Below, one piece after another: positions 1-64,000 of a stretch of 64,000 nucleotides of DNA. The position numbers were made by a program, and so were the translations under genes. This DNA comes from an uncultured Bacilli bacterium (lineage in GTDB: Bacteria; Bacillota_I; Bacilli_A; RF39; UBA660): positions 70,176 to 134,175 of the forward strand of contig CALVVF010000001.1 in the NCBI GenBank assembly GCA_944363785.1. The letters run 5' to 3'. Positions within the stretch are counted from its first letter, which is position 1; every line of letters starts with the position of its first letter. Under the pieces are notes generated by a model. That model saw only the letters and a list, made by a program, of their open reading frames with translations. It was not told the origin of the DNA and did no database searches.

Positions 1-1
1 A

Positions 2-295
2 CGATTTAATTTCTTTCGTTGGATCGATAAGTTGGAATATTGGTTATTAGAATTACCAAAAGCCGACTTAACCATATTTTTACATGTTCCTTTTCAATAT
101 ACTAAAGAATTAATGAAAACCCGAGAATTTACGGATGAAGCAGAAAAAGATGAACAACATCTTATTCAAACGGAAAAGACGTATATTGAATTATCAGAAC
201 TATACAATTGGCAAACAATAGATTGTGTAGAAAATGGGGCGATAAAAACAATCGATGAAATTAATCAGGAAGTATTAGAAAAAGTATTAGCTTAA
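2..295 (+). CDS. C-terminal fragment of a deoxynucleoside/nucleotide kinase-like protein (5-prime end lies outside window)
   Basis: The frame is open from position 2. The ...PKADLTIFLHVP... segment resembles the lid/C-terminal part of dNK/Tmk-type P-loop kinases. It ends at TAA 293-295. Confidence 0.35.
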   Translation, partial: RFNFFRWIDKLEYWLLELPKADLTIFLHVPFQYTKELMKTREFTDEAEKDEQHLIQTEKTYIELSELYNWQTIDCVENGAIKTIDEINQEVLEKVLA

Positions 296-302
296 TAAAC
301 AT

Positions 303-332
303 AAAAAACGACTTATCATTAGTCGTTTTTTT
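303..332. terminator. Bidirectional rho-independent terminator between convergent genes
   Basis: Perfect 7-bp stem AACGACT/AGTCGTT (307-313 and 321-327) with a 7-nt loop. It is flanked by an A-run (303-308) and a T-run (326-332) and overlaps the stop of the minus-strand ATPase gene. Confidence 0.7.
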
Positions 333-1563
333 CATCTTCACTTTCGATATTTAATTCCGCTACTTTAGAATCAGCATCATCTTCAATTTCTACTAATTTA
401 TAGACTTCTTCAAAAGTAGTGTATCCTTTTAATACTTTATCTAATCCATCTTGAAGAAGAGTAATCGTATGATTTTCTCCATATACGAACTCACGTAATG
501 TCTCTTTATCCGTATCTTCTTTACTGATGATATCTCGGATGTCTTCATTGATTAGTAGTACTTCTTGAATCGCAATTCTTCCTAAGAAACCATTAATACA
601 ATGTTCACATTTATTGGCTACCCACATTTCATTAACATTCTTTCCTAAAGCATCTTTGAATACCTTTTTTTCGTATGGAGTAGTCGGTCTAAGTGTCCTA
701 CAGATTGGACATATTCTACGAGCTAACTTCTGAGAAATGATTCCCTCTAAAGCAGTAGAAAGTAAGTAACGTTCTACATTCATATCTAGCAATCTTTCGA
801 TGGTGGCTAACGAGTTGTTGGTATGGATAGTAGAAAGTACAAGGTGCCCGGTAATAGAGGCACGAACCGCAATTTGCGCAGTTTCAGAGTCACGAATTTC
901 TCCGATTAGAATAACGTTTGGGTCCTGACGCAAAATAGAACGTAATGCTGCCGCAAAGGTCATCCCAATTTCGCTGTTGACTTGAACCTGATTGATTCCC
1001 TCTATATTCATTTCGATCGGATCTTCAACGGTAATGATATTGGTTTCCTCATGGTTTAGTGACTGTAACATAGAGTAAGTTGTCGTCGATTTACCAGAAC
1101 CAGTCGCACCAGTTACTAAGATAATTCCATTTGGTACAGCAAGCATCTGTAAGACTTTTTCAAAATTGACCGGTGAAAAGTCCAAACTATGTAATCCCTC
1201 TAAACTCTTACTATAATCGAGAATACGAATAACGACTTTTTCCCCTTCGTTAGTCGGTAGTACCGAAACACGCATATCTAGGTCAATATTATCAATTCTT
1301 CCTTTAATCGCTCCATCTTGTGGTAGGCGGTTCTCCGTAATATTCATCCCAGAAATCAACTTAACCCTAGTGACAACATTTCTCGCATTATCCTTTGGAA
1401 TAATAGTATGATCTTGTAAATTACCATCTACACGCATTCTAATTTTTAATCCATTTTCTAATGGATCAAAGTGAATATCAGAAGCTCTAGCTTTAACCGC
1501 AACTAAGATAATCTTATTTACTAAATCTACTATAGGTATATTTTCTACATCATATTTAACCAT
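319..1563 (-). CDS. GspE/PilB-family secretion/pilus assembly ATPase (ComGA-like, 414 aa)
   Basis: Walker A GATGSGKSTT, Asp/His boxes and the tetracysteine motif CPICR...CEHC typical of GspE/PilB/ComGA (absent from PilT). No long N1 domain. Confidence 0.85.
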   Translation of the reverse strand: MVKYDVENIPIVDLVNKIILVAVKARASDIHFDPLENGLKIRMRVDGNLQDHTIIPKDNARNVVTRVKLISGMNITENRLPQDGAIKGRIDNIDLDMRVSVLPTNEGEKVVIRILDYSKSLEGLHSLDFSPVNFEKVLQMLAVPNGIILVTGATGSGKSTTTYSMLQSLNHEETNIITVEDPIEMNIEGINQVQVNSEIGMTFAAALRSILRQDPNVILIGEIRDSETAQIAVRASITGHLVLSTIHTNNSLATIERLLDMNVERYLLSTALEGIISQKLARRICPICRTLRPTTPYEKKVFKDALGKNVNEMWVANKCEHCINGFLGRIAIQEVLLINEDIRDIISKEDTDKETLREFVYGENHTITLLQDGLDKVLKGYTTFEEVYKLVEIEDDADSKVAELNIESEDEKND

Positions 1564-1689
1564 TTCTTTATCACCTATGTCCTATCCCTTTTCTTTTTAT
1601 CTTTCTATAAATTTATTTTCCCTATGGTATTTTACACTAAATTATTATATAATAAATCTGGAAGATAATCAATAAAGGAAAGTGAATTT

Positions 1690-2310
1690 ATGAAAAGAAT
1701 AAAACAAGGGGGGTTTGTCCTTGTTGAAACATTAATTGTAACTGTATTTGTCATGTCTATTTTTGTTTTTGTTTACAGAAATAGTGTACCGATGATCGGT
1801 CAATATGAAAGGATGCAAAAGTTCGATGATATCGATAGTGTCTATGCTGCTGATATGATGAAAAAAATGATCGAAAACTATATTGATTTTACAGTGATCG
1901 ATCAGAAATTACAAAATGCAACTTATATAGATATCAGTAATTGTAATGATACCACGTACTATCGGGATTCGAGTTATTGTACAAAGTTAAAAAATAATTT
2001 ACATATCGATGATACCGATCTTGTTATTTTAACGAAGTATAATCTTTCGACGACTTTACCGGGAACAAATACTAGTTTTCGTAGCTATGTGAATGAAAAT
2101 GAATATTTTGATTCTGGTAAATTAAGTAATTTCCGTGATTATTTAAGAACAGTTGCCGATAATGAACCTTTTTATAATCCGAGTGATGCGAATAATAAAG
2201 CCGTAGGTCTTTATCGTTTATTTATTACCCGTTCTGTTCCCTTAATTGATGGTACAACAGAAACTAGGTATGCAAATATTGGCATCTATAAGAGTAAATA
2301 TGGAGGTTAG
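1690..2310 (+). CDS. Type IV prepilin-like protein (206 aa)
   Basis: N-terminus MKRIKQGG|FVLVETLIV has a charged leader, Gly at -1, Glu at +5 and a hydrophobic helix. This is a class III prepilin peptidase signal. Confidence 0.7.
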   Translation: MKRIKQGGFVLVETLIVTVFVMSIFVFVYRNSVPMIGQYERMQKFDDIDSVYAADMMKKMIENYIDFTVIDQKLQNATYIDISNCNDTTYYRDSSYCTKLKNNLHIDDTDLVILTKYNLSTTLPGTNTSFRSYVNENEYFDSGKLSNFRDYLRTVADNEPFYNPSDANNKAVGLYRLFITRSVPLIDGTTETRYANIGIYKSKYGG

Positions 2311-3887
2311 TGAGTATGAAGAAATTGAATAAAAAGGGCATGACTGTAATTGAAGTTGTATTAACCTTTGCTTTGATTATGATCATAGTAGCGAGTATTT
2401 TGTCTTTGATTATGAATTATCGAGGCAAAACACAAACAAATTTAACTTACTTAGATCTGATGACCTATAAAAATACACTGACCAAAGAGATCCAAGATGA
2501 TATCTTAAAATATGGTATTGCGGACATTAATCATGAGGGAGAGTGTACTGATCCCAAAAATGCTGGTAAATTTAGTTCCTGTAGTAATATTGTATTTAAA
2601 ACGGGAGTAGAAAAGATATTAGCCGTTTCCAAGATCGATATTGCAGATAGAGAATCTGTTTTAAATAAATATATTCGCTATGGCGATACGAATCATCCTA
2701 TCGATGATTCTCTACCACCTACGATTCCAAGTGGTAGACAACCTGGTGAGTTTCAGACAGTGTTTGTAAGTGATTCTGACTTTTTATCAGTAGATAGTAC
2801 CATTTTATCGGATGGTACCGAAATTAAAATCTATTCTATCGATATTCAAATTGAACACATTGATTTCGATCAAGATTTTGGTATTCATATCGTTGCCACC
2901 AACAATGATATTCTAAATTCAAATTCTTATACAAAGGAGTTTGCCTATACGGGAGATGTTCAAAGCTTTATTGTCCCTGTAACAGGTACTTATCGTATTG
3001 AATTATGGGGTTCTTCTGGTGGAGACATCGGTCCATATCAAGGGGGATTAGGCGGATATACGAGTGGTTATATCCAACTTGAGGAAGGACAAGCCCTTTA
3101 CTTTTACGTCGGTGGTGAAGGTTCACAAACAACAACCGGTGGTTGGAACGGCGGTGGTAACTTAAATCCAGGTGAAGAATTATACGGTTCCTCTGGTGGA
3201 GGTTCAACCGATGTACGTCTCGTCTCTGGAGCATGGAACAGTTTTGATAGCCTAAAATCGCGTATTATGGTAGCCGGCGGCGGTGGAGGAGCTAATTATC
3301 GTAACAGTACTTCCGCTACAGATTTAATTCTTTATGGTTCTGGTAATGGTGGAGCTGGAGGTTGCTTAAATGGCGATGATAGCAGTTGTAGTGGTCTTAG
3401 CGAGCAGTATCAAGCATCAAATGGCTATACAAGCCACAATGAATACACCGTAGGTAGTGGTGGTGCTCAAATTCATGCTGGTGCCAATCGAAGTTATGAC
3501 GCAAGTAATACCTTACTTAATTCCTCAACGACAAACGGCTTTGGAATTAGTGATCTAACCCTTGCCCAAAGTGGTGCTGGTGGTGGTTGGTATGCCGGTG
3601 GTAACGGTACCCATGGTGGAGCTGGCGGAGGTAGCTCATATATTTCTGGACATGATGGTTGTAAAGCGATTTCCCAAAGTTCAACAGCTGATGCCATTAC
3701 GCATACTGATAACTCAGAATACATGAATTTCCTTTTCACAAACACCTTAATGATCGATGGCGATGGTTACAAATGGACAACTGAGAAAACATCTGAGCGT
3801 GTCTCGATGCCAAAAAATGGCGTAACCAATGTAGATGTCGGAAATGATGGTAATGGTTTCGCTAAAGTAACTTATTTAGGCATTTAG
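2310..3887 (+). CDS. Large prepilin-like protein with C-terminal glycine-rich domain (525 aa)
   Basis: N-terminus KKG|MTVIEVVLTFALIMIIV carries a prepilin signal with Glu at +5. Residues ~210-460 are Gly-rich ([46 protein letters not shown]) in the style of Pfam Gly_rich domains. Its start overlaps the stop of the upstream gene (ATGA). Confidence 0.65.
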   Translation: MSMKKLNKKGMTVIEVVLTFALIMIIVASILSLIMNYRGKTQTNLTYLDLMTYKNTLTKEIQDDILKYGIADINHEGECTDPKNAGKFSSCSNIVFKTGVEKILAVSKIDIADRESVLNKYIRYGDTNHPIDDSLPPTIPSGRQPGEFQTVFVSDSDFLSVDSTILSDGTEIKIYSIDIQIEHIDFDQDFGIHIVATNNDILNSNSYTKEFAYTGDVQSFIVPVTGTYRIELWGSSGGDIGPYQGGLGGYTSGYIQLEEGQALYFYVGGEGSQTTTGGWNGGGNLNPGEELYGSSGGGSTDVRLVSGAWNSFDSLKSRIMVAGGGGGANYRNSTSATDLILYGSGNGGAGGCLNGDDSSCSGLSEQYQASNGYTSHNEYTVGSGGAQIHAGANRSYDASNTLLNSSTTNGFGISDLTLAQSGAGGGWYAGGNGTHGGAGGGSSYISGHDGCKAISQSSTADAITHTDNSEYMNFLFTNTLMIDGDGYKWTTEKTSERVSMPKNGVTNVDVGNDGNGFAKVTYLGI

Positions 3888-4825
3888 ATAATAAATAAAT
3901 ATAAAATAGATACAAGTATAGCACAAATTAGCGCATGCAATAAGCGACTAAAAAAGAAATACTTGTATTTTATTTTGCTTCCACTAAGGATACTAAGTAC
4001 TTGCATATGAACACTTAACCCACCAAACGAAGTAAAAATCCCCATCCAAATTAATTTAGCAAGCTCTGAAATAGGAAGAGCACTCATGTACTTTACCCCT
4101 TGAGTCATCTCTAAAATCCCACAGATAATCGCTTTTAAATACGGATCAAAAGTAAATACCTGTTCTAATATTGTCGATAACACCAAAAACACAGTAACGA
4201 TTCCTAAAAGCAAAAATAAAGTACTAACAGCATCTTGAATACTATTCGTTAAAGCGCCCCCTAAAGAAGGTCTAGAAGTAGAAGACGGAAGTATATAGGA
4301 CTTAGATTGATAATTTCTATCTCTTTTAGAGACTAAACACCCAACCATAATCCCAGATGCCACATGAGAAAATAAAAGAATAACTCCTAATTGAATATTT
4401 CCTAAAAGTAAACTTCCGATCATACCTAGGATAAATAAAGGATTAGAATAATGCGTAAAACTAAGTAACCTTGAAGCTTCTTCTGTTGTGATTAATTTCT
4501 TTTCCCATAGTTCTTTCGTATATTTCGCCCCACTTGGAAATCCCGATATTAAACTGATCGCTAATACAAAACTACTTTGTTTAGGTTGTGAAAATAACCG
4601 TGGCATAATTCTTCCTATCGAATGAGATAAAACGTCGACAAACCCATATTGAAGGAGTAAATTAGACACCACAAAAAAAGGAAATAAAGAAGGAAACAAA
4701 TTCTTCGTCCAAATCGTAAGAGAAAAGCTAACTGCTTCGATCACTTGATCAGAAAAAACAATAATAGCCCCAGTAATTGTCAGAAGTAGACAGATAAATA
4801 GATGCTCAGTGATTTTTTTGCTCAT
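3884..4825 (-). CDS. Polytopic membrane protein, YlbJ-like (sporulation integral membrane/nucleoside-recognition type)
   Basis: 313 aa with multiple TM helices. Sits beside the ylbL homolog, as in the B. subtilis ylbJ-ylbL locus. Shorter than B. subtilis YlbJ. Confidence 0.35.
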   Translation of the reverse strand: MSKKITEHLFICLLLTITGAIIVFSDQVIEAVSFSLTIWTKNLFPSLFPFFVVSNLLLQYGFVDVLSHSIGRIMPRLFSQPKQSSFVLAISLISGFPSGAKYTKELWEKKLITTEEASRLLSFTHYSNPLFILGMIGSLLLGNIQLGVILLFSHVASGIMVGCLVSKRDRNYQSKSYILPSSTSRPSLGGALTNSIQDAVSTLFLLLGIVTVFLVLSTILEQVFTFDPYLKAIICGILEMTQGVKYMSALPISELAKLIWMGIFTSFGGLSVHMQVLSILSGSKIKYKYFFFSRLLHALICAILVSILYLFII

Positions 4826-4871
4826 AAAAACGCTTCTTTCATGTTATACTTTATTAGTGAGGAATGATGTC

Positions 4872-5879
4872 ATGTTTAATAAACTATATGAAAAAATAAA
4901 AGAAATAATCAAAGAAAACTATTTATTCATCTGTTTTTATTTTGTTTTAATAGCTATTTGTTTTTACCCCCTTCCTTATTATATTTATAGTGGTGGTGGA
5001 ACAATCGATGTCAGTGATCGCTTAGAAATAGAAGATAGTTACGAAAGTAAAGGAAGTTATCATCTTTGTTATGTCTCTGAATTAAGAGCGACGATTCCTA
5101 GTTATTTAATCGCTAAAATTCTCCCAAGTTGGGACTTAGTTCCTATGGAAGATGTCTCTTTAAATGATGAAGAAACGGAAGAAGATATTGTTATCCGTGA
5201 TAAAATCTTTTTAAACGATGCCAATATGAATGCAATTTCCGTTGCTTTTCAAAAAGCAGGTAAAACGTTTACCATTACCGATACTAAGAATTATATTATC
5301 TATATCGATGAAAAAGCCAAAACCGATTTAAAGATTGGTGATAACATTCAAGCTGTAGATCAAATACCTTTAAATAATTTAAGTGAACTTCAACAGATTG
5401 TTCAAGGAAAAGAAGTAGGGGATAAACTAACTTTTGAAGTTGAACGAGATGGTGAAATAGTAGCTTGTGAAGCCGAAGTATTTGAACAAGAAAAAAGAAA
5501 ATATGTCGGTATATCACTACAGACTAATTTTATCTATGAAACAGATCCTAAAGTAGAACTTCATTTCAGTGAAACTGAAGCAGGACCTTCGGGAGGATTA
5601 ATGCTTACTCTTTCGATCTATGATCAATTAATCGAAGAAGATATCACCAAGGGTCGAAAAATAGCTGGTACAGGTACGATCGATAAAGATGGTAATGTCG
5701 GCTCAATCGGAGGCGTAAAATATAAACTAGCTGGTGCTGTCAAAGAGGGTAGTGATGTCTTTATCGTCCCTAATGGTGAAAATTACGAAGAATGTATCAA
5801 ACTTCAAAAAGAAAAAGATTATGATATCGAAATCATCGGAGTCAGTACGTTTGATGAAGCGTTAGAAAAACTAAAATAA
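4872..5879 (+). CDS. ylbL: YlbL/SepM-type PDZ plus Lon-like (S16) protease domain protein
   Basis: N-terminal TM, PDZ region and Lon C-terminal-like motifs (SGGLMLTLSIYDQL, GTGTIDKDGNVGSIGGVKYK). GAGG RBS sits 10 nt upstream of ATG 4872. Confidence 0.7.
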   Translation: MFNKLYEKIKEIIKENYLFICFYFVLIAICFYPLPYYIYSGGGTIDVSDRLEIEDSYESKGSYHLCYVSELRATIPSYLIAKILPSWDLVPMEDVSLNDEETEEDIVIRDKIFLNDANMNAISVAFQKAGKTFTITDTKNYIIYIDEKAKTDLKIGDNIQAVDQIPLNNLSELQQIVQGKEVGDKLTFEVERDGEIVACEAEVFEQEKRKYVGISLQTNFIYETDPKVELHFSETEAGPSGGLMLTLSIYDQLIEEDITKGRKIAGTGTIDKDGNVGSIGGVKYKLAGAVKEGSDVFIVPNGENYEECIKLQKEKDYDIEIIGVSTFDEALEKLK

Positions 5880-5995
5880 AACAGATTAACTCAAGCAATG
5901 TCTTGGGTTTTACTATGGAAGAAAAGAATAGAAAACAAACTATTATTGAGTTATCGCTCGCTACGTGTTATAATATAAATCACTAAATGTAAGGG

Positions 5996-6883
5996 ATGAA
6001 GATAATGAAAAAAGAAGAGGAAATGTATTCTATAACAAAAAATATTCCTATGTATGGCAATCTAACTTTTTATTATAGCAAAAAGACAAAAATAGCATCT
6101 TCGTTATACTTAGTTACTTGTCAAACCAAAAACCAAGAGATATTCAGTGGAATTATCGATGAAAAAGATAAAACTGAACGAATTCCAATAGACAAGTGGC
6201 AATTAACAACTTATTTTAAAACCAAAGATGAAAAGAATATCTGTGTTGCCTTCCAAAAAGACACTAAAGAACAGTATTTTCATCTTCAATATCAAGAAAA
6301 AGGAGAAAACTACGCATTAGTTACGCAAACTTCATTAGAAAGTGCTATTCCGCTTTCTTTTTCTAGGGTGCCTAAACACGATGATTATTGGATTATTACT
6401 CTCCATACTGAAGAAGAAAAATATGCCCTTTATCATATTCAAAACCATAAAATCGTATCGGACTTTTTCGATATCTTAGATTTTGAAGAAGAAAATGCCC
6501 CTCATTATGCGTATTTTTGTCAAAATCTAGAAGCTAAGCCAGCCTATGATGAGCCAGCAGTTAAATTTACGACCCTAATCGGTTTTTTAAATAAAGAAGC
6601 TCAGTTTTCTTCTTATATTTTAGATAGTACTCGAGTAGATAGCGATAAAAAATTCTACTCTCCAGAAAAATTAGGGTATCATTCATTAAGCAGACAATAT
6701 CAACAATTTAAAAGAAGTCTATTACAGTATTATCTCCAAGAATACGAAAGAAACCAAGCTCTTCTCCATGAGAATATAGCTTTCTTGTATGATCATCCAA
6801 TCGATACAACGAAAAGTCAAGAACTAGAACAAGCAGCCCCAAAAGGGAAAATCATGGCATTTAGGCCCAAAAAGAACGAATAA
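5996..6883 (+). CDS. Hypothetical protein (295 aa)
   Basis: Long ORF with coding-like composition and no recognisable motif. Confidence 0.4.
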   Translation: MKIMKKEEEMYSITKNIPMYGNLTFYYSKKTKIASSLYLVTCQTKNQEIFSGIIDEKDKTERIPIDKWQLTTYFKTKDEKNICVAFQKDTKEQYFHLQYQEKGENYALVTQTSLESAIPLSFSRVPKHDDYWIITLHTEEEKYALYHIQNHKIVSDFFDILDFEEENAPHYAYFCQNLEAKPAYDEPAVKFTTLIGFLNKEAQFSSYILDSTRVDSDKKFYSPEKLGYHSLSRQYQQFKRSLLQYYLQEYERNQALLHENIAFLYDHPIDTTKSQELEQAAPKGKIMAFRPKKNE

Positions 6884-6898
6884 TAAAGTAGGTGTAGA

Positions 6899-9451
6899 AT
6901 GAAACGCAGTGAAGTAGATAGAGAAAAAATTTCTCCCATGATGAAACAATATTTAGAAATCAAAGATAAGTATGAAGATACCATTATCTTTTTTCGCCTT
7001 GGAGACTTTTATGAAATGTTCTTTGAAGATGCGACAACTTGTAGCCGTGAATTAGAACTAACTTTAACAGGAAAAAACTGTGGTCTTGAAGAAAGAGTTC
7101 CTATGTGTGGTATTCCTTATCATGCTTATCAAACATACTTAGATAAATTAATTGAAAGAGGATATAAAGTAGCTATCTGTGAACAGATGCAGGACCCTAA
7201 AGAAACCAAAGGAATGGTTGAAAGAGAAGTTATTCAAGTCGTAACGAAAGGAACTGTCATTGATGATTCTCTAAATGCGAAAGATTATAATTATATCGGT
7301 AGTATTTATGACTTTGAATACTGTTACAGTATATCCTATATCGATATTTCAACAGGATATTCTTATGCCTTTATCTTAGATCATGATACAGATAAATTAT
7401 TAAAAGAAGTAATGAACTTGAATATCAAAGAAGCGATTGTGAATACTAAGATCGATCGAACGATCATCAACTATTTACGAGAAAACTTACATATGTTGAT
7501 TACCATTACCGATGAATGCTATTCGGGAAGTGACTATCAGTATATTTATCAAGATACCAAAGATATTCGTATCATGACTGGAATGAACCACTTACTCAGT
7601 TATCTATTAGAAACCAAAAAAGGAAATCTTTCTCATATTCAAAAAGTAGAAATCGTCAATAAAAATAAACATCTTCTTTTTGATGGGCATACTAAGAAGA
7701 ACCTAGAACTAGTAGAAACAATTCGTAATCATGACCGAATGTATTCTCTTTTATGGTTATTAGATAAGACAAAAACCGCTATGGGAAGTAGAATGTTAAA
7801 GCTAAATATTGAAAACCCTCTAACGGATAAACAAGAGATTTTAAGACGTTATCAAATTATTGAAAAATTACTAACCGAGTTTATCTTAAAAGAAGAACTT
7901 GCCCAAGAGTTAGATAAAGTCTATGACCTAGAACGATTATCTTCTAGAATCAGTTACGGAAATTTAAATGCTAGAGATTTGGTTCAATTGATGAATTCCT
8001 TAGAAGCACTTCCTAATATCAGACGAATACTCACGGACTTAAAATATGATAAAAATATTGAAACTTTAGATGAGTTATACCAATTATTGAAAAAAGCAAT
8101 CCGAGTAGACGCTCCACCTACTTTAAAAGAAGGAGCCTTGATCAATGAAGGGTATAATCAAGAATTAGATGATTTAAAAAGTATTCGAAAAAACAGTAAA
8201 GACTTCATTCTAAAAATCGAAAATGATGAAAAAGCCAGAACGGGAATTAAAAATTTAAAGATTGGTTTCAATAAAGTATTTGGTTATTATATCGAAGTTA
8301 GTAAAGGTAGTATTCCCCTAATTAAAGAAGAATTTGGTTATGAGAGAAAACAGACTTTAGCCAATTGTGAACGGTTTATTACTCCTTTATTAAAAGAAAA
8401 AGAAGATATTATTCTAGGAGCAGAAGAGAAGATTATTAACCTTGAATACCAGTTATTTATGGAAATTAGAGACATCACAAGAAAATATATTGGTAGAATT
8501 CAATTGATTTCTAAGATTTTGGCAGAAGTAGATATGTTGGTCGCTTTTTCGACAGTAGCAGAAGAAAATAATTATGTAAAACCAGAAATTACGACAGATA
8601 GAGTGATCCAAATTAAAGAGGGAAGACATCCCGTTGTAGAAAAAGTAAATAAATTTGAATATGTAGCTAATGATATTACCATGGGAAAAGATACCAATAT
8701 CTTACTGATAACTGGACCTAATATGGCAGGAAAAAGTACGTATATGAGGCAACTTGCCATTATCATCATTATGGCACAGATCGGTTCTTTTGTACCATGT
8801 AAAAGCTGTACCATTCCTATTTTTGATAAAATCTTCACTAGAATTGGCGCTTCCGATGACTTAGTAAGTGGCGAATCTACTTTCATGATCGAAATGAAAG
8901 AAGCCAATATGGCAATTCAAGAAGCAACCGAACACAGTTTAATCTTATTCGATGAACTAGGACGTGGTACCGCTACTTATGATGGAATGAGTTTAGCCCA
9001 AGCAATTTTAGAGTACATTCATGATAAGATCAAAGCCAAAACTTTATTCTCTACCCATTATCATGAATTAACGGCCTTAGCAGCTGATTTACCTAACTTA
9101 AAAAACGTTCATGTCAGTGCGATCGAAGAAAAGGGTTCTATTACTTTCTTACACAAAGTCAAAAGTGGAGCAGTAGATAAAAGTTATGGTATCCATGTTG
9201 CGGCACTAGCCAAATTACCGAACAGTTTAATTGAAAGAGCAGAAGAAATCTTAGCTGTTTACGAAAATAAAAGTAATAAAAAACAAACCTTTACCCAGAC
9301 GAGTCTATTCTTAGATTTCGACGAAAAAGAAGAGAAAAAAGAAGACTTTTTAACTGAGAAATTAGAAAGTATTAATCCCTTAGAAATCACACCGATCGAA
9401 GCATTAAATCTATTATATGAATGGAAAAAAGAATTAAAAGAGAAAAAATAA
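6899..9451 (+). CDS. mutS: DNA mismatch repair protein MutS
   Basis: 850 aa. N-terminal mismatch-binding region (TPMMKQY, GDFYE) and Walker A GPNMAGKSTYMRQ in the ATPase domain. Confidence 0.95.
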   Translation: MKRSEVDREKISPMMKQYLEIKDKYEDTIIFFRLGDFYEMFFEDATTCSRELELTLTGKNCGLEERVPMCGIPYHAYQTYLDKLIERGYKVAICEQMQDPKETKGMVEREVIQVVTKGTVIDDSLNAKDYNYIGSIYDFEYCYSISYIDISTGYSYAFILDHDTDKLLKEVMNLNIKEAIVNTKIDRTIINYLRENLHMLITITDECYSGSDYQYIYQDTKDIRIMTGMNHLLSYLLETKKGNLSHIQKVEIVNKNKHLLFDGHTKKNLELVETIRNHDRMYSLLWLLDKTKTAMGSRMLKLNIENPLTDKQEILRRYQIIEKLLTEFILKEELAQELDKVYDLERLSSRISYGNLNARDLVQLMNSLEALPNIRRILTDLKYDKNIETLDELYQLLKKAIRVDAPPTLKEGALINEGYNQELDDLKSIRKNSKDFILKIENDEKARTGIKNLKIGFNKVFGYYIEVSKGSIPLIKEEFGYERKQTLANCERFITPLLKEKEDIILGAEEKIINLEYQLFMEIRDITRKYIGRIQLISKILAEVDMLVAFSTVAEENNYVKPEITTDRVIQIKEGRHPVVEKVNKFEYVANDITMGKDTNILLITGPNMAGKSTYMRQLAIIIIMAQIGSFVPCKSCTIPIFDKIFTRIGASDDLVSGESTFMIEMKEANMAIQEATEHSLILFDELGRGTATYDGMSLAQAILEYIHDKIKAKTLFSTHYHELTALAADLPNLKNVHVSAIEEKGSITFLHKVKSGAVDKSYGIHVAALAKLPNSLIERAEEILAVYENKSNKKQTFTQTSLFLDFDEKEEKKEDFLTEKLESINPLEITPIEALNLLYEWKKELKEKK

Positions 9452-9531
9452 TACATAGAAAAGGAATATTCATCATGAAAAGAATATTGCCTTTTTTTCC
9501 TTTTCATGTTATTTTCAAAGTGGTGAATGAG

Positions 9532-9990
9532 ATGAAAAAAATAGCTTTACTTAGCTTGATCCTCCTTTTATTTAGTGGTTGTAGTATTCTTTGTAAACAA
9601 AAGATTATCACTTATCAAGCAACAAACAATACTTTAGAGTTAGACGCAGAATTATCTGTAGATGAATGTAAAGAAGATCAACTAGAAATTACCAATATTC
9701 AATATAAAGACGATATTCTAGTCACTAAAGTAGTAGTTACCCTATATGAGGAAAAAGAAGTGGTTGCTGTGATAAATAGTAACGAGACAGAAATAGAGTA
9801 TGAAGGTAAAGGCGAAAACTACGAACCAGTCTTCGAATTAAATGAATATTTAAAACCACGTAAATTATTATTGACAGAGAACAAGATTGATGAAAATAAG
9901 GTATCTTCTTACCGTCTTGAAATAAAAATAACTACTACTTCTAATGAAGAAATAACGATAGAAACCAACTTAGAAAAAAGAGAAAAATAA
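9532..9990 (+). CDS. Putative lipoprotein (152 aa)
   Basis: MKKIALLSLILLLFSGCS matches a signal peptidase II lipobox (LFSGC). Start re-chosen at the internal ATG with upstream GGTGA. Confidence 0.5.
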   Translation: MKKIALLSLILLLFSGCSILCKQKIITYQATNNTLELDAELSVDECKEDQLEITNIQYKDDILVTKVVVTLYEEKEVVAVINSNETEIEYEGKGENYEPVFELNEYLKPRKLLLTENKIDENKVSSYRLEIKITTTSNEEITIETNLEKREK

Positions 9991-10074
9991 GTCTCTTTTT
10001 TTCTTTTATCAATTTATAAATTTTGCTTTGACCTTTATACTAAGATATGATAAACTTTATCTGGGTGATTCTTT

Positions 10075-10500
10075 ATGAAAAGTCGTAGTGAACTACGAGA
10101 AATCGTAATGAAAATTTTATATCAAGTATTTATCTTAAAAGAAGCTTCAGTCGAATTTGACATCGAGAAGTTAAAAAAAGAACAATTAGAAGTAGAAAAT
10201 GATTTTGTGAATGAACTACTATATGGTATTTTAGAACACAAAGAAAGTCTCTATGAAAAAGCCAACCAATATCTAAAAAATTGGGAAATGGAAAGATTAA
10301 ATAAAGTGGATCAAGCGATTATTTGTATCGGTTCTTATGAATTATTGTATACAGAGACGCCTAGTATTGTAGCGATTAATGAAGCAGTAGAACTTTCTAA
10401 GAAATATTCTGATGAAAAAGTAACCAAAATGGTCAATGCCGTCCTAGATGAAATCTTTCATGAAAAAGAAGAAGGAGCTTTAGCAGAAGGAAGTAATTAG
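10075..10500 (+). CDS. nusB: Transcription antitermination factor NusB
   Basis: 141 aa. N-terminus RSELREIVMKILYQ and overall helical NusB pattern. Sits immediately upstream of xseA as in Bacillus. Confidence 0.85.
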   Translation: MKSRSELREIVMKILYQVFILKEASVEFDIEKLKKEQLEVENDFVNELLYGILEHKESLYEKANQYLKNWEMERLNKVDQAIICIGSYELLYTETPSIVAINEAVELSKKYSDEKVTKMVNAVLDEIFHEKEEGALAEGSN

Positions 10501-10501
10501 T

Positions 10502-11764
10502 ATGCAGGATAAATATATTAGCATCAGTCAATTAACTCGCTATATCAAGTTTAAATTTGATCATGATGAGCATCTACTTCATGTGTTTTTAAAGGGAGAA
10601 ATTTCGAATTTTAAAGCCCATACACGTGGGCATTATTATTTTACCTTAAAAGATGAAACTTCCAGGATTAATGCCGTTATGTTTGCTTCTTCTACAGCTA
10701 AACTAAAATTTAGACCAACTGATGGAATGAAAGTTCTAGTAACCGGAAGAATCAGTGTCTATGAAGCAACAGGTGGTTATCAAATCTATGTTGAAGATAT
10801 GGTAGAAGATGGAGTAGGAAACTTATATGTTCAGTTTGAAGAGTTAAAAAAGAAACTTCAACAAGAAGGATTATTCGATCCAGCTAAGAAAAAGAAAATT
10901 CCAAAAATTCCTAAGACAGTAGGTATTATTACCGCACCAACGGGAGCCGCAATTAAAGATATCTTATCGACGATTAACCGAAGATGGCCAATCACTAAGA
11001 CCATTTTATTTCCTAGTTTAGTTCAAGGTGCTTCTGCCGCACCAGAGATTATTAAACAAATAGAAAAAGCACAAGAATATGATTTAGATGTACTGATTGT
11101 TGGACGTGGTGGTGGATCGATCGAGGACATGTGGTGTTTCAATGACGAACAAGTCGCAAGAGCGATTTATGCTTGTAAAATCCCAGTAATTTCCGCTGTT
11201 GGCCATGAGATTGATTTTACAATTGCCGATTTTGTTGCCGATCTAAGAGCCCCAACCCCAACGGGAGCGGCTGAAATGGCAGTACCGAATGTCCATGATT
11301 TCTATCAATATTTTGGACAAGTAGAACTTCGTTTAAAACAAGCGATGGCTACTTTAATTTCCACCAAAAAAGATCAACTATCTACCCTAAAGAGAAGTTA
11401 CATTCTAACGAACCCAATTGCCATGTACCAAGTAAAAGAACAAAAATTCGACAGTTTATTTGAAAAAATTTGTCTGTTGATGAATTCCATTCTCACAAAA
11501 GAAAAAACAGAGTATGAAAATGTAAAACAAAAATTAGAAACCAATATTCAAAAAGTACTAGAAAACGAAAAAAATCGTTATCTTCATGCCTTAAACAAGC
11601 TAGAAATACTAAACCCTCTATTAACGATTAAACGAGGGTATAGTATTACTCGTAACAACGATCATGTGATTACTAGTATAAAACATGTAAAACCACAAGA
11701 TAAAATCGAAATTGAAGTAACTGACGGTTTAATTGAAGCCAAAGTAGAGGAGGTAAAATCATGA
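10502..11764 (+). CDS. xseA: Exodeoxyribonuclease VII large subunit
   Basis: 420 aa with an OB-fold N-terminus and catalytic core (GRGGGS). Translationally coupled to xseB by an ATGA overlap. Confidence 0.9.
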   Translation: MQDKYISISQLTRYIKFKFDHDEHLLHVFLKGEISNFKAHTRGHYYFTLKDETSRINAVMFASSTAKLKFRPTDGMKVLVTGRISVYEATGGYQIYVEDMVEDGVGNLYVQFEELKKKLQQEGLFDPAKKKKIPKIPKTVGIITAPTGAAIKDILSTINRRWPITKTILFPSLVQGASAAPEIIKQIEKAQEYDLDVLIVGRGGGSIEDMWCFNDEQVARAIYACKIPVISAVGHEIDFTIADFVADLRAPTPTGAAEMAVPNVHDFYQYFGQVELRLKQAMATLISTKKDQLSTLKRSYILTNPIAMYQVKEQKFDSLFEKICLLMNSILTKEKTEYENVKQKLETNIQKVLENEKNRYLHALNKLEILNPLLTIKRGYSITRNNDHVITSIKHVKPQDKIEIEVTDGLIEAKVEEVKS

Positions 11765-12000
11765 CTAAAGCTAATGAAAAACTAGAAGAATTATCTTTTG
11801 AAGAAAATTTAAGTAAACTAGAAGAGATCGTAAAAAACTTAGAAAGTGGCAATGTACCATTAGATGATGCGATTAACGAATTTCATGAAGCGATGAAAAT
11901 GGTAAAAGTTTGCGACAAAAAATTAAAAAATGCTGAAGATAGTATTCATAAAATTTTAAATAAAGATGGAAAATTAGAAGATTTCTCGATTGAAGAGTAA
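11761..12000 (+). CDS. xseB: Exodeoxyribonuclease VII small subunit
   Basis: 79 aa helical protein (FEENLSKLEEIVKNLESGNVPLDDAI) overlapping the xseA stop. Confidence 0.85.
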   Translation: MTKANEKLEELSFEENLSKLEEIVKNLESGNVPLDDAINEFHEAMKMVKVCDKKLKNAEDSIHKILNKDGKLEDFSIEE

Positions 12001-12102
12001 TCTTTTTTCTTATTTATCACAATTGGTATTTTTTACATCGATTAATTTTTTTAAGGCTAATCATAATAATAATGTAGTGTATTTTTAAAAGGAGTTGATG
12101 TC

Positions 12103-13095
12103 ATGCATTTTAAAAAGAAACTACAGATTGTATTCCTTCTTCTTTTTAGTTTATTTCCATCTATAGTATTTGCTTATTCTGATTATGTTATACCAGGTGG
12201 AGAAAATATCGGGATTAAGATGAATGCCAAATATGTTTCCATTGTCGGCTTTTACGAAGTAAACGGTACGTATATCGGGGAAAATGCCGGTTTTAAAGTA
12301 GGAGACATGATCACAGAAATTAACGGTGAAAAGGTAGATTCTATCGATCAGATGATCCGTTTGGTCGATAAATACAAAAATGAAGAAATAACCGTTAAAT
12401 TTATCCGTGGTAATGAAGAAAAATCCACAACTTTAGCTTTAGAAGTCGACGAAAGTGGAATTTATAAGACCGGATTGTACGTAAAAGATCAGATTAATGG
12501 TATTGGTACACTGACTTACATCGATCCCAATAGTCGGATCTATGGCGCATTAGGACATGAAATTGCCGATAAAAATACATTACAAAAAGTAGAAATTAAA
12601 GATGGAGAAATCTATACCTCAGAAATAACCGGAATTAAGCCGTCAAAAGATGGAGAACCAGGTGAAAAACAAGCCAAAATTTATCGTGATGAAGCAATCG
12701 GAAATATCGAAGCGAATGAAGAAAGCGGTATCTTTGGTACCATAACGAGTGAGTTTTCAGCGAGTGACGCTATCGAGGTAGGGAAACCAGAAGATGTCAA
12801 ACCTGGAAAGGCGACGATCAGAACCGTAATCGATAAAGACAATATAGAAGAGTTTGATATTGAAATCTTAGAAGTCGATAGAACAAGTACAACCAAAAAC
12901 ATTCTGTTTGAAATAACCGATGCAGAATTATTAGAAAAAACCGGAGGAGTAGTTGCCGGAATGAGCGGTAGTCCAATCATACAGAATGGAAAAATCATCG
13001 GAGGTGTTACCCATGTCGTCGTTAATGACTCGGATAAGGGATATGGTATTTTTATTACGACAATGTTAGAAGAAGGAGATAAAAAGAGTGGCTAA
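12103..13095 (+). CDS. spoIVB: SpoIVB-type sporulation serine peptidase (S55), 330 aa
   Basis: Signal/TM, PDZ domain (VIPGGENIGIKM...GFKVGDMITEINGEKV) and the S55 catalytic region GMSGSPIIQNGKIIGGVTHVV. Confidence 0.8.
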   Translation: MHFKKKLQIVFLLLFSLFPSIVFAYSDYVIPGGENIGIKMNAKYVSIVGFYEVNGTYIGENAGFKVGDMITEINGEKVDSIDQMIRLVDKYKNEEITVKFIRGNEEKSTTLALEVDESGIYKTGLYVKDQINGIGTLTYIDPNSRIYGALGHEIADKNTLQKVEIKDGEIYTSEITGIKPSKDGEPGEKQAKIYRDEAIGNIEANEESGIFGTITSEFSASDAIEVGKPEDVKPGKATIRTVIDKDNIEEFDIEILEVDRTSTTKNILFEITDAELLEKTGGVVAGMSGSPIIQNGKIIGGVTHVVVNDSDKGYGIFITTMLEEGDKKSG

Positions 13096-13149
13096 GCACT
13101 CTTTTTACTATATAACAGATTCATAAATCATTTATCTCATGAGTCGATG

Positions 13150-13965
13150 TTATTCAAAGCTTATAACTAATTCTGGCTTCTCATTAAGTTTTATTTCGTC
13201 TTCTATAATCGGTTTTTTAATCGAACAATAATGACCATCTTTTATCTTTGATAGAAACTCATATTCTAACTTGATTTTTTGCATATACCAATTAAAACTT
13301 AAATCTTGGTAATATATATTAAAGATAAAATCATATTTTTGAAATTTTAAATTTAATAAGAATTGGATAAATCTTTCTTCATTTTTTTCCAATAAACCCT
13401 GTTTATCATCTAACTCATAGCAATAATCTTCTTCTAGTATATCACTGCTAATTTGAATATAACATTTTCTAGTAGTATTCATACCAACATTTTTAATACC
13501 TAAAATAATTTCACCCCTTTGTCCATCAGAAGTGATAATTGTATCAAGACACTTTGTATTTAAATCATCAGGAGCTTGTGCCTCAAAAGTATATCTTAAT
13601 AATGGCAAATTATTAATTCTTCTTTCCTCTTTATTTAGTTCCTCATTATCTTCTGTTGTTCTCTTTAATTGCATCATTGTTATAAAAAACAAAATAATGC
13701 CACTAAAAGACTCCATTATTATACTACCACCATATGTAGCTAAGATAGATAACCAATTTTGTGTATCTACATTTTTATCCCAATTTAAAAGTGTCGGAAT
13801 ATTGTATCTATCCAAATAATATAAAAGAATTACAAAAATCTCCATTACAAAAAATAAAATAAAAAATACCTTTTCTAGAAAACTTTCGCATTTATGATAA
13901 TATTTAATACAAAAATAACATGAAAAAGCTAAAATAATTACAGTTACTATTATCTGCAAAAACAT
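13150..13965 (-). CDS. Hypothetical membrane protein (271 aa)
   Basis: Several N-terminal TM helices. No recognisable motif. Confidence 0.4.
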   Translation of the reverse strand: MFLQIIVTVIILAFSCYFCIKYYHKCESFLEKVFFILFFVMEIFVILLYYLDRYNIPTLLNWDKNVDTQNWLSILATYGGSIIMESFSGIILFFITMMQLKRTTEDNEELNKEERRINNLPLLRYTFEAQAPDDLNTKCLDTIITSDGQRGEIILGIKNVGMNTTRKCYIQISSDILEEDYCYELDDKQGLLEKNEERFIQFLLNLKFQKYDFIFNIYYQDLSFNWYMQKIKLEYEFLSKIKDGHYCSIKKPIIEDEIKLNEKPELVISFE

Positions 13966-14171
13966 AAGATCACCTACTTGGTTGGATATTATAACACAGT
14001 AAATAGTTTTTTTCTATTATTTTAAGTTAGCTTCAAACTTTTTCTTTGTAATAATTTTAAAAATACCTCAGTATCTATAATCAAATCTTATTCTAATTTC
14101 TTCATTTCAATTGACAAATCAGTAAGTTTTTGACTATAATGATAGTATATTAGGAGGGAGTAAGATGGAAG

Positions 14172-14537
14172 ATGGATAATCAAATCAATACTGAACAACA
14201 AGTAGTAACCGAACAAGTAAATACAACTGTGCCAAATCAACCAGAAGAGCCCAAGAAAAAAGAAAGAAAGAAGAAAAAACGTAGTGTACTAAGTATTATT
14301 TTTAATATCTTAGGTATCATCGTCATTTTAATTTTAATTGCTGAACTTGTAATTGGATTTTTAAATATGCAAAAATTAAGTGAAGGTGAAGAACCAGTAT
14401 GGTGCTTAGAGGATAAAACAGAAGAAAAAGAAAACAAAACAACAAGAACTTGTAATTTAGGTTTATATCGTATTGTAAAAACCGATACCGATAGAGAAAC
14501 TAAAATCACACTACAACCGTTCTTTCTAGGCGAATAA
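14172..14537 (+). CDS. Hypothetical small membrane protein (121 aa)
   Basis: AGGAGGGA RBS at 14152-14159. Lys-rich segment then one TM helix. A hairpin terminator follows at ~14553-14590. Confidence 0.45.
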   Translation: MDNQINTEQQVVTEQVNTTVPNQPEEPKKKERKKKKRSVLSIIFNILGIIVILILIAELVIGFLNMQKLSEGEEPVWCLEDKTEEKENKTTRTCNLGLYRIVKTDTDRETKITLQPFFLGE

Positions 14538-14589
14538 GTAAATTAAAAAAACAAAAAACGTAGAAGAGATACATACTTTTCTACGTTTT

Positions 14590-14682
14590 CTATTGGAAAT
14601 AAATAATTACACTAGCGACCATAGATCCAACCATAATTAATGTTAGAAAAACAGCCATAAACTTCAACATTTTTTTGTTCAT
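14590..14682 (-). CDS. Candidate small hydrophobic peptide (30 aa, MNKKMLKFMAVFLTLIMVGSMVASVIIYFQ)
   Basis: GAGGTG RBS 8 nt upstream of the ATG on the minus strand. One predicted TM helix. Not in the ORF track because it is too short. Confidence 0.25.
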   Translation of the reverse strand: MNKKMLKFMAVFLTLIMVGSMVASVIIYFQ

Positions 14683-14781
14683 TAAAAACACCTCGTACTT
14701 ATTATATATCGTTTTTTTAAAAAAGTAAATTTATCGGTATATTCTTTTTATTTTTTAATATAGTTAATTAGGTGAAGAAAA

Positions 14782-15399
14782 ATGAATAGAAAAAAAATAA
14801 ATAAAGACAAGCTATTGGCACAAAAAAAGCAATATCTATTTTTAATTACGATTATGGCACTAGGCATACTTGCAGGTATTTTATTTGTTTTCTTTATCAG
14901 TAGTGAGGATAAAACATTATTATTAGATAACTTAAATCATTTTTTTACTAGTATTAAAGAGAATAAATTAAATTATACAGATAGTCTAATCAATAGTATA
15001 TCCTCTAATATACTATCTATTATATTAATCTGGTTATTAGGTATATCTGTAATAGGGATTCCTTTTATCCTTGGGTTTATGATCTTTAAAGGATTTGTAT
15101 TAGGGTTTTCCATTAGTTCTATTCTAGTAAATTATGGTTTTAAAGGAATATTAGTCGCGATTAGTTATATTTTTCCCCATCATATTATTTATTTAATTAT
15201 GTGGCTATTATTAGGTTTCTATGCACTATCTTTTTCTTGTAAATTATTTAAACTATTATTCTTAAAGAAGAATGTAAACTTAAAAGAACACTTCAGAAAA
15301 TATTTAAAAATACTAGTACTCTGTCTATTAGTTAGTTGTATTCTTTCTCTTTTTGAAGTATACGTTACACCTAGTTTGATAAATCTGTTTATTTTCTAA
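14782..15399 (+). CDS. spoIIM: Stage II sporulation protein M-like integral membrane protein (205 aa)
   Basis: Size, N-terminal Lys-rich segment and 5-6 TM helices match SpoIIM/DUF95 architecture. Placement is among sporulation genes. Confidence 0.5.
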   Translation: MNRKKINKDKLLAQKKQYLFLITIMALGILAGILFVFFISSEDKTLLLDNLNHFFTSIKENKLNYTDSLINSISSNILSIILIWLLGISVIGIPFILGFMIFKGFVLGFSISSILVNYGFKGILVAISYIFPHHIIYLIMWLLLGFYALSFSCKLFKLLFLKKNVNLKEHFRKYLKILVLCLLVSCILSLFEVYVTPSLINLFIF

Positions 15400-15488
15400 G
15401 TAAAATACGATATAATAGATGTTAGTGAAATTAAAAATGAATAAATAAAAAAAGGTGGTGTAAGACGAGATATACTCGGATATACAGT

Positions 15489-16595
15489 ATGAAAAAAGTA
15501 GTAATTGGAATGAGTGGGGGAGTAGATAGTAGTGTCGCAGCTATTCTTCTAAAAGAACAAGGATATGAAGTAGAAGGACTATTTATGAGAAACTGGGATT
15601 CTTCTATAAATGGAGATTTCTTAGGGAATCCGAATTTAAATGATGGTATATGTCCTCAAGAACAAGATTATAATGATGCTTTAGCTGTATGTGAAAAAAT
15701 CGGTATTCCCCTTCACAGAATCGATTTTGTGAAAGAATACTGGGATTATGTTTTTGTCTATTTCTTAGATGAGTTAAAAAAAGGACGTACACCTAATCCA
15801 GATATTATGTGTAATAAGTATATTAAATTTGATTATTTTATTCGTGAAGCTAAACGATTAGGAGCAGACTATATCGCAACCGGTCATTATGCTAGAATTA
15901 AGGATGGACAACTACTTAGAGCCGTCGATACAAACAAGGATCAAACGTACTTTTTATCACAACTTAATCAAGAACAGTTAAGTAAAGTACTTTTCCCAAT
16001 AGGAGAACTAACGAAACCAGAAGTAAGAAAGATCGCTGAAAAATATGGGTTAATTACAGCCAAAAAGAAAGACTCTACAGGAATTTGTTTCATCGGTGAA
16101 AGAAACTTTAAAAACTTCTTAAAAAATTACTTGCCTAATCAGCCAGGTAAAATTGTCAATATCGAAACTAACGAAGTTGTAGGAGATCACATTGGTTTGA
16201 TGTATTATACGATAGGGCAGAGAAGGGGACTTGAAGTAGGGGGAACCGAAGAAAGATTATTTGTAGTAGGGAAAAATTTACAAGAGAATATTTTATATGT
16301 TGCCTTAGGTGAAGATAATCCATATTTATATTCAAATAGTTGTATTATCGATACAGTTAACTTTAATACCAATGAACGTCCAACTAAGTGCAGTGCTAAA
16401 TTCCGTTATCGTGCACCTGATCATCCGGTTACATTAGAATATTTAGATAATGGAGAAATAAAAGTAAAATACGATGCCGTTAAATCCGTCACACCAGGAC
16501 AAGCTTGTGTCGTTTATGATAACGAGAAATGTATCGGTGGCGGTATCGTAAAAACAGTATGTAAAGACGATGAAAAACTTTGGTATATATTGTAA
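15489..16595 (+). CDS. mnmA: tRNA-specific 2-thiouridylase MnmA
   Basis: PP-loop SGGVDSS at the N-terminus, catalytic Cys region and 368 aa length. Confidence 0.9.
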
Positions 16596-16657
16596 ATAAT
16601 TTGTAAACTTTACTACTTGATTTTTTAGGCAAAAGTGATAGAATTATATTAGGAGGT

Positions 16658-17434
16658 TTGATGAGTAGTATGGCACTTAGCGAATTATTAATAGAACTAG
16701 GAATATCTAAAGTAAGATTAGCAAAATATTTAGGGGTATCCAGACAGATGCTGTATAATTATTTAGCTCAAAAAAACCTAAGTGATTGGCCTAAAGAAAA
16801 ATCAATGAAAATATTATGTTTACTAGGAGTTAATTCACCAGAAGAAATGGAAAACATCAAAGTAGATGGTGAATATATCATCCAAGTAGAAAATAGATTA
16901 AACGATGGGGTTAAAGAAGCAAGTGGTAAAGAAATTTTAACAGATTTAAAAGGATTTAATAAAAAAGAACAAGAATTATTGACAGATATTATTAATTTGT
17001 TAAAAGAAAAATTAGCAGATGATAAATCTAAAGATACGTATAATAGTTATCGTTATCTATATCATTTTTTACAATCGATGGAAACAAATAAGGAATTAAA
17101 GTATATTTTAGCTTATATGTCTAAATCGATGGGCTTTATTGATCATACTGAATATGCATTTAATGAAAATCAGCAGTTTATCTTTGAAAGTATTTTATTT
17201 TCAGCTATAACTTTATATACAAATGGTGGTGCATCTAGGGCAAAAATTGCAGAAACTCATAGACGATTTGTTCAAGAAATTGAACACAAAAAAGAAGAAA
17301 AATTAAGTAGAACACAAGAGTTAAATGCAGCTAAGGTACAAGCACTAAAAGAATTAGGTTACACTGAAATTAATAATGATAATGCTAAAGAAGTATTAGA
17401 TAAAATAGCCGAAATTATGTCTAGAAAAGTATAA
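16658..17434 (+). CDS. Helix-turn-helix domain protein (258 aa)
   Basis: N-terminal XRE-like HTH (LAKYLGVSRQMLYNYL) followed by an uncharacterised helical domain. Confidence 0.5.
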   Translation: MMSSMALSELLIELGISKVRLAKYLGVSRQMLYNYLAQKNLSDWPKEKSMKILCLLGVNSPEEMENIKVDGEYIIQVENRLNDGVKEASGKEILTDLKGFNKKEQELLTDIINLLKEKLADDKSKDTYNSYRYLYHFLQSMETNKELKYILAYMSKSMGFIDHTEYAFNENQQFIFESILFSAITLYTNGGASRAKIAETHRRFVQEIEHKKEEKLSRTQELNAAKVQALKELGYTEINNDNAKEVLDKIAEIMSRKV

Positions 17435-18054
17435 AATAAATAGAATAGGGGAAGCATCAACAACTCCCCTATTTATTTTTTCTTTTTTTTTACCCTATTA
17501 CTATATTACTACCCTTTGCTTATGATTAATTCTATATAACCCTATATATTTCATTCAATTCATTTTAATAAAACAATCTATATAGTAAGTAAGGAATACA
17601 GTAATACTTAAATAATGGATTAACTATGTTTTATAGTGTTCTAATGATTAATCGATCAATTAGCCAGTTAGGGTAAGATTAAATTAAATTAACGTTATAT
17701 AGTATAGAAAAACATGTTTTAAATGGATAATAAGACCATAGATAGATAAATAAAAAGTAATCAATAGTATAATAAGTATGATCCTAAATAATAAATAATC
17801 ATATTCATTATATATAATATATAATAATCAATCATTTTAAATAAATACATTTATAGGATAAGTTATCGATTAATTATAAGCTACAGAGAATAAATTTTAA
17901 AGCATTTAACTAGGTATTATATAGTAAATTAAGGAGAAAATTATCTTCTATCGTTACTTCGTATAATTAATATTATGTTAACTTCTTAAAAGTGAACTAT
18001 ATTATTATGTATATAATCCCCTCAATTGTCCATATTATTAATGGAGGTTTTATC

Positions 18055-18234
18055 ATGAATAATAATCAAAAGATTAAATGTCATGTTAGCTCTTGCCAAT
18101 ATCAAGATTGTAATTGTTGTACTTTAACTGAAATACAGGTTGGTTGTAGTGATCAATGTCAAAATGCAACTAATCAAGAACGAACAGTATGCAAGAGTTT
18201 TAAATGTGATAAGAAAAATAGCACTAATTCGTAG
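18055..18234 (+). CDS. Small cysteine-rich DUF1540-like protein (59 aa)
   Basis: IKCHVSSCQYQDCNCCTLTEIQV ... TVCKSFKC resembles two DUF1540 C-x-V-x2-C-x-Y half-motifs. GGAGG at 18043-18047 lies 7 nt before ATG 18055. The track ORF 17992 start is probably too long. Confidence 0.55.
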   Translation: MNNNQKIKCHVSSCQYQDCNCCTLTEIQVGCSDQCQNATNQERTVCKSFKCDKKNSTNS

Positions 18235-18236
18235 TG

Positions 18237-19403
18237 CTATTTTAATTTATCTAAAAAGCCAGTTCCAATTAATGGTTGCATAGTATCAAAGTTTTGGGTA
18301 ATTGTTGCCCCAATATTTGCCATCGAGTCTAAAATATCTAATTTTTTAGGCTCTTTTAAGTTTCTACCAAATATAAGAACAGGAACATTTTCTCTAGTAT
18401 GTCCATTGCCTGGGAATGTTGGATCACAACCATGATCAGCAGTAAGGATAAGTAAATCATCCATATCGAGTTTATTGATGATCATAGGTATTTCTACATC
18501 GAACTCTTCTATTGCTTTAGCATAGCCTTCTAAATCACGTTTATGCCCATATTCTTGATCAAAATCATTCAAATTACATACACATAAACCTGTAAAGTTC
18601 TTTCCCATGATATCCGTTAATTTATTAATCGCTTCTGTATTATCTTTAGCTTTAATCTTTTTAGTAATCCCTTCCCCATCGAAAACATCCGCAATTTTAC
18701 CAATCGAAATTACTGATAATCCTCTCTCACTTAATAAATTAAAAATACTTTTCGTTGGAGGTTTTAACGCAAATTCACATTTTTCATTCGTAAACTTAAA
18801 GTTACCAGGTTTTCCTGTAAATACCCTAGCAATTACCCTACCCACTTTTAACTCTTCAGTTAAGGTAATTTGTCTTATTTTTTCTGCATATTCATATAAT
18901 TTAGCTACCGGTACAATATCCTCATGCGCCGCAATACATAAATTAGATCCATTTGAAGTATAAAGAATTAAAAAACCATATTCTAAATGTCTTTCTCCTA
19001 ATTCATTGATAATATCTAATCCATTAGCATTCTTATTCCCAATTACTCGGCGCTGAGTAATATTTTCTATTTTATCCAATAATTCTCTTGGAAAACCATT
19101 TTCTGTAAATTGTTTAAATGGTACTAAATTTCTAACACCCATCAATTCATAATGCCCAGTCAAGGTATCTTTTCCTGGATTAGTGGGACGAGCAATCGTA
19201 TAATACGCTTCTACATTAGGATTTTCATCCATATTTAAGGTATTTAGAAACCCTAACTTTTGTAAGTTAGGAACGAATAGATCATATTTTTCTTTAATAT
19301 GACCAAGTGTATTTGCTCCTTGATCCCCATAGTTATTCGCATCCAGTGCCTCCCCTACTCCTAATGAATCCATTACTATTAAAAATATACGTCTAAATTT
19401 CAT
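18237..19403 (-). CDS. deoB: Phosphopentomutase
   Basis: 388 aa. N-terminal metal-binding MDSLGVGE signature of DeoB. Adjacent to xerD as in B. subtilis ripX-drm. Confidence 0.9.
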   Translation of the reverse strand: MKFRRIFLIVMDSLGVGEALDANNYGDQGANTLGHIKEKYDLFVPNLQKLGFLNTLNMDENPNVEAYYTIARPTNPGKDTLTGHYELMGVRNLVPFKQFTENGFPRELLDKIENITQRRVIGNKNANGLDIINELGERHLEYGFLILYTSNGSNLCIAAHEDIVPVAKLYEYAEKIRQITLTEELKVGRVIARVFTGKPGNFKFTNEKCEFALKPPTKSIFNLLSERGLSVISIGKIADVFDGEGITKKIKAKDNTEAINKLTDIMGKNFTGLCVCNLNDFDQEYGHKRDLEGYAKAIEEFDVEIPMIINKLDMDDLLILTADHGCDPTFPGNGHTRENVPVLIFGRNLKEPKKLDILDSMANIGATITQNFDTMQPLIGTGFLDKLK

Positions 19404-19405
19404 CT

Positions 19406-20302
19406 TTAATCATCGTCCTTTCTTGGGTGATATTCTTCATAATCATTTCTAACTTTTTGATTGGTAATATGGGTATAAATCCTAGTCGTTGCGATATCTG
19501 TATGTCCTAACATCTCTTGAATTACTCTAAGATCTGCTCCATTTTCTAACAGATGAGTAGCAAAGCTATGTCGTAAAGTATGGGGAGAAACATTAGGATT
19601 TAAATTCTTTTTGATTAAAAGCTCTTTTAAGATCTTAAAAAAACCTTGCCTAGTAATCGGTTTACCATGATTATTTAGAAATAATTCAGGATAGCTTTTC
19701 TTCTTTTCTAAAAGTACTCTTTTTTCTAAATATGCGTGTAGAGCTTCAATAACATAGTCATTAATAGGAACAATTCTTTCTTTTCTACCCTTTCCTGTAC
19801 ATCTTACAGTACAGTTAATCATATCGATATCGTTTAACGTTAAACTTAATAATTCACTAATTCTAAGTCCTGTTCCGTATAACAATTCTAACATAGCTTT
19901 ATTTCGATAGTCAAATGGTGTATTTAAAGGAATATCTAACAGTTGATCTACTTCTTCTGGTGTTAATGTATTAGGCAGTTGTCTACGTAATTTAGGACGT
20001 TCAATATTCTTAGAAACATCTTCTTTTAAATAACCGATTTTTAAAAAATACTTATGAAAATTCTTAATTACCGTAATCGCATGAGCAATCGATTGTGGAC
20101 TGATCTGCTTGTCTTTTAAATAGATTAAATAAGAAGTAATATCTGCTGTTTTTACTTCTTTAATATCCGAAATATTTTTCTCATGTAAAAAAGTACAATA
20201 CTTTTCTAATTCTAAACGATAAGATTCTTTAGTATTCATTGTTAAATGTTGTTCGACTAATACATACTGTAAATATCCTTCTCTTTGTTTATCTAGTTTC
20301 AT
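19406..20302 (-). CDS. xerD: Tyrosine site-specific recombinase XerD-type (chromosome dimer resolution)
   Basis: R..H..R..Y catalytic set (LRHSFATHLLENGADLRVIQEMLGH...TRIYTH). 298 aa. Synteny with deoB. Confidence 0.75.
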   Translation of the reverse strand: MKLDKQREGYLQYVLVEQHLTMNTKESYRLELEKYCTFLHEKNISDIKEVKTADITSYLIYLKDKQISPQSIAHAITVIKNFHKYFLKIGYLKEDVSKNIERPKLRRQLPNTLTPEEVDQLLDIPLNTPFDYRNKAMLELLYGTGLRISELLSLTLNDIDMINCTVRCTGKGRKERIVPINDYVIEALHAYLEKRVLLEKKKSYPELFLNNHGKPITRQGFFKILKELLIKKNLNPNVSPHTLRHSFATHLLENGADLRVIQEMLGHTDIATTRIYTHITNQKVRNDYEEYHPRKDDD

Positions 20303-20423
20303 AAAACTACCCCACTACATTTAGTATTATACCATACTTTATGACTTCAACTGGCATTTTTTTGTTATTTTTGTTAAAATAATAATGCAGTTATGTTACT
20401 AAATAGAAGGGAAGATGTTTTAG

Positions 20424-21665
20424 ATGAACAAACCTTTAGCACTTAAATTAACGCCTAATTCTATCGATGAAGTAATCGGTCAAAAGCATTTATTAGGAGA
20501 AGGAAAAATATTACGTAATCTAATCGAAAATAAAAAGATATTTTCGATGATTTTATATGGTAAACCGGGGATTGGAAAAACGACAATTGCGCAAGCCATG
20601 GTAAAAGATTTAGGGGTTAGATATCGCTTTTTGAATGCGACAATCAATAATAAAAAGGATTTTGATGTCGTTGTAGAAGAAGCTAAAATGTATGATGGTA
20701 TTGTTTTAATTATGGATGAAATTCATCGTTTAAATAAAGATAAACAAGATCTTTTACTTCCCCAGTTAGAAAGTGGTTTGATTACATTAATTGGGATGAC
20801 TACGTCTAATCCTTATTTTAAAATTAATCCTGCTATTCGAAGTCGTTGTCAAATCTTTGAATTACATGATTTATCTTATGAAGATATTGTTGAAGGCCTA
20901 AATCGAGCGATAAAACATCCGGATTTAGCAGGAATTGAAATAACAGAAGAAGCAATTTCTTATATTGCACATCTTTCTGGAAATGATCTTCGTTATGCCT
21001 ATAATCTATTAGAAATGGCTTTTTATGCGACAAAAGATAAAAAAGTAACTTTAGAGTTACTCAAAAATATAAATAATAAACCCGTTATGATATCGGATAA
21101 AGATGCTTCAGGGCACTATGATTTACTGAGTGCCTTTCAAAAGTCCATTCGTGGAAGTGATGTAGATGCCGCTCTACACTATTTAGCTAGATTAATTGCA
21201 ATTGGCGATTTGGATAGTATTTACAGACGAATGAGTGTGATTTGTTATGAGGATATTGGTTTAGCTAATCCTGATATGGGACCTCGGGTAATGGCAGCGA
21301 TCTCAGCTAGTGAATTAGTAGGATTACCAGAAGCGAGAATTCCGCTTTCTGAAGTTGTTATCGAGCTTGCTTTATCTCCGAAATCAAATACAGCTCATGT
21401 TGCCTTAGATAAAGCCTTAGAAGATGTCGAAACCGGACGTTGTGGAGATATTCCAGATACGATTAAGATACACTCTCCTATCTATAAATATCCTCACGAT
21501 TATCCGAATAACTTTGTTGTACAACAGTATCTACCAGATAATTTAGTAGGGAAAAAATATTATTTACCAAAAGATACATCACCTAATGAGCGAATGCTTG
21601 GTCAAATTAGAGAGAAATTAGATCGTTTAAAAGAAAAAATAGTAATCAGAAAGAAGGATAAGTAG
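20424..21665 (+). CDS. rarA: Replication-associated recombination protein A (AAA+ ATPase RarA/MgsA)
   Basis: Walker A GKPGIGKTT, Walker B IMDEIHR, and a C-terminal MgsA helical domain. Confidence 0.9.
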   Translation: MNKPLALKLTPNSIDEVIGQKHLLGEGKILRNLIENKKIFSMILYGKPGIGKTTIAQAMVKDLGVRYRFLNATINNKKDFDVVVEEAKMYDGIVLIMDEIHRLNKDKQDLLLPQLESGLITLIGMTTSNPYFKINPAIRSRCQIFELHDLSYEDIVEGLNRAIKHPDLAGIEITEEAISYIAHLSGNDLRYAYNLLEMAFYATKDKKVTLELLKNINNKPVMISDKDASGHYDLLSAFQKSIRGSDVDAALHYLARLIAIGDLDSIYRRMSVICYEDIGLANPDMGPRVMAAISASELVGLPEARIPLSEVVIELALSPKSNTAHVALDKALEDVETGRCGDIPDTIKIHSPIYKYPHDYPNNFVVQQYLPDNLVGKKYYLPKDTSPNERMLGQIREKLDRLKEKIVIRKKDK

Positions 21666-21667
21666 TA

Positions 21668-22291
21668 ATGGGAAAAATATTTTGTATTATGGGAAAAAGT
21701 TCAAGTGGAAAGGATTCTCTTTTTCGTATGCTGGAACAAGATTATCCTGACATGAAAGAAATCGTTCTTTATACAACTCGCCCAATTCGTACTGGAGAAA
21801 TAGATGGCGTAACTTATCATTATGTTGATGATGAGACTTACTATAGAATGAAAGAAGAAAACAAAATAGTCGAAGCTAGAAGTTATCATACAAAACATGG
21901 AATCTGGACTTATTTTACTTCTAGTCAGGAAATCGATTTAGAGAATAATAACTATCTTCAGATTAATACTTTAGAGGGATATCAGAAACTAAAAGACTAT
22001 TTCGGAGAAGAAAGTGTAGTTCCTATTTATGTAGAAGTTAAGGATGATGGGGTTCGTTTTCAACGAGCATTAACGAGAGAACGAAACGAAGAACATCCTA
22101 AATATGAAGAATTATGCCGTCGGTTTCTAGCGGATCAAGCAGATTTTAGCGAAGAGAAATTGGCGATAGCTAAAATCGATTCAAATAACCGCTTCATCAA
22201 CAATGATTTTATGAGTTGTTTACAAGCAATTGAAGAAAGAATAAACGAACTATTATCTCAAACAAAAACAAATAAACAATATCATTTATAA
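21668..22291 (+). CDS. Guanylate kinase-like P-loop kinase (207 aa)
   Basis: P-loop GKSSSGKDS and YTTRPIRTGEIDGVTYHYV resemble the Gmk TTRxxRxGExDGxxYxFV motif. May be a Gmk paralog rather than the essential gmk. Confidence 0.55.
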   Translation: MGKIFCIMGKSSSGKDSLFRMLEQDYPDMKEIVLYTTRPIRTGEIDGVTYHYVDDETYYRMKEENKIVEARSYHTKHGIWTYFTSSQEIDLENNNYLQINTLEGYQKLKDYFGEESVVPIYVEVKDDGVRFQRALTRERNEEHPKYEELCRRFLADQADFSEEKLAIAKIDSNNRFINNDFMSCLQAIEERINELLSQTKTNKQYHL

Positions 22292-22371
22292 AGGAAAGAG
22301 CCCCTCTACCCTATATAAATGATTAAATAAAGGAACTGTAATAATCAAAATAATAGAATTTCAAAGAAAAA

Positions 22372-22400
22372 AGCTACTCACAATCGAGTAACTTTTTTTT
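22372..22400. terminator. Bidirectional terminator between gmk-like (+) and dnaJ (-)
   Basis: Hairpin GCTACTC-acaatc-GAGTAAC preceded by an A-run and followed by T8. Confidence 0.55.
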
Positions 22401-23526
22401 ACTTATCATTTTCTCTTACAAAGTGTTTAAACTTATCAATTTCTTTATCACTTAAATCCGTATCGGCAAGCATTTCGATTAACCGTTTTTGCTCTTTAGA
22501 TAGTTTCTTTGGAGTAACTACTTTTAAGACGATATACATATCTCCTTTACGGCGAGTACTATCGTTATGAATACCTTTGCCTTTAATTCGTTGTTTATCG
22601 CCACTTTCACTACCGGCAGGAACAGTTAGATTTACATTTCCATAGAGTGTTGGAATTTCTTTTTTACATCCTAAGATAGCTTCCGTTAAAGTAAGCGGAA
22701 CTTCTAGGTAAATATCATCTTCATCGCGCACATAGAATTCATGATCGTTAACCGTAAATTCGATGTATAAGTCACCATTTGGTCCACCATTTGTTCCAGC
22801 AGAACCTTTACCAGATAATCGAAGTCTGTTACCTGTATCGACTCCAGCAGGTACTTTGATTTCTAACTCTTTTTCTACTCTTACCTTTCCAGTACCATTA
22901 CATTCACTACATTTACGTTTATAACTTTTTCCTTTACCACCGCAGTGTGGGCAGCTTGTTTTCGATAAGAAACTACCAAAAATCGTATGTTGTTCACTAG
23001 TGATCGTACCACTACCATGACAATGTTCACAAGTGGTCTCATCAAAACCACCCTTTCCATGACACTCATCACAAGTTTCCGTCACTTCTAATTCAATTTC
23101 TTTCTTGGTACCATAAACGGCTTCTTCGAACGTTAATGTCATCTTAACGAGAGAATCATTTCCTTTGGTTGCTCGATTACTTCCTCTTTTTGAACCTCCG
23201 CCAAAGCCACCGAAACCACCAAAGATATTATCGAAGATATCGTCATAGCTAAAGCCTGAAAAATCAAAGCCACCGAAACCACCACCGGCTCCTCCAGCAC
23301 CACCTTGGAAGGCAGCATGGCCAAATTGATCATATTGTTTTCTTTTTTCCTCATCCGATAATACTGCATAGGCTTCCTGTACTTCTTTAAATTTTGCTTC
23401 AGCATCAGGTTCCTTGCTAACATCAGGATGGTATTTCTTTGCTAATTTTCGAAAGGCACTTTTAATTTCATCTTGAGAAGCACTTTTCGATACCCCTAAT
23501 ACCTCATAATAATCTTTTTTATCCAT
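22399..23526 (-). CDS. dnaJ: Chaperone DnaJ
   Basis: J-domain with HPD (KKYHPDVS), G/F-rich linker and four CxxCxGxG zinc-finger repeats. Confidence 0.95.
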
Positions 23527-23542
23527 TACACTTCACCTCTTT

Positions 23543-25336
23543 TTACTGATCTAGTTTTTGGTAAGAAGAAATTAATTCATTGAACATATCCATTGCCTTG
23601 GTGAAGACTTCTTCACTTGTAATGTCGACACCAGCTACTTTTAATTCCTCGATTGGATCCATGCTACCTCCGGTTTTCAAGAAGTTTAAGTAGTCAGTTA
23701 CGGCATTTTCTTCATGAGATAAAATTCTATTTACAATATAGCAAGCAGCAATTAAACCAGTAGCATACTGATAAACGTAGAAGTTATAGTAAAAGTGGGG
23801 AACTCGTGCCCATTCATATTTAATTTCCTCATTAATGACTACATCTTTACCATAGTAGAATTTATTTAAATCATAGTATTTTTCTGCAAGAACATCACTA
23901 GTTAGTGTTTTTCCTTGTTCTACTGTATCGTACATAAACTCTTCGAATTCACTGAACATAGTTTGACGAAAGATCGTTCCTTTAAATAGTTCCATCATCT
24001 CGCTTAAGATGAATTTTTTCTCATTGTTATCATTAGAGTGTTCTAACATATAGTAGTTTAACAACATTTCATTTACAGTAGAAGCAACTTCCGCAACGAA
24101 TATTTTGTAATCACTATATAAATAAGAATTGTTTTTATTTGAATAGTATGTATGCATCGAATGTCCTAGTTCATGAGCAAGGGTAGATACATCATCATAC
24201 TTTCCCTGAAAGTTTAATAACATAAATGGTTTTGTATCATAAGAGCCTGCGGAATAAGCTCCTCCTCGTTTTCCTTTATTTGGATAGACATCGATCCATC
24301 TATCACGAAAAGCTTCTTCGGCGGTTCTTTTATATTCATCTCCAAAGACCGAGATAACATCAAGAACAATCTTCTTTGCTTCCTCATAAGTGTATTCCCG
24401 CTCATCTTGAGCCAAATTTACACCGACATCATATAAGCAGAAATCATCTAATTTTAAAACATCTTTCTTTAATTTGAAGTAGTTGTATAAAACATCGATA
24501 TGCTTATGTACTTCCCTAATTAGGGTATCGTAAACAACAGGATTTACTCGATTATGAATTAAACTTGCTTCTTTACTATTTGAATATCCCCTTAATTTGT
24601 TTTCCGTCACAATTTTAGAAACATTTCCTTGTAAAGCTTCAGCTAAAGATTGTTTATGTTCCTGATAAGCACGGTATAAAGCATAAAAAGCATCATGTCG
24701 TACTCGTCTATCCTTACTTGTAACATAGGTTTGATAAGTTTCATTGTTAATTTCTACTTCTTTTTCCTGTTCATCTTTAATGGTATAGAACTTAATTTCG
24801 GCGTTACGAAGAATACCAGCTATGTTTTCAGAAGTATTTAAAGAATTAGAAAAAGCTGAAATTATTCGTTCTTCTTGTTCTGATAAGACATATTTTTTCT
24901 TATCGAATAAGCGTTCAAACCATAGAGTATACTTTTCCAACTCACTATTTTCCTTTAAGTACTTTCGAATGATTTTTTCATCTTGTTGTAATAATTCGGG
25001 AACGATAAAGGAAGTTCTTTCTAGATAATTGGTATAAAGGTTCGTAATCTCTCCCTTTTGACGATTAGCTTCATCATTGGTTAAATCTTCATCATAACGT
25101 CGATAAGTGTAAGTAAATAACTTTTCGATTACTCGTTCTGTACCAAAAGAAGTATCTAACACATAAAGTAAATTACTGGATGAAGATAAGATCTTTCCTT
25201 TATATTCTTCTAATTTCTCTGTATTTTCTTTTACTAAACGAACATCCGCATTAAGGTCATCTTTTGTTGGATAAATACTTTCTAAATCCCAGGTATCTTC
25301 TTTTTTTTGCTCACTTCTACGTTTTATTTTTATCAT
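23543..25336 (-). CDS. pepF: Oligoendopeptidase F (M3B family)
   Basis: HELGHSMH zinc motif, ~600 aa, M3B-like flanking regions. AGGAGA RBS precedes ATG 25336. Confidence 0.85.
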   Translation of the reverse strand: MIKIKRRSEQKKEDTWDLESIYPTKDDLNADVRLVKENTEKLEEYKGKILSSSSNLLYVLDTSFGTERVIEKLFTYTYRRYDEDLTNDEANRQKGEITNLYTNYLERTSFIVPELLQQDEKIIRKYLKENSELEKYTLWFERLFDKKKYVLSEQEERIISAFSNSLNTSENIAGILRNAEIKFYTIKDEQEKEVEINNETYQTYVTSKDRRVRHDAFYALYRAYQEHKQSLAEALQGNVSKIVTENKLRGYSNSKEASLIHNRVNPVVYDTLIREVHKHIDVLYNYFKLKKDVLKLDDFCLYDVGVNLAQDEREYTYEEAKKIVLDVISVFGDEYKRTAEEAFRDRWIDVYPNKGKRGGAYSAGSYDTKPFMLLNFQGKYDDVSTLAHELGHSMHTYYSNKNNSYLYSDYKIFVAEVASTVNEMLLNYYMLEHSNDNNEKKFILSEMMELFKGTIFRQTMFSEFEEFMYDTVEQGKTLTSDVLAEKYYDLNKFYYGKDVVINEEIKYEWARVPHFYYNFYVYQYATGLIAACYIVNRILSHEENAVTDYLNFLKTGGSMDPIEELKVAGVDITSEEVFTKAMDMFNELISSYQKLDQ

Positions 25337-25394
25337 TATATTTCTCCTATTATACATTGAGAGAAGTCCTAGTTACCTAGAACTTCTCTTATTT

Positions 25395-27209
25395 TTATTT
25401 TTCTTCGTATTCAGCTTCTTTAACGTCGTCTTTGTTATCACTATTATCTCCATCACTACTTGATTCAGCTTGGTTTTGTTGTGCTTGTTGATATACTTTA
25501 GTAGCTAGAGCCATAGCTTTTTCTTGTAATTTATCTTTCTTTTCTTTGATGTCGTCAAGATCATCTTTTTCTAAAGCTTCTTTTAATTCTTTAATTAAAT
25601 CTTCAGCTTCTTCTTTTTCTTTCTTGTCGACTTTATCCCCTAGATCTTTAAGTGATTTTTCAGTTTGGAATACTAGTTGTTCAGCTTCATTTTTCGTATC
25701 AGCAGCTTCTTTACGTTTTTCATCTTCTTCTTTATGTTCTTCAGCTTCTTTTCTCATTCTTTCTACTTCTTCATCACTTAAGTTAGTACTAGATGTAATT
25801 GTAATAGATTGTTCTTTATTTGTACCTAAATCTTTAGCAGTTACGTTTACGATACCATTAGCATCGATATCAAATTTAACTTCGATTTGTGGTACACCAC
25901 GTGGAGCTGCAGGAATTCCTGTTAATTGGAAGTGACCAAGTGTCTTATTATCACTAGCCATACTTCTTTCTCCTTGTAGAACGTGAATATCAACGGCAGG
26001 TTGATTATCAGCAGCAGTTGAGAATACCTGACTCTTTGATGTAGGAATTGTTGTATTTCTAGGAATTAATGTTGTCATAACGCCACCTAAAGTTTCGATA
26101 CCTAATGAAAGTGGGGTTACATCTAATAAAACGATATCATTTACTTCTCCAGTTAATACACCACCTTGAATAGCAGCACCCATAGCTACTGCTTCATCTG
26201 GGTTAACTTCATGAGAAGGCTTTTGTCCTAATTCTTTTTCTACTAATTCTTGTACCATAGGAATACGAGTAGAACCACCAACAAGGATAACTTTATCGAT
26301 ATCTTTAGCACTTAATTTAGCATCCTTTAAAGCTTTTCTAACTGGCTCTAATGTAGAATCTACTAAATCACGAATAAGATCTTCAAATTTTGCACGAGAA
26401 ATAGTCATATCGATATGAAGTGGTCCATCTTCTCCTTGAGAAATAAATGGAGCTGAAACTTGAGTAGAAGTCATACCACTTAAGTCTTTCTTTGCTTTTT
26501 CACTGATTTCTTTTAATCTTTGCATAGCAAGTTTATCTTTTCTTAAGTCGATACCATTTTCTTTCTTAAATTCATCGATAATATAATCCATTAAGCAGTT
26601 ATCGAAGTCATCTCCACCAAGTTTATTATTACCAGCTGTTGATTTAACTTCGAAAATACCGTCTCCTAATTCTAGAATAGATACATCGAATGTACCTCCA
26701 CCTAAGTCATAAACAAGAATAGTTTGGTTCTTATCTTGTTTGTCAAGACCGAAGGCTAATGCAGCAGCAGTTGGTTCATTGATAATTCTTTCTACTTCTA
26801 AACCAGCAATCTTACCAGCATTCTTAGTTGCTTGACGTTGAGAGTCATTAAAGTAAGCAGGAACAGTAATAACTGCTTTTGTTACTTTTTCTCCTAAATA
26901 TTTTTCTGCATAATCTTTCATGTAAGAAAGAATCATAGCTGAAACTTCTTCTGGAGTATATTTCTTATCTTCCATTTCTACTTTCTTATCTGTTCCCATT
27001 AAACGTTTAATAGAAGAAATGGTATTTTTATTGGTTAATGCTTGACGTTTAGCGGCATCTCCGACTAATCGTTCTCCTTTTTTCATTGACACAACAGAAG
27101 GAGTAGTTCTTCCTCCTTCAGGGTTTGGAATTACAGTAGCTGCTCCCCCTTCTAGTACAGCTACACAACTATTGGTTGTACCAAGGTCTATACCTATAAT
27201 TTTACTCAT
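25395..27209 (-). CDS. dnaK: Chaperone DnaK (Hsp70)
   Basis: [22 protein letters not shown] and the rest of the canonical Hsp70 sequence. Confidence 0.97.
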
Positions 27210-27224
27210 ATAATCAAGTCCTTT

Positions 27225-27833
27225 CTAATCTTCTAATTTATTTACTTTTACTATTGAATGTTTAATTACTTTTTCTTTTAATTTATATCCTTTTATTAAT
27301 ACCTCCAATACAATACCATCTGGTTTTGTAGGATCCTTATCTACCATCATCGCTTCCATATAATTAGGATCAAATGGATAATCTAAGGCTTCTATTTCTA
27401 CCACACCGTATTTACTTAAGATATTTTTAAACTGGGTACTAGTCATTTCAATACCTTTTTTAATCTTTTCAGCTTCTTCTGTCGTTGTTTTTACTTGACT
27501 AGCACGATCTAAGTTTTCGATCATCTCTAATAAATCGACGATAAGATCCTGATTAGCATATTTTAACAAATTAGCTGTTTCTTCATCTTTTCTTTTTCGA
27601 TAATTGATACTATCTGCTTTACTAATCATTAATTTTTCTTGAAGATCCATATTGGTTGCTTGTAATTCTTTAACGAGTGCTTTAACTTCTTCTAGTTCTT
27701 TGCGTTCTTTTCTACTACATTTTTTGTTCTTTTTCTCTTGATGATTACACTCTTCTTTATCACAACAACATTTTTCTTTTGTTTCTTCTTCAGCAACCGT
27801 TTCCATTTCTTCATTTACACTTGCATTTTTCAT
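27225..27833 (-). CDS. grpE: Nucleotide exchange factor GrpE
   Basis: 202 aa coiled-coil plus beta-sheet C-terminus. Sits between hrcA and dnaK. Confidence 0.9.
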   Translation of the reverse strand: MKNASVNEEMETVAEEETKEKCCCDKEECNHQEKKNKKCSRKERKELEEVKALVKELQATNMDLQEKLMISKADSINYRKRKDEETANLLKYANQDLIVDLLEMIENLDRASQVKTTTEEAEKIKKGIEMTSTQFKNILSKYGVVEIEALDYPFDPNYMEAMMVDKDPTKPDGIVLEVLIKGYKLKEKVIKHSIVKVNKLED

Positions 27834-27845
27834 TCATCATCTTCC

Positions 27846-28829
27846 TTATTTTTCAATATTACTTTTAATAAAATCTAATAATGTGACTACTCTATCGTAA
27901 TCCATACGTTTCGGACCAACAATGGCAATCGTTCCTTCTTCTGATGGCGTATGGTAAGTAGTTTTAATAATTGTCACATCATCATCCAAGTTATTCTCTT
28001 TACCGATGTAGACTTTAATGTCGTTATTATCTGTTTCTATATTAGATAATAAATCTTCATCATCTAATTTCAACAAGATATCTTTAATCTTATCGACATT
28101 GTTAAACTCTGGTTGTTTTAAGATATTATTACGACCAACAACATCGACATTTTGATGAGAGAACTCTTGAAATACTTGGTAGAATGTATTATAGATGATT
28201 TCGTGCTCTTTTACATATCTACCGATAATTGGCTTAATTTCAAACTCTAATTTACTACTAACTTCGTCGATAGGTGTACCTACAATTAAATCATTGATTA
28301 AGCTTACTGTTTTCTTTATCTCTTCTAAAGAAACATCATGAATCGTTACTGTTTTATGTTCGACATGTCCCTTATCCGTAATAACGATAATAATCATATT
28401 TTCCCGATCTAAGGGAACAACATTAATTTCTTTTAATTGATTTTCATGGGATGCTTTTCCTAATACAATCGACGTATAATTCGTCATATCCGAGATTAAT
28501 TGTAAACTTTCTTTTAAACAATCAGATAATACTAAATTTTGATTTTTAAAAATAATCTGAAGTTTAAGCATCTCTTCGCCATTCATTTCCTTAGGTTGCA
28601 TCAAATGATCAACATAATAACGATAGCCTGCTTCACTCGGTATTCTTCCCGAAGAAGTATGTGTCTTCTCTAAAAGACCCATATTTTCCAGTTCAACCAT
28701 TTCATTTCTGACCGTTGCGCTCGAACACTTTAACTTTTTACAGATCAGATTTGAACTGACTGGCTTAGCTAACTCAATGTACTTCATGACAATTAATTTT
28801 AAGATATTCTCTTGTCTTTTTGTAAGCAT
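27846..28829 (-). CDS. hrcA: Heat-inducible transcription repressor HrcA
   Basis: MLTKRQENILKLIV N-terminal winged helix. GGAGG RBS at 28841-28847. Start re-chosen at ATG 28829; the track start 28853 is a GTG inside CIRCE. Confidence 0.9.
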   Translation of the reverse strand: MLTKRQENILKLIVMKYIELAKPVSSNLICKKLKCSSATVRNEMVELENMGLLEKTHTSSGRIPSEAGYRYYVDHLMQPKEMNGEEMLKLQIIFKNQNLVLSDCLKESLQLISDMTNYTSIVLGKASHENQLKEINVVPLDRENMIIIVITDKGHVEHKTVTIHDVSLEEIKKTVSLINDLIVGTPIDEVSSKLEFEIKPIIGRYVKEHEIIYNTFYQVFQEFSHQNVDVVGRNNILKQPEFNNVDKIKDILLKLDDEDLLSNIETDNNDIKVYIGKENNLDDDVTIIKTTYHTPSEEGTIAIVGPKRMDYDRVVTLLDFIKSNIEK

Positions 28830-28846
28830 TGGCCTAATCCTACCTC

Positions 28847-28873
28847 CTAGCACTACTATTTTCCAAGTGCTAA
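28847..28873 (-). promoter_or_regulatory. CIRCE operator (HrcA binding site) upstream of hrcA
   Basis: On the minus strand it reads TTAGCACTT-N9-TAGTGCTAG, i.e. the consensus TTAGCACTC-N9-GAGTGCTAA with 2 mismatches. Confidence 0.8.
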
Positions 28874-29030
28874 TATCATTATATTCAAGTTGTTAGCAAT
28901 TGTCAACCGTTATTGCTAATTTTTTTAATATTATGGCTACATAATTCCTTTTTATTCAAAACACACATAAAAAGAAGGAGGCACCCTTCTCTAGCCCCCT
29001 AATATTTAAGTTTATTATATATCTACTTAT

Positions 29031-29573
29031 TTAATCATCCCAATTTTTACTAAAGGTGTTTTTCCCATTACGGATATAAATTCTTTTTACTACTCTATCG
29101 CTTTCTTTTCTTTCTAAAGTGCTTTCTCGCTTAGCCCCATATGTTTCTAATAATTGGCATAGTCTTTCCATTTTTTCAATAGTTTGTTTATCGTAAAAAG
29201 AAAGAGTAGTAAATATTTCATGACTAGCCATTTCTACTTGAATTTTGTTTTCTAAAATATCGAAGTGCCATTTTGTATTTTCTTTATTTAGATAATTAGC
29301 TATACTTGTTTTTAACTTTCTTTCAAAGTTAAGTTGATGTTCATAGTAAAGACGAAGATCAATGAGTTCAGCAAAGTAAAGACCAAACTCTTTTTCTCTT
29401 AAAATGTTTTCTATCCCCTCTAAGTAATTTATAGGTAAAGACGCGATTCTTTTAGAAGAAGTAGAAACATAAGGATATGTATTTTGGGCAAGACACACAA
29501 ACAACAGTTCAGTAAAATGATCGATATCTATAACCGGTTCTAGTATATAAAAATAGCCACTATCGTCTTTCAT
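29031..29573 (-). CDS. Hypothetical protein (180 aa)
   Basis: ORF overlaps the upstream gene by 14 nt. No recognisable motif. Confidence 0.4.
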   Translation of the reverse strand: MKDDSGYFYILEPVIDIDHFTELLFVCLAQNTYPYVSTSSKRIASLPINYLEGIENILREKEFGLYFAELIDLRLYYEHQLNFERKLKTSIANYLNKENTKWHFDILENKIQVEMASHEIFTTLSFYDKQTIEKMERLCQLLETYGAKRESTLERKESDRVVKRIYIRNGKNTFSKNWDD

Positions 29574-30129
29574 GGATAAAATCCTCCTTTTGAATTTGAT
29601 ATTCTTTACAGAAACAATTAGGAATAGAAAAGCCTAATAAGTTCTTCTTACGAACAGTTTTCTTTAATAGATGATGAAGAGCACGAACGACTGCGCCATG
29701 AGCCACGATAAGAATGGTATCGGTATCTTCATGTTTGGCGATTACTTCTTGTAAAAAGCTATCACAACGAGCGAAAATATCTTGTATTTTCTCTACATCA
29801 GCATCCCCACTATTTAGTGTATAATCCCAATATTTCTTCGCACTATATCCATGACGATCCACTCCCTCAAACTGCCCTAAATAACGTTCTATTAGCCGTT
29901 TATCCTCATGAGTTATTGTCCTATCTCCTACTAAGATAATAGCCGTTGACCAAGCACGTACTAAGGGAGAGGTATAACAGATAGTAAAAGGAACACTTTG
30001 AAGTTTTTGTTTTAATTTAGTTACTTCACGTACTCCATGTTCATTCAGTTGTAGATTTTCCTTTTGTCCCTGTAAAATATTGTTTTTATTCGCATCAGTT
30101 TCACCATGTCTAACTAAATAAATTTTCAC
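29560..30129 (-). CDS. Histidine phosphatase (phosphoglycerate mutase) family protein
   Basis: LVRHGETDANK catalytic His motif at the N-terminus. 189 aa. Confidence 0.8.
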   Translation of the reverse strand: MKIYLVRHGETDANKNNILQGQKENLQLNEHGVREVTKLKQKLQSVPFTICYTSPLVRAWSTAIILVGDRTITHEDKRLIERYLGQFEGVDRHGYSAKKYWDYTLNSGDADVEKIQDIFARCDSFLQEVIAKHEDTDTILIVAHGAVVRALHHLLKKTVRKKNLLGFSIPNCFCKEYQIQKEDFIHERR

Positions 30130-30690
30130 CTAATCCTCCTCCCTTTTATAAATGGTTATTCGTTTATATCCATACTTACGATCCTTGATCTGAACTAAGT
30201 CTTGAATTTGTTCCTCTAAGTTACCACATTCATACTCACAAACGACAATACCACCTGGGGTTATTTTTTCATTTGTGACTAACTCTTTAAGTAATTCAGG
30301 TAAAACTGTATATCGATAAGGAGGATCTAGAAAAATCATGTCGTATGATCCTTTATCCTGAGTTAAAAAATCCTGATAATCACTTAAAACCACTTTAGCT
30401 TGACTACCAGAAATTCCCAAGTGATCGACATTCTTTTTGATGGTCTGAACAGCTTTAGAATTAACATCGACGAAAGTACAATGCCTCGCCCCATTACTTA
30501 ATGCTTCTAACCCCAAATTACCTGTTCCCGCAAATAAATCCAATACCTTAGCGTCCACCACTTCATTTTGAATCATCGCAAACAAACTTTCCTTCACTCT
30601 ATCCTGAGTAGGTCTAGTTCCTTCTAATTGATATCCTAATACTTCTTTTCCTTTATATTTGCCACTAATGATTCTCAATTTACACCACAA
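30130..30690 (-). CDS. rsmD: 16S rRNA (guanine966-N2)-methyltransferase RsmD (YlbH)
   Basis: RIISGKYKG, SAM-binding DLFAGTGNLGLEA, and the DPPY N-methyltransferase motif. Confidence 0.85.
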   Translation of the reverse strand: MWCKLRIISGKYKGKEVLGYQLEGTRPTQDRVKESLFAMIQNEVVDAKVLDLFAGTGNLGLEALSNGARHCTFVDVNSKAVQTIKKNVDHLGISGSQAKVVLSDYQDFLTQDKGSYDMIFLDPPYRYTVLPELLKELVTNEKITPGGIVVCEYECGNLEEQIQDLVQIKDRKYGYKRITIYKREED

Positions 30691-30983
30691 TCCTTCTTGT
30701 CTTTCAACTGTTGAAACCGTTGATTAATCTCCAATGTCAAAAAATAAAGTTCATTTTCTAATTGCTGATAACGTAAATAATCCTTATTTTCAAAAATCTT
30801 TTCTTTTAACGCAATTGCCTCTGAACTATTTTTATATTCTGCCATCTGATATTTCTTTAATAAATCAGTAAACTCCTGATTAGCAATTAATTTCTCCTTT
30901 AATCCCTTTAATTCAATCATCCTAGGATCCTGTTCCAATAAATGAACAATCTCTTCTACTTTTTCCTCTAACTTTTCTGTCAT
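30675..30983 (-). CDS. YlbF/YmcA (UPF0342) family helical regulator-like protein (102 aa)
   Basis: Helical protein at the position of ylbF upstream of rsmD. AGGTGGAG RBS precedes ATG 30983. Confidence 0.4.
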   Translation of the reverse strand: MTEKLEEKVEEIVHLLEQDPRMIELKGLKEKLIANQEFTDLLKKYQMAEYKNSSEAIALKEKIFENKDYLRYQQLENELYFLTLEINQRFQQLKDKKDCGVN

Positions 30984-31069
30984 TAACTCCACCTTTTCTT
31001 TATTCCATTGTAACAAAAATTTTAAAATAGAAAAAGACTTTATCAAAAAGTCTTAAAATCTATTATAAA

Positions 31070-32497
31070 TTATGATGTGATAACAGCTGTACCACCATTA
31101 CCCTCAGTATCTAAAGCATTTTGCATCCAACTCTGAGCTGTAGCATCTTTTACGATGACTTGGATAGTAGATGAAGTATTATCAAACATATCCGTATAAT
31201 TTTCCACTTTTGTAAAACTCGCATTTCTAAAGTTTAAATTCGTCAAGTTAATACATAAATAAAACATACTACTCATATCTGTCACTTGCGATGTATCAAA
31301 ATGACTGACATCTAAACTTGTTAAATTTTTACAACCAGAAAACATACCACTCATATCTGTTACTTGTGAGGTGTCAAAATGATTTACATTCAAATCCAGA
31401 TTAACTAAACTAATGCAACCCCAAAACATGATACCCATATCTGTTACCTGTGAAGTATCAAAATTTCTGACATCCAGACTTACCAAATTAATACAATAAC
31501 TAAACATTCCTCTCATATCAGTCACTTGTGAGGTGTCGAAATTACTTACATCCAAACTTGCTAAACTATAGCACTCAGCAAACATAGCATACATATCTCT
31601 CACTTGTGAGGTATCTACATATTCCATTCCTTCTATTGTTGTTAATTTAGAAAAGCTTTGAAATAAACTACTACCACTTGATAAATAGACTTTGTCTTCT
31701 CCTTGAATATATAAGGTATAAGTTGGATCAGTTTCTTCTTGATTGGATACTAAATAAGCCATACAACTGCTATCATTATTCATCGATACATCCCAACTTT
31801 CATAAGCACCAGCAAGCGGGCTTAGACTGTTTTGGAATACTACATTTGTAATCGAATCACTATATTGATAGAAAGTTTCAGTAGACTCTTCACTATTTCT
31901 TTCTCTTAAGACGCTTTTTCCTTCTGTTTCCTGTTTTTCTAAAGTATCTACCTACATCCTCATCGTAAGTTTTAGATCTTGGTCTTCATTTTGGGGATTA
32001 CCTGTTTCTTCTAACCATACTTTTAAAATGAAACTTTGCTTTTCTTGAGGTGCTAAAATCATATTCGTTTTAATAACGAATTCATCATCACCAGCTAAAT
32101 AACCAGAACTTGGAGAAAAACTACCTTCTTTAACAGGATCTTCTTCCGTATAATCACTGTCAGCTAAATATAATGCCCATTTCAAATTAGCTGAGGTAAC
32201 ATCCATTCCATTTTTCGTTAAGCTAATATCGATAAAACTAATATTATAATTGGCATCTAATGTACCTGTATTCTCTACAGTAAACTGATGAACAGAAGCC
32301 TTTTCTTCTGTCGTTGGAAACATTCCTTCTGTAGAAATATCTTGACCTGTTTGATAAGTTAGTTCTAATACACCACTTTGTACCACTTGTTCCTCTGACT
32401 GCCCTAAAGCTGTAAAATAAGCATAACTTACTCCTGTTACTACTAAAGCTAAACCAAATAGCATGATAATCAATAAAAAATATTTTTTCTGGCTCAT
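31070..32497 (-). pseudogene. DUF285-repeat surface protein gene interrupted by one in-frame TAG (at 31952-31954)
   Basis: ORFs 31952..32497 (signal peptide plus N-domain) and 31070..31783 (five-plus FDTSQVTDMxxMFxxCxxLxxLD repeats) share one frame. My hand translation of 31784-31951 shows no other stop and contains a WDVS repeat-like motif. Confidence 0.6.
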
Positions 32498-32635
32498 TCT
32501 TCCACTCCTATCCTATCTTCTATTCCCAGTATAGGTAATTTCATTTATGCTGTCAAGGAAAAAGATTGGATGAGTATTTCTAAATTTATCAATATTTTTC
32601 AAAACAAAAGAACACCAAAAAAGTGCTCTGATTTA

Positions 32636-32857
32636 CTATTGAATAATTTCCATGAATGTTCGAATTGTCTCTATCTTTTTTGTTAAATCATCAATTTTAT
32701 CACTCGGATTTAAGTGATAAGCAGCTTTCATTTCCTCTTCCATATCCTTAATCGCCTCAGGATGGCGATTCAATACTTTATACCATGCAGAATTATCTCT
32801 TAAATAACGATATAAATAAGGATTATTACGAATCTTAATTTGAGTTTGAATATTCAT
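32636..32857 (-). CDS. YlbE-like small protein (73 aa)
   Basis: NPYLYRYLRDNSAWYKVLNRHPE matches the YlbE-family pattern. Lies directly downstream of the ylbD-like gene. Confidence 0.5.
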   Translation of the reverse strand: MNIQTQIKIRNNPYLYRYLRDNSAWYKVLNRHPEAIKDMEEEMKAAYHLNPSDKIDDLTKKIETIRTFMEIIQ

Positions 32858-32858
32858 C

Positions 32859-33242
32859 CTAATCCTCTAAATGCTTGTATAAAGGACGTGCCTGATAATT
32901 ATTCTGCTTTTTTGAAGAAGTTAGATCTTGAACTAAAGCAACCGCTTTAGAAAGACCATCTACACCTTTACGAACTGTTTCTAAATCCATTTGTTTAACA
33001 AGATTAAATAAGTCTTTTAAGGAAGTATCTCCAACCGTATTAGCAGTTACCTTAGAAGACGATTCTTGAACAGAAGAGGTAGAAGTAGGAAAAGATTGAA
33101 AGTAGGTTTGCCAAACAGAATTGTTTTCGCCATACATATCGTATAATTCATAGAATTTTTGCCAGGTCATCTGATTACTATTTACATATCTAACTAATTC
33201 AGGATGACTTCTTACAAACATCTTAAAACTCTCTTTAGACAT
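32859..33242 (-). CDS. YlbD-like putative spore coat protein (127 aa)
   Basis: SKESFKMFVRSHPELVRYVNSNQMTWQKFYELYDMYGE matches the YlbD-family N-terminal pattern. AGGTGG RBS precedes ATG 33242. Confidence 0.55.
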   Translation of the reverse strand: MSKESFKMFVRSHPELVRYVNSNQMTWQKFYELYDMYGENNSVWQTYFQSFPTSTSSVQESSSKVTANTVGDTSLKDLFNLVKQMDLETVRKGVDGLSKAVALVQDLTSSKKQNNYQARPLYKHLED

Positions 33243-33465
33243 ATGACCACCTAATAAACTATATGTCAAATAGCTTATTTTGTTTCCGGTTTTTTAATCA
33301 ACTGTGGGGCTTTTTTTGTTCATAAGACAACAGTCTGGAATTCCCTAGCTCCCAATCGTTCTTCCATCTTCGCTAGGTTCTTATCATACTGTACGTTTCT
33401 CTACTTATCAATGAAATACCGAGCTTTTCATAACGAAAGAAAAAAAGAGATTACTCTCTTTTCGT

Positions 33466-36042
33466 CTATTCATCATCGTTTAAAAAGTCATCAATAGTCA
33501 TTAAACGGTCATCAATTTCTCTTAAAGAAATACGTTTAGGCTTTGTAGGAATACTCTCTTCTTCCTTTATAATAGTAGCTTCTTCAGTCTCTAAAGATAT
33601 TTCTTCTTGAACTTCATCTTTTCTCCTTAAACCGACAATTTTAAAACAATCATTTACATTTCCTTTTACTACTTGTGAACCAGTAGAATAACGATCCATA
33701 ATAGGGAAATCTACTGCTTTCAATAATTTAATAGCATTCGTTTTAACTCCTAATTGATCCTTACTCTTAATTGGTAATGTCTTCATTACATGATATGGAT
33801 TACTTTTTACTTCTCGCAATAACAACAATCCTCGTCGAGCTCGAGTAGATTTTTCAAATTCATTAAATCTTACCCGCTTTCCTGTTCCTTTCGTTGTCAT
33901 TACAAGTAAACCATCAAAATATTGAGGAGAAAAATTATTAACACTGACTACAAAGTCTTGTTTTAAAGTAATTGCTTTTACTCCACTTGTCTTTAATCCG
34001 ACAACTGGAATATCATCTATTCCAAACCATAAACCATAACTATCTGATGTAGCGATAAATATCTCACTATACTCAGCTACAAAAGCAGCAATCATTTTAT
34101 CCTTTTCTTTTAATTTCATACAAGAGATTGGTTTTGAATAACGAGATACTTGGAAATCAGCTAAACTAGTACGTTTAATCATTCCTTGTTCAGTCGCTAA
34201 ACAAATTGTCTTTTCCTTACTGAATTCATTAATGACTGGTATACTAGCAATAATTTCTTCATCTTCCTCTAACTTCACTAAGTTACTGACATGTTTACCT
34301 AAATCTTTCCATTTTAAATCCGGAATGGTATGAACAGGAATATATAAATAATTCCCTAATGAGGTAAATAATAATAGAGTATCTAATGTATTCATTTCAT
34401 ATAAACCAAGTACATAATCTAACTCTTTTAATTGTGTTTCTTCTTCTTTTGATGCTTGATAACTACGAAGACTAGTTCTTTTAACATAACCATCCTTAGT
34501 AATAGAGACAATAACATCTTCTTTAGGTATCATTACCGAAGTATCAATTTTAATCTCGGTGATTTCTTCTTTAATATCGGTCTTACGTGGCGTAGCATAT
34601 TCTTTTTTTACTTTACGAAGTTCATCTTTCATGACTTTCTTAAGAAGATTTTCATCCTGTAATACGGCTTCTAACCCCTCTACAATCTTGATTAAGTTAG
34701 CTAATTCTTCTTCTAATAATGTGACATCTGTATTCGTTAATTTATATAATTGTAAAGTGACAATTGCTTCTGCTTGAAGTACTGAAAAATCATATTTAGC
34801 TACTAAATTATCTTTAGCATCACTTTTATTTTTACTAGAACGAATCGTATGAATAACTTCATCTAAAATAGAAAGACATTTAATTAATCCTTCTACGATA
34901 TGAAGTCTAGCTTTCGCATGATCCAAATCGAACTTAGTACGCGCTAGAATAACTTCTTTTTGATGAAGTAGATAAGAGTCAATAATATCGAGTAATCCTA
35001 ATAATTTAGGGCGTCTGTGATCGATCGCAATCATATTATAGTTATAGGTAATTTGTAAATCGGTATTTTTTAATAAGTAATTTAAAATTAATTCACGATT
35101 AGCATCTTTTTTCAAATCAATCGCAATTCGTAAACCATCACGGTCTGATTCATCTCTGACTTCAGCTATACCCTCTATTTTTTTATCGATTCGAATTTCA
35201 TCTATTTTTCTAACTAATATCGCTTTATTTACTTCAAAAGGAATCTCAGTAACGACTAGGGTAACTTTACCATTTTTCTCTTCGAAAGTCGTTCTTGACT
35301 TAATGACAATTTTTCCTTTTCCGGTGGCAAAAGCACTACGAATTCCATTTAATCCTTCAACAATTCCACCTGTAGGAAAATCAGGTCCTTTTACAATTTC
35401 CATAATACTATCTAAAGTACAATTAGGACTATCGATTCTCTTGATAGTAGCATCGATAATTTCTCCTAAATTATGTGGAGGAATATTAGTAGCATATCCT
35501 GCAGAAATACCTGATGTTCCATTGACTAATAAATTAGGAAATCTAGCTGGTAAAACAGTCGGTTCTAATTCAGTATCATCAAAGTTAGGTGCCCAAGCTA
35601 CCGTATCTTTATCTAAATCACGAAGTAATTCATTACTGATCTTAGAAAGTCGTGCTTCGGTATAACGCATTGCAGCTGGACTATCTCCATCCATACTACC
35701 ATTATTTCCATGCATATCGATATAAGGTGTATTCTGTTTCCACCACTGACTCATTCTAACCATCGCATCATAAATACTAGAATCTCCATGAGGGTGATAA
35801 TTACCCATTACATTACCTACTGTTTTCGCACTCTTTCGATAAGGTTTATCATAAGTATTATGATCACGATACATTCCATATAGAATACGACGTTGTACTG
35901 GTTTTAATCCATCTCTAACATCAGGAATCGCTCTATCTTGAATAATGTATTTAGAGTATCTACCGAATCTTTCTCCCATGATTTCTTCTAATGTATATTC
36001 AAATATTTTCTCTGTGATCTCTTGTCCTGTCTTACTTTTCAT
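33466..36042 (-). CDS. parC: Type IIA topoisomerase A subunit, probably topoisomerase IV ParC
   Basis: 858 aa with an AAMRYTEARL-type catalytic Tyr region. No obvious GyrA-box QRRGGKG. Paired with the upstream B subunit and not near dnaA. Confidence 0.6.
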   Translation of the reverse strand: MKSKTGQEITEKIFEYTLEEIMGERFGRYSKYIIQDRAIPDVRDGLKPVQRRILYGMYRDHNTYDKPYRKSAKTVGNVMGNYHPHGDSSIYDAMVRMSQWWKQNTPYIDMHGNNGSMDGDSPAAMRYTEARLSKISNELLRDLDKDTVAWAPNFDDTELEPTVLPARFPNLLVNGTSGISAGYATNIPPHNLGEIIDATIKRIDSPNCTLDSIMEIVKGPDFPTGGIVEGLNGIRSAFATGKGKIVIKSRTTFEEKNGKVTLVVTEIPFEVNKAILVRKIDEIRIDKKIEGIAEVRDESDRDGLRIAIDLKKDANRELILNYLLKNTDLQITYNYNMIAIDHRRPKLLGLLDIIDSYLLHQKEVILARTKFDLDHAKARLHIVEGLIKCLSILDEVIHTIRSSKNKSDAKDNLVAKYDFSVLQAEAIVTLQLYKLTNTDVTLLEEELANLIKIVEGLEAVLQDENLLKKVMKDELRKVKKEYATPRKTDIKEEITEIKIDTSVMIPKEDVIVSITKDGYVKRTSLRSYQASKEEETQLKELDYVLGLYEMNTLDTLLLFTSLGNYLYIPVHTIPDLKWKDLGKHVSNLVKLEEDEEIIASIPVINEFSKEKTICLATEQGMIKRTSLADFQVSRYSKPISCMKLKEKDKMIAAFVAEYSEIFIATSDSYGLWFGIDDIPVVGLKTSGVKAITLKQDFVVSVNNFSPQYFDGLLVMTTKGTGKRVRFNEFEKSTRARRGLLLLREVKSNPYHVMKTLPIKSKDQLGVKTNAIKLLKAVDFPIMDRYSTGSQVVKGNVNDCFKIVGLRRKDEVQEEISLETEEATIIKEEESIPTKPKRISLREIDDRLMTIDDFLNDDE

Positions 36043-36051
36043 GACGTCCTC

Positions 36052-36528
36052 CTAACTAGTAATCATTCCGATATAATAATTATCAATATTTTGAATAATC
36101 TTTTTCATAATTAATTCTTCTTTTTTTTGAATATAAGGGAAAAAAGAAGTATATATTTCAGTTGAACATAAGTGAAATACCTGTTTAGTATAAAAAAGCT
36201 TAGTCGCTTGTAAATAAAGTTTATTGTCTAATACCGTGAAAAGAAAATCGTCTAGACGAACGATATTTCTAATTTCACGTAAATGATAGTATTTATCTTT
36301 AGTATAATCAAGAACTTCGTCGACAACTTGTAAGCGAGAGTATGCTTTTTGGTATTTTGAACCATTAAATGGAGAATTATCTTCTAGAAAACAAGCTATT
36401 TTCTCATAATCTTTCGTAACGAGAATATTCTCTAATTCTTCTCTTTTATGCTTTTTCCTCTTAATTAAATCATAACACAAAAGGCTATTTTGATAGATTT
36501 GATTAAAAGCTGTTTTCTTTGAAATCAT
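36052..36528 (-). CDS. Hypothetical protein between parE and parC (158 aa)
   Basis: ORF in the same orientation, 10-17 nt gaps on both sides. Confidence 0.4.
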   Translation of the reverse strand: MISKKTAFNQIYQNSLLCYDLIKRKKHKREELENILVTKDYEKIACFLEDNSPFNGSKYQKAYSRLQVVDEVLDYTKDKYYHLREIRNIVRLDDFLFTVLDNKLYLQATKLFYTKQVFHLCSTEIYTSFFPYIQKKEELIMKKIIQNIDNYYIGMITS

Positions 36529-36545
36529 ACTCCTCTTCCTCTTTT

Positions 36546-38456
36546 CTACTTTTTGGTAATTGTGTAGTCATCTTCTAATGAAAATTCGACGTTTTCTTCG
36601 ATCCAATCTTTTCTTGGTTCGACATTATCTCCCATTAAAACACTAACTCTTTTTTCGGCTAAAATAGCATCTTCGATCGTTACTCGGATCAAACTTCTTG
36701 TCTTTGGATTCATCGTTGTTTCGGCTAATTGATCCGCATTCATTTCACCTAATCCTTTGTAACGCTGGACTTCGCATTTTTTACCTGCTGTTTTTTCTTT
36801 CATTTCTTCCATGGTATACGCATACTGATGATCTTTACCATTTTTGATCAAGAATAATGGCGGAAGGGCAATATAAAGACGCCCTGCTTCGATTAATGGT
36901 TTCATATAACGATAGAAGAAAGTAAGTAATAAACATTGAATATGAGCACCATCGTCATCCGCATCGGTCATGATAATGACTTTGGCATATTCTGCTTCAT
37001 CAATATCGAAATTAGGAGCAACTCCCGCACCAATCGTATAAATCATCGTATTGATTTCTTCATTTTTTAAAATGTCTTCCATTTTGGCTTTTTCGGTATT
37101 AATTACTTTTCCACGTAATGGTAAAATCGCTTGAAAACAGCGATCACGGCCTTGTTTAGCAGACCCACCTGCAGAATCTCCCTCAACTAAGAAAAGTTCG
37201 TTTTTTGTCTTATCTCGTCCCTGAGCAGGAGAAAGTTTACCAGATAGGGCTCTTTCTTTAGGATTTTTAGTTTTTCCTTTACGTGCTTCTTCTCTTGCTT
37301 TACGAGCAGCTTCACGAGCAATTTTACTACGAAGTGACTTTTCGATAATATCCGTAGCGATCTTTTTATTTTCTTCTAAAAAGAACTGTAACTTTTCACT
37401 AACTAAGCTTTCTACTGCGGTTCTTGCTTGCGGAGTACCTAATTTTCCCTTTGTTTGCCCTTCAAATTGAAGTAGAGCTTCAGGTATTTTTAAAGAGATA
37501 ATCGCAGTTAATCCTTCTCGAACGTCACTACCTTCTAAAGCTTTATCTTTTCCTTTGATATAACCATTATTTTTGGCATAGTCGTTAAAAGCACGAGTAA
37601 GTGCCGTCTTAAATCCAACTTCATGACTACCACCATCTACGGTCTTTACATTATTAACGAAAGAAACGATATTTTCATTGTAAGTATCTGTATACTGCAT
37701 CGCAATATCAATTTCCATTTTATCTTTTGTTCCTTCAAAAGAAATCACGTTGTGCAAAACATTTTTTCCTTCATTTAAATAACGAACAAAAGCGATCAAT
37801 CCATCATCGTAATGATATTTTTCACACCGTCCATCTTCTTCATTAACTACTTCGATAGTAAGTCCTTTAATTAAGAAAGCAGACTCTTGCATCCGTTCAC
37901 AAATCGTCGTAAAAGAAAAATGAACATTCTGAAAAATCTCATCATCAGGAAGAAATCTTACTGTAGTACCTGTTCTAGCACTCATTCCAATTTGCTTTAA
38001 AGGAGTAACTTTTTTCCCTCCATCTTCAAAGCGAATAAACCACTCGTGCTTATCGTTTTTGATCGTTACTTCCATCCATTTAGACAAAGCATTAACGACA
38101 CTGGCACCGACACCATGCAAACCACCAGATACTTTGTAGCCACCTTCTTCAAATTTACCACCAGCATGTAAAACCGTATAGATAACTTCCGGTGCACTTT
38201 TTCCTGATGAGTGCATTCCCGTTGGAACTCCACGTCCATGATCTTCTACACTGATACTTTTATCTTTATGCAAAGTGATCTTGATATAATCTCCGTATCC
38301 GTTAATTGCTTCATCGATCGCATTATCAACAATTTCCCACACTAAATGATGAAGACCCCGTTTATCGGTAGAACCAATATACATACCAGGTCTTTTTCTC
38401 ACTGCCTCTAGTCCTTCTAATATTTTAATGGAATCTGCATCGTATTTTGCTGCCAT
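36546..38456 (-). CDS. parE: Type IIA topoisomerase B subunit, probably topoisomerase IV ParE
   Basis: GHKL ATPase and TOPRIM motifs (EGDSAGGSAKQGRDR). AAGGAGAG RBS precedes ATG 38456. The track start 38573 adds an implausible hydrophobic leader. Confidence 0.6.
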   Translation of the reverse strand: MAAKYDADSIKILEGLEAVRKRPGMYIGSTDKRGLHHLVWEIVDNAIDEAINGYGDYIKITLHKDKSISVEDHGRGVPTGMHSSGKSAPEVIYTVLHAGGKFEEGGYKVSGGLHGVGASVVNALSKWMEVTIKNDKHEWFIRFEDGGKKVTPLKQIGMSARTGTTVRFLPDDEIFQNVHFSFTTICERMQESAFLIKGLTIEVVNEEDGRCEKYHYDDGLIAFVRYLNEGKNVLHNVISFEGTKDKMEIDIAMQYTDTYNENIVSFVNNVKTVDGGSHEVGFKTALTRAFNDYAKNNGYIKGKDKALEGSDVREGLTAIISLKIPEALLQFEGQTKGKLGTPQARTAVESLVSEKLQFFLEENKKIATDIIEKSLRSKIAREAARKAREEARKGKTKNPKERALSGKLSPAQGRDKTKNELFLVEGDSAGGSAKQGRDRCFQAILPLRGKVINTEKAKMEDILKNEEINTMIYTIGAGVAPNFDIDEAEYAKVIIMTDADDDGAHIQCLLLTFFYRYMKPLIEAGRLYIALPPLFLIKNGKDHQYAYTMEEMKEKTAGKKCEVQRYKGLGEMNADQLAETTMNPKTRSLIRVTIEDAILAEKRVSVLMGDNVEPRKDWIEENVEFSLEDDYTITKK

Positions 38457-38666
38457 AGTTTCACTCTCCTTCCCCATTATAGCAAACTTCAAAACAAAAA
38501 AAAAGAAGCATGACACTATTTGACAGTGAAACTTTACTCTTCTTTTTACATTTATTATCAATTTTTTAGTCAAAACAAATGTTTATCCATTAAATTTTCT
38601 TTTTTGTCAACAAATATCTTCTTCTTTTTCAAATTTTTTCTATAATCACTCTATAAAACCACATTC

Positions 38667-38924
38667 CTACAAAGCACTTAACGTCTTTGGCCCAATACAA
38701 CCATCAATTTCAGCATCGTATTTTCCCCCACTTTTGGCATGCTTTTGAAATTCTGTTGTCCAGTTTTTTAAATAACCATCTCTACTAATCGATGAATTAA
38801 TTTTTTTTGTTTTAAATGCTTTTAAATAACCAGTAAGTACATCAGTAAATATAAATATTCCACACAATATAAATAATAGTTTTGGCTCATTCATAGCCAT
38901 AACATGTTTTATAAATTCTTCCAT
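38667..38924 (-). CDS. Chimeric small protein: holin-like TM segment fused to a PG_binding_1-like tail (85 aa)
   Basis: FILCGIFIFTDVLTGYLKAFKTKKINSSISRDGYLK resembles the TM1 region of the phage holin 4_1 family. The C-terminus GKYDAEIDGCIGPKTLSAL resembles the GxIDGxFGPxT peptidoglycan-binding repeat. Confidence 0.4.
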   Translation of the reverse strand: MEEFIKHVMAMNEPKLLFILCGIFIFTDVLTGYLKAFKTKKINSSISRDGYLKNWTTEFQKHAKSGGKYDAEIDGCIGPKTLSAL

Positions 38925-39112
38925 TCCTACCTCCCAACATCAATTATTAGAAAAAGAGTCCAATTAAAATTAGTTGAACCCTTTGCAATTTTACTAGAAG
39001 TTACAATAATTTTATTGAATTTTTAATAATATTAAGTTCTTACTATCAAACAAACTAAAGTATTGATAAATATATATAAGGACTATGTATCTCAATTGCA
39101 ATTTCTTAAATT

Positions 39113-39559
39113 CTATAAAATATTTTCTATTATGTATACAAGTTTTTCCCCTTCCATATATATTAGGTATAATGCTGAAAAATCATTTTTAGTTTTGACA
39201 TAATACTTATATTGTTTGTCAAAGTCAATTCTATTTATTGATTCAACCCCAATTCTATCTAACAACTCATTTATTTTATTTTCCAATCCAATATTTTTAT
39301 CGATTTCCCAAGTCATATCATTTAACTTTTTAATGCTTCTTGAAGAATTATACTTGACAATTGTATAAGAAATACCGTCGCCAATCAAACCAACCTTTGT
39401 CCTTTCATAATGTAAAATTTTAGTAGTGTATGGCAACTTAACATCCCAGTTTATATGTACCCCTACAATTGAATTCACAAATTTAGCATATAAGATGATT
39501 ATAATGAATAATATAAGTAAAATAAGCAAAACTTTCTTTATTTTTTTCTTCATATTCAT
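39113..39559 (-). CDS. RHS-toxin immunity-like protein (paralog of 40337..40816), 148 aa
   Basis: Internal start MNMKKKIKKVLLILLILF gives a signal/TM. Same architecture as the 40337..40816 product (INWHIYLPG vs HINWDVKLPY). Confidence 0.5.
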   Translation of the reverse strand: MNMKKKIKKVLLILLILFIIIILYAKFVNSIVGVHINWDVKLPYTTKILHYERTKVGLIGDGISYTIVKYNSSRSIKKLNDMTWEIDKNIGLENKINELLDRIGVESINRIDFDKQYKYYVKTKNDFSALYLIYMEGEKLVYIIENIL

Positions 39560-39880
39560 AGTCCCCACTATCTTTATCTTTGACAGATACTTTTGAAAAA
39601 TCTCCCTATACAAAATTATAGCATATACTAGATGAGTTAATATATCGAATAGTAGCGATTGTAATCTTGTTACTTTAATCAATTTTAATGTTCTAATGCC
39701 GTCCACATTGTATTGATAGCTAACAAATAAGTTCTTTACAGTATTACCATAACTATTTAAATTTCTGCCATTTATCCAGCTCATTTGAATATTATTTCCA
39801 ATTGTCAATAGATTACCGACAACATCATAGGTAATACTATTCCCATTAAAACTTACAAGTTGAATGTTAAAATTATTTTA
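39560..39880 (-). pseudogene. Orphan RHS/YD-repeat remnant (5-prime homology box) fused in-frame to the immunity-like gene
   Basis: The first ~46 codons (…ITYDVVGNLLTIGNNIQMSWINGRNLNSYGNTVKNLFVSYQYNVDGIRTLKL) are near-identical to 41641-41733. About 70 nt is identical at DNA level. No RHS core or toxin follows. Confidence 0.55.
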
Positions 39881-40199
39881 ATGCTCCATCTTTAGAATAA
39901 TATTTATTTAAAATTAATATTACTGTTTTAAGCATGTTTAAATAAATTTCCATATTTATTCCATTATCATTTTCTTTATTTTCGGAAATAAAATTCAATA
40001 TTTTTCTTTCTACTTTCGCATCTAAATCATATACTTCATTCGTTAGTCTTCTAGAATTATGTATAAATTGATAGCATAATCCATTATAGTAATCAAAGCA
40101 CATATCAAGCTGTAAATCATGTGTACCTACAGGATACTTAATTTCTACAAAAAATTTAATAAATTCCATTTCTAATTTTTTCATATAATTTTTTCGCAT
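39873..40199 (-). CDS. Hypothetical small cytoplasmic protein, possible orphan immunity protein (108 aa)
   Basis: Lies between the two RHS cassettes. No signal peptide. Confidence 0.35.
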   Translation of the reverse strand: MRKNYMKKLEMEFIKFFVEIKYPVGTHDLQLDMCFDYYNGLCYQFIHNSRRLTNEVYDLDAKVERKILNFISENKENDNGINMEIYLNMLKTVILILNKYYSKDGALK

Positions 40200-40336
40200 T
40201 CCTTTCTAGAATATTATTGCATAAGCAATATCATAAAATATCTACGGTATCTATTTAGATTAACAATACAAATATTGGTAGAATTCATAATCGCATTACA
40301 CTGTAAACTAGCTTTATTTTTATAATATTTACGAAT

Positions 40337-40816
40337 TTAATGAATAGCAGTAAAAGAATAAATTTTTTTATTTTCCATATCTAATATTAAGATAAGATAG
40401 GATTTGTTCTGATTTTTCTTTTTCATTAAATAATAGTTGTTGGTATTCAAAAGTTGCTTAACATCGATATTCTTATCATATGCCTCTTTTCCATCAATTC
40501 CTTTAAATTTTCCTAAGCCATTATAAAAATTCAGCAGATCATCTTGAATAGTACTCATATTTTCAAAAGAAATTGCTTCAAAATTATTTACCTCTTTTAT
40601 TTTTTTTAGAAAATGTGAGTCAGAGATTGTTAAAATCGATATGGTATCCCCATCTCTAAAAGAAGTATCATAGATAACTTTTTCTTCTTTCACACCGGGT
40701 AAATAGATATGCCAATTGATAAGAGCTTCGATTTGACAACCTTTTAATGTAAAAAAACAAAATCCCAAAAATATGGAAATTAGTATTATGATTACTATTA
40801 TAATTTGTCTTTTCAT
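40337..40816 (-). CDS. Immunity-like protein downstream of RHS toxin tip (159 aa)
   Basis: Signal/TM MKRQIIIVIIILISIFLGFCFF. Starts 30 nt downstream of the RHS C-terminal fragment. Paralogous to 39113..39559. Confidence 0.5.
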   Translation of the reverse strand: MKRQIIIVIIILISIFLGFCFFTLKGCQIEALINWHIYLPGVKEEKVIYDTSFRDGDTISILTISDSHFLKKIKEVNNFEAISFENMSTIQDDLLNFYNGLGKFKGIDGKEAYDKNIDVKQLLNTNNYYLMKKKNQNKSYLILILDMENKKIYSFTAIH

Positions 40817-40845
40817 GAGAAAAAAATCCTTTCAAACTTATCTTA

Positions 40846-41733
40846 TCAGTTTTCCGTATAAATCATATCGTAATTAACGTCCCAATCATATGGGATAAGT
40901 AAACCAGTATGTTGCATCACAAAGCCAAGATCATTGGCAAGTGCTCCCACGGTAAGACTAGTTCTAAATTCAGTAAAATCATATGTATCATATAGATTAA
41001 CATTTTTTACTGTTACAGCAGCCACTAAAGTTACAAACAAAGTAGTAAAAAAGCCCTTTCCAGTAGGATCAATATTCATTACTGAATTATTCCCAGAATA
41101 GATATATATATTATTTGATAATATGTTTTTATCTGCGCAAATAGTACCGTCGGCATTGATAAGTCTACCCCATTCAGGATTATAGTATCTACTGTTTAAA
41201 TAATATAGTTCTGTTTCAGTGTCATAGTAGTATCCACGATATCTAAATGGATTAATAATACCAATATTAGTAGTATCTGTAATTTCATTACCTTGATTAT
41301 CTTTGATACTTAATACTTTACCCCAACTATCATATTCATAAAACACTACTTGATTGTAAGTTGAGTCTAATACTCCTATAATATCTTCTTTTAGATTTTT
41401 AATGTAATAGTAAGTATTATCATTGTATTTTAATCCTAAAAGGCCTATTCCATCATACAAATAATGAATGATATCATTTCCTCTTTGTTCAAAGATAATG
41501 TTACTGTTTTCTAAATAATACTTAGTTTCTACTCCATTTACTAACTTTAATGTTCTAATACCATCCGCATTGTATTGATAACTAATAAATAAGTTCTTTG
41601 CAGTATTCTCATAACCACTTAAACTTCTGCCGTTTATCCAACTCATTTGAATATTATTTCCAATTGTCAATGGATTACCGACAACATCATAGGTAATACT
41701 ACTTCCATTAAAGCTCGTTAGTTGGTCTTCTCA
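40846..41733 (-). CDS. RHS/YD-repeat protein C-terminal fragment: last YD repeats, RHS-associated core, C-terminal toxin tip
   Basis: YD repeats (ITYDVVGN, YQYNADGIRTLK), core motif NPFRYRGYYYDTETELYYLNSRYYNPEWGRLINAD then DPTGKG, then a ~65-aa variable hydrophobic tail. The frame is open only back to TGA 41731-41733. The track start is a TTG at 41670. No N-terminal body. Confidence 0.7.
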
Positions 41734-42018
41734 ATTACTATTAGAATACTGATAAGTATCTGTCTTTATTATAACATTGGTTGTCCTATTTGTAGTAGTT
41801 TTTGTTAATAAATTACCTCTTTATTCTTTTAAAACATATTACTTATACAAATATTAGTTGTTTCTGTAAAAAATAATGAGTAGTGATAATTATCCTATCA
41901 TTTACTACTCATTAGACAATATTATAATATTTTTGATTAAGTTTGTTATCTTTTTTGCATGTCAAACTAATTTTGATTCATCGCTATTTTCTCTCCAGCC
42001 GTGCTCTGCCTGTTCTAT

Positions 42019-43413
42019 TTATTTCTTAATTTCTTGAATAAATCTTTCAATTAGTTCTAAGAAAGTTGTTTTTAATTTATCTCTTACTTCTTCTGTAGTA
42101 CCCTCAAATCTAGCTGTAATATTAGGTCCGGTATTACTTACTCTAATTAAAGCCCAACCATCATCGAGTTCAATTCTAACACCGTCGATATCGATGATTT
42201 TATATCCCGCTGCTTCACAGTACTCTTTAACTTTCACAACAACTTTATTTTTAATTTTATCACTTACTGCGATCTTAATTTCAGGAGTGGAATAATACTC
42301 AGGAATTCCTGCTAAACATTCACTGACACTGCGATTAGAATTCGTCAAAATTTCGATTAAACGAAGTCCAGCATAAAGTCCAGAATCAAATCCTAAAAAG
42401 CGATCTCTAAAGAATAGATGTCCACTAAACTCGCCACCAAAAACACAATCTTTTTCTTTAGTAGCAGCTTTAGTATAAGAGTTTCCTGTACGATTGATAA
42501 TAGCTTCTCCACCTAACCGTTCAATCTCTTCTGGTAAAGCTTTAGAACATTTTACATCATATAAGACTCTCTTATTTGCTGATTTTGGTAAGATATCTCT
42601 TACATAAAGAATCATCAACTTATCACTAGGAATATAATTTCCTTTTTCATCGACAACTCCAATCCTGTCCCCATCTCCATCAAAAGCAATACCAACATCT
42701 GCTTTCATTTCAACAACAGCATCTTTTAATACTTTTAAATTATCCTCTACACATGGATCAGGATGATGATTAGGGAAATTTGGATCACTTTTACCGTAAA
42801 GAACAATTAAATCAACACCCACTAAATTATATAATTCAGGAGCAAAAAAGGAAGTTGTTCCATTACCACAATCAATAATTACCCGTTTACGATTTTTAGT
42901 ATTAATCTTTACTGATTGTAATAATAAATGATAATAATCATCACGAATATTAAAAAAAGTAATAATTCCGTGACCCTGATCAAATTCTCCTTTTTTTAAG
43001 AAATGATAAAAGTCTTCAATCATTTTCCCTTTAGCATTCCCTCTCTCATCAAAAGAAAATTTAAATCCATTATCATCCTTAGGATTATGACTAGCCGTTA
43101 CCATTACCCCTGCCGGTATATTTAGTCGTAGACAAGCATAATAATACATCGGTGTCGTCACTAACCCTAAGTTTAAAACATGAACACCAGTCTCTACAAT
43201 ACCTTGAATTAAGGCATTTTGAATTTCTTTCGAAGAGTAACGATTATCATGTCCAACTACACATTGAGTTTGACCCAATTTTTTAATATATGTTCCATAA
43301 GCTTTCCCAAAGGTATAACTGACATCTTCATTAATATCTTTGGGATATACTCCTCGTACATCATAAGCACGAAAAATATCTTTATTAATTTCTTCTGTTA
43401 ATTTCATTGTCAC
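42019..43413 (-). CDS. Phosphoglucomutase/phosphomannomutase (alpha-D-phosphohexomutase family)
   Basis: Active-site TASHNPKDDNGFK, metal-binding DGDGDR, 464 aa. Confidence 0.85.
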   Translation of the reverse strand: MTMKLTEEINKDIFRAYDVRGVYPKDINEDVSYTFGKAYGTYIKKLGQTQCVVGHDNRYSSKEIQNALIQGIVETGVHVLNLGLVTTPMYYYACLRLNIPAGVMVTASHNPKDDNGFKFSFDERGNAKGKMIEDFYHFLKKGEFDQGHGIITFFNIRDDYYHLLLQSVKINTKNRKRVIIDCGNGTTSFFAPELYNLVGVDLIVLYGKSDPNFPNHHPDPCVEDNLKVLKDAVVEMKADVGIAFDGDGDRIGVVDEKGNYIPSDKLMILYVRDILPKSANKRVLYDVKCSKALPEEIERLGGEAIINRTGNSYTKAATKEKDCVFGGEFSGHLFFRDRFLGFDSGLYAGLRLIEILTNSNRSVSECLAGIPEYYSTPEIKIAVSDKIKNKVVVKVKEYCEAAGYKIIDIDGVRIELDDGWALIRVSNTGPNITARFEGTTEEVRDKLKTTFLELIERFIQEIKK

Positions 43414-43578
43414 ACCCCTATATTCTATATACTATTATAACAGAAACTAGAGTAAGAACAAAGAAATTTTCATTATTTCTTTTGAATTAATTCACTTATC
43501 TTAAACGAAAAAAAGAAAAAGAGTAAAAATAGTCCACGTTTTATCACGATAATCGACAATCTTTACTCTATTAATCTC

Positions 43579-44244
43579 TTATAATTTTACATGATGTTCT
43601 TCTTCATCACCGGCAAAAGAAGAAAACAAATCAGAAAAAGAAGTTTTATTTAAAGTAGCCTGTTCCAAAAATTGTTGATATCGTTCTTCTTCCTCTTTCA
43701 AAAAAGTTGTCTGTTCTCTTATTGCTTGCTTGATTAAAGGATGTTCTAGTTCTTGTTCTAACTTAGTATTTGCCTCTTCGATCTTACTCTGATATTTTTC
43801 TATAAACTCTTGATAAGTAGGCGCTGAAACATATCCATTTCCATCCGCAACTTCTACGATGACATTGACTAAATACCTACTTAGTTTATCTCTATTAGAT
43901 AAATCATCCTGTTCTTGTTGATTCTTCTCATTAAACATAAAAAAATCAGGAAGAACTTTTCTTCGTTCTAAAATCAAATTTTCTATATGAGAAAGAACAT
44001 TTTCTAATTTCGCTACCCAACTATTGACCATCTTCTTTTGTTCTTGATGATAATGGATACAACTTTTCATCGTTTCTTCATCACCACCATAATTATGTAC
44101 CTCTGGTCCAATAAATTCAACATGACATAATTTAGGCAAATAACTCTTAACAAGGGCTAAATCATATTTACTCAATTTCTGCATAATCGTAACAATATCT
44201 TCATTCGTATATTCCCTCTCATTAAACTTATCCATGTAAAGCAC
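43579..44244 (-). CDS. Hypothetical protein (221 aa)
   Basis: Acidic helical C-terminus. No recognisable motif. Confidence 0.4.
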   Translation of the reverse strand: MLYMDKFNEREYTNEDIVTIMQKLSKYDLALVKSYLPKLCHVEFIGPEVHNYGGDEETMKSCIHYHQEQKKMVNSWVAKLENVLSHIENLILERRKVLPDFFMFNEKNQQEQDDLSNRDKLSRYLVNVIVEVADGNGYVSAPTYQEFIEKYQSKIEEANTKLEQELEHPLIKQAIREQTTFLKEEEERYQQFLEQATLNKTSFSDLFSSFAGDEEEHHVKL

Positions 44245-44297
44245 CTACCTTTTCTACTATTAACTTCATTATATCAAATATAAAAGGAAAAGTACAC

Positions 44298-44513
44298 CTA
44301 CATATACTTTTCCATTGACTTCATCATCTGATTAACTTGCTTTTGACTAGGTTTTCTACCCATCTGCATCATTAATGCCTTGATCATTTCCTCATTAATT
44401 GGCGGATTCTTTTTTAAATATTTCATCATATATTTACGAGCTAAGAAAAAGCCAATTACCGCTCCAACTAATAAAACTCCAACTACTTTTAATATATCTA
44501 AAAATAATTCCAT
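44298..44513 (-). CDS. yneF: UPF0154 family membrane protein YneF
   Basis: 71 aa. [44 protein letters not shown] is the canonical YneF sequence pattern. Confidence 0.85.
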
Positions 44514-44553
44514 ATTATCATCTCCTGTACATAATATACTAGAAAATAATCAT

Positions 44554-44979
44554 TTATACAAGCATTTTCAAGTCATTCAGCCAAAAATAATCCTGATAAT
44601 TAAAATCACATACAAAATAATGATCACTAAAGGTTTGAATAATACTAAAGAAAGAGGAGTAATTATGATTAGTAGTTACTAATATATAACTGCTTTTAAT
44701 CGTTAGTACACTAATTTCATCCTTATATAAATTATTGATAATATGTTCCTCTTTATTTTTAGAATAGACCATATCATCATGATACTGAATATAAATAGCG
44801 CGGTTAATTGCTCCTTTATCAATCTTTTCTGTTAATTGACTAAATAGATGAAAGCCATAGTCAATCTCGTTATTTTTCATGTAATACAAATGTCGTAAAA
44901 TAGAAAATAAACTACTAGTATTATCGTGATATAGTTGAACAAATTCTTTTTTCATTTGAAATATAAAATAGGTTCTCAT
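44554..44979 (-). CDS. sirA: SirA (YneE)-like sporulation inhibitor of replication, 141 aa
   Basis: Sits between tkt and yneF exactly as B. subtilis sirA does. Similar size. N-terminal YFIFQMKKEF and C-terminal FVCDFNYQDYFWLNDLK resemble SirA. Confidence 0.45.
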   Translation of the reverse strand: MRTYFIFQMKKEFVQLYHDNTSSLFSILRHLYYMKNNEIDYGFHLFSQLTEKIDKGAINRAIYIQYHDDMVYSKNKEEHIINNLYKDEISVLTIKSSYILVTTNHNYSSFFSIIQTFSDHYFVCDFNYQDYFWLNDLKMLV

Positions 44980-45043
44980 GTATCTTTCCTCCTTCTTATT
45001 CTTATCATAGAAAAAGAAAAGGAAAAATCTTGTCGATATTTTC

Positions 45044-47029
45044 CTATTTTAATAAATTTTCTATTTTAGTAACTACACTATCGATATCAAAACCGAAAGT
45101 TTGATATAAATCTTTTTTACTAGCACTAGCACCAAAAGTATTCATATTGATTAAATATTTATCATTATAGACAAATTCGTACCATGAATAAGAAGAAGAT
45201 GCTTCGATCACGAAAGTTTTTACCCCTAATGGTAATAATTCTTCACGATATTTTTCATCTTGTTTATGCCATAACTCAATACTTGGCATACTGATTACTC
45301 GAATATCGTAGCCTTTTTCTTCTAATCTTGAAGCGGCTTCTAAAGCAATGTCTACTTCTTCTCCACTAGCGATGATGATCGCACTTAAATTTTTTCTTTC
45401 TTTACGAACAATATATCCACCTCTAGCAACATCATGAATACTAGTACTTTCTTTGATTGGTACTGTATTCCTAGATAGAATAAGAGCTGTTGGACCCGTT
45501 TGATTACTCATAATATATTTATATGACCCAATAATTTCATTCGCATCGCTCGGTCTTAAAACCGTTAAATTAGGAATGGCCCGTAAAGAAACCAACTGTT
45601 CAACTGGTTGATGAGTAGGTCCATCTTCCCCTATAGATAAAGAGTCATGAGTAAAAATATAGGTAACTCCTAAATTCATTAGAGCACTCATACGAATAGC
45701 CGGTTTTAAGTAATCAGAGAAAGTTAAGAAAGTAGAAGCAAATGGATGTAAGCCAGATAAAGCCATTCCATTTAATATTGCTCCCATAGCATGTTCTCTT
45801 ACGCCGAAAAAGATATTTCGACCGAGTCGATTCGAACTAGAAAAGTCTCCTAATCCCTCTAAATATGCTTTAGTAGAAGAAGAAAGATCAGCACTTCCTC
45901 CTAGTAAAAAAGGATTGTTTTTCGCTAAAGAAGAAAGAATCTTTCCCGAAGTTACTCGAGGAGCTTCTGCCTGAGACTCTGGAATTTCATAATCAAAATC
46001 AAGGTGATCCAAACTGAAATCTAACTTTTCCAATTTCTCTAACTCTTTTTTTACTTCATCATCTAATTTTTCTCTCATTTTCTGGTCTTTTTGGTAAACT
46101 TCATCACATCTAGTATGAATCATCTCTTGAAAATTTACAATTACATCGTTAGAGACCGTAAAAGGAATATCTCTAACTCCAAGTTTATCTTTAATAGAAG
46201 AAATATCTTCTTTATCTAATGGTGTTCCATGTACTTTATTTGTACCCTGATTTTTAGAGTATTTACCGATTGTCGTTTGAACAACAATGATATTTGGCTT
46301 ATCTACTGAGGATTTTGCTTGTTCAATTGCTTGATCGATCGAAGCGATATCTTCCCCATCATTCACCAAAAATACATTCCAGTTCAAAGCGGTAAATCGT
46401 TGAAAAATATTTTCTGTAAATACTTGATCAGTCGAACCATCTAAACAAACGTGATTACAGTCATAAAGAACAATCAAACGATTTAATTTTAACGTTCCCG
46501 CAAGAGAGGCTGCTTCATAAGAAATTCCTTCCATTAGATCGCCATCACCACAAAGTACATAAGTACGATAATCGATAATATCTAAATTCTTTTGATGATA
46601 ATAATTACGTAAATACTCCTCAGCTATAGCCATACCAACAGCAGACGCAAAACCTTGTCCCAAAGGACCAGTCGACATATCTACCCCAGGAGTTACTCCA
46701 TATTCAGGATGTCCCGGTGTGATAGAAGATAGCTTTCTAAACTGTTTTAAATCTTCTAATTCCAAATGATATCCTGCCATATAAAGAGCAGAATAAAGTA
46801 AAGCAGACCCATGTCCTGCCGATAAGACAAATCGATCACGATTGATCCATTTATCATCATCAGGATTAATCTTCATATGCTTACCATAAAGGGAATAAAG
46901 GATAGGTGCAGCATCTAAAACAATACCAGGATGCCCACTTCCCGCTTCACTGATCATATCAATTCCCAAACAGCGCATATGATCGATAATCTTTTTTTCA
47001 TTTAAATTTTCTTTAGGTTTAAATAACAT
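45044..47029 (-). CDS. tkt: Transketolase
   Basis: 661 aa. TPP-binding GSGHPG, GDGDLMEG, C-terminal domain. Confidence 0.95.
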   Translation of the reverse strand: MLFKPKENLNEKKIIDHMRCLGIDMISEAGSGHPGIVLDAAPILYSLYGKHMKINPDDDKWINRDRFVLSAGHGSALLYSALYMAGYHLELEDLKQFRKLSSITPGHPEYGVTPGVDMSTGPLGQGFASAVGMAIAEEYLRNYYHQKNLDIIDYRTYVLCGDGDLMEGISYEAASLAGTLKLNRLIVLYDCNHVCLDGSTDQVFTENIFQRFTALNWNVFLVNDGEDIASIDQAIEQAKSSVDKPNIIVVQTTIGKYSKNQGTNKVHGTPLDKEDISSIKDKLGVRDIPFTVSNDVIVNFQEMIHTRCDEVYQKDQKMREKLDDEVKKELEKLEKLDFSLDHLDFDYEIPESQAEAPRVTSGKILSSLAKNNPFLLGGSADLSSSTKAYLEGLGDFSSSNRLGRNIFFGVREHAMGAILNGMALSGLHPFASTFLTFSDYLKPAIRMSALMNLGVTYIFTHDSLSIGEDGPTHQPVEQLVSLRAIPNLTVLRPSDANEIIGSYKYIMSNQTGPTALILSRNTVPIKESTSIHDVARGGYIVRKERKNLSAIIIASGEEVDIALEAASRLEEKGYDIRVISMPSIELWHKQDEKYREELLPLGVKTFVIEASSSYSWYEFVYNDKYLINMNTFGASASKKDLYQTFGFDIDSVVTKIENLLK

Positions 47030-47090
47030 AATTTTAGCTCCTTCTATTTACTATTATACCACGTTTATTAGCGAAAGAAAAAGATGACTT

Positions 47091-48491
47091 TTAGTCATCG
47101 TCAAATAATTCCTCGATATCCTTCAATACATCATCTTTTTTCTTCTGTTCTTCTTGAACAATTTCTTTACTTAGATAGAATTCTTTAGTTTGTTCTAAGT
47201 CGTTTAATCTCTCTTTTTGAGAATCATCAACTTCATCAGTAACGACATCAGATATTGTTTTATCTTCGACTGCTACGTTTGTTTTTTCTTTTTCTTCCGC
47301 AACACTAGAAGAATTGGCCGTATCAACAGTAGATTGTTCATTTTCTTTAGAAGATGTCTCAGTATTTTCCTTTTTATCTTTATTCTTATTATTCTTATTT
47401 TTCTTTGATGTCTTGATATAGAAATAAATACCAAAACCACCAATTAAGAATAAAATTAAACAACCAATACTAACTAATACATATTGTAAAGTACGGTCTT
47501 CTCGACTATCTTCATGGGAGTCAGGCTTTGTAACATGACTCGTACTAGATGAAGTAGAAACGATGTTTTCTTCTTCCTCTTCAGAGCTTTCACTTTCTCT
47601 AGTTACTGTAATTTTATACTCACGTTTATTTCCGTCATTATCACTAACTGTAACAGTTACAATTGAATCTCCTACTTCTAAAGCAGTAGCTCCACTTACT
47701 GAAACACTTGCTTCACTACTAGCTGCTGCAGCCTGTACTGTAATGCTTTCTACTTCATAAGGAACCGTTAGTGTATAGTTTAATAAATCTGGGCTAAAAG
47801 CTTGATCTAAAGTATAATCATCTACACGAAGTAACTTTAAACTAAGATCAACCGGTTCTTCTTTTATAATAGTAAATTTATACCTTTCCACGTTGTTGAT
47901 AAGAACTTTAATAACGCTACCAGTCACTAAGCCACTGTCACCCGTTACTTTTAAATCAACCTTACTTTTGTCAACATTTAACGTAATAGCTTCACTAAGA
48001 TTAATCGTTCCTACATTTGCAGGAATTGTTATCGTATAATCGGTATTATTACTATTAAATGGTTTATCCAATGTCCCCACAGTCAAATTTAATGATGTGA
48101 TTTTTATATCTTCAGGAATTACTGTTACCTCGCATTGGGCAAAATAATCTCCAACATTAGCTTTAGCAGTAATTGTTGCCTTTCCTGGACTTAAGGCTGT
48201 TACTTGCCCAGTTGTTGAATCAACCACTGCAATACTTTTATCCGAACTTGACCAAGTAACATTCGTATCGTCTGTATTTGTAACTGTCGCAACAAGAGTT
48301 TCACTTGTTCCTTCGGTTAATTCCAACTGTCCCTTATTTAACGTTATTGTTATTTTTTCGGTAGCTCCTGAACCACCACCATTACTTCCACCTGTTCCTT
48401 GGCCAGGATCATTTGCCCAAACAATCCCCGGTGTCATTAAAAGTGCAATCGTACTAAAAAGTGCGATACTTTGCTTCAATTTTCTTTTCAT
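47091..48491 (-). CDS. Membrane-anchored surface protein with Big_2 and cadherin-like Ig domains (466 aa)
   Basis: Signal peptide, a Big_2-like domain (TEGTSETLVATV...GKATITA), two cadherin-like beta-sandwich-like segments, a Ser/Glu linker, one TM (LVSIGCLILFLIGGFGIYFYI) and an acidic/Lys-rich cytoplasmic tail. Confidence 0.6.
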   Translation of the reverse strand: MKRKLKQSIALFSTIALLMTPGIVWANDPGQGTGGSNGGGSGATEKITITLNKGQLELTEGTSETLVATVTNTDDTNVTWSSSDKSIAVVDSTTGQVTALSPGKATITAKANVGDYFAQCEVTVIPEDIKITSLNLTVGTLDKPFNSNNTDYTITIPANVGTINLSEAITLNVDKSKVDLKVTGDSGLVTGSVIKVLINNVERYKFTIIKEEPVDLSLKLLRVDDYTLDQAFSPDLLNYTLTVPYEVESITVQAAAASSEASVSVSGATALEVGDSIVTVTVSDNDGNKREYKITVTRESESSEEEEENIVSTSSSTSHVTKPDSHEDSREDRTLQYVLVSIGCLILFLIGGFGIYFYIKTSKKNKNNKNKDKKENTETSSKENEQSTVDTANSSSVAEEKEKTNVAVEDKTISDVVTDEVDDSQKERLNDLEQTKEFYLSKEIVQEEQKKKDDVLKDIEELFDDD

Positions 48492-48765
48492 TTTATATTC
48501 TTACTTCCCTTTCATTCTATTATATCAAGATTATAGCATAACTAATACCAAAAATAAATAGCTAAAAAAAGGCTATTGTTTAGAAACATAAAATACTTAC
48601 TATTGAACTCCTTTGATTTTCTTACTTTTTTTGCTTGATAGTGAAAAAAATAAGTAACTAATATATTCTATACAGTCGTTGATGTAAACAAGCATTTTAT
48701 CTTTCATTTTTTCGAGGTAAAAGACTATTTCTATGCTATGATGAGAATAAAGGAGTTGTTTAAAT

Positions 48766-49701
48766 ATGAATTTTAATCCCTATCAACAATTTAAAGTAAA
48801 TAAACTTTTAGAAACTGATTTTAAAAAAGTATATGATCAAATTCCAGAAAGTTTTAAATCTAATTTTTATTTTCAATATTTTTTGTGTGAGCTAGCTTCA
48901 TTAGAAGAAAAAATTGACCAAGCCCAACTTAGAAAACTTAGTTTATGTAAGCAAGAACCTAATTGTGAAGCTGTTTTTCACATCGATGAAGAGGAAAATA
49001 GATTATTGACTACCGCTAACTATTTGAAGATAAATCCAAATCTTATCGATAAAGAAAAGATGAAAGTAGTCCTATATCCAGATGGAACTCTTTCTTTTAA
49101 TTGGGTACTCGCTTTTGCGTTTGATTTAAAAAAATATGTATCAACTACTGATGATACCCTTTATCAATTAACGATGCGAGAAAGTAAAGATAAAAATTAC
49201 CTACTAACAGAATATATAATTTCTGATGGTTCATCGTATCAATTAGAGATGATATCTGTGTTTGATCAGAATAATAATGAAGTTTATCGCCACGACCAAA
49301 TGAGAAACAAGAAGACAAACGAAATTCTCATGCAAGAAGAATTTTCATTAGTTCCTCAAGAAAATATGCCATTCGCTTCGGATTTCTTTGACGATGACAC
49401 TATTGTACCTCTTTTCTATTTACAAAATACAAATGACTACTATATAGGAAAATGTACAGTAAATTCAAATACTAGATATGTGGTCTGCTTCAAACCAAAT
49501 GAACTTGCAGGTAATGCCTATAACAAAACATTCGAGAGTATCACTAAATTTGGAGTACCTAATTCTAATTTGTTTTATACCCTAGATAAAGAACAAAAAC
49601 CATACGTAAAAGAAATTGAAGAAAACGACTATTACCAATTACTCAAGAAAAGAAATAACGATGTAAAACGTTTAAAAAAAGCATCTCATTATGGAAAGTG
49701 A
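48766..49701 (+). CDS. Hypothetical protein (311 aa)
   Basis: ORF only. No motif recognised. Confidence 0.35.
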   Translation: MNFNPYQQFKVNKLLETDFKKVYDQIPESFKSNFYFQYFLCELASLEEKIDQAQLRKLSLCKQEPNCEAVFHIDEEENRLLTTANYLKINPNLIDKEKMKVVLYPDGTLSFNWVLAFAFDLKKYVSTTDDTLYQLTMRESKDKNYLLTEYIISDGSSYQLEMISVFDQNNNEVYRHDQMRNKKTNEILMQEEFSLVPQENMPFASDFFDDDTIVPLFYLQNTNDYYIGKCTVNSNTRYVVCFKPNELAGNAYNKTFESITKFGVPNSNLFYTLDKEQKPYVKEIEENDYYQLLKKRNNDVKRLKKASHYGK

Positions 49702-49709
49702 GATGTTTT

Positions 49710-50561
49710 CTATTGGTTTAAGATTATTTTTTTCTGCGATTTTGATGTATTTTCATCTAAAACAGAGGGATGAAGAGATGTATCATTCATAAAATCAAAA
49801 ACAGTATGATCCAAAAAGTAAGCAATTGGTAACTTTCGATCAAATGTTTCTTCTACTTCTTGATGTTTTTCTATGCGTAATTGGTTTAACCTTGCTTGAT
49901 ATTGTTGCTTTAATTCAGAATTTTTGATTTCTTCAATGACTTCTTTTATCAACGTACATTTATTCTCAACTAACGCATGGCGGAACTTTCCAATAGTAAT
50001 ATCTGATTGTTGTAACCTTTTTAATACTTCTTCATGAGTAGTTGGACAAACTTGTTGCCAATGTTGAGGAAACTGAAAATCGTTACAATATAATAAATAT
50101 AATAAAGAAGACATTTCCATATAAGTATAGATAATTTCTGCGATTTTCCGAAAGTTTTCATCACAATTAGGATTATTCCTCATGACAGAAACATCGTTAT
50201 ATTTTTCTTTTATGTCTTCTACTAATCTAGGGTAAATTAAATTTTCTAATGGAACAGTAGTAAAAATATCGGCTTGTAGTTTCTTTTTAAATATCATGTC
50301 ATGACCCATAGAAAAAAATAGATAATCTTGTAAAATTCCCCAAGCTGATTCAATTGGATAAGGATTACCTTGTTGCATTACTGCTTTTAGTTGAACTAAA
50401 TAGTCATCATAACTTAAACCATCAAGGATTTCACCAAAGAAAATAGTATCCTTATGAATAGTAAAATATTCCCGTTCTAACTCATTATTTTTTTGTCTAA
50501 TTCTATTTACTTGATCATCATAAATGAATTTAATTACTTGGTCTAAAGATTTATTTTCCAT
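49710..50561 (-). CDS. Hypothetical protein (283 aa)
   Basis: ORF only. No motif recognised. Confidence 0.35.
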   Translation of the reverse strand: MENKSLDQVIKFIYDDQVNRIRQKNNELEREYFTIHKDTIFFGEILDGLSYDDYLVQLKAVMQQGNPYPIESAWGILQDYLFFSMGHDMIFKKKLQADIFTTVPLENLIYPRLVEDIKEKYNDVSVMRNNPNCDENFRKIAEIIYTYMEMSSLLYLLYCNDFQFPQHWQQVCPTTHEEVLKRLQQSDITIGKFRHALVENKCTLIKEVIEEIKNSELKQQYQARLNQLRIEKHQEVEETFDRKLPIAYFLDHTVFDFMNDTSLHPSVLDENTSKSQKKIILNQ

Positions 50562-51082
50562 GCATTACTCCCTCTTTCTTATATACTGATTTTTATTTTA
50601 ATTGTTTTTTTATCCGTCCTCCATATTAATTTTAGTCGGAATAATATATTTAACCCTTACTTATGAAAAATTAAATTGGTAAGTACTTTCATTCTAACTA
50701 ACTCCTGGTTAAATATAGAGACTTTCTAAATCTTCTTTAACAAGATGGTGGTATTGTTTTCAACAATTAAATTATTTTCTTCATAAATATGTGTCTTTGT
50801 CTTGTTGCTTCCAATTTCAATAATGGCATTCTTTTCTTCTTACCTGTTTCCTCCTACTGTTGATACAATCATTATAACACAATTTCTTACTTTTAAAGTG
50901 TTGAATAAAACTTACACGAATAACAACTATCCCTTTTCACCACAAATAAATGATTGTCTTTGGTCAACTAATAGTTATATTTTCTAATAAATATCTCACA
51001 AATAATTCGTTATTTATTCAGTGAAAAAGTAGTTTTACCTATTGGTTTATAGTATAATACTAGCAAAGGAAGGAAGATAACA

Positions 51083-52186
51083 ATGAGCGAATACCCTTCA
51101 GCATTGCCGAATCTATCGGAGTTCAAGGAATTGACAATAAAGGATATTTCAAAAGTAGATGATTATCTGTTCGTCGAATTTGAATGTGGTCAAAAATTAC
51201 TCATAGATCAAGAACGAGTGTATGATATTTCGGATTATGATAGTTTATCAGAAGTTTTTCTACTGGATGGGAGACTTTGTGCTGCTTTATGGAAAAAGCA
51301 TACTTTGTGTGCCGTCGATTTAGATTCAAAAGAAGTGTTATTAGAAGATGAAAAAGCATACCAAATTAGTCCAATTGAAAGCAGATGTTTAAAAGTGATG
51401 ATGAAGATTGGGGGTGGAGAAGATAAAATCTATGATACAGTGAGGAAAGCCTATCTACCCTCTCCTCTCGAATACAGGTTTGAGACGACACTAGGAAATG
51501 AATTATATGTATTTAAAGAAAAAAATTTAAAACCAGGAAGTAGTTTTTATGATGATAGAAGAATGGTTATTCATACGAACGGGAAAGTTCTTTTAAAAGA
51601 TATTCAAGGGTGGATTGAATATTATGATCATCATTTGATTATCAAAAAAGGAAATGGGTTGGAAGTGGTTACGATTCATCCGGATTTGACAACGACTATT
51701 CAAGAATACAAACAAAATGATTCTATTATCGCAAAACCTACTTATTATCAAGGAAATATTCTAATCCTAGAAAAAGGAAAAGTTAAACTTTATTCTTTAG
51801 ATTCAGAACTAATCAAAGAATATTCTCTTAAAGAGTTAACTGATGTCGTCGATTATGAACTTATCTCCCCTATTTTAAAGCTATGTGTACCATATGTAGA
51901 AAAGGGGAAACGGGTAAATCGTCATCTATTTTTAGATTTAGAGTCGGGAGAATTTATTTCACATCTTAGAATTGAAGGTTATCCTTATTGGTCTCCTACT
52001 ACATTCGTTAGACAAGATAGTCTATCTGATAGTATTGACTACCATTTTTATCGCTTAGAAAATAATCATTTTCTTTCCCCTATTCAAATAAAGGCTAACT
52101 CCTATCAATCTCTTGATGCAACGAAAGAATGCCTGTTTTTACTAGAAGTTCAAGAAGAAAACCAAATAAAGAAAAAAATTTCTTAA
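51083..52186 (+). CDS. Hypothetical protein (367 aa)
   Basis: AAGGAAGGAAG RBS precedes the ATG. No motif recognised. Confidence 0.4.
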   Translation: MSEYPSALPNLSEFKELTIKDISKVDDYLFVEFECGQKLLIDQERVYDISDYDSLSEVFLLDGRLCAALWKKHTLCAVDLDSKEVLLEDEKAYQISPIESRCLKVMMKIGGGEDKIYDTVRKAYLPSPLEYRFETTLGNELYVFKEKNLKPGSSFYDDRRMVIHTNGKVLLKDIQGWIEYYDHHLIIKKGNGLEVVTIHPDLTTTIQEYKQNDSIIAKPTYYQGNILILEKGKVKLYSLDSELIKEYSLKELTDVVDYELISPILKLCVPYVEKGKRVNRHLFLDLESGEFISHLRIEGYPYWSPTTFVRQDSLSDSIDYHFYRLENNHFLSPIQIKANSYQSLDATKECLFLLEVQEENQIKKKIS

Positions 52187-52244
52187 TACCGAAACTGGAT
52201 TAGTTCAAGATGTTGACTATGATTTTATTTATTTTGGTCCATCT

Positions 52245-52748
52245 TTGTCTTATGGTTATGGGGTAAAACTAGATCGTGAAAAGATGGATTTCTTTGATGA
52301 AAATTTAAATATCCTTATTTCTGATTTTCCATATTCCAAATTTTATTTAAATGTCTACCCTAGAGAATTTGCCTATGAGATTGTCGGCGACTATGTAATT
52401 ATTCAAAAGTATTATAGTTTAGAATTTGATCGCGGAAAGCACCGAGTCATTCTCTATAAAGCGGATAATACGACAATTTTAGATTCCTTTAGTCACCGTC
52501 TTTATCCAATTGGAGACTTTATCCAAATTGTTCATGATAGGAGAAGTGAGTTTTTGAACACAGTAACGGGAGAAATCAAGCCACTAAGTATTTCTGTACC
52601 ACTTACTAATATGAAGAATGGGAAAATAGATATTGACAAGTTAAATCAGCCAAAACTACTCTTTTCAGCCAACACCCCTCTGTTCCCTGTTTTGGAGACT
52701 AACGGAAATCCGGAAGAAAACATCAAACAAAAATGTAAAAAACTCTAA
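52245..52748 (+). CDS. Hypothetical protein (167 aa)
   Basis: ORF only. Composition resembles the upstream gene. Confidence 0.35.
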   Translation: MSYGYGVKLDREKMDFFDENLNILISDFPYSKFYLNVYPREFAYEIVGDYVIIQKYYSLEFDRGKHRVILYKADNTTILDSFSHRLYPIGDFIQIVHDRRSEFLNTVTGEIKPLSISVPLTNMKNGKIDIDKLNQPKLLFSANTPLFPVLETNGNPEENIKQKCKKL

Positions 52749-52787
52749 CTAAACACTATGGTTAGAGTTTTTGATTAGATAACAAGT

Positions 52788-54347
52788 TTATTTTAACTTT
52801 TTTTGGTAAGCACTTATTGCTTCCTCTAATTCTTTATCTGACTCTTCTTTAGCAAATATACCCGTCAAGTTTAAAGTTTCCAGTACACTATTCATATTAT
52901 AATTAGGTAAATTCGTAGTAATTTCTATCATCGCTTGATCAATCGCTTGATTCTTGTTTTCCAAAGTTTTTTCTACTAAGTAATCCGCAATTAAATATTG
53001 ATAACCATTTAATATATCTATTCCATCAATCAAAAAAGCATTTATATAATCATCACACTCTCCATCTACTTCTTTATCATAATCTAAAGGTTCTATTTCT
53101 AAAACAAATGAATCTCTGATTGAAATCTGATAATCTTCAGAAAGTTTCAATAGTTCTTTTTTAGCTTCAAGCATCGCTTCTACTTTTCTTTTTGAAGAAG
53201 CAATTTTTTCTTCACGACGAATTGGTTTCCCTCTACCATAGCTGTTGATATCCAAAAACAAATCAGCTAATGTACAATATAGATCATAATTATTTTTTTG
53301 ACGAGATAATAAATATTCCACTACTTCAGGATCATATCCCCTAGTAATTAAATATTGACCGGCTACTCTTTCATAATAAATAGATGGGTATTCCAATAGG
53401 GAATATGGACCTTGTCCTTTTTGGAGCGATATATAATGAGCAAATTCATGAACTAAATTCAAGAATGTTTTAGCATGATCATAATCGGTTATTTTTAACT
53501 TATAAGCTTGATCTTCTTGATCGAAATAACAGGCAGAATGATTTTTACCATCTTCACCTACTTTTTCATAAATAATATAGTTCTTTTCTTTTAAAGAAAA
53601 ATATAACGAGATCCATTCTTCTGGCACATGAATTTGTTTCAAGAAATCGATAAGTAAATTTTCTGCTTGAGCTGAAGATAATTGAGGAATAGATATTTCT
53701 TTATCTTGATTATCCTCCGAAAGGAAAGACTTAACGAAATTCGTACGCATTTTATATAATATATCATCCATGGTAGTAAAAAAGTCAAGATCATCCTCTT
53801 TAAACATATCTACAGTAAGCTCTAGTAGATAATTATAAACATTAAAACGCTCTGTCTGTTGTAACCAATCAAATAGTTGTTCCTGATTGTTGCGTGTTTT
53901 TAAAAAGGTAGTTAACTCAGTAAATTGATGTTTATTGTCAAAATATTTGAGCGCAATTAGTGTATATAAATCATCTTCTGCATGGTTCGGAAGTAAAAGA
54001 AAAGGGGAAGCTTCTTCATTGACTAAAAGCTTTTTAGACAATAGTTGAATATATAGTGCTGGCATAAGTTCTGGTTGATTAAAGATAGCAAGATATTCTG
54101 GATTACTGATTAGTCGTTCTACTACATAATCAAACAAATCATCGAATTGTTTGACAATATAAGTATTGTTGTCCTCTACTTTTATTTTATCAGGACTGTG
54201 ATGATCGATAATTATTGTCGAATCAACAGAAGTATTAAACAACAATCGATTTGTTTTGATCATGTTAATTATATTTTCTATTTCTGCTTCCTCTTCTTCA
54301 GGATAATATAGATTTATTTTATCAATAGTTTTTAATTTCATTGTCAT
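52788..54347 (-). CDS. HExxH-motif putative zinc metallopeptidase-like protein (519 aa)
   Basis: LVHEFAHYIS (HExxH) in a largely helical protein. AAAGGAG RBS precedes ATG 54347. Immediately downstream of the sigma gene on the same strand. Confidence 0.4.
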   Translation of the reverse strand: MTMKLKTIDKINLYYPEEEEAEIENIINMIKTNRLLFNTSVDSTIIIDHHSPDKIKVEDNNTYIVKQFDDLFDYVVERLISNPEYLAIFNQPELMPALYIQLLSKKLLVNEEASPFLLLPNHAEDDLYTLIALKYFDNKHQFTELTTFLKTRNNQEQLFDWLQQTERFNVYNYLLELTVDMFKEDDLDFFTTMDDILYKMRTNFVKSFLSEDNQDKEISIPQLSSAQAENLLIDFLKQIHVPEEWISLYFSLKEKNYIIYEKVGEDGKNHSACYFDQEDQAYKLKITDYDHAKTFLNLVHEFAHYISLQKGQGPYSLLEYPSIYYERVAGQYLITRGYDPEVVEYLLSRQKNNYDLYCTLADLFLDINSYGRGKPIRREEKIASSKRKVEAMLEAKKELLKLSEDYQISIRDSFVLEIEPLDYDKEVDGECDDYINAFLIDGIDILNGYQYLIADYLVEKTLENKNQAIDQAMIEITTNLPNYNMNSVLETLNLTGIFAKEESDKELEEAISAYQKKLK

Positions 54348-54471
54348 AGCAACTCCTTTTTGGTCCGTATTATACTCCCATTTTTTGAAAAAGGTAAGAA
54401 AGCAAAAAAACATAATCATTTTCCTTCATACAGCGAACAAAGATGGAATAGTTAAACGACTAATCTTTTCA

Positions 54472-56106
54472 TTATGACAAAGTTTTTTTCTTCTGTTTTT
54501 CCTTATCCTTACAACAAGAATGATTTTTGTATTCTGTAGAGCTATTAACTTTTTCCTCTAAGAGATTAATATTATAGTTTAAGAGTAGTGATTCTTTTTC
54601 TTCCTGAGTAAGATGAGAAGCAATAAAGTTAAGCTCTTCTTCACTATAAAACTTAAACAATTGAGAAATTAGTTTCAATTTCTCTGTACTTTCTTTGATA
54701 GATAAAACCCCATTTAATTTTTCATCCGTAATTTTTTCTAAAGTATCGAGAGTTTTTTTGTTCACATTTGGTTTTTGATATAGTGTCCTACAAATTTTAA
54801 TATTTTCTACTGCGCGTTCTGGATTATCTAAATAAAATGCCAATCGATCAATGTTTTTTAATCGTCTTAATTTCTTAATGGCCCCAGCTTCTATTTGATA
54901 TACTCGTTGGCCACTTAGATGGAGCATATCTCCAATTTGATAAGCAGAAAGCGGATCATCGCCACCAAAGCCATATTTCAAACGAATAATTTCTCTTTCC
55001 TTATTATTTAGGTTACTATTTTCTAATAATTGTGTTACCTCGTTTTGTAAAGTGGCAGTGATTAGTTTACCCTCCATTCCTTCTTCTGGTATTGAAACAA
55101 AATCTTCTAATGTCGAATCTCCCTGACCATCAACAAAATTTTGCATGCTAATGGTATCAGATTGCAACATATGTAATTTCGCCGCTTCATCTAAAGAAAT
55201 CTCTAATTTCTGAGCAATTTCATCTAAAGTGGGCTCTCTATTTAATTTTTCTTGTAAAATAGCTTGTGCTTTTCTATATTTATCAATCTTTTGACCAAAA
55301 TAAACAGAAATACGAATATTTTTGGCCTTATTGGATAAAGCCCTTCTAATGGCCTGATGAATAGAAGGAACAGCATAAGACGACAAACGATACCCTTTTT
55401 CTACATCAAAATGATCTATAGCCTTCATTAAACCAATATTTCCTTCTTGAATTAAATCCATAAAAGATAGTCCACAATCAAGATAGTGTTTAGCAATACT
55501 AATCACTAATCTTAAGTTTTTCTCGATTAATATTTTTCTAGCTTCTTGATTACCGTCTCGAAGCATATAAGCCAATTCTTTCTCTTCCTCTGGAGTTAAC
55601 AATACTTTATCTAACGACAAAATATATGTTCTCAACAAATCCGTTTTATCATCAAGTTCAGGAACTACTTCTTTTTCTCTAAAATCTTCATTTTCCTGAA
55701 TAGTATCCATTTTGATACCATGAGATAGACAATAACAATCAACGAGAGATAAAATCACACTATTTTTTAACTTGTCACTACTTTTATTATTTTTTTGTGG
55801 AGCATTATTCGTTTCTACTACTATCTTTAAAAGAGAATTTAAAAGAGAATTACATTCTAGTACCAATTCCCACATATCAGGAGCGGGAGTAAGCTTAATC
55901 TCCTCAAAAAAAGCAGCTAGTTTTTCTAACTCTTTTAAAGCAGCTGGGTAAGAAGAAGCTTCACGCAAATTTTTATTTATATAGCGACAAACAATAGTTA
56001 AAAATAACTTAGGGTTTTCCATATTCGTTTTTATGTAGTCACAAAGCCTCTTTTTCATATTGGCAATAAAGAGCTCTTCAAAATTAGTTTTCTTTGAAGA
56101 TTTCAT
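54472..56106 (-). CDS. Extended, divergent SigA-like (sigma-70 family) sigma factor, 544 aa
   Basis: Regions 1.2-2.4 (LTPEEEKELAYMLRDGNQEARKILIEKNLRLVISIAKHY...DLIQEGNIGLMKAIDHFDVEKGYRLSSY), region 3 (IRISVYF...LDEIAQKLEIS) and region 4.2 (LSAYQIGDMLHLSGQRVYQIEAGAIKKLRR). About 170-aa N-terminal and ~130-aa C-terminal extensions. Region 2.3 reads AVPSIHQA in place of the WWIRQA tryptophans. Confidence 0.7.
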   Translation of the reverse strand: MKSSKKTNFEELFIANMKKRLCDYIKTNMENPKLFLTIVCRYINKNLREASSYPAALKELEKLAAFFEEIKLTPAPDMWELVLECNSLLNSLLKIVVETNNAPQKNNKSSDKLKNSVILSLVDCYCLSHGIKMDTIQENEDFREKEVVPELDDKTDLLRTYILSLDKVLLTPEEEKELAYMLRDGNQEARKILIEKNLRLVISIAKHYLDCGLSFMDLIQEGNIGLMKAIDHFDVEKGYRLSSYAVPSIHQAIRRALSNKAKNIRISVYFGQKIDKYRKAQAILQEKLNREPTLDEIAQKLEISLDEAAKLHMLQSDTISMQNFVDGQGDSTLEDFVSIPEEGMEGKLITATLQNEVTQLLENSNLNNKEREIIRLKYGFGGDDPLSAYQIGDMLHLSGQRVYQIEAGAIKKLRRLKNIDRLAFYLDNPERAVENIKICRTLYQKPNVNKKTLDTLEKITDEKLNGVLSIKESTEKLKLISQLFKFYSEEELNFIASHLTQEEKESLLLNYNINLLEEKVNSSTEYKNHSCCKDKEKQKKKTLS

Positions 56107-56118
56107 TGCTTTTATACT

Positions 56119-56277
56119 TCATTTTATCGCTTGATAGGTAAGCAGTTCGTATTGTTTCTGATCTATATCCACTGTAAGATAATCATATTTTTTATTGATC
56201 TTTTTGATCGTCGGTAATAGATATTGATATAATTGCTCGGCGGTATAAGTACTCATTTTTTCTATGTCAAACTTCAT
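56119..56277 (-). CDS. Candidate 52-aa micro-ORF upstream of the sigma gene (MKFDIEKMSTYTAEQLYQYLLPTIKKINKKYDYLTVDIDQKQYELLTYQAIK)
   Basis: GAGGGGA RBS 6 nt before the ATG. The stop TGA lies 12 nt upstream of the sigma ATG. Not in the track because it is under the length cutoff. Confidence 0.35.
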   Translation of the reverse strand: MKFDIEKMSTYTAEQLYQYLLPTIKKINKKYDYLTVDIDQKQYELLTYQAIK

Positions 56278-56364
56278 TAGTATCCCCTCTTCAATCGTAA
56301 ATTTTATTGATTATTCTATGTTGTCCACCATAATATTTTTTAATATAAGTTCTTATTCCAAGCG

Positions 56365-56391
56365 AAAAATCAATCTTGGGGATTGATTTTT
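56365..56391. promoter_or_regulatory. Perfect inverted repeat AAAAATCAATC-N5-GATTGATTTTT between the 56460 gene and the sigma operon
   Basis: 11-bp arms. Could be a terminator stem for the upstream minus-strand gene or an operator. Confidence 0.4.
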
Positions 56392-56459
56392 TCCATACTT
56401 AAACCATATTTATTATGGTAAAACAATAGCCAATATACCTAGATAGTTAACTATCTTTC

Positions 56460-57365
56460 TTAAAAAATAGTTTTCTTTAGTACTGGCCCTTTTTCTTCTT
56501 CTACCCACATCTTCTCTGGACTCATAAATTCGTTATTTTGTGATAAGAAAAGTGTATTTTTTGAGTCTATTGAATTAGCTTTTTGATTTTGAAGAAGACG
56601 ATCTTGCCTAATCTCACCTATAACCTTTTGTAACTTTTCATCATGACCAAAGTTAAACGGATATACAATGAATTTTTTATCTTGAGCATCCTCTTCACTC
56701 ATTGTTTCATAAGGACAAATAGCATCCTTGTTTTCTTCGGCTAAAATAACTCGATCAACGCGACTATTCGGATTAGAAATACCGATAATCGCAACATTTC
56801 TTCCATCCACTTTACCAATACGATAAGAACCAGAAGTTACTGCATTTAGTTTCTTTACTTCTTCTAATGTATAAGCAAGAGGAACTAATTTTTCATGTTC
56901 AATTAAAAATAAGCTCTGATCTACAATAATTGGATCTCTTCCATTAAAGCCAACCAATTTTTCATCTTCACTTTTTCTATGAGCAAAAAAAACGGCACAA
57001 ACTAGTTGTTGATGTTTTTCTACCATTCTTGCATATTGTTCTTTTTCTTCAGCTGTCATCGGAATAAGTGTTTCTTGTACTTCTTTATCTTCTTCAATCG
57101 CTTTATTCAATTTTGCACTTACCATCATAGCATTTAATAAATTAACACCTGGTATAAATAACAAAAGGACTTTTAATCCATGGTTATTTCCTTTTTTCTT
57201 CATTTCTTCTGCTTGCTTCTTTTGTAAAATGGTTAACGCATTTATATCGAATTTATATCCTTTTTTCATAGAATTTAAAATAATCTTCTCTGCCGTACCA
57301 AACACTATTTTTTTACATCCTATAATCGTAGCAATTTCTACAATTATCCCTAAAAATATATACAT
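56460..57365 (-). CDS. Hypothetical membrane-anchored protein (301 aa)
   Basis: GGAGAGAAGGAG RBS precedes ATG 57365. N-terminal TM helix. Confidence 0.4.
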   Translation of the reverse strand: MYIFLGIIVEIATIIGCKKIVFGTAEKIILNSMKKGYKFDINALTILQKKQAEEMKKKGNNHGLKVLLLFIPGVNLLNAMMVSAKLNKAIEEDKEVQETLIPMTAEEKEQYARMVEKHQQLVCAVFFAHRKSEDEKLVGFNGRDPIIVDQSLFLIEHEKLVPLAYTLEEVKKLNAVTSGSYRIGKVDGRNVAIIGISNPNSRVDRVILAEENKDAICPYETMSEEDAQDKKFIVYPFNFGHDEKLQKVIGEIRQDRLLQNQKANSIDSKNTLFLSQNNEFMSPEKMWVEEEKGPVLKKTIF

Positions 57366-57596
57366 ATTAACTCCTTCTCTCCTAATAATTCTGTCGATTT
57401 GACAACTAGTATAACACAATATGTCATAAATAACTAATATTTTCTAATTTTTATAGTACAAATCTCTTTCATCGCACTTTTTAAAACCAATAATTTGTTT
57501 CCTTTTTAAACATTATCTTTTCTTAGTATTATAGCTAACGAATTAGCTAAAGAAAAAGTAGCAATATGTTCAAACATATTCATGCCACTTTGTAAG

Positions 57597-57806
57597 TTAA
57601 GATAAAGGTTTTATTTTTCTTTTTAAAATAGGACCTACTTCAGAATTTTGTTTTAAAGAAACATCTTCTTCATTTTCCATTATACTCTGTAATTTTGAAA
57701 TAAGACTATCGTATTTGTGATCATTGTTGGCAATTAATGCCTTTACTTTCTCATTCAAATCAATTACTACTGTACTATAAGCATTGCCGAATGCACTAAC
57801 ATTCAT
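57597..57806 (-). CDS. Small ORF (69 aa) in frame with and downstream of the endonuclease-like gene
   Basis: Same reading frame as 57936..58691. The 43 intervening codons carry no stop. Possibly the C-terminal part of a gene broken by one TAA. Confidence 0.3.
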   Translation of the reverse strand: MNVSAFGNAYSTVVIDLNEKVKALIANNDHKYDSLISKLQSIMENEEDVSLKQNSEVGPILKRKIKPLS

Positions 57807-57935
57807 AAAATTAACAATAGAATTTGGCGCAATTTCACAGATTCCTTTATAAACAAATTCCCATAAACTTTCGCCTTTTAAATGGTCAAAATCATATTAT
57901 ACATATTTACCGTTATCCGTCAAGTCCTTATAAAT

Positions 57936-58691
57936 TTAGTGTTCATATAAATACACTCGCTCGAAAAGTTCCCCTACTTTAGATTTTTTGATTTGAAATT
58001 TCATACTTTGACTAGTATTTTTACCAAAGTTTTTACTACTCTTAGAAAATGTTAAAATTAATGTTGCTTTTACATATCCATGAGTTAAACAATGAATAAA
58101 TGCATCCATTCCTTTATAGCGATAACATTCTAACTTATAATACCTAAAGAATAAATCATCCTCCATCTTTTTCCTACTTACATAAAATAGGGCTAATTTA
58201 CTTAACTTGACTCGCATTCTTTGTTCTATAGAATCAAAATAGATAAATGCTCTATCCTCTATAAAATTCATATCGATATCATAGATCCTTATTAAAATTC
58301 TTTTTTGATCATGGTCAATTAGTAATTCGAAATAATATCTGCCGGATACTAATACCTTTTGATTTATTCTTAAAAAGACGATCAATTTGCGATATTCAGG
58401 AAACTCTTTATCTCTTTCTCCATAAGTTTCTAAAAGATAGTTACTTTCAAATAAATTTGGCCCATCAAAAGCTAGAGAAAACAAGCTGATATCATATCCA
58501 CTATATCGTCGTGTCGTTTTTATTTCGATACCTTCATAATCAGGGAAAAACATACTGTCTGGTTTTTTTCCAAGATAATTCTCTAAAGTTAAACCGGCTG
58601 CGTTATACAAATTACGACTGACACTAGGAATGTATCCTCGGCGATTCAATATTAAAAATTCTTCTATTATGTTTTGAAATTCTGTTTCCAT
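57936..58691 (-). CDS. MvaI/BcnI-like restriction endonuclease family protein (251 aa), possibly disrupted
   Basis: N-terminal RGYIPSVSRNLYNAAGLTLENYLGKKPDSMFFPDYEGIEIKTTRR resembles the MvaI/BcnI (GDxGExELKxxR) catalytic N-terminus. The stop TAA at 57936-57938 is followed by an open in-frame stretch continuing into ORF 57597..57806. Confidence 0.45.
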   Translation of the reverse strand: METEFQNIIEEFLILNRRGYIPSVSRNLYNAAGLTLENYLGKKPDSMFFPDYEGIEIKTTRRYSGYDISLFSLAFDGPNLFESNYLLETYGERDKEFPEYRKLIVFLRINQKVLVSGRYYFELLIDHDQKRILIRIYDIDMNFIEDRAFIYFDSIEQRMRVKLSKLALFYVSRKKMEDDLFFRYYKLECYRYKGMDAFIHCLTHGYVKATLILTFSKSSKNFGKNTSQSMKFQIKKSKVGELFERVYLYEH

Positions 58692-58794
58692 AATCCACCT
58701 CTTTTTTTGGTAGACTATCTTAACAGTTGGTTAGAGTATAATTTGTCGTTTCAAGTCGACAGCTTGAACTATAATAATCAGGACGGTCATAGGT

Positions 58795-58822
58795 ACGAAA
58801 AAAAGACCCGTAAAGGTCTTTT
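58795..58822 (-). terminator. Rho-independent terminator downstream of the tRNA pair
   Basis: On the minus strand: AAAGACC-TTTACG-GGTCTTT followed by T7. Confidence 0.7.
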
Positions 58823-58832
58823 AATTCAATAT

Positions 58833-58917
58833 ATGGTGCGGGTAACAGGAGTTGAACCTGCAAACCTTACGGTGCTAGATCCTAAGTCTAGTGCGTCTGC
58901 CAATTCCGCCATACCCG
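58833..58917 (-). tRNA. tRNA-Leu (anticodon UAG), 85 nt with long variable arm, CCA encoded
   Basis: Minus-strand sequence GCGGGTATGGCGGAATTGGCAGACGCACTAGACTTAGGATCTAGC...GGTTCAACTCCTGTTACCCGCACCA. Perfect anticodon stem CTAGA/TCTAG with loop CTTAGGA. T-loop TTCAACT. Confidence 0.85.
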
Positions 58918-58925
58918 CATATCGC

Positions 58926-59002
58926 ATGGTGGACCCTATAGGACTCGAACCTATGACCGATCGGTTATGAGCCGACTACTCTAACCAACTGAGTTAAGGG
59001 TC
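58926..59002 (-). tRNA. tRNA with CAU anticodon; acceptor and anticodon arms resemble Bacillus tRNA-Ile2 (lysidine) rather than tRNA-Met/fMet
   Basis: GGACCCTTAACTCAGTTGGTTAGAGTAGTCGGCTCATAACCGATCGGTCATAGGTTCGAGTCCTATAGGGTCCACCA. 77 nt. CCA encoded. Confidence 0.8.
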
Positions 59003-59068
59003 CAATCAATGACTTCTTAATCATATCATATTCACGAATGAGATGCAAGATATTTTTGATTAATTTTT

Positions 59069-59491
59069 TTACTTATTCAACATATTCAATAAATTAACCT
59101 TAAACATATCTTTTTCTGGATTACTTTTAGAAATCATCACGCCTTTATAAGTGGATAATTCAGCTCGATGTCCCTCATCTAATATGCCCTCTGGTGTAAT
59201 ATTCGTTAAAAAAATAACATGCTTATTCTCATAAACTGTATAATGCAAACGCATCACACCATGAACTTTTTGGAACAACTCATCAGTTGGCAATTCTAAC
59301 TCATAAGATTTAGTATTTTCTTTCTTATTTTCCGTTGTTAGCTTACCCAAAAAATTACCATCACGTAAAGCCGGATAATAATTAAACATCAATTTCTTAT
59401 AAGCCAACATGTTATACTTACGAACTGATCTTTCTTTTTTCCGGAATTCATTTTCATCCAAATATTCAAATATATAGGTCTGTTTCATCAT
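59069..59491 (-). CDS. Hypothetical protein (140 aa), weak RelE/Gp49-like C-terminal resemblance
   Basis: MRLHYTVYENKHVIFLTNI resembles the RelE/ParE-fold toxin C-termini. No antitoxin-like partner is adjacent. Confidence 0.3.
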   Translation of the reverse strand: MMKQTYIFEYLDENEFRKKERSVRKYNMLAYKKLMFNYYPALRDGNFLGKLTTENKKENTKSYELELPTDELFQKVHGVMRLHYTVYENKHVIFLTNITPEGILDEGHRAELSTYKGVMISKSNPEKDMFKVNLLNMLNK

Positions 59492-59618
59492 ATTCAACCC
59501 CAATCCCCTGAAAATCCTTGACCCCCAATAGTACAAGGTATGCTCAATATTATCATAAAATAACTAAAATTGCAAACTTTTCGTAAAAAAAATGTACAAA
59601 AAAAGACCTATTTTGTTA

Positions 59619-61379
59619 CTATAAGTCTTCTTTTACACTTTTCTTTACTTCGATACCTAATTCATCCAACTGTTTTTTATCTACTTGATTAGGGGCTTCA
59701 CTCATCAAACAAGTAGCGCTTGCTGTCTTAGGGAAAGCAACGACATCACGGATATTATCTGTACCGACTAAAATCATAATTAAGCGCTCTAAGCCAATCC
59801 CTACTCCACAATGTGGTGGAGCACCATATTGGAACGCATCTAGGAAAAAGCCAAATCTTTTCTTGGCATCCTCATGGGTCATTCCGATTGCTTCAAACAC
59901 CTTTTCTTGTAATTCTTCTTCATGAATACGTACTGATCCACTTAACAATTCGTATCCATTTAAAACCAAGTCATAAGCCCTAGAATAGCAATTTTCTTTA
60001 TCAGTTAACAATTTATCGATATCTTCTTTCTTAGGTGAAGTAAACGGATGATGAGCAGCCACATATCTTTTTTCTTCTTCACTGTACTCAAACATTGGGA
60101 AATCAGTGACCCATAAAAAGTTATATTTATTCTCATCGATAAGACCTAACTCATGTCCAAGTTTTAAGCGAAGAGCACCTAAAGCTGTGCAGGCAATATT
60201 CTTTTGATCAGCAATAATGAAAATAGTATCTTCTTCTGTAATTGCCAACTGATCTTTTAATTGCTTTTTCTCATCATCGCTCAATACCTTCGCAATCGAG
60301 CCTGTAAATTCTTGATCTTTATACTTCAAAAAAGCAAGTGCTTTAGCTTGATAAACTTTTACAAAATCAGTTAGCTTATCGATATCTTTACGCGAATATT
60401 TACTAGCTGTATCATGAGCAACAATTGCTCGAATTACTCCACCTTTAGCGATTACATCTTTAAAAATTTGAAACTCGGTATGATCGAAAACATTGGTAAT
60501 ATCTTGTAATTCCATGCCGAAGCGAGTATCTGGCTTATCACTTCCGTAACGATCAATACAACTATTATAAGTTAAACGAGGAAACTTCTCTAAATGAACT
60601 TGCTTCAACTCTTTAAAAATCTCACCCATTAATCCTTCGGTAACTTCCCAAATATCTTCTTCTTCCGCAAAACTCATTTCAATATCGATTTGGGTAAATT
60701 CTGGTTGTCTATCTGCTCTTAAGTCTTCATCTCGGAAACATCTGGCAATTTGGAAATATTTTTCCATACCACCAATCATCAATAATTGCTTATAAAGTTG
60801 AGGCGACTGAGGTAAAGCGTAAAAACTTCCCTTACTAACCCTACTAGGGACTAAATAATCACGAGCTCCCTCAGGAGTAGACTTACATAAAATAGGTGTC
60901 TCTACTTCAACAAAACCTAATTTACTTAAATAATTTCTAGCAATTAAAGTCACTTGACTTCGAACCATTAAATTGTGTTGAATAACCGGTCTTCTTAAAT
61001 CCAAATAACGGTATTTTAATCTCGTATCTTCCAAAGCCGTTGTATCATCCGTAATTTCAAAAGGAACTTCTTTTGCGGTATTCACAATAGAAAGCTCACT
61101 CACTTCTACTTCAATATCTCCGGTTGATAAATGAGGGTTTTTACTTTCTCTTTCAACGATTTTTCCTTTTACCCAAATAATATACTCACTCTTTATACTA
61201 CTAGCTAGCTCATAGATACTATCTTCGGGGCGAATAACTAATTGGATAATCCCACTACGGTCACGAAGATCGATGAAAATTAAGCCTCCTAAATTTCTCT
61301 TTTTTTGAACCCAACCTTCAAGTTCGACAACTTCTCCGACATTCGCAAGATGAAAAACTGTATTTTCATACTTCTTCAT
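59619..61379 (-). CDS. aspS: Aspartate--tRNA ligase
   Basis: 586 aa. OB-fold N-terminus. Class II motifs (FRDEDLRADRQPEFTQID, GGMEKYFQIARCFRDE, GLGLERL). Confidence 0.95.
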   Translation of the reverse strand: MKKYENTVFHLANVGEVVELEGWVQKKRNLGGLIFIDLRDRSGIIQLVIRPEDSIYELASSIKSEYIIWVKGKIVERESKNPHLSTGDIEVEVSELSIVNTAKEVPFEITDDTTALEDTRLKYRYLDLRRPVIQHNLMVRSQVTLIARNYLSKLGFVEVETPILCKSTPEGARDYLVPSRVSKGSFYALPQSPQLYKQLLMIGGMEKYFQIARCFRDEDLRADRQPEFTQIDIEMSFAEEEDIWEVTEGLMGEIFKELKQVHLEKFPRLTYNSCIDRYGSDKPDTRFGMELQDITNVFDHTEFQIFKDVIAKGGVIRAIVAHDTASKYSRKDIDKLTDFVKVYQAKALAFLKYKDQEFTGSIAKVLSDDEKKQLKDQLAITEEDTIFIIADQKNIACTALGALRLKLGHELGLIDENKYNFLWVTDFPMFEYSEEEKRYVAAHHPFTSPKKEDIDKLLTDKENCYSRAYDLVLNGYELLSGSVRIHEEELQEKVFEAIGMTHEDAKKRFGFFLDAFQYGAPPHCGVGIGLERLIMILVGTDNIRDVVAFPKTASATCLMSEAPNQVDKKQLDELGIEVKKSVKEDL

Positions 61380-61394
61380 ATTTCTTCTTACCTC

Positions 61395-62753
61395 CTAAAA
61401 ATCTATATCGTCTTCTTCATGATCTGTATGGCAATGATCACAGCCGCAATCACCGCAATCACATTCATCACTATGTCCATCTAAAATAGATATCTCTTCA
61501 TCCAAATAATAAAGAATATAATCTAGTTCTACTTTTTCTTCCTTTTTTGTTTGATTATTTTTAATCTGAATTCTATTTTCTTTTAAATCTTCGTCATTTA
61601 AAATAATGAAAAACTTACTGTGTAAGCGATCAGCCTGTTTAAACTGAGCTTTTAATGATCGATTTAGATAATCAGTTTCTACACTAAACCCACTCATTCT
61701 AAGTTCTTGAACTAAGGTAGTCGCATAATCTTTTTCGGTTTCAGATACATACATGACAAACGCATCAATACCCTCTTCGATAGGTAGTTGAATATTTTCT
61801 TTTTCGATAGCTAACATCAAGCGCCCAAGCCCCATCGCAAAGCCTACGGCAGGAACTTCCATACCTCCAAGTTCTTTAACTAAATTGTTATAGCGACCAC
61901 CGCCACCTAAAACATTCTGACTACCGAAGCCCTCTATATCCGCTTCAATTTCAAAAACAGTATGATCATAATAATCAAGACCTCTTACAATACTTGGATT
62001 TTCTACATATTCAATATCTAACAAATCTAGATATTTCTTAACTTCTTGAAAATGTTTCTTACTTTTTTCATTTAGATAATCTGTAATCTTAGGAGCTTTT
62101 TTCATAATCTCGTTGTCATGATCGATTTTACAATCTAATATCCGAAGAGGATTTTTTTCTAAACGAGTTTGACAATCTTCACAAAATTCACCAATATGAG
62201 GTCGAATGTATTCAATTAATGCCTCACGATAACGATCTCTTGATTCTTTATCACCTAAGGTGTTTAAGTTTACTTTAATGCCTTTTAATCCCACTAAACG
62301 GTAGATATTAACCGCTAATGAAATAACTTCCGCATCCAACATCGGATCTTCTGAACCAAGTGCCTCAATACCAAATTGTGTAAGTTCTCTATCTCTTCCC
62401 GATTGTGGTCGTTCATAACGATACATCGTTCCATTATAATATAATTTAATTGGTTGATTACTATCGCCATACATTTTATTTTCGATATACGCTCTAACGA
62501 CTCCTGCCGTTCCTTCTGGTCTTAAAGTGATATTTCTATCCCCTTTGTCTTTAAAATCATACATCTCTTTTGTGACAATATCGGTTTGTTCACCAATTCC
62601 ACGATGATATAATTCACTCGCTTCAAATATTGGTGTACGAATATACTCATAGTGATATTTCTGACATACCGAATCAATTAAATTAGAGATATATTGCCAT
62701 TTTTTTGCTTCTAAACCATAAATATCGTGACATCCTTTTTGTCTATTAATCAT
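61395..62753 (-). CDS. hisS: Histidine--tRNA ligase with unusual Cys/His-rich acidic C-terminal tail
   Basis: Class II HisRS motifs (RPEGTAGV, GGGRYD, GFAMGLGRL). The C-terminus ends ...DGHSDECDCGDCGCDHCHTDHEEDDIDF. AAAGGGTGAAG RBS precedes ATG 62753. Confidence 0.9.
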   Translation of the reverse strand: MINRQKGCHDIYGLEAKKWQYISNLIDSVCQKYHYEYIRTPIFEASELYHRGIGEQTDIVTKEMYDFKDKGDRNITLRPEGTAGVVRAYIENKMYGDSNQPIKLYYNGTMYRYERPQSGRDRELTQFGIEALGSEDPMLDAEVISLAVNIYRLVGLKGIKVNLNTLGDKESRDRYREALIEYIRPHIGEFCEDCQTRLEKNPLRILDCKIDHDNEIMKKAPKITDYLNEKSKKHFQEVKKYLDLLDIEYVENPSIVRGLDYYDHTVFEIEADIEGFGSQNVLGGGGRYNNLVKELGGMEVPAVGFAMGLGRLMLAIEKENIQLPIEEGIDAFVMYVSETEKDYATTLVQELRMSGFSVETDYLNRSLKAQFKQADRLHSKFFIILNDEDLKENRIQIKNNQTKKEEKVELDYILYYLDEEISILDGHSDECDCGDCGCDHCHTDHEEDDIDF

Positions 62754-63000
62754 TTTCTTCACCCTTTCTAAAATAAAAAAAGGTACCACCCAAAGGACGT
62801 TTAAGTAAACGTGGTGCCACCTTATTTTCTTCTTTATTCCTTTAACGCAGGATTACGTTTCTCTTATGAAAAAGTGTCTTCAGTAACTTTTTATTAGGTA
62901 TTTCCACCAACATATACCCTCTCTGTAAATAAAACAGCTTACTTACTCTTCTTTTCAAGAATATATGACTAGTTTACACTATTTTTTTTATTTTAGCAAG
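62754..63000 (-). promoter_or_regulatory. Candidate T-box leader of hisS-aspS with sigma-A promoter
   Basis: On the minus strand: promoter TTGCTA-N17-TGtTAAACT (62971-62999); leader GAAGAGUAAG (Stem I base-like); AGAGAGGG; specifier-like GAA-GAC-A (Asp) overlapping CAC (His); T-box core GGGUGGUACC followed by U7 about 20 nt before the AUG. The terminator helix is non-canonical. Confidence 0.45.
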
Positions 63001-63043
63001 TAAATTTCTAGTAGACAAAGAAAAAATAGCAATAATGCTATTT

Positions 63044-63769
63044 TTAGAATAAAATCTTTGGTAGAAGATAAACAACAACGAATGTCGCTACAGCAACTGC
63101 CATTAAAAATGTATACCCTTGCTTATTTTCATCGATATCACTAACTTTTTGAATTCCATGATACAAATGACATAAATATAATACACCAGCTAATAGTAAT
63201 ACAATAAAGAAGATCTTAGTTGAAATGTAAAGACAAACAATAGCCAAAATAGTAGTAATTAAGGTTAATGATGCACAAGTACCAACTAAAGAAATACATT
63301 TTTTAATACTAGTATTTGCTTTAAATAATAATGCCGCAACAACATAAATCATAAGTGCACTAACAACAAAGCCAACGGCCATAAATAAAGTGACATAAAG
63401 CAATGTTTTCATGAAAGGAATTTCTATACTAGTTGCAGCGAAAGAATAAAATCCTGACATATTTGTAAAAGTAGTACCTACTTCATCTAACATGAGATAA
63501 GTCATAACCCCAGTAAGTAAAGCATTAAGTACAAGGATAATAATTCCTAAAATAAAATACTCTTCTGTCGCAAACTTTTTGATGGTATCAATCGGTTTGG
63601 TAAATATTCCTTTTACCATATCGATAAAAGAATTTACATACCAATTAATATCTGTTGAATTGGTAGTTCCAACTTCTTTCTTTACATTCTCTTCTACTTT
63701 TTTTTCTTCACAAGAACAAGGTTTTCCGTCCTCTAATTTTTTACCACATTTTGTACAAAACTTAGCCAT
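63044..63769 (-). CDS. Zinc-ribbon domain membrane protein (241 aa)
   Basis: N-terminal CTKCGKK...CSC zinc ribbon followed by 5-6 TM helices. Confidence 0.5.
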   Translation of the reverse strand: MAKFCTKCGKKLEDGKPCSCEEKKVEENVKKEVGTTNSTDINWYVNSFIDMVKGIFTKPIDTIKKFATEEYFILGIIILVLNALLTGVMTYLMLDEVGTTFTNMSGFYSFAATSIEIPFMKTLLYVTLFMAVGFVVSALMIYVVAALLFKANTSIKKCISLVGTCASLTLITTILAIVCLYISTKIFFIVLLLAGVLYLCHLYHGIQKVSDIDENKQGYTFLMAVAVATFVVVYLLPKILF

Positions 63770-64000
63770 TTAAATTCACTCCTTACTTTATTTTATTTTA
63801 GTATCTAGAAAAGTATGATACTAATCCATCGATACTAGTCAAATGATAACTTCCATCTTGATAAATATAACCCAATTTTATATAAGAATAATCTTTATCC
63901 TCATGAGTTTCAGTTTGTTCGTTAAGACGATCTTGATATTCTACTTGATAACTATAGTTTGCTTTCGCATTAACTACGAGTACTCCCTCATCTAATTCAA

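Follow-up and report, generated by a model that had tools for sequence, protein, structure and literature searches.

The locus occupies positions 319-3887 of the window, by which we mean the whole 64,000-nucleotide stretch of DNA analysed, and comprises an ATPase gene on the minus strand and two pilin-like genes on the plus strand that diverge from it. The three open reading frames lie where the earlier note had placed them. The first encodes a PilB/GspE-type ATPase of 414 aa (319..1563, minus strand; PF00437), the second a pilin-like protein of 206 aa (pilin 1; 1690..2310, plus strand), and the third a larger pilin-like protein (pilin 2) whose listed frame starts with GTG at 2310 on the plus strand and spans 525 aa. 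An alternative ATG start at 2316, 9 nt past a GGAGG, yields the 523-aa product of public gene calls; in that product the pilin module (residues 1-200) corresponds to 2316..2915 and an ALK/LTK-type glycine-rich domain (GRD; PF12810), comprising residues ~206-523 and followed by the stop codon, to 2931..3887, both on the plus strand.

The ATPase and pilin 1 genes are separated by a divergent intergenic region (1564..1689), described here from consensus matches and conservation, in which the ~70 nt adjoining pilin 1 are nearly invariant in five species. A near-palindromic ATTATATAAT within this region offers a TATAAT on either strand, and a candidate minus-strand promoter match, TTGATT-17-TATAAT, lies at 1672-1644. 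On the far side of the ATPase the convergent, unrelated gene remarked upon earlier proved to be thymidylate kinase (tmk). Between the two convergent genes, and overlapping the ATPase stop codon, a consensus scan picked out a putative terminator hairpin that has a stem of 11 bp with a T run after it (303..331, minus strand). The neighbours are housekeeping genes whose order is kept (lepA, hemN, tmk, ylbJ, ylbL/sepM and mutS), and, as the earlier note had observed, no platform or peptidase gene is found among them in the window.

The ATPase

The ATPase matches PF00437 (T2SSE) with 397 bits (E=6.7e-119; Pfam cutoff 24.9), and its residues 7-391 align with residues 116-497 of GspE 4pht (E=2.9e-104). 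It has no N1 domain, only N2 and the C-terminal ATPase core. Walker A (GATGSGKST), Walker B, the Asp box and the His box are all present, together with a zinc motif, C-x2-C...C-x2-C, formed by C285, C288, C319 and C322. These motifs and all four cysteines, previously recognised as the GspE/PilB tetracysteine motif, are at least 98% conserved across 81 orthologs, the low-complexity C-terminal tails of which are variable (0-278 aa). A C-terminal tetracysteine zinc motif of this kind separates extension ATPases from PilT. Matches to GspE and PilB reached E~1e-100 (3e-104 for GspE) vs 1e-33 for PilT, in support of an assembly ATPase of the PilB/GspE type.

All scores fall under the respective NCBIfam equivalog cutoffs (GspE 466.6/630.25; PilB 432.4/675.65; ComGA 268.9/300). 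The label ‘ComGA-like’, given to the ATPase in the earlier note, finds no support, the ComGA score being below its cutoff and those for GspE and PilB much higher. In common with extension ATPases of the PilB/GspE family (V. cholerae EpsE, 1p9r/4pht; Thermus PilF; Geobacter and Myxococcus PilB), the protein combines N2 with the C-terminal core and has Walker, Asp and His boxes as well as the zinc motif of four cysteines; unlike them, it lacks N1, MshEN or GSPII N-terminal domains. Judged by its sequence, the gene at 319..1563 encodes a PilB/GspE-type assembly ATPase core.

Prepilin signals and the pilin modules

Both leaders, MKRIKQGG/FVLVE in pilin 1 and MKKLNKKG/MTVIE in pilin 2 (predicted cleavage at the slash), are short and basic, end in Gly(-1) and continue with a hydrophobic residue at +1 (F and M, respectively). 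Class III signals had been proposed for both plus-strand genes, and the proposal is supported: Gly-1 and Glu+5 do not vary in the sets of 27, 33 and 23 homologs, whose identities reach as low as 22-27%. In pilin 1 the invariant positions are G8, L11, E13 and T14 (27 homologs), and in pilin 2 they are G8 and E13 (33 and 23 homologs). To gauge chance occurrence, all six frames of the 64-kb window were scanned for G-x4-E with a hydrophobic stretch after it; only the two adjacent pilin sites have a fully hydrophobic tail (15/15), and one unrelated site scores 7/15. The N-termini of pilin 1 and pilin 2 are homologous to one another (hhalign probability 94.7%, E=6e-8).

A failure of the N-termini to match PF07963 (N_methyl) had been set beforehand as a ground for refuting the prepilin assignment, and this check came out as formally borderline, a failure at the Pfam cutoff of 21.2 bits for both proteins: pilin 2 scored 14.3-15.9 bits, and pilin 1 gave no match to PF07963. 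At the family level (E<=1), matches to PF07963 come from 17 of the 23 relatives of pilin 2, the best at E=2.7e-6, and from 3 of the 27 relatives of pilin 1. Since pilin 2 scores below the threshold of the N_methyl HMM, surveys based on InterPro would miss the protein.

In pilin 1 the leader is followed by a hydrophobic helix and a mixed alpha/beta head (AF2 model, pLDDT 83.2, helix at 7-42). The head found no match in the PDB at E<=0.001 with Foldseek, and no solved pilin. The AF2 model of pilin 2 (pLDDT 86.7) is bimodular, with a short linker joining the pilin module to the GRD. Its predicted alpha-1 helix covers residues 11-66 and is followed by nine strands, and the modelled beta-sheet head ends at a conserved FGIHIVAT motif. 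The family profile of pilin 2 matches Geobacter PilA-N, the alpha-1 of solved pilins (E=5.4e-5). Orthologs of pilin 2 without a GRD stop a few residues past FGIHIVAT, and the graft point is clean, directly after that motif; the linker, residues ~199-205, is modelled with low confidence (pLDDT <50 at 201-203). Neither the pilin 1 nor the pilin 2 model gave a Foldseek match to the folds of GspK, GspJ or CofB.

The glycine-rich domain

Residues 225-523 of the 525-aa frame match PF12810 with 140.4 bits (E=1.3e-40; cutoff 24.5). The glycine-rich domain reported for the second gene is therefore real, but it is about 300 aa long and not the ~250 aa first estimated. It is modelled with pLDDT mostly >90, and many of its glycine columns are invariant among 33 homologs. 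ALK and LTK were the sole significant Foldseek matches in the PDB (21 hits; best E=4e-8, probability 1.0), though in alignments with low TM-scores of 0.24-0.42, a high rmsd of ~14 Å and 14-24% identity. The Pfam match, the AF2 model and these fold matches rule out the suggestion that the region is a compositional artefact.

The solved TG domain of ALK/LTK combines a TNF-like sandwich with a lattice of polyglycine-II helices. The GRD shares its Pfam family, PF12810, with that domain (PDB 7LS0, 7NWZ, 7NX1, 7N00); unlike it, the GRD is bacterial and fused to a pilin instead of a receptor kinase, at 14-24% identity and a TM-score of at most 0.42. Within ALK and LTK the glycine-rich domain belongs to the conserved extracellular region (PMC10605310). 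Taken together, profile and model identify the glycine-rich region as a predicted folded domain of the ALK/LTK type.

The description of such a domain as ‘unusual for a pilin’ was overstated, given that the class III motif is carried by 66 of the best 120 relatives of the GRD and that the architecture is already present in a published survey. PF12810 is also found (E=1e-46) in the last tail-module gene of the C. difficile phage phiCD505. A phage tail module and a predicted surface filament are settings that both point to a possible binding role, and by analogy with modular pilins (PMC8179133) it is a reasonable inference that the GRD on the pilin may be a tip adhesin or ligand-binding module.

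Conservation and exchange of C-terminal modules

A profile of pilin 1 was scanned against one genome per species; 154 matching stretches were confirmed and 80 loci kept. The relatives that carry the locus belong to uncultured Bacilli of the gut, close to Ca. (Allo)scybalousia. An ATPase gene on the minus strand lies upstream of a plus-strand pilin 1 in all 80 kept loci, and a pilin 2 homolog comes next in 76 of the 80. Among 16 loci sharing all genes, the median identity to the window was 79.6% for the ATPase, 77.0% for MutS, 83.3% for LepA, 69.1% for Tmk and 49.5% for pilin 1. By these sequence comparisons the conservation of the ATPase is similar to that of MutS, and the pilins diverge fast.

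Thirteen of the 80 loci have the GRD on pilin 2; elsewhere pilin 2 is bare (160-210 aa). Other C-terminal modules occur on pilin 1 or pilin 2, namely DUF6273, a weak CBM_4_9, Flg_new together with a GRD, and unassigned extensions. On this sequence evidence the GRD is one among several modules attached C-terminally to pilin 1 or pilin 2, depending on the lineage.

The surrounding housekeeping genes keep their order, as would be expected if the adjacency of ATPase and pilins were merely inherited synteny without functional coupling, the ATPase serving another system. The left flank is nevertheless variable, with tmk in 44 of 87 clustered sources (86 loci and the window), and the adjacency persists where that flank changes; moreover, the intergenic region between the divergent genes is short and well kept, and two pilins are the functional partners one would expect beside an assembly ATPase. 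We regard uncoupled synteny as highly improbable.

It could also be that the class III signals are mere membrane anchors or export tags and that no long filament is made, as in the bindosome of archaea or in a pseudopilus just long enough to span the wall. Related genomes encode many large proteins with pilin-type N-termini in scattered orphan genes, some of them without Glu+5, and there is no major pilin at the locus, all of which would suit such a use. Glu+5 of pilins, however, matters for subunit packing and is invariant in both pilin families of the locus, and a dedicated, highly constrained extension ATPase always adjoins, so that we think an anchoring role quite unlikely.

Machinery not found at the locus

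Searches with E. coli GspF and GspO as phmmer queries (E<=10) gave no match to PilC/GspF or PilD/GspO homologs in the window and 86 related loci (~1.6 Mb, six frames). In the control, a GspE query gave an ATPase match in 86 of the window and related-locus sequences. The ~82 kb around the locus likewise yielded neither a platform nor a peptidase homolog, and the membrane ORFs of the window belong to families other than these. As seen, the type IV filament machinery is incomplete at the locus, with the PF00482 platform and the PF01478 peptidase locally absent; the word ‘minimal’, applied to the module in the earlier note, goes further than this local absence warrants. That the ATPase and pilins stay linked even so could suggest a self-sufficient machine needing neither a PilC-type platform nor a PilD-type peptidase. 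Every characterised type IV filament system known to us, however, has both proteins, split loci are common among such systems, and the absence is a local one; we give this reading very little credence.

The 64-kb window likewise holds no small major-pilin gene, and neither ComGB nor a ComGC-like small major pilin was seen in any locus. These gaps bear on a competence reading, in which a Com-type pseudopilus for DNA uptake would have its core here, with the ATPase as the counterpart of ComGA and the pilins as minor pilins like ComGD and ComGE. In line with the Bacillus/Streptococcus Com pseudopilus (comGA-GG and comC), the host belongs to the Bacilli, the ATPase is short and the pilin N-termini are weakly ComGD/ComGE-like (pilin 1 to ComGD, E=4e-4; pilin 2 to ComGE, E=9.5e-4); 3 of 23 pilin 2 relatives also match PF11773 (ComGE) weakly, and the ATPase is conserved at the level of core genes. 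In contrast to Com, the locus has only two pilins besides lacking comGB and a comGC-like major pilin. The ATPase scores under the ComGA cutoff and far below its GspE and PilB values, and it keeps a conserved tetracysteine motif that ComGA, to our knowledge, lacks. Swapped modules of binding or adhesion type (GRD, DUF6273, CBM) suit DNA uptake less well. We consider competence unlikely; under that reading, the system would have been conserved because of a dependence of these reduced-genome gut bacteria on DNA uptake.

Discussion

Modular pilins with adhesin modules have been described in S. sanguinis, where PilB carries a vWA module and PilC a lectin module (Raynaud et al., 2021; PMC8179133). 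Pilin 2 fits the definition given there, as indicated by Pfam, by AF2 and by the GRD-less orthologs that end at the graft point, and resembles such proteins in that a short linker connects its class III pilin module to a bulky domain that would fold on its own and is also known outside pilus biology. Unlike the S. sanguinis pilins, the grafted module here is a GRD of the ALK/LTK type; and whereas those pilins belong to one complete pil cluster with pilB, pilC, pilD and pilT, here the ATPase stands alone beside the pilins. Dataset S1 of the same study lists, as uncharacterised, IPR012902-PF12810 (two proteins) and IPR012902-PF12810 x3 (one protein), and we found no characterised pilin with a PF12810-type domain in the literature searched. 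The pilin-PF12810 architecture is thus already known, though uncharacterised, and the locus is a further example of modular pilin design that is only moderately novel.

The tip complexes of T2SS and type IV pili (GspI-J-K; CofB) likewise combine a large, non-canonical pilin-like subunit with a further minor pilin, and minor-pilin pairs with a bulky subunit plausibly prime and cap the filament (PMC8179133). The present pair differs from GspI-J-K and CofB in having two subunits only, with no matching fold, and the likeness is drawn here from genes and models alone.

The reading we favour, with a probability of roughly 0.6, is that the locus is the conserved core of a type IV filament system in an uncultured gut Bacilli clade, whose fast-evolving pilins carry exchangeable surface modules. 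By the general biology of type IV filaments, a peptidase of the PilD/ComC type encoded elsewhere would cleave both leaders after Gly-1, and the hexameric ATPase would act through a PilC/ComGB-type platform, also encoded elsewhere, so that the pilins are lifted from the membrane. The bulky pilin 2, probably with pilin 1, would be placed at the filament tip, where it would display the GRD as a ligand-binding or adhesion module.

A bolder version, in which the trio is a lineage-defining, core-genome machine of a large clade of uncultured gut Bacilli and displays pilins with no dedicated platform of PilC type or peptidase of PilD type, the tip pilins being hot-swappable carriers (of GRD, DUF6273, CBM and others), strikes us as very unlikely. 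Were the machinery truly to lack platform and peptidase, this would call into question what is accepted as the minimal set of parts of a type IV filament.

Because the ATPase is conserved to roughly the degree of MutS, the filament likely serves a core and not an accessory function in these unculturable, small-genome gut bacteria. The locus provides a bacterial setting for the glycine-rich domain of ALK/LTK, on a predicted surface filament; the C. difficile phage tail module is another setting of the domain. Through modular pilins a simple filament gains new binding functions, and few have been studied so far. With the same carrier pilins and ATPase and a changing module in at least 80 species loci, this clade would offer a natural series, and thus a comparative system, for the diversification of pilus tips.

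Gene order and conservation of the locus

The ATPase gene (319–1563, minus strand) lies back to back with two prepilin-like genes on the plus strand, pilin 1 (1690–2310) and pilin 2 (2316–3887). The earlier note had read this trio from sequence as a minimal pilus or pseudopilus module; all three ORFs are present as described there, and the identities given to them were largely right. The best-supported reading, with a probability of roughly 60%, is that the trio forms the conserved core of a type IV filament system.

When one genome per species was scanned with a profile of pilin 1, 154 matches were confirmed, from which 80 loci were kept. Their hosts are all uncultured gut Bacilli, with MAGs labelled Bacilli, Tenericutes or Bacillales, and samples from humans (Hadza, Nepal), chickens and further animals are among their sources; of the named organisms, Ca. 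Scybalousia intestinigallinarum (now Alloscybalousia; Bacilli incertae sedis) is the nearest. The three-gene linkage is strict: the minus-strand ATPase gene sits ∼90–130 bp upstream of pilin 1 in 80/80 loci and a pilin 2 homolog comes next in 76/80. In the window both flanks of the trio consist of housekeeping genes unrelated to it: next to the ATPase gene, a thymidylate kinase gene (tmk), the convergent, unrelated neighbour already remarked there, and past pilin 2 a convergent gene for a ylbJ-like membrane protein (3884–4825), a SepM/YlbL-type protease gene and mutS. The right flank (ylbJ, ylbL/sepM) is likewise kept across related loci and the left is variable, tmk occurring in 44 of 87 clustered sources (86 loci and the window). 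The ATPase–pilin adjacency persists where the left flank changes, and mere synteny is a very improbable account of the trio. YlbJ and the SepM/YlbL protease were themselves considered as parts of the system and rejected; ancestral Firmicute synteny seems likelier for them, because ylbJ and ylbL are also paired in B. subtilis.

In five species the ∼70 nt before the pilin 1 start codon (within 1600–1689) are almost invariant, while the pilins themselves are only ∼83% identical; a near-palindromic ATTATATAAT in the same interval yields a candidate −10 box on both strands.

The genes differ in their rates of change. Across the 16 loci sharing all compared genes, median identity to the window was 79.6% for the ATPase, 77.0% for MutS, 83.3% for LepA, 69.1% for Tmk, 52.4% for HemN and 49.5% for pilin 1. 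Since the ATPase lies near MutS and LepA and pilin 1 is low, the motor is a core gene under strong constraint and the pilins evolve like surface proteins.

The ATPase

The T2SSE-type ATPase has 414 aa (PF00437, E=6.7e-119). Against solved structures, its residues 7–391 correspond to residues 116–497 of V. cholerae GspE (4pht; E=2.9e-104), the PilB/PilF cores match at ∼1e-93 and PilT-type retraction ATPases at only 1e-33. These spans and scores indicate an extension-ATPase N2 plus C-terminal core lacking the N1 domain. When 81 full-length orthologs were aligned, conservation was at least 98% for Walker A and B, for the Asp and His boxes and for the four cysteines C285, C288, C319 and C322, so that the GspE/PilB tetracysteine motif reported earlier is borne out. 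Scores against the NCBIfam equivalogs all fell under cutoff (GspE 466.6/630, PilB 432.4/676, ComGA 268.9/300); the protein belongs to the PilB/GspE family at the domain level but is an equivalog of none of the three. A Com-type DNA-uptake pilus is an unlikely reading of the trio.

Several orthologs (L002 6769–8838, minus strand; L012, L014, L064, L077 and L082) carry low-complexity P/E/T/Q-rich C-terminal tails of 0–278 aa past the conserved core; that of the window ATPase is acidic and only 24 aa long. Fusion to a platform protein was ruled out for the 689-aa ortholog in L002, whose extra ∼300 aa are P/E/T/Q-rich low-complexity sequence with no TM segments or Pfam match.

Start sites, signals and folds of the pilins

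Pilin 1 has 206 aa and begins MKRIKQGG|FVLVE. For pilin 2 the most likely start is the ATG at 2316, 9 nt past a GGAGG and 5 nt past the pilin 1 stop codon, which gives a protein of 523 aa, as in public gene calls, beginning MKKLNKKG|MTVIE. Across all six frames of the 64-kb window, a prepilin motif followed by a fully hydrophobic tail occurred at two adjacent sites only, those of pilin 1 and pilin 2.

Prepilin HMMs, which the earlier note had proposed as a check, gave a divided answer. Neither protein reaches the PF07963 cutoff of 21.2 bits, pilin 2 scoring 14.3–15.9 bits and pilin 1 having no match, but the signal is evident at the level of the families. N_methyl matches at E≤1 were found in 17 of 23 pilin 2 relatives (best E 2.7e-6), and the pilin 2 profile matches solved pilins in their α1 helix (Geobacter PilA-N, E=5.4e-5). 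Furthermore, Gly-1, the residue before the predicted cleavage site, and Glu+5, the fifth after it, never vary among 33 full-length homologs of pilin 2, among 23 pilin 2 modules with identity down to 22% or among 27 pilin 1 homologs with identity down to 27%. By hhalign, the first ∼106 columns of the two families are homologous (probability 94.7%, E=6e-8). Judged by sequence conservation, the class III signals of both pilins are genuine.

The AF2 model of pilin 2 (pLDDT 86.7) is bimodular. Its pilin module has a helix at residues 11–66 followed by a β-sheet, the classical lollipop layout, and as predicted looks canonical. In the pilin 1 model (pLDDT 83.2) the helix is shorter (residues 7–42) and the head is mixed α/β. 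Neither a profile of pilin 1 compared with PDB sequences nor Foldseek with its model against the PDB at E≤0.001 gave a significant match; the predicted head fold is either new or unrecognisable.

The glycine-rich domain and module swapping

The C-terminal part of pilin 2 is a glycine-rich domain (GRD) of the ALK/LTK type (PF12810, ALK_LTK_GRD; E=1.3e-40). It is modelled mostly with pLDDT >90, and residues 201–203 immediately before it, with pLDDT <50, look like a linker in the model. Foldseek against the PDB at E≤0.001 returned 21 matches, every one an ALK or LTK glycine-rich/TG domain, the best with E=4e-8 and probability 1.0. With TM-scores of 0.24–0.42 the superposition is loose, so that the predicted domain likely shares the ALK/LTK fold, although not tightly. 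A compositional artefact was ruled out by the Pfam match (E=1e-40), the Gly columns invariant in 33 homologs, the pLDDT >90 and the specific ALK/LTK fold matches; the glycine-rich region is a structured domain, as first proposed. The β-solenoid tip raised at the same time is unsupported, Foldseek having given ALK/LTK domains and zero solenoids.

Only 13 of the 80 loci have a pilin 2 that bears the GRD; elsewhere pilin 2 has 160–210 aa. Orthologs without it stop a few residues past a conserved FGIHIVAT motif, and hence the domain is a clean C-terminal graft. Modules are swapped on both pilins: DUF6273, a weak CBM_4_9, a Listeria-Bacteroides repeat with a GRD, a Cys-rich extension and domains of up to ∼620–760 aa without family assignment occur on pilin 1 or pilin 2.

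A class III motif is found in 66 of the best 120 GRD relatives; among the remainder, some have SipW/TasA-like signals and others pilin-like N-termini without Glu+5. The latter include large proteins (P0069, P0073, P0074, P0084, P0087, P0097 and P0114; e.g. MKNNKGFVVSAVLYPLL), which may represent a different anchor class or a GspK-like subunit. One relative, P0110, combines a pilin 1-type N-terminus with a GRD; since it lies in a separate locus with no ATPase adjoining, it counts as a paralog rather than as a form of the trio locus. Two more glycine-rich pilins, P0067 and P0094, are orphans amid housekeeping genes. In Clostridium phage phiCD505 (NC_028764.1 25734–27299; L092 5986–7551), a 521-aa ‘glycine rich family protein’ (PF12810, E=1.3e-46) is encoded by the last tail-module gene, which follows XkdX and precedes holin and endolysin. 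Such a match was found in 26 phage records, 25 of them C. difficile phages.

Proteins of ∼500–750 aa with TasA/SipW-type signal peptides (…GISYAYFT…) are encoded near the locus in many relatives (L001 490–2040 and 2055–3578, just left of the window start; L004 1001–4455; L016 113–2389; L038; L055), with weak matches to DUF6273 and camelysin (Peptidase_M73). That of L016 also carries a GRD, and the domain is therefore used with two different export signals.

Search for platform, peptidase and major pilin genes

The earlier statement that no platform or prepilin peptidase gene is adjacent holds well beyond the immediate neighbours. With E. coli GspF or GspO as query, phmmer (E≤10) gave zero matches in six-frame translations of the window and of 86 related loci, while the GspE control matched the ATPase in 86 of these sequences at ∼1e-105. 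By Pfam, neither PilC nor PilD was found among window ORFs with at least two hydrophobic segments (SpoIIM, Yip1, YlbJ and others) or among clustered membrane neighbours in the 86 loci (BacA, ZIP, ABC-2, YitT, LytR and others). Nor was either found in the ∼8 kb beyond the left end of the window and the ∼8.6 kb beyond the right end, which hold housekeeping genes only. A machine that works independently of a platform is very improbable.

No small major-pilin gene lies within the window. In a distant subclade, canonical orphan pilin genes (KGFTLIEILAAVV, MKRKNNKGFTLIEILAAVV; N_methyl E=1e-8) are located 8–9 kb downstream of the locus (L073 19677–20180; L076 11441–13161; L085 18277–18787), one encoding more than 573 aa with an Ig-like domain. 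These canonical pilins suggest that the clade also has a prepilin peptidase. Display without a filament is an improbable reading, and the core of a type IV filament remains the preferred one.

Other features of the window

With the sporulation-associated genes ylbJ, that for a SpoIVB-type S55 peptidase (12103–13095) and spoIIM (14782–15399), the organism is, as judged from its genes, probably a spore former, despite the Tenericutes labels on related MAGs. At ∼17500–22500 a positive GC skew gives way to a negative one, and the coding strand changes from plus to minus around 18–22 kb; as the two halves resemble converging replichores, the region may be a replication terminus. A tyrosine recombinase gene lies at 19406–20302 (minus). 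A predicted surface protein of 466 aa (47091–48491, minus) combines Big_2 and Cadherin-like domains with a hydrophobic segment at ∼residue 332. A 544-aa sigma-70 family protein (52788–56106, minus) has r2, r3 and r4 at residues 193–414 between long N- and C-terminal extensions, and adjoins a 543-aa protein without Pfam match. The gene for an MvaI/BcnI-type restriction endonuclease (57936–58691, minus) lies amid small unannotated ORFs, and the stretch may be a small mobile or defence islet.

Discussion

By analogy with type IV filament biology and modular pilins (Raynaud et al., 2021; PMC8179133), a peptidase encoded elsewhere would cleave the leaders after Gly-1, and the ATPase would drive pilin extraction via a platform also encoded elsewhere. 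The bulky pilin 2 would sit at the filament tip, probably paired with pilin 1, and its GRD may be a ligand-binding or adhesive module. Pilin 2 falls within the definition of the modular pilins and would work like them. Dataset S1 of that study lists the architecture IPR012902-PF12810 in two proteins, plus one with three copies, uncharacterised there; surveys of this type would miss pilin 2, because its N_methyl score is sub-threshold. A limited literature search (PF12810, bacterial glycine-rich domains, RF39 pilins) found no published account of the three-gene locus or of a GRD pilin. The design is thus a known one that bears an uncharacterised module, and the split locus encoding it is conserved to an unusual degree.

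Follow-up and report, generated by a model that had tools for sequence, protein, structure and literature searches.

The locus is probably the eroded remnant of the orphan-cassette array of an Rhs polymorphic-toxin island, in which any residual function is likeliest to be orphan immunity. The host is an uncultured gut Bacilli lineage of low GC content, and the array has inserted into the glmM-parE interval, with glmM and its terminator-like hairpin directly upstream. As the first-pass annotation of this DNA proposed, it holds two orphan rhs-CT/immunity cassettes, but the usable toxin tip ascribed to the first is gone: its arm carries a nonsense codon and ∼104 of ∼175 toxin residues are lost. 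The decay proposed in the same annotation is borne out by these two lesions and by a second cassette without a toxin. This kind of relic, a degraded orphan Rhs toxin-immunity array, is already known and reveals no new principle. The features below are numbered within the window, the whole 64-kb stretch of DNA analyzed.

40846..41817, minus strand: orphan rhs-CT cassette 1, comprising arm, last YD repeats, Rhs core, and deleted toxin remnant (tblastn, blastn, TIGR03696)
41731..41733, minus strand: nonsense TGA in place of a conserved Trp codon within the rhs arm (comparison with full-length homologs)
41053..41334, minus strand: RHS-associated core, ending in a DPTGKG cleavage-type motif at 41070-41053 (TIGR03696)
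40849..41052, minus strand: 68-aa toxin remnant (alignment with the intact L006 toxin and two L009 copies; tblastn)
40337..40816, minus strand: imm1, 159 aa, membrane-anchored immunity-family protein, intact here (homologs beside toxin, AF2, dN/dS)
39873..40184, minus strand: orf108/103, small cytoplasmic protein (ORF; sister-lineage conservation)
39681..39862, minus strand: cassette 2 scar, a 182-nt piece of rhs arm cut at both ends, with no core or toxin (repeat search, tblastn)
39560..39680, minus strand: junction and imm2 upstream region, open in the rhs frame (ORF; L055 comparison)
39113..39559, minus strand: imm2, 146-148 aa, membrane-anchored distant paralog of imm1, with its own ATG at 39559 or 39553 (hhalign)
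38667..38924, minus strand: holin'-'lysin deletion fusion, the old 3' end of the island (Pfam, NCBIfam, blastn, tblastn)

Cassette 1 is a fragment, pseudogene-like in character, of an Rhs gene of ∼2050-2090 aa. Residues 1671-1926 of the Rhs protein of a related genome, L001, map to window positions 41817-41050 with 78.5% identity (tblastn), and Rhs proteins of 2036-2094 aa from related MAGs share 78% identity with the cassette over the 256 residues that precede their toxin. Those last ∼256 residues are all that is present of a β-shell, which would exceed 1400 aa and carry an N-terminal delivery region. The minus-strand frame is open from 41730 to 40846 (294-aa translation) in surroundings of 73% A+T. 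HMMER on 40846..41733 recovers the RHS core that had been proposed, at residues 133-224 of the translation (TIGR03696, 61.7 bits versus a cutoff of 32.5, E = 7e-17), but the YD-repeat models fall below threshold on the fragment (Pfam RHS_repeat, 17.1 bits versus 22; TIGR01643, 14.9 versus 15.8). The L001 Rhs protein, whose C-terminal shell is the 78.5%-identical region, scores E = 1.7e-20 with RHS_repeat.

The open frame is bounded upstream by the TGA at 41731-41733. Across this codon the window reads ...YQYSNSN*EDQLTSFNG, where full-length homologs have TGG (Trp, SNSNWEDQLT); the same site in the full-length Rhs of L001 is ...YQYSNSNWEDQLTNFNG and in that of L009 ...ENSDWKDQLTKFNN. The TGA is identical in strains L052-L054. 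DNA upstream of it had been taken as non-coding, which is refuted by rhs homology extending to 41817. In L001-L009, every blastn alignment, whether to a full-length or to an orphan copy, begins at window position 41817/41818, and this 5' edge of the arm is also the edge of the orphan copies in L002, L003, L005, and L006. Because of that coincidence, truncation of a main rhs gene in situ is less likely. The arm (41817-41053) derives from the conserved region and has no initiation signals of its own, as in an orphan rhs-CT module: no Shine-Dalgarno site can be read from the sequence before the internal ATG or TTG of the cassette, and gene callers start the ORF at an ATG that in full-length Rhs encodes a conserved Met within the protein. 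Two other explanations of the fragment were considered and rejected. Decoding of TGA as Trp (genetic code 4) is contradicted by long housekeeping ORFs that are intact under code 11, and also by the terminal TGA of the cassette ORF itself, which falls where the L006 homolog ends in the alignment; the fragment has no relatives in IMG/VR, which speaks against prophage cargo.

The C-terminal tip, of 68 aa compared with ∼175 aa behind the DPNGNG motif in the L006 homolog, is an internally deleted toxin and not the complete small toxin of ∼65 aa originally suggested. It retains the first hydrophobic helix, which at ∼41005/41004 passes directly into the final ∼50 residues of the toxin domain; residues 151-207 of the L006 toxin map to 41004-40852 at 54% (tblastn). 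Relative to L006, ∼104 internal residues have been lost in frame, including a conserved SNLYLTATKxDxSxDMFNxSMY block, a deletion deduced from one intact comparator (L006, located at a contig end) and two frameshifted copies in L009. The LFVTLVAAVTV segment had been read as a sign that the tip is membrane-active. It is the first helix of the domain, conserved in the toxin family and present in L006 and L009 too, and unrelated Rhs-CTs have similar hydrophobic stretches after their DPxG motif; for both reasons it is not evidence of membrane activity. The intact L006 toxin has no match in Pfam, NCBIfam, PHROG, or PDB sequence searches, and the cognate toxin has none among 5.8 billion proteins (word-index search) or in a scan of JGI metagenomes. 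The toxin family is very rare in these data.

Cassette 2 is the toxin-less ghost that the first-pass annotation described, having neither core nor toxin (tblastn). Its arm copy lies 1862 nt downstream of the copy in cassette 1, and residues 1698-1763 of the L001 Rhs map to 39874-39677 (tblastn). What had been reported as an identical repeat of 70 nt is a 182-nt repeat at 88% identity (39681-39862 versus 41543-41724; 19 mismatches and one gap in 180 nt), with five mismatches inside the 75-nt box originally delimited. The arm does run without a stop into the TM-anchored gene downstream, yielding a 231-aa “fusion” ORF (39808..39113), but this is a mechanical read-through and not a genuine fusion: imm2 is preceded by a GGGGA Shine-Dalgarno-like site, starts with an ATG of its own, and occurs by itself in the sister lineage L055.

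Two small genes follow the core ORF, the first encoding an N-terminal TM helix, as initially noted. This first gene, imm1, starts 30 nt past the stop codon of cassette 1. Its product is predicted to have an N-in TM helix and an extracytoplasmic α/β domain (AF2 pLDDT 94.3), and its family numbers 76 representatives. Homologs lie directly 3' of the homologous toxin in L006 (954..1466) and L009 (11235..11729 and 15467..15922), an arrangement from which imm1 is predicted to be the cognate immunity gene of the cassette 1 toxin, as expected in an orphan module. The second immunity-type gene, imm2, is related to the imm1 family profile by hhalign (probability 95.4%, E = 1.7e-8); direct pairwise BLASTP between imm1 and imm2 is not significant. 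An intact imm1 therefore sits beside a deleted toxin and an intact imm2 beside a toxin-less scar, and both frames are intact in all nine contigs of the source species. In two-sequence estimates between the window and L055, dN/dS is 0.22 for imm1, 0.23 for imm2, and ∼0.2 for orf108, with values of 0.02-0.04 for the flanking core genes. These ratios indicate purifying selection on imm1, imm2, and orf108. They would fit selected orphan immunity, yet imm1 is frameshifted in L055; the gene is interrupted there by a change of 1 nt within the A8 tract at ∼40606-40599, so immunity is not kept everywhere. Truncated imm1 variants also occur in other assemblies (P0241, P0243, and P0319).

As first noted, no full-length rhs gene is present in the window: the longest ORF encodes 858 aa (ParC), and tblastn detects no further rhs fragments across the 64 kb. 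An orphan module in the sense of Poole et al. (2011) would lie downstream of a main rhs gene; here, within 64 kb, it is glmM that lies directly upstream. Neither a collection of 5.8 billion proteins that includes the source assemblies nor DNA searches yielded an arm above 79% identity, and the nearest arm homologs (P0002 and P0003, 77-79%) come from other samples. A 29-nt exact probe from the arm had no match in JGI metagenomes, and a scan of genome contigs gave no copy from the source species, the best match being 77%. A parental rhs could lie outside the 64-kb window, and the cassette could still be transferred by recombination downstream of the TGA.

Comparison with related lineages places the array among three states. 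In the distant relative L056 the site is empty, with parE directly after glmM. The sister lineage L055 has neither the rhs and toxin parts of cassette 1 nor the holin scar, but keeps imm1, orf108, imm2, and a DUF2691 immunity-type gene; it also has a further 222-nt deletion in the cassette 2 scar (39830-39609 missing, shared from 39608 onward). The imm1 frameshift is thus found where the cassette 1 remnant is absent, and the intact gene where the remnant is present. Between the two lineages, dS is 0.06-0.23 in the imm1-orf108 block compared with 1.0-1.4 in flanking core genes, and is so far under the core value that the cassette DNA must have been recently exchanged. The locus therefore offers a three-state example (empty site, eroded array, and further-eroded array) of Rhs cassette gain, exchange, and erosion in gut Bacilli represented only by MAGs.

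Considered together, these data show that only the tail of an Rhs island's array is left here, with all of its offensive parts broken, and suggest that the locus neither makes nor donates toxin any more. The rhs pieces would be decaying passengers, and imm1 and imm2, with their ectodomains outside the membrane, would neutralize matching Rhs toxins from neighboring Bacilli. On the best reading, the decaying array survives, if at all, as orphan immunity.

Three other interpretations were weighed against this one. It is unlikely that the locus as a whole, with its immunity genes, has lost all function and is debris heading for deletion. Four or more independent deletions or scars occur within 3 kb, imm1 is frameshifted in L055 and truncated in P0241, P0243, and P0319, and no promoter is recognized (a scan of the locus gave 23 sites versus 30 expected). 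However, dN/dS near 0.2 for all three small genes, intact immunity frames in nine of nine contigs of the species, and retention of imm2 by both lineages despite deletions around it are not what such debris predicts. Quite improbable is a functional silent reservoir, the proposal of the first-pass annotation, in which intact spare tips would recombine through the shared arm onto a full-length rhs elsewhere and thereby change the toxin it carries. Both arms are 88% identical to each other, the 5' edge is the canonical one of orphan copies, the low dS of imm1-orf108 points to recent cassette exchange, and orphan-to-main recombination is documented in Salmonella (PMC3967940); but the toxin of cassette 1 lacks ∼104 residues including its conserved block, its arm contains a stop codon, and cassette 2 has no toxin at all. 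Moreover, the main rhs is absent from the 64 kb, no arm match above 79% exists among the 5.8 billion proteins, and the rhs parts are deleted in the sister lineage.

A precedent in Salmonella, where an orphan Rhs is reported to act as an intracellular toxin-antitoxin-like pair (PMC7043789), raises the idea that the truncated Rhs-CT ORF (266-294 aa) and imm1 form such a pair, with the short tip as a small membrane-active peptide. The deletion in the toxin is in frame, 294 codons have stayed open in DNA of 73% A+T, and imm1 is intact with the remnant (window) and frameshifted without it (L055), although this correlation comes from two lineages only. Set against these points, the ORF lacks both a Shine-Dalgarno site and a start of its own, the ATG annotated by gene callers corresponding to a conserved Met within full-length Rhs; the immunity protein is predicted to expose its ectodomain on the outer side of the membrane, a location that does not suit a cytoplasmic antitoxin; and the hydrophobic helix is common to the intact toxin family. 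We consider this pairing highly unlikely.

The reading of the locus as an eroded array with residual orphan immunity is in keeping with known systems. Like the orphan rhs-CT/rhsI and cdiA-CT/cdiI modules of Enterobacteria (Poole et al., 2011, PMC3150448; Koskiniemi et al., 2014, PMC3967940; C-terminal displacement, Jackson et al., 2009), the cassettes involve 5'-truncated rhs with a core, no initiation signals, an adjacent immunity gene, and a tandem arrangement with some degraded members; expressed orphan immunity accompanying such modules also has precedent (PMC3150448). In contrast to those modules, the array abuts glmM with no main rhs upstream, its host is a monoderm uncultured Bacilli and not a T6SS-bearing proteobacterium, one toxin is internally deleted and the other absent, and a holin/hydrolase scar marks the end. 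Immunity genes that outlast a working effector are likewise known from orphan immunity arrays and defense islands (PMC5361080, Vibrio cholerae T6SS; PMC10539506, Serratia Rhs; gut Bacteroidales, bioRxiv 10.1101/2025.05.03.651265), with which the locus shares evidence of horizontal exchange, a gut community, and effector remnants beside retained immunity genes. It differs from these in having two or three genes only, no recombinase or integron-like machinery nearby, and an uncharacterized, membrane-anchored immunity family with a predicted protective role. Gram-positive WapA/Rhs proteins (Bacillus subtilis WapA; Streptococcus suis WapA, PMC12704120) similarly combine Firmicutes YD-repeat shells, polymorphic C-terminal toxins, and downstream immunity genes; unlike WapA, the related full-length proteins here have no obvious signal peptide and are flanked by Gp10_C-like, holin, and hydrolase genes.

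The holin'-'lysin fusion at the far end of the array joins the first ∼53 codons of a PF05105/TIGR01593 holin to the C-terminal ∼35-60 codons of the neighboring cell-wall hydrolase gene. By blastn, 38924-38764 corresponds to the L001/L002 holin at 91% and 38775-38671 to the 3' end of the L001/L002 lysin at 79%. The island in related genomes has the order Gp10_C-like protein, ∼2050-2090-aa Rhs, immunity gene, orphan rhs-CT/immunity cassettes, holin, and cell-wall hydrolase, and full-length Rhs genes of 2036-2094 aa are found in L001, L002, L005, L007, and L009. In these related Rhs proteins (e.g., that of L001, 2087 aa) no obvious N-terminal signal peptide is apparent by eye. A tentative extension, which we regard as doubtful, is that the related islands release Rhs from wall-bearing gut Bacilli in a lysis- or holin-dependent manner (T10SS-like or phage-baseplate-derived), and that the window holds an acquired defense island with two extracytoplasmic immunity proteins directed against an envelope-acting Rhs toxin family. 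The locus points both to this conserved Gp10_C-Rhs-holin-hydrolase island and to an uncharacterized family of immunity proteins (76 clusters with a confident fold) that pairs with a rare and so far unnamed toxin. Public assemblies call an “RHS” ORF of 266 aa and a “fusion” ORF of 223/231 aa at this locus; for the purposes of annotation both are pseudogene fragments, and the real genes are the two immunity genes.

The remaining small ORF, orf108, has no Pfam, NCBIfam, or PHROG match and is 98% identical at the amino acid level to its counterpart in the sister lineage. Strains differ by a 13-nt indel at 40195-40183, which removes the upstream ATGs of orf108/103.

The array lies between glmM and parE, in a genome of ∼31% G+C, with the following features in gene order:

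42019..43413: glmM, 5′ neighbour of the array
41730..40846, minus strand: cassette 1 ORF (its open extent), first in the array
40816..40337, minus strand: imm1, the immunity gene of cassette 1, 159 aa with an N-terminal TM segment
40199/40184..39873, minus strand: orf108, 103–108 aa
39808..39113, minus strand: mechanical "fusion" ORF, whose last 146–148 codons are imm2, the TM-anchored immunity gene of cassette 2
38924..38667, minus strand: holin/lysin ORF, 85 aa
36546..38573: parE, 3′ neighbour of the array

The first-pass annotation correctly recognized a real, Rhs-derived feature here. The RHS-associated core model TIGR03696 matches the cassette 1 ORF significantly (E=7e-17, 61.7 bits, cutoff 32.5), with YD-repeat models scoring slightly under threshold on this short piece, and residues 1671–1926 of the Rhs protein from locus L001 (L numbers denote loci from other assemblies) align to the window with 78.5% identity. 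The counterpart of cassette 1 in L001, L002, L005, L007, and L009 is the C-terminal end of 2036–2094-aa Rhs genes. As also noted in that annotation, the parental gene is missing from the window: no ORF exceeds 858 aa, the size of the largest, and tblastn with full-length Rhs finds rhs-like sequence at 41817–41050 and 39874–39677 only. Close relatives of cassette 1 (65%–77% identity) occur only in "uncultured Bacilli" gut MAGs in a scan of species-representative genomes. The nearest homologues of its arm, the rhs DNA preceding the core, reach at most 79% identity and come from other samples, and an exact-arm probe has no match in JGI data. The best 120 protein hits to the fragment are all 189–512 aa and have diverse toxin Pfams at their C termini (Tox-WTIP, Ntox44, Tox-PL-2, GIY-YIG, and others), with full-length ∼2000-aa proteins like that of L001 not among them; this may reflect orphan or partial ORFs dominating databases, or a property of the index.

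DNA alignments of cassette 1 to its relatives all start at 41817/41818, and therefore the 84 nt preceding the TGA (41733–41731), previously described as non-coding, are still rhs; the TGA stands in place of a Trp codon in "...YQYSNSNWEDQLT...". Orphan copies in L002, L003, L005, and L006 have 5′ edges within a few nucleotides of this one, preceded by DNA unrelated to full-length rhs genes, so that by sequence comparison cassette 1 is an orphan cassette of the canonical form and not a main gene truncated at random. The codons GNLLTKTT form a 5′ edge common to orphan rhs cassettes of several species (window 41817; L002 15486; L003 691 and 2475; L005 13336; L006 4666 and 7005). An identical terminator-like hairpin, AAGTGCTTCGGCACTTTTTC, precedes the edge in L005 and L006, with close variants in L003; it is not present in the window. 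Because of this common edge and the hairpin before it in those three loci, the orphan cassette seems to spread as a discrete unit.

Over its last ∼50 residues, the cassette 1 tip (the ∼65-aa C-terminal segment) is 51%–61% identical to the C terminus of a longer toxin domain. This domain occurs in L006 (324..950, intact but located where the contig ends) and in two L009 orphan copies, both frameshifted. Alignment A3 shows the tip keeping the first hydrophobic helix together with a C-terminal LANDLGFxMQHTGxLxPYxWDVxY motif but missing ∼104 residues, among them the block SNLYLTATKxDxSxDMFNxSMY common to the other three copies. With a deletion joint near 41005/41004, the aligned copies identify the tip as a deletion product of this longer domain. 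A membrane-active mini-toxin, earlier proposed from the hydrophobic segment, is not indicated by it, as the segment also belongs to the intact toxin family and, in other loci, unrelated Rhs-CTs have comparable stretches after their DPxG motif. Pfam, PHROG, and PDB searches give no relative of the intact toxin, and homologues were undetected in a large protein collection and JGI metagenomes.

Cassette 2 retains only a 182-nt arm piece (39862..39681), corresponding to L001 Rhs residues ∼1698–1763 and cut off at both ends, without core or toxin, as first described. It repeats 41543–41724 with 88% identity (19 mismatches and one gap), and 5 mismatches fall within the 75-nt box in which a ∼70-nt segment had been called identical. 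The proposed fusion of arm to immunity gene holds as an in-frame read-through, open across the 120 unassigned nt between them. Yet imm2 is preceded by a GGGGA site, starts at an ATG of its own, and stands alone in L055, where the arm piece has shrunk to ∼30 nt; the functional unit is therefore probably not the "fusion" ORF that public assemblies annotate. A toxin-less ghost is also present in L001 (11807..12569), where a piece of rhs arm is joined to a DUF2691 immunity gene lacking its 5′ end; deletion scars of this type thus recur in this Rhs family.

Homologues of imm1 (28%–33% identity) lie directly 3′ of the homologous toxin in L006 and both L009 copies, and an exhaustive HMMER search gathers 76 cluster representatives of the family. 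A confident AF2 model from the family alignment (pLDDT 94.3) has a TM helix at residues 2–23, then a compact α/β domain. Because basic residues precede the helix, we infer that the domain is placed outside the cell, which would fit an envelope-acting toxin. Similarity of imm2 to imm1 is undetectable by BLASTP; against the imm1 family profile, imm2 gives a full-length match (hhalign 95.4%, E=1.7e-8). Truncated imm1 variants occur in other assemblies (P0241, P0243, P0319).

At the 3′ end of the island, the first ∼50 residues of ORF 38924..38667 match holin families PF05105 and TIGR01593, and its end matches a peptidoglycan-binding fragment. The first 161 nt of the ORF share 91% identity with the holin genes (125 aa) of L001 and L002, and its last ∼100 nt share 79% with the end of the neighbouring hydrolase gene (290 aa). 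These matches overlap by 12 nt, so the ORF is, from its sequence, a holin-hydrolase deletion fusion. The rhs islands of L001, L002, and L009 end with genes for a holin (PF05105) and a cell-wall hydrolase (L001 12682..13947; L002 14109..15374; L009 13205..14486 and from 19353). The latter resembles M23 weakly in L001 and L002; in L009 it has a CW_7 repeat and a weak, below-cutoff NlpC/P60-like match. By eye, a signal peptide is not obvious in the full-length Rhs proteins, which together with the closing holin and hydrolase hints at holin-dependent release of Rhs in related islands.

Across the 3.6-kb region, L052 is 100% identical to the window, and L053 and L054 are set apart from it by 5 SNPs and a single 13-nt indel. 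Located where orf108 begins (40195..40183), the indel corresponds to a single copy of a near-tandem GAAAAAATTA(T/G)A repeat, and it shifts the likely start codon downstream. In L056 (GlmM 71% identical), parE directly follows glmM, so the site is empty. In the sister lineage L055 (GlmM 91% identical), the site is occupied by an array eroded in another way, from which the cassette 1 rhs and toxin and the holin scar are missing; orf108 and imm2 are still there, and after them come genes for a 415-aa membrane protein and for DUF2691, the type of immunity protein that accompanies the main Rhs of L001. The L055 imm1 has a 1-nt change in the A8 tract (window ∼40606–40599; A7 at ∼5890 in L055), and the resulting frameshift could be real decay, phase variation, or assembly error. 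Between window and L055, dN/dS is 0.22 for imm1, 0.20 for orf108, and 0.23 for imm2, against 0.04 for glmM and 0.02 for parE. The imm1-orf108 block (window 40857..39831; L055 5643..6662) is 93%–100% identical, with dS of 0.06–0.23 compared with 1.0–1.4 in flanking core genes, therefore indicating recent horizontal exchange, long after the lineages split. Divergence is greatest in the imm2 ectodomain (61%–77% nucleotide identity).

The sequence shows that the site has received the orphan-cassette array of an Rhs island, with every offensive element broken and the small immunity genes intact and under constraint. The locus is a decayed array of an already known kind and not the pair of usable toxin tips first envisaged, the cassette 1 toxin lacking its ∼104 residues and cassette 2 having none. 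Such an array would no longer supply toxins and, if it persists for a reason, would most likely serve as orphan immunity to the Rhs toxins that neighbouring Bacilli deliver, comparable to orphan CdiI and RhsI and to T6SS immunity arrays (PMC3150448, PMC5361080, PMC10539506). We assign lower probability to a reservoir of cassettes and to total decay, and likewise to a toxin-antitoxin-like role, which has a precedent (PMC7043789).

Of the five relatives that have full-length rhs, four encode, immediately upstream of it, a 181–230-aa protein with the T4 Gp10 C-terminal baseplate domain (PF21939, E 1e-25 to 4e-21) (L001 4219..4866; L005 4297..4989; L007 4504..5049; L009 2536..3132). L002 has a same-sized ORF at this position, the domain assignment being limited to the other four. 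The window has no gene for this protein, which looks to be a conserved rhs partner and may bear on delivery. Between parE and parC, a 158-aa ORF without a Pfam match (36052..36528) has equivalents at the same position in L055 (158 aa) and L056 (161 aa).

Follow-up and report, generated by a model that had tools for sequence, protein, structure and literature searches.

The window, i.e. the whole stretch of 64,000 nucleotides analysed here, contains a 544-aa open reading frame that resembles primary sigma factors. A preliminary description placed it between a separate 52-aa upstream micro-ORF and a downstream gene for an HExxH protein, which raises the question of whether the three constitute a functional unit. 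The locus turns out to be mostly ordinary, because the sigma "pair" is one interrupted gene next to an unrelated gene for a probable peptidase. We consider it probable that the region 54472..56277 is one 601-aa accessory, SigA-derived alternative sigma gene that is broken here by a nonsense allele.

Table 1. Features of the sigma locus (window coordinates) and their basis.
Feature	Coordinates	Strand	Basis or remark
HExxH gene, 519 aa from Met25 of longest ORF	52788..54347	minus	PepF/M3-like metallopeptidase fold
Complete sigma gene, 601 codons	54472..56277	minus	one continuous frame save a single stop (TGA, codon 53, window strain)
544-aa ORF, residues 58-601 of full protein	54472..56106	minus	3' of stop
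117-aa C-terminal tail 3' of region 4.2 (residues 428-544)	54475..54825	minus	alignments A1, A2
Sigma-70 region 4	54865..55014	minus	Pfam PF04545, 4.8e-12
Recognition helix SGQRVYQIE	54889..54915	minus	R584G, E585Q, R588Y (E. coli numbering); residue census
Sigma-70 region 3	55096..55290	minus	Pfam PF04539, 1.1e-10
Sigma-70 region 2, core-binding motif DLIQEGNIGLMKA intact	55324..55530	minus	Pfam PF04542, 7.4e-20
Pro-Ser codons (CCT TCT) at W433/W434 melting dyad	55363..55368	minus	solved-SigA alignment, family census
Family-specific all-helical N-terminal domain, residues 1-190, pI 9.0	55708..56277	minus	AF2; no Pfam model
52-aa "micro-ORF", residues 1-52 of sigma N-terminal domain	56119..56277	minus	
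Nonsense codon TGA; GGA (Gly53) in intact allele	56119..56121	minus	base-by-base comparison with L096
Shine-Dalgarno AGAGGGGA of true start codon (56275..56277)	56284..56291	minus	sequence reading
MvaI/BcnI restriction endonuclease	57936..58691		Pfam-level match, 1.4e-25

One gene interrupted at codon 53

Both open reading frames exist as first reported: the 544-aa frame lies on the minus strand, and the 52-aa frame, preceded at 7 nt by a strong Shine-Dalgarno sequence (GAGGGG), ends 12 nt before the sigma ATG. They share one reading frame, with a single TGA and four codons between them. Reading the sequence directly, we found no Shine-Dalgarno or comparable purine-rich motif 5' of the internal ATG (56104..56106); the sole good ribosome-binding site of the sigma gene is the one before codon 1. 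Against a hidden Markov model built from 123 N-terminal domains of the family, with the query left out, the 52 residues match profile positions 1-50 (E 4e-12), and the 544-aa ORF matches positions 57-192 (E 5e-39). The 52 residues also match the N-terminus of P0002 in L003 (tblastn, E 4e-6), and the matches of 147 homologues to the N-terminus of the 544-aa ORF begin about 55 residues into the protein. In the AF2 model a single helix (residues 40-60) spans codon 53; a stop at this codon is absent from the intact allele and from all 123 homologues used. What had been described as a separate micro-ORF is the severed N-terminus of the sigma protein, and the two frames are one 601-codon gene, cut at codon 53. 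The N-terminal extension, previously put at about 170 aa, therefore measures about 225 aa. An independent small ORF or leader peptide was rejected, given the shared frame and the fusion in the intact allele and all homologues. The general lesson is that a short ORF with a strong ribosome-binding site, located just 5' of a long in-frame ORF that has none, represents one interrupted gene; here, another strain with the uninterrupted allele proves this reading.

The intact 601-aa allele (P0201) falls into the same 90% cluster as the window protein and is present at loci L096/L097 of two assemblies; its carrier is another strain of the window species. At the stop, the alleles differ solely at window position 56121, with T in the window and G in L096. 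Because TGA is shared by the window, L001 and L002 on two distinct SNP backgrounds, it is no sequencing error. Strain SNPs within the sigma gene comprise three synonymous, one non-synonymous and one nonsense change, which are too few to gauge selection; from L001 the gene differs by two synonymous changes and one non-synonymous change.

The window uses the standard genetic code. Its ORFs are long and uninterrupted under table 11, and its stop codons are TAA (33), TAG (18) and TGA (5, the rarest), the last of which ends four other ORFs of at least 120 aa. Stop usage, ORF continuity and the GGA allele led us to reject TGA as a sense codon, be it for glycine (code 25), tryptophan (code 4) or selenocysteine.

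Synteny and neighbouring genes

In a sister species the syntenic locus (L085) retains both flanks, with tkt 85% and the HExxH gene 58% identical, and an unrelated 180-aa ORF stands where the sigma gene would be; homology to the window breaks at about 54375 and 56460. Three further loci (L098-L100) agree with this picture. Since the population is polymorphic for the nonsense allele and the sister-species locus lacks the sigma gene, this gene is dispensable, i.e. accessory and non-essential, which supports the earlier view of a variable accessory stretch. A tRNA-adjacent integrated island or prophage was considered and rejected: Pfam reveals no integrase among the ORFs, the tRNA border has no att-like repeats, and searches of phage and plasmid collections gave no match to the N-terminal domain. 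Among viral contigs, the 80 best matches are confined to the sigma core. A promoter and terminator scan did not rise above shuffled expectation.

The HExxH protein reads from a start with the ribosome-binding site AAAGGAG and an ATG at 54347, so that the protein has 519 aa and its gene lies about 124 nt from the sigma gene; the longest ORF has 543 aa and a gap of 52 nt. An HExxH frame does lie downstream, as first described, but the pairing of 519 aa with 52 nt was mismatched. Its HEFAH motif (53436..53450) is invariant in the protein's family. Sequence searches (Pfam, NCBIfam, PADLOC and a PDB profile search) gave no match for this family, and fold comparison, the sole approach that worked, indicates a PepF-like fold. 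In contrast to oligoendopeptidase F and its M3B relatives, the protein has no Pfam Peptidase_M3 or PDB sequence match, even with a family profile; it is about 10% identical to its structural matches and has a distinct, beta-rich N-terminal part. The proposed triplet is not conserved: L085 keeps the HExxH gene without sigma, and homologues of either gene elsewhere lack the other as a neighbour. Hence, the HExxH gene probably encodes an independent PepF-like peptidase with no functional or conserved tie to sigma. With this fold and an MvaI/BcnI restriction endonuclease nearby, the neighbourhood is not wholly unannotatable, as had been stated. A neighbouring 554-aa gene is likewise broken in some strains. 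Taken by itself, the window copy of the sigma gene is a dispensable, probably inactivated allele, and its neighbours add nothing to its function.

Sigma-70 domains and classification

Matches to Sigma-70 regions 2, 3 and 4 all exceed the Pfam gathering scores and are on par with those of intact homologues. Of the regions 1.2-4.2 claimed initially, these three are thus significant by HMM, but Sigma70_r1_2 (0.017) stays under its cutoff; in the alignments, region 1.2 and the sigma-finger region (3.2) are kept. Region 1.1 has no PF03979 match in Pfam. The protein has the same region order (1.2, 2, 3, 4) as the group 1/2 sigmas, i.e. SigA/RpoD, RpoS and cyanobacterial SigB-E; across 260 residues, it shows 31-38% identity to SigA proteins of solved structure (E 1e-49), it shares the region 3.2 finger with them, and its core-binding motif in region 2.2 is identical. 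In contrast to these sigmas, it is dispensable, has a basic 190-aa helical domain instead of region 1.1, carries a 117-aa C-terminal tail, a Pro-Ser dyad and the changes H455Y, R584G, E585Q and R588Y, and scores far under every curated RpoD/RpoS cutoff. Scores for the RpoD/SigA equivalogs are 211 bits versus 555 (NF004208), 195 versus 572 (NF006666) and 202 versus 354 (TIGR02393); TIGR02980 gives 118.8 versus a cutoff of 234, and SigG 111.7 versus 372.

The gene encodes a SigA-like (group 1/2-like) protein of the sigma-70 family and not the housekeeping sigA. That it could be a housekeeping sigA with a mis-called start has negligible probability: its best NCBIfam and PDB matches are indeed RpoD/SigA, but its scores stay below 40% of the cutoffs for the RpoD equivalogs (NF004208 and NF006666), the W-dyad is absent, strains of the population differ by a nonsense allele, and the syntenic locus of the sister species has no such gene. 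Moreover, a family member in L094 adjoins a separate, shorter SigA-like gene.

Two other assignments were examined and dismissed. A verified clostridial SigG reads GLMKAIDHFDV...YAVPMI where the window protein reads GLMKAIDHFDV...YAVPSI, and both have proline at W433. Past this motif, however, the window protein is SigA-like (IHQAIRRAL...IRISVYF); it is also twice as long as SigF, SigG or SigB, and its gene has no anti-sigma or anti-anti-sigma neighbour. With scores below the cutoffs and the short YAVP motif alone in common, membership in group 3 (SigB/F/G) was rejected. Like the window protein, MzaA of the MZA anti-phage system is long and joins a large non-sigma part at its N-terminus to a sigma-70 module at its C-terminus. 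Its models match at 4e-36 (PADLOC) and at 195.9 bits, a quarter of the curated 800 (NCBIfam); this match is restricted mainly to the sigma module, and the MZA component models match none of the nine neighbouring ORFs scanned; the protein was not assigned to MzaA. A literature search on MzaA provided nothing usable.

A family of N-terminally extended sigma factors

The N-terminal domain is modelled by AF2 with pLDDT values of 75-90 across residues 10-190 and is matched by 147 cluster representatives at E<=1e-3, which puts the family at a size of at least 147 clusters at 50% identity, with protein lengths of 500-1350 aa. It is an unnamed and undescribed family of N-terminally extended SigA-like sigmas of uncultivated low-GC gut Bacilli. 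Its genes are stand-alone and chromosomal, and the contexts L003, L090, L093, L094 and L181 have no partner gene in common. The locus thus points to a sizeable family that is unannotated so far. A contig scan with the window sigma retrieved no close orthologue, only clostridial SigG/SigE and other sigma loci of at most 36% identity, which supplied a SigG for comparison, and a PDB fold search with the sigma model returned sigma cores alone and nothing on the N-terminal domain. Its interpretation as a degenerate second sigma-2 domain was rejected, as hhalign reproduced the register proposed by visual inspection, yet at P = 0.14 and a probability of 0.4%.

A C-terminal extension is also present, 117 aa past the normal SigA C-terminus rather than the claimed 130 or so. 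It contains a family motif, Y-x-DNP, followed by a degenerate L-x3-E-x6-RYG-like stretch, and is modelled by AF2 with low confidence. Two longer homologues show weak Sigma70_r4_2 matches (E 0.007-0.04) in their tails, but the window protein does not; additional region-4-like repeats, at which these matches hint, were not adopted.

The Trp-Trp dyad and DNA-contact residues

In the alignment with solved SigA structures, IRISVYF stands opposite IRIPVHM and SSYAVPSIHQAIRRA opposite STYATWWIRQAITRA, so that the dyad corresponds to Pro247-Ser248 of the 544-aa ORF. The absence of the region-2.3 tryptophans is thereby confirmed. Besides the recognition helix (Table 1), further changes affect R436, T440, P453 and H455 (H455Y; E. 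coli numbering). Within the family, W433 is present in 78 of 132 members and W434 in 120 of 132, and one other member also has PS at the dyad. Some of the replacements are rare even here: W434S (2/132), R584G (2/129) and R588Y (1/129). Among the 55 positions with at least 80% conservation, 11 deviate in the window protein; this 20% is twice the family median of 10% and holds rank 25 of 124, i.e. the divergence is moderate. On the sequence evidence, the rare DNA-contact residues could equally mean a lost DNA-binding function or ongoing decay.

The missing tryptophans had suggested a factor that does not melt DNA. According to this proposal, the protein is a decoy or competitor on core RNA polymerase or promoter DNA, co-regulated with the micro-ORF peptide and acting with the HExxH protease. 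In favour of the proposal, the region 2.2 core-binding motif is intact, while the dyad and three -35-contact positions have residues uncommon even among family members; SigA, moreover, suffers a severe loss of activity when its dyad is substituted (PMC6411747). Yet a functional SigG has Pro-Met at the dyad; group-3 and ECF sigmas initiate transcription without conserved melting residues (PMC6411747); and W433 is missing in 54 of 132 family members. Because a genuine SigG has a similar motif (YAVPMI, with STYAVPMIIGEI at the dyad position of the verified protein), a protein without the dyad need not be a non-melting decoy. Furthermore, the micro-ORF belongs to the sigma gene, the HExxH gene is not co-inherited with it, regions 3.2 (the finger) and 1.2 are kept as in a real initiation factor, and the divergence is unexceptional in the family. 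The decoy has no specific support, and we regard it as very improbable.

A wider speculation, improbable as well though less so, is that the family may be an unrecognised second lineage of "principal-like" sigmas whose N-terminal domain would provide a new mode of promoter or RNA polymerase engagement, with the window member, extreme in its Pro-Ser dyad and altered -35 helix, as a poorly melting competitor for core RNA polymerase and the nonsense polymorphism as an on/off switch at the level of the population. The "invariant" first tryptophan of the dyad is replaced in about 40% of the family members, and this free replacement offers a natural variant series with which to ask to what extent a group-1-like scaffold depends on the dyad.

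Consequences of the nonsense allele

We return to the accessory sigma gene broken by a nonsense allele. Its host is probably a relative of 'Ca. Alloscybalousia'. From its N-terminus, the intact protein has an all-helical, basic domain (about 190 aa) and an acidic linker, followed by regions 1.2-4.2 and the 117-aa tail. It probably binds core RNA polymerase via region 2.2, the sigma finger and region 4, and probably recognizes non-canonical promoters, as suggested by the SigF/G-like Pro-Ser dyad, the changes at R436, T440, P453 and H455, and R584G, E585Q and R588Y. Melting is probably weaker than that of SigA, as in group-3 and ECF sigmas. Activity as a sigma factor and promoter choice of the intact allele are inferred from the sequence. 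A G-to-T change at window position 56121 would have turned Gly53 (GGA) into TGA. The only good ribosome-binding site stays with the resulting 52-aa stub, and the 544-aa remainder has none of its own. The window allele is most likely null or strongly attenuated; it may give at most little protein, either a truncated form, if translation restarts at the ATG 12 nt further on, or the full length, if UGA is read through. Not every in-frame stop in a bacterial gene abolishes its function, and many are conserved under purifying selection (PMC7918605). Since such stops can be tolerated and the nonsense allele persisted on two haplotypes, the allele need not be null.

An attenuated working gene, in which the TGA is tolerated or even useful and readthrough or reinitiation supplies a small, regulated amount of full-length or N-truncated sigma, is a less likely alternative. 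The persistence of the TGA allele on two SNP backgrounds in several assemblies, the in-frame ATG four codons past the stop, the choice of the rarest stop (5/56) and the precedent of conserved in-frame bacterial stops under purifying selection (PMC7918605) argue for it. However, the internal ATG has no Shine-Dalgarno sequence, the stop lies within a predicted helix so that a protein starting at residue 58 would miss three helices of the domain, neither the intact allele nor the 123 homologues used have a stop there, and the sister species can dispense with the sigma gene.

It is more doubtful still whether the whole gene, the "intact" allele included, is a decaying pseudogene whose function was lost in the lineage before the stop arose. 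Consistent with decay are the loss from the sister-species locus, the doubled deviation at conserved positions (20% versus a median of 10%), the frequency of the nonsense allele and the broken 554-aa neighbour. On the other hand, the 601-codon frame is open in at least one strain despite an AT-rich genome in which stops readily appear by chance, the Pfam domain scores resemble those of intact homologues, and the core-binding and sigma-finger motifs are preserved.

One gene interrupted by a nonsense codon

The 52-aa ORF and the sigma ORF lie in a common frame, with only one TGA (56119..56121) and four codons between them; the single-frame translation of 54472..56400 reads '...LTYQAIK*SIKAMKSSKK...'. 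An N-terminal segment of the closest homologues (P0002, P0003, P0024 and others; 500-885 aa) matches the 52-aa sequence, and tblastn aligns the peptide with the first 49 codons of P0002 in its own locus, L003 (E 4e-6). A 601-aa protein, P0201, clusters with the window protein at 90% identity; it is encoded in two assemblies (L096 and L097) of this species and consists of the 52-aa ORF, a glycine, 'SIKA' and then the 544-aa ORF. In a base-by-base comparison, window position 56121 is T in the window and G in L096, i.e. GGA became TGA.

The family data agree with this arrangement. An HMM of the N-terminal domain, based on 123 domains with the query left out, matches the 52-aa piece with its positions 1-50 (E 4e-12); its positions 57-192 match the beginning of the 544-aa ORF (E 4.6e-39). 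When the first 170 residues of the 544-aa ORF served as query in an exhaustive search (E<=1e-3), 147 cluster representatives (50% clustering) matched, starting in nearly every case ~50-70 residues from the N-terminus of the homologue. The AlphaFold model of the 601-aa protein predicts a confident all-helical domain (residues 10-190), and codon 53 sits within one continuous helix (residues 40-60). Furthermore, codon 1 is preceded by a strong Shine-Dalgarno sequence (GAGGGG, 7 nt upstream), while none is found before the internal ATG of the 544-aa ORF. It is thus practically certain that one gene has been split by a nonsense mutation. The separate upstream micro-ORF of the preliminary description is the N-terminus of the sigma gene; the observation was real, but misparsed.

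Two other explanations of the TGA were considered. A sequencing error is rejected: the same codon occurs in the window and in two further assemblies of the species, L001 and L002, and it stands on two SNP backgrounds, since L001 and L002 differ from the window elsewhere in sequence. A recoded codon is rejected as well, given the stop usage (TAA 33, TAG 18, TGA 5, counting the 52-aa ORF and the 55 ORFs of 120 aa or more) and the long continuous ORFs under table 11.

Features of the sigma locus and its surroundings (window coordinates)
Feature	Position	Strand	Remarks
466-aa surface protein	47091..48491	minus	Big_2 and cadherin-like domains, C-terminal transmembrane segment, acidic/basic tail; edge of variable block
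554-aa gene, function unassigned	51083..52748	plus	intact in L001
Longest HExxH ORF, 543 aa	52788..54419	minus	
544-aa sigma ORF	54472..56106	minus	
52-aa ORF	56119..56277	minus	
AT-rich hairpin (AAAAATCAATC-cccaa-GATTGATTTTT), then T-run	56363..56392	minus	between 319-aa gene and sigma gene
MvaI/BcnI-family type II restriction endonuclease	57936..58691	minus	Pfam 1.4e-25
tRNA-Leu(TAG) and tRNA-Met(CAT)	58834..59003	minus	border variable block 48.7-58.8 kb
T-box leader	62790..62962	minus	Rfam RF00230, 94 bits; upstream of hisS-aspS operon

Domain structure and family of the sigma protein

Judged by its domains, the 544-aa product is a genuine member of the sigma-70 family, as first described: Pfam detects Sigma70_r2 (7.4e-20), r4 (4.8e-12) and r3 (1.1e-10), with region 1.2 giving a sub-threshold match only (E 0.017). 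The top NCBIfam models are RpoD, RpoS and the cyanobacterial RpoD-type (200-211 bits), all scored far under their curated cutoffs (e.g. 211 vs 555 and 195 vs 572). With phmmer, residues 155-427 of the 544-aa ORF align to solved SigA proteins of C. difficile, mycobacteria, B. subtilis and others (E down to 6.5e-49), and the window sigma runs 117 residues beyond the SigA end point. The core-binding motif of region 2.2 (DLIQEGNIGLMKA) and the finger pattern of region 3.2 are kept. Region 1.1 of primary sigmas is acidic, whereas the N-terminal domain of the window sigma is basic (pI 9.0).

No Pfam, NCBIfam, PHROG or PADLOC model covers this N-terminal domain. The 147 representatives have a median length of ~614 aa (maximum 1347 aa), and sigma region 2 is recognisable in 132; one member is listed in GenBank as 'sigma-70 family RNA polymerase sigma factor [Firmicutes bacterium]' (MBE6148730.1). 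Members are stand-alone chromosomal genes amid housekeeping genes, with neighbours such as RNase Y and CdaA (L090), aspS and infC (L093), gatCAB and aspS (L181), or an IS element and a two-component system (L003). In L094, from an uncultivated Firmicute, a 453-aa SigA-like gene is followed directly downstream by the 614-aa member P0025 (6558..7919 and 8001..9845). The 453-aa product scores 289 bits against the RpoD cutoff of 572, and lineages of this type may also have unusually divergent principal sigmas. Across these five contexts no conserved partner gene was found. The N-terminal domain has no match in phage and plasmid collections, and matches in IMG/VR are confined to the sigma core. The host of the window copy is an uncultivated member of the Bacilli, and its AspRS shares 87% identity with the 'Ca. 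Scybalousia (now Alloscybalousia) intestinigallinarum' enzyme.

The tryptophan dyad of region 2.3

In the alignment with SigA structures, 'SSYAVPSIHQAIRRA' of the window sigma faces 'STYATWWIRQAITRA', which bears out the reported replacement of the melting tryptophans: the dyad position is Pro-Ser (codons CCT TCT, 55363..55368). Within the family, the position of W433 (E. coli numbering) holds Trp in 78 of 132 members, the others having Tyr, His, Phe, Pro, Cys and more, and that of W434 holds Trp in 120 of 132. Both tryptophans are gone in about ten members, and one other, P0317, has Pro-Ser. What is of remaining interest is the family itself, an uncharacterised group of N-terminally extended SigA-like sigmas in which the first tryptophan is relaxed.

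It had been proposed that a sigma without the dyad might be a non-melting decoy. A clostridial SigG, verified by NF006071 (450 bits vs cutoff 372), reads '...GLMKAIDHFDVTQNVKFSTYAVPMIIGEIRR' where the window sigma reads 'GLMKAIDHFDVEKGYRLSSYAVPSIHQAIRR'; proline at the first dyad position is thus normal for a fully functional group-3 sigma. Group-2 sigmas retain the dyad, and ECF sigmas, which are without it, unwind DNA via other residues, probably less efficiently (PMC6411747). Because of these comparisons, the missing tryptophans are no evidence for a decoy, and this inference is left without specific support.

The window sigma nonetheless stands on the divergent side of its family. Rare residues are S at W434 and H at R436 (2/132 each) and, in the -35 helix, G at R584 (2/129) and Y at R588 (1/129); T440R, P453S, H455Y and E585Q are further changes. 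It is off consensus at 11 of 55 positions conserved to at least 80% (family median 10%), ranking 25th of 124. On sequence alone, this divergence could reflect either changed promoter specificity with weak melting or early decay.

An accessory gene with two alleles

The sister-species locus L085, with a transketolase 85% and an HExxH protein 58% identical to those of the window, is collinear with it for the MvaI remnant, a 69-aa gene, the 319-aa gene, the HExxH gene, the 554-aa gene, a 311-aa gene, the surface protein and tkt. In L085 the space from the 319-aa gene to the HExxH gene is taken up by an unrelated 180-aa ORF, and the sigma is missing entirely. The homology breakpoints are at about window 56460 and 54375, and the differing piece is a discrete 2.1-kb segment comprising the sigma gene and its upstream region. 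Three further sister-species loci (L098-L100) show the same arrangement downstream of hisS-aspS-tRNA-MvaI. Since the sigma is absent from the syntenic locus of the sister species and a nonsense allele is segregating, a housekeeping role is ruled out; scores far under the cutoffs also speak against it. The gene is accessory and dispensable, and its window copy is a divergent, interrupted member of the family. Neither an integrase nor an att-like direct repeat flanks the variable block, which therefore shows no sign of being a recently integrated island.

Overall, we consider it probable that the locus holds a split accessory alternative sigma. The intact 601-aa protein would bind core RNAP and direct transcription from a non-canonical promoter class, and its melting efficiency would resemble that of alternative sigmas. 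In the window strain, the good RBS would drive translation of a 52-aa stub, with little or no product from the remainder past the TGA; a trickle of protein might arise if ribosomes restart at the ATG 12 nt downstream or read through the UGA. According to published surveys, in-frame stops are not always inactivating (PMC7918605). We lean only slightly towards the view that a real alternative sigma is present here as a null or near-null allele.

The HExxH neighbour and other features of the block

The HExxH family comprises 78 members of about 500 aa without a Pfam domain, and sequence and profile searches of Pfam and PDB found nothing. H324, E325, F326, H328, E343, P345 and E350 are invariant (HEFxH...E-x-P-S-x3-E). 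Based on a good AlphaFold model (pLDDT 84, pTM 0.80), the protein is best described as a putative divergent PepF/M3-like cytoplasmic metallopeptidase. The longest ORF opens with 22 disordered residues that most homologues lack; the ATG at 54347 lies behind a strong RBS (AAAGGAG), giving 519 aa, with TATAAT ~20 nt further upstream. HExxH homologues at four other loci (L086-L089) have no sigma neighbour, and L085 keeps the HExxH gene where the sigma is absent. The sigma and the HExxH protein are not functional partners and, with the micro-ORF being part of the sigma gene, the suggested triplet dissolves.

Upstream of the sigma gene, the hairpin resembles a terminator, in which case the sigma gene would have its own promoter; a terminator scan that requires G+C-rich stems made no call there. 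No methyltransferase gene lies beside the MvaI/BcnI endonuclease, whose gene is intact in L098 and L100 and a 43-codon remnant in L085. Identity to the sister species is only 58% for the surface protein, vs 85% for the adjacent transketolase. Among three near-identical strains (44471..64000), the 1.8-kb sigma gene holds 5 of 16 variable sites, where ~1.5 are expected by length, and 9 of 9 SNPs in other genes are non-synonymous, both counts being too few to interpret. An extra A in an A7 run (~52172..52178) in the window and in L096/L097 splits the 554-aa gene into ORFs of 367 and 167 aa, which is either a second strain-variable break in the block, a candidate homopolymer phase switch, or an assembly error.
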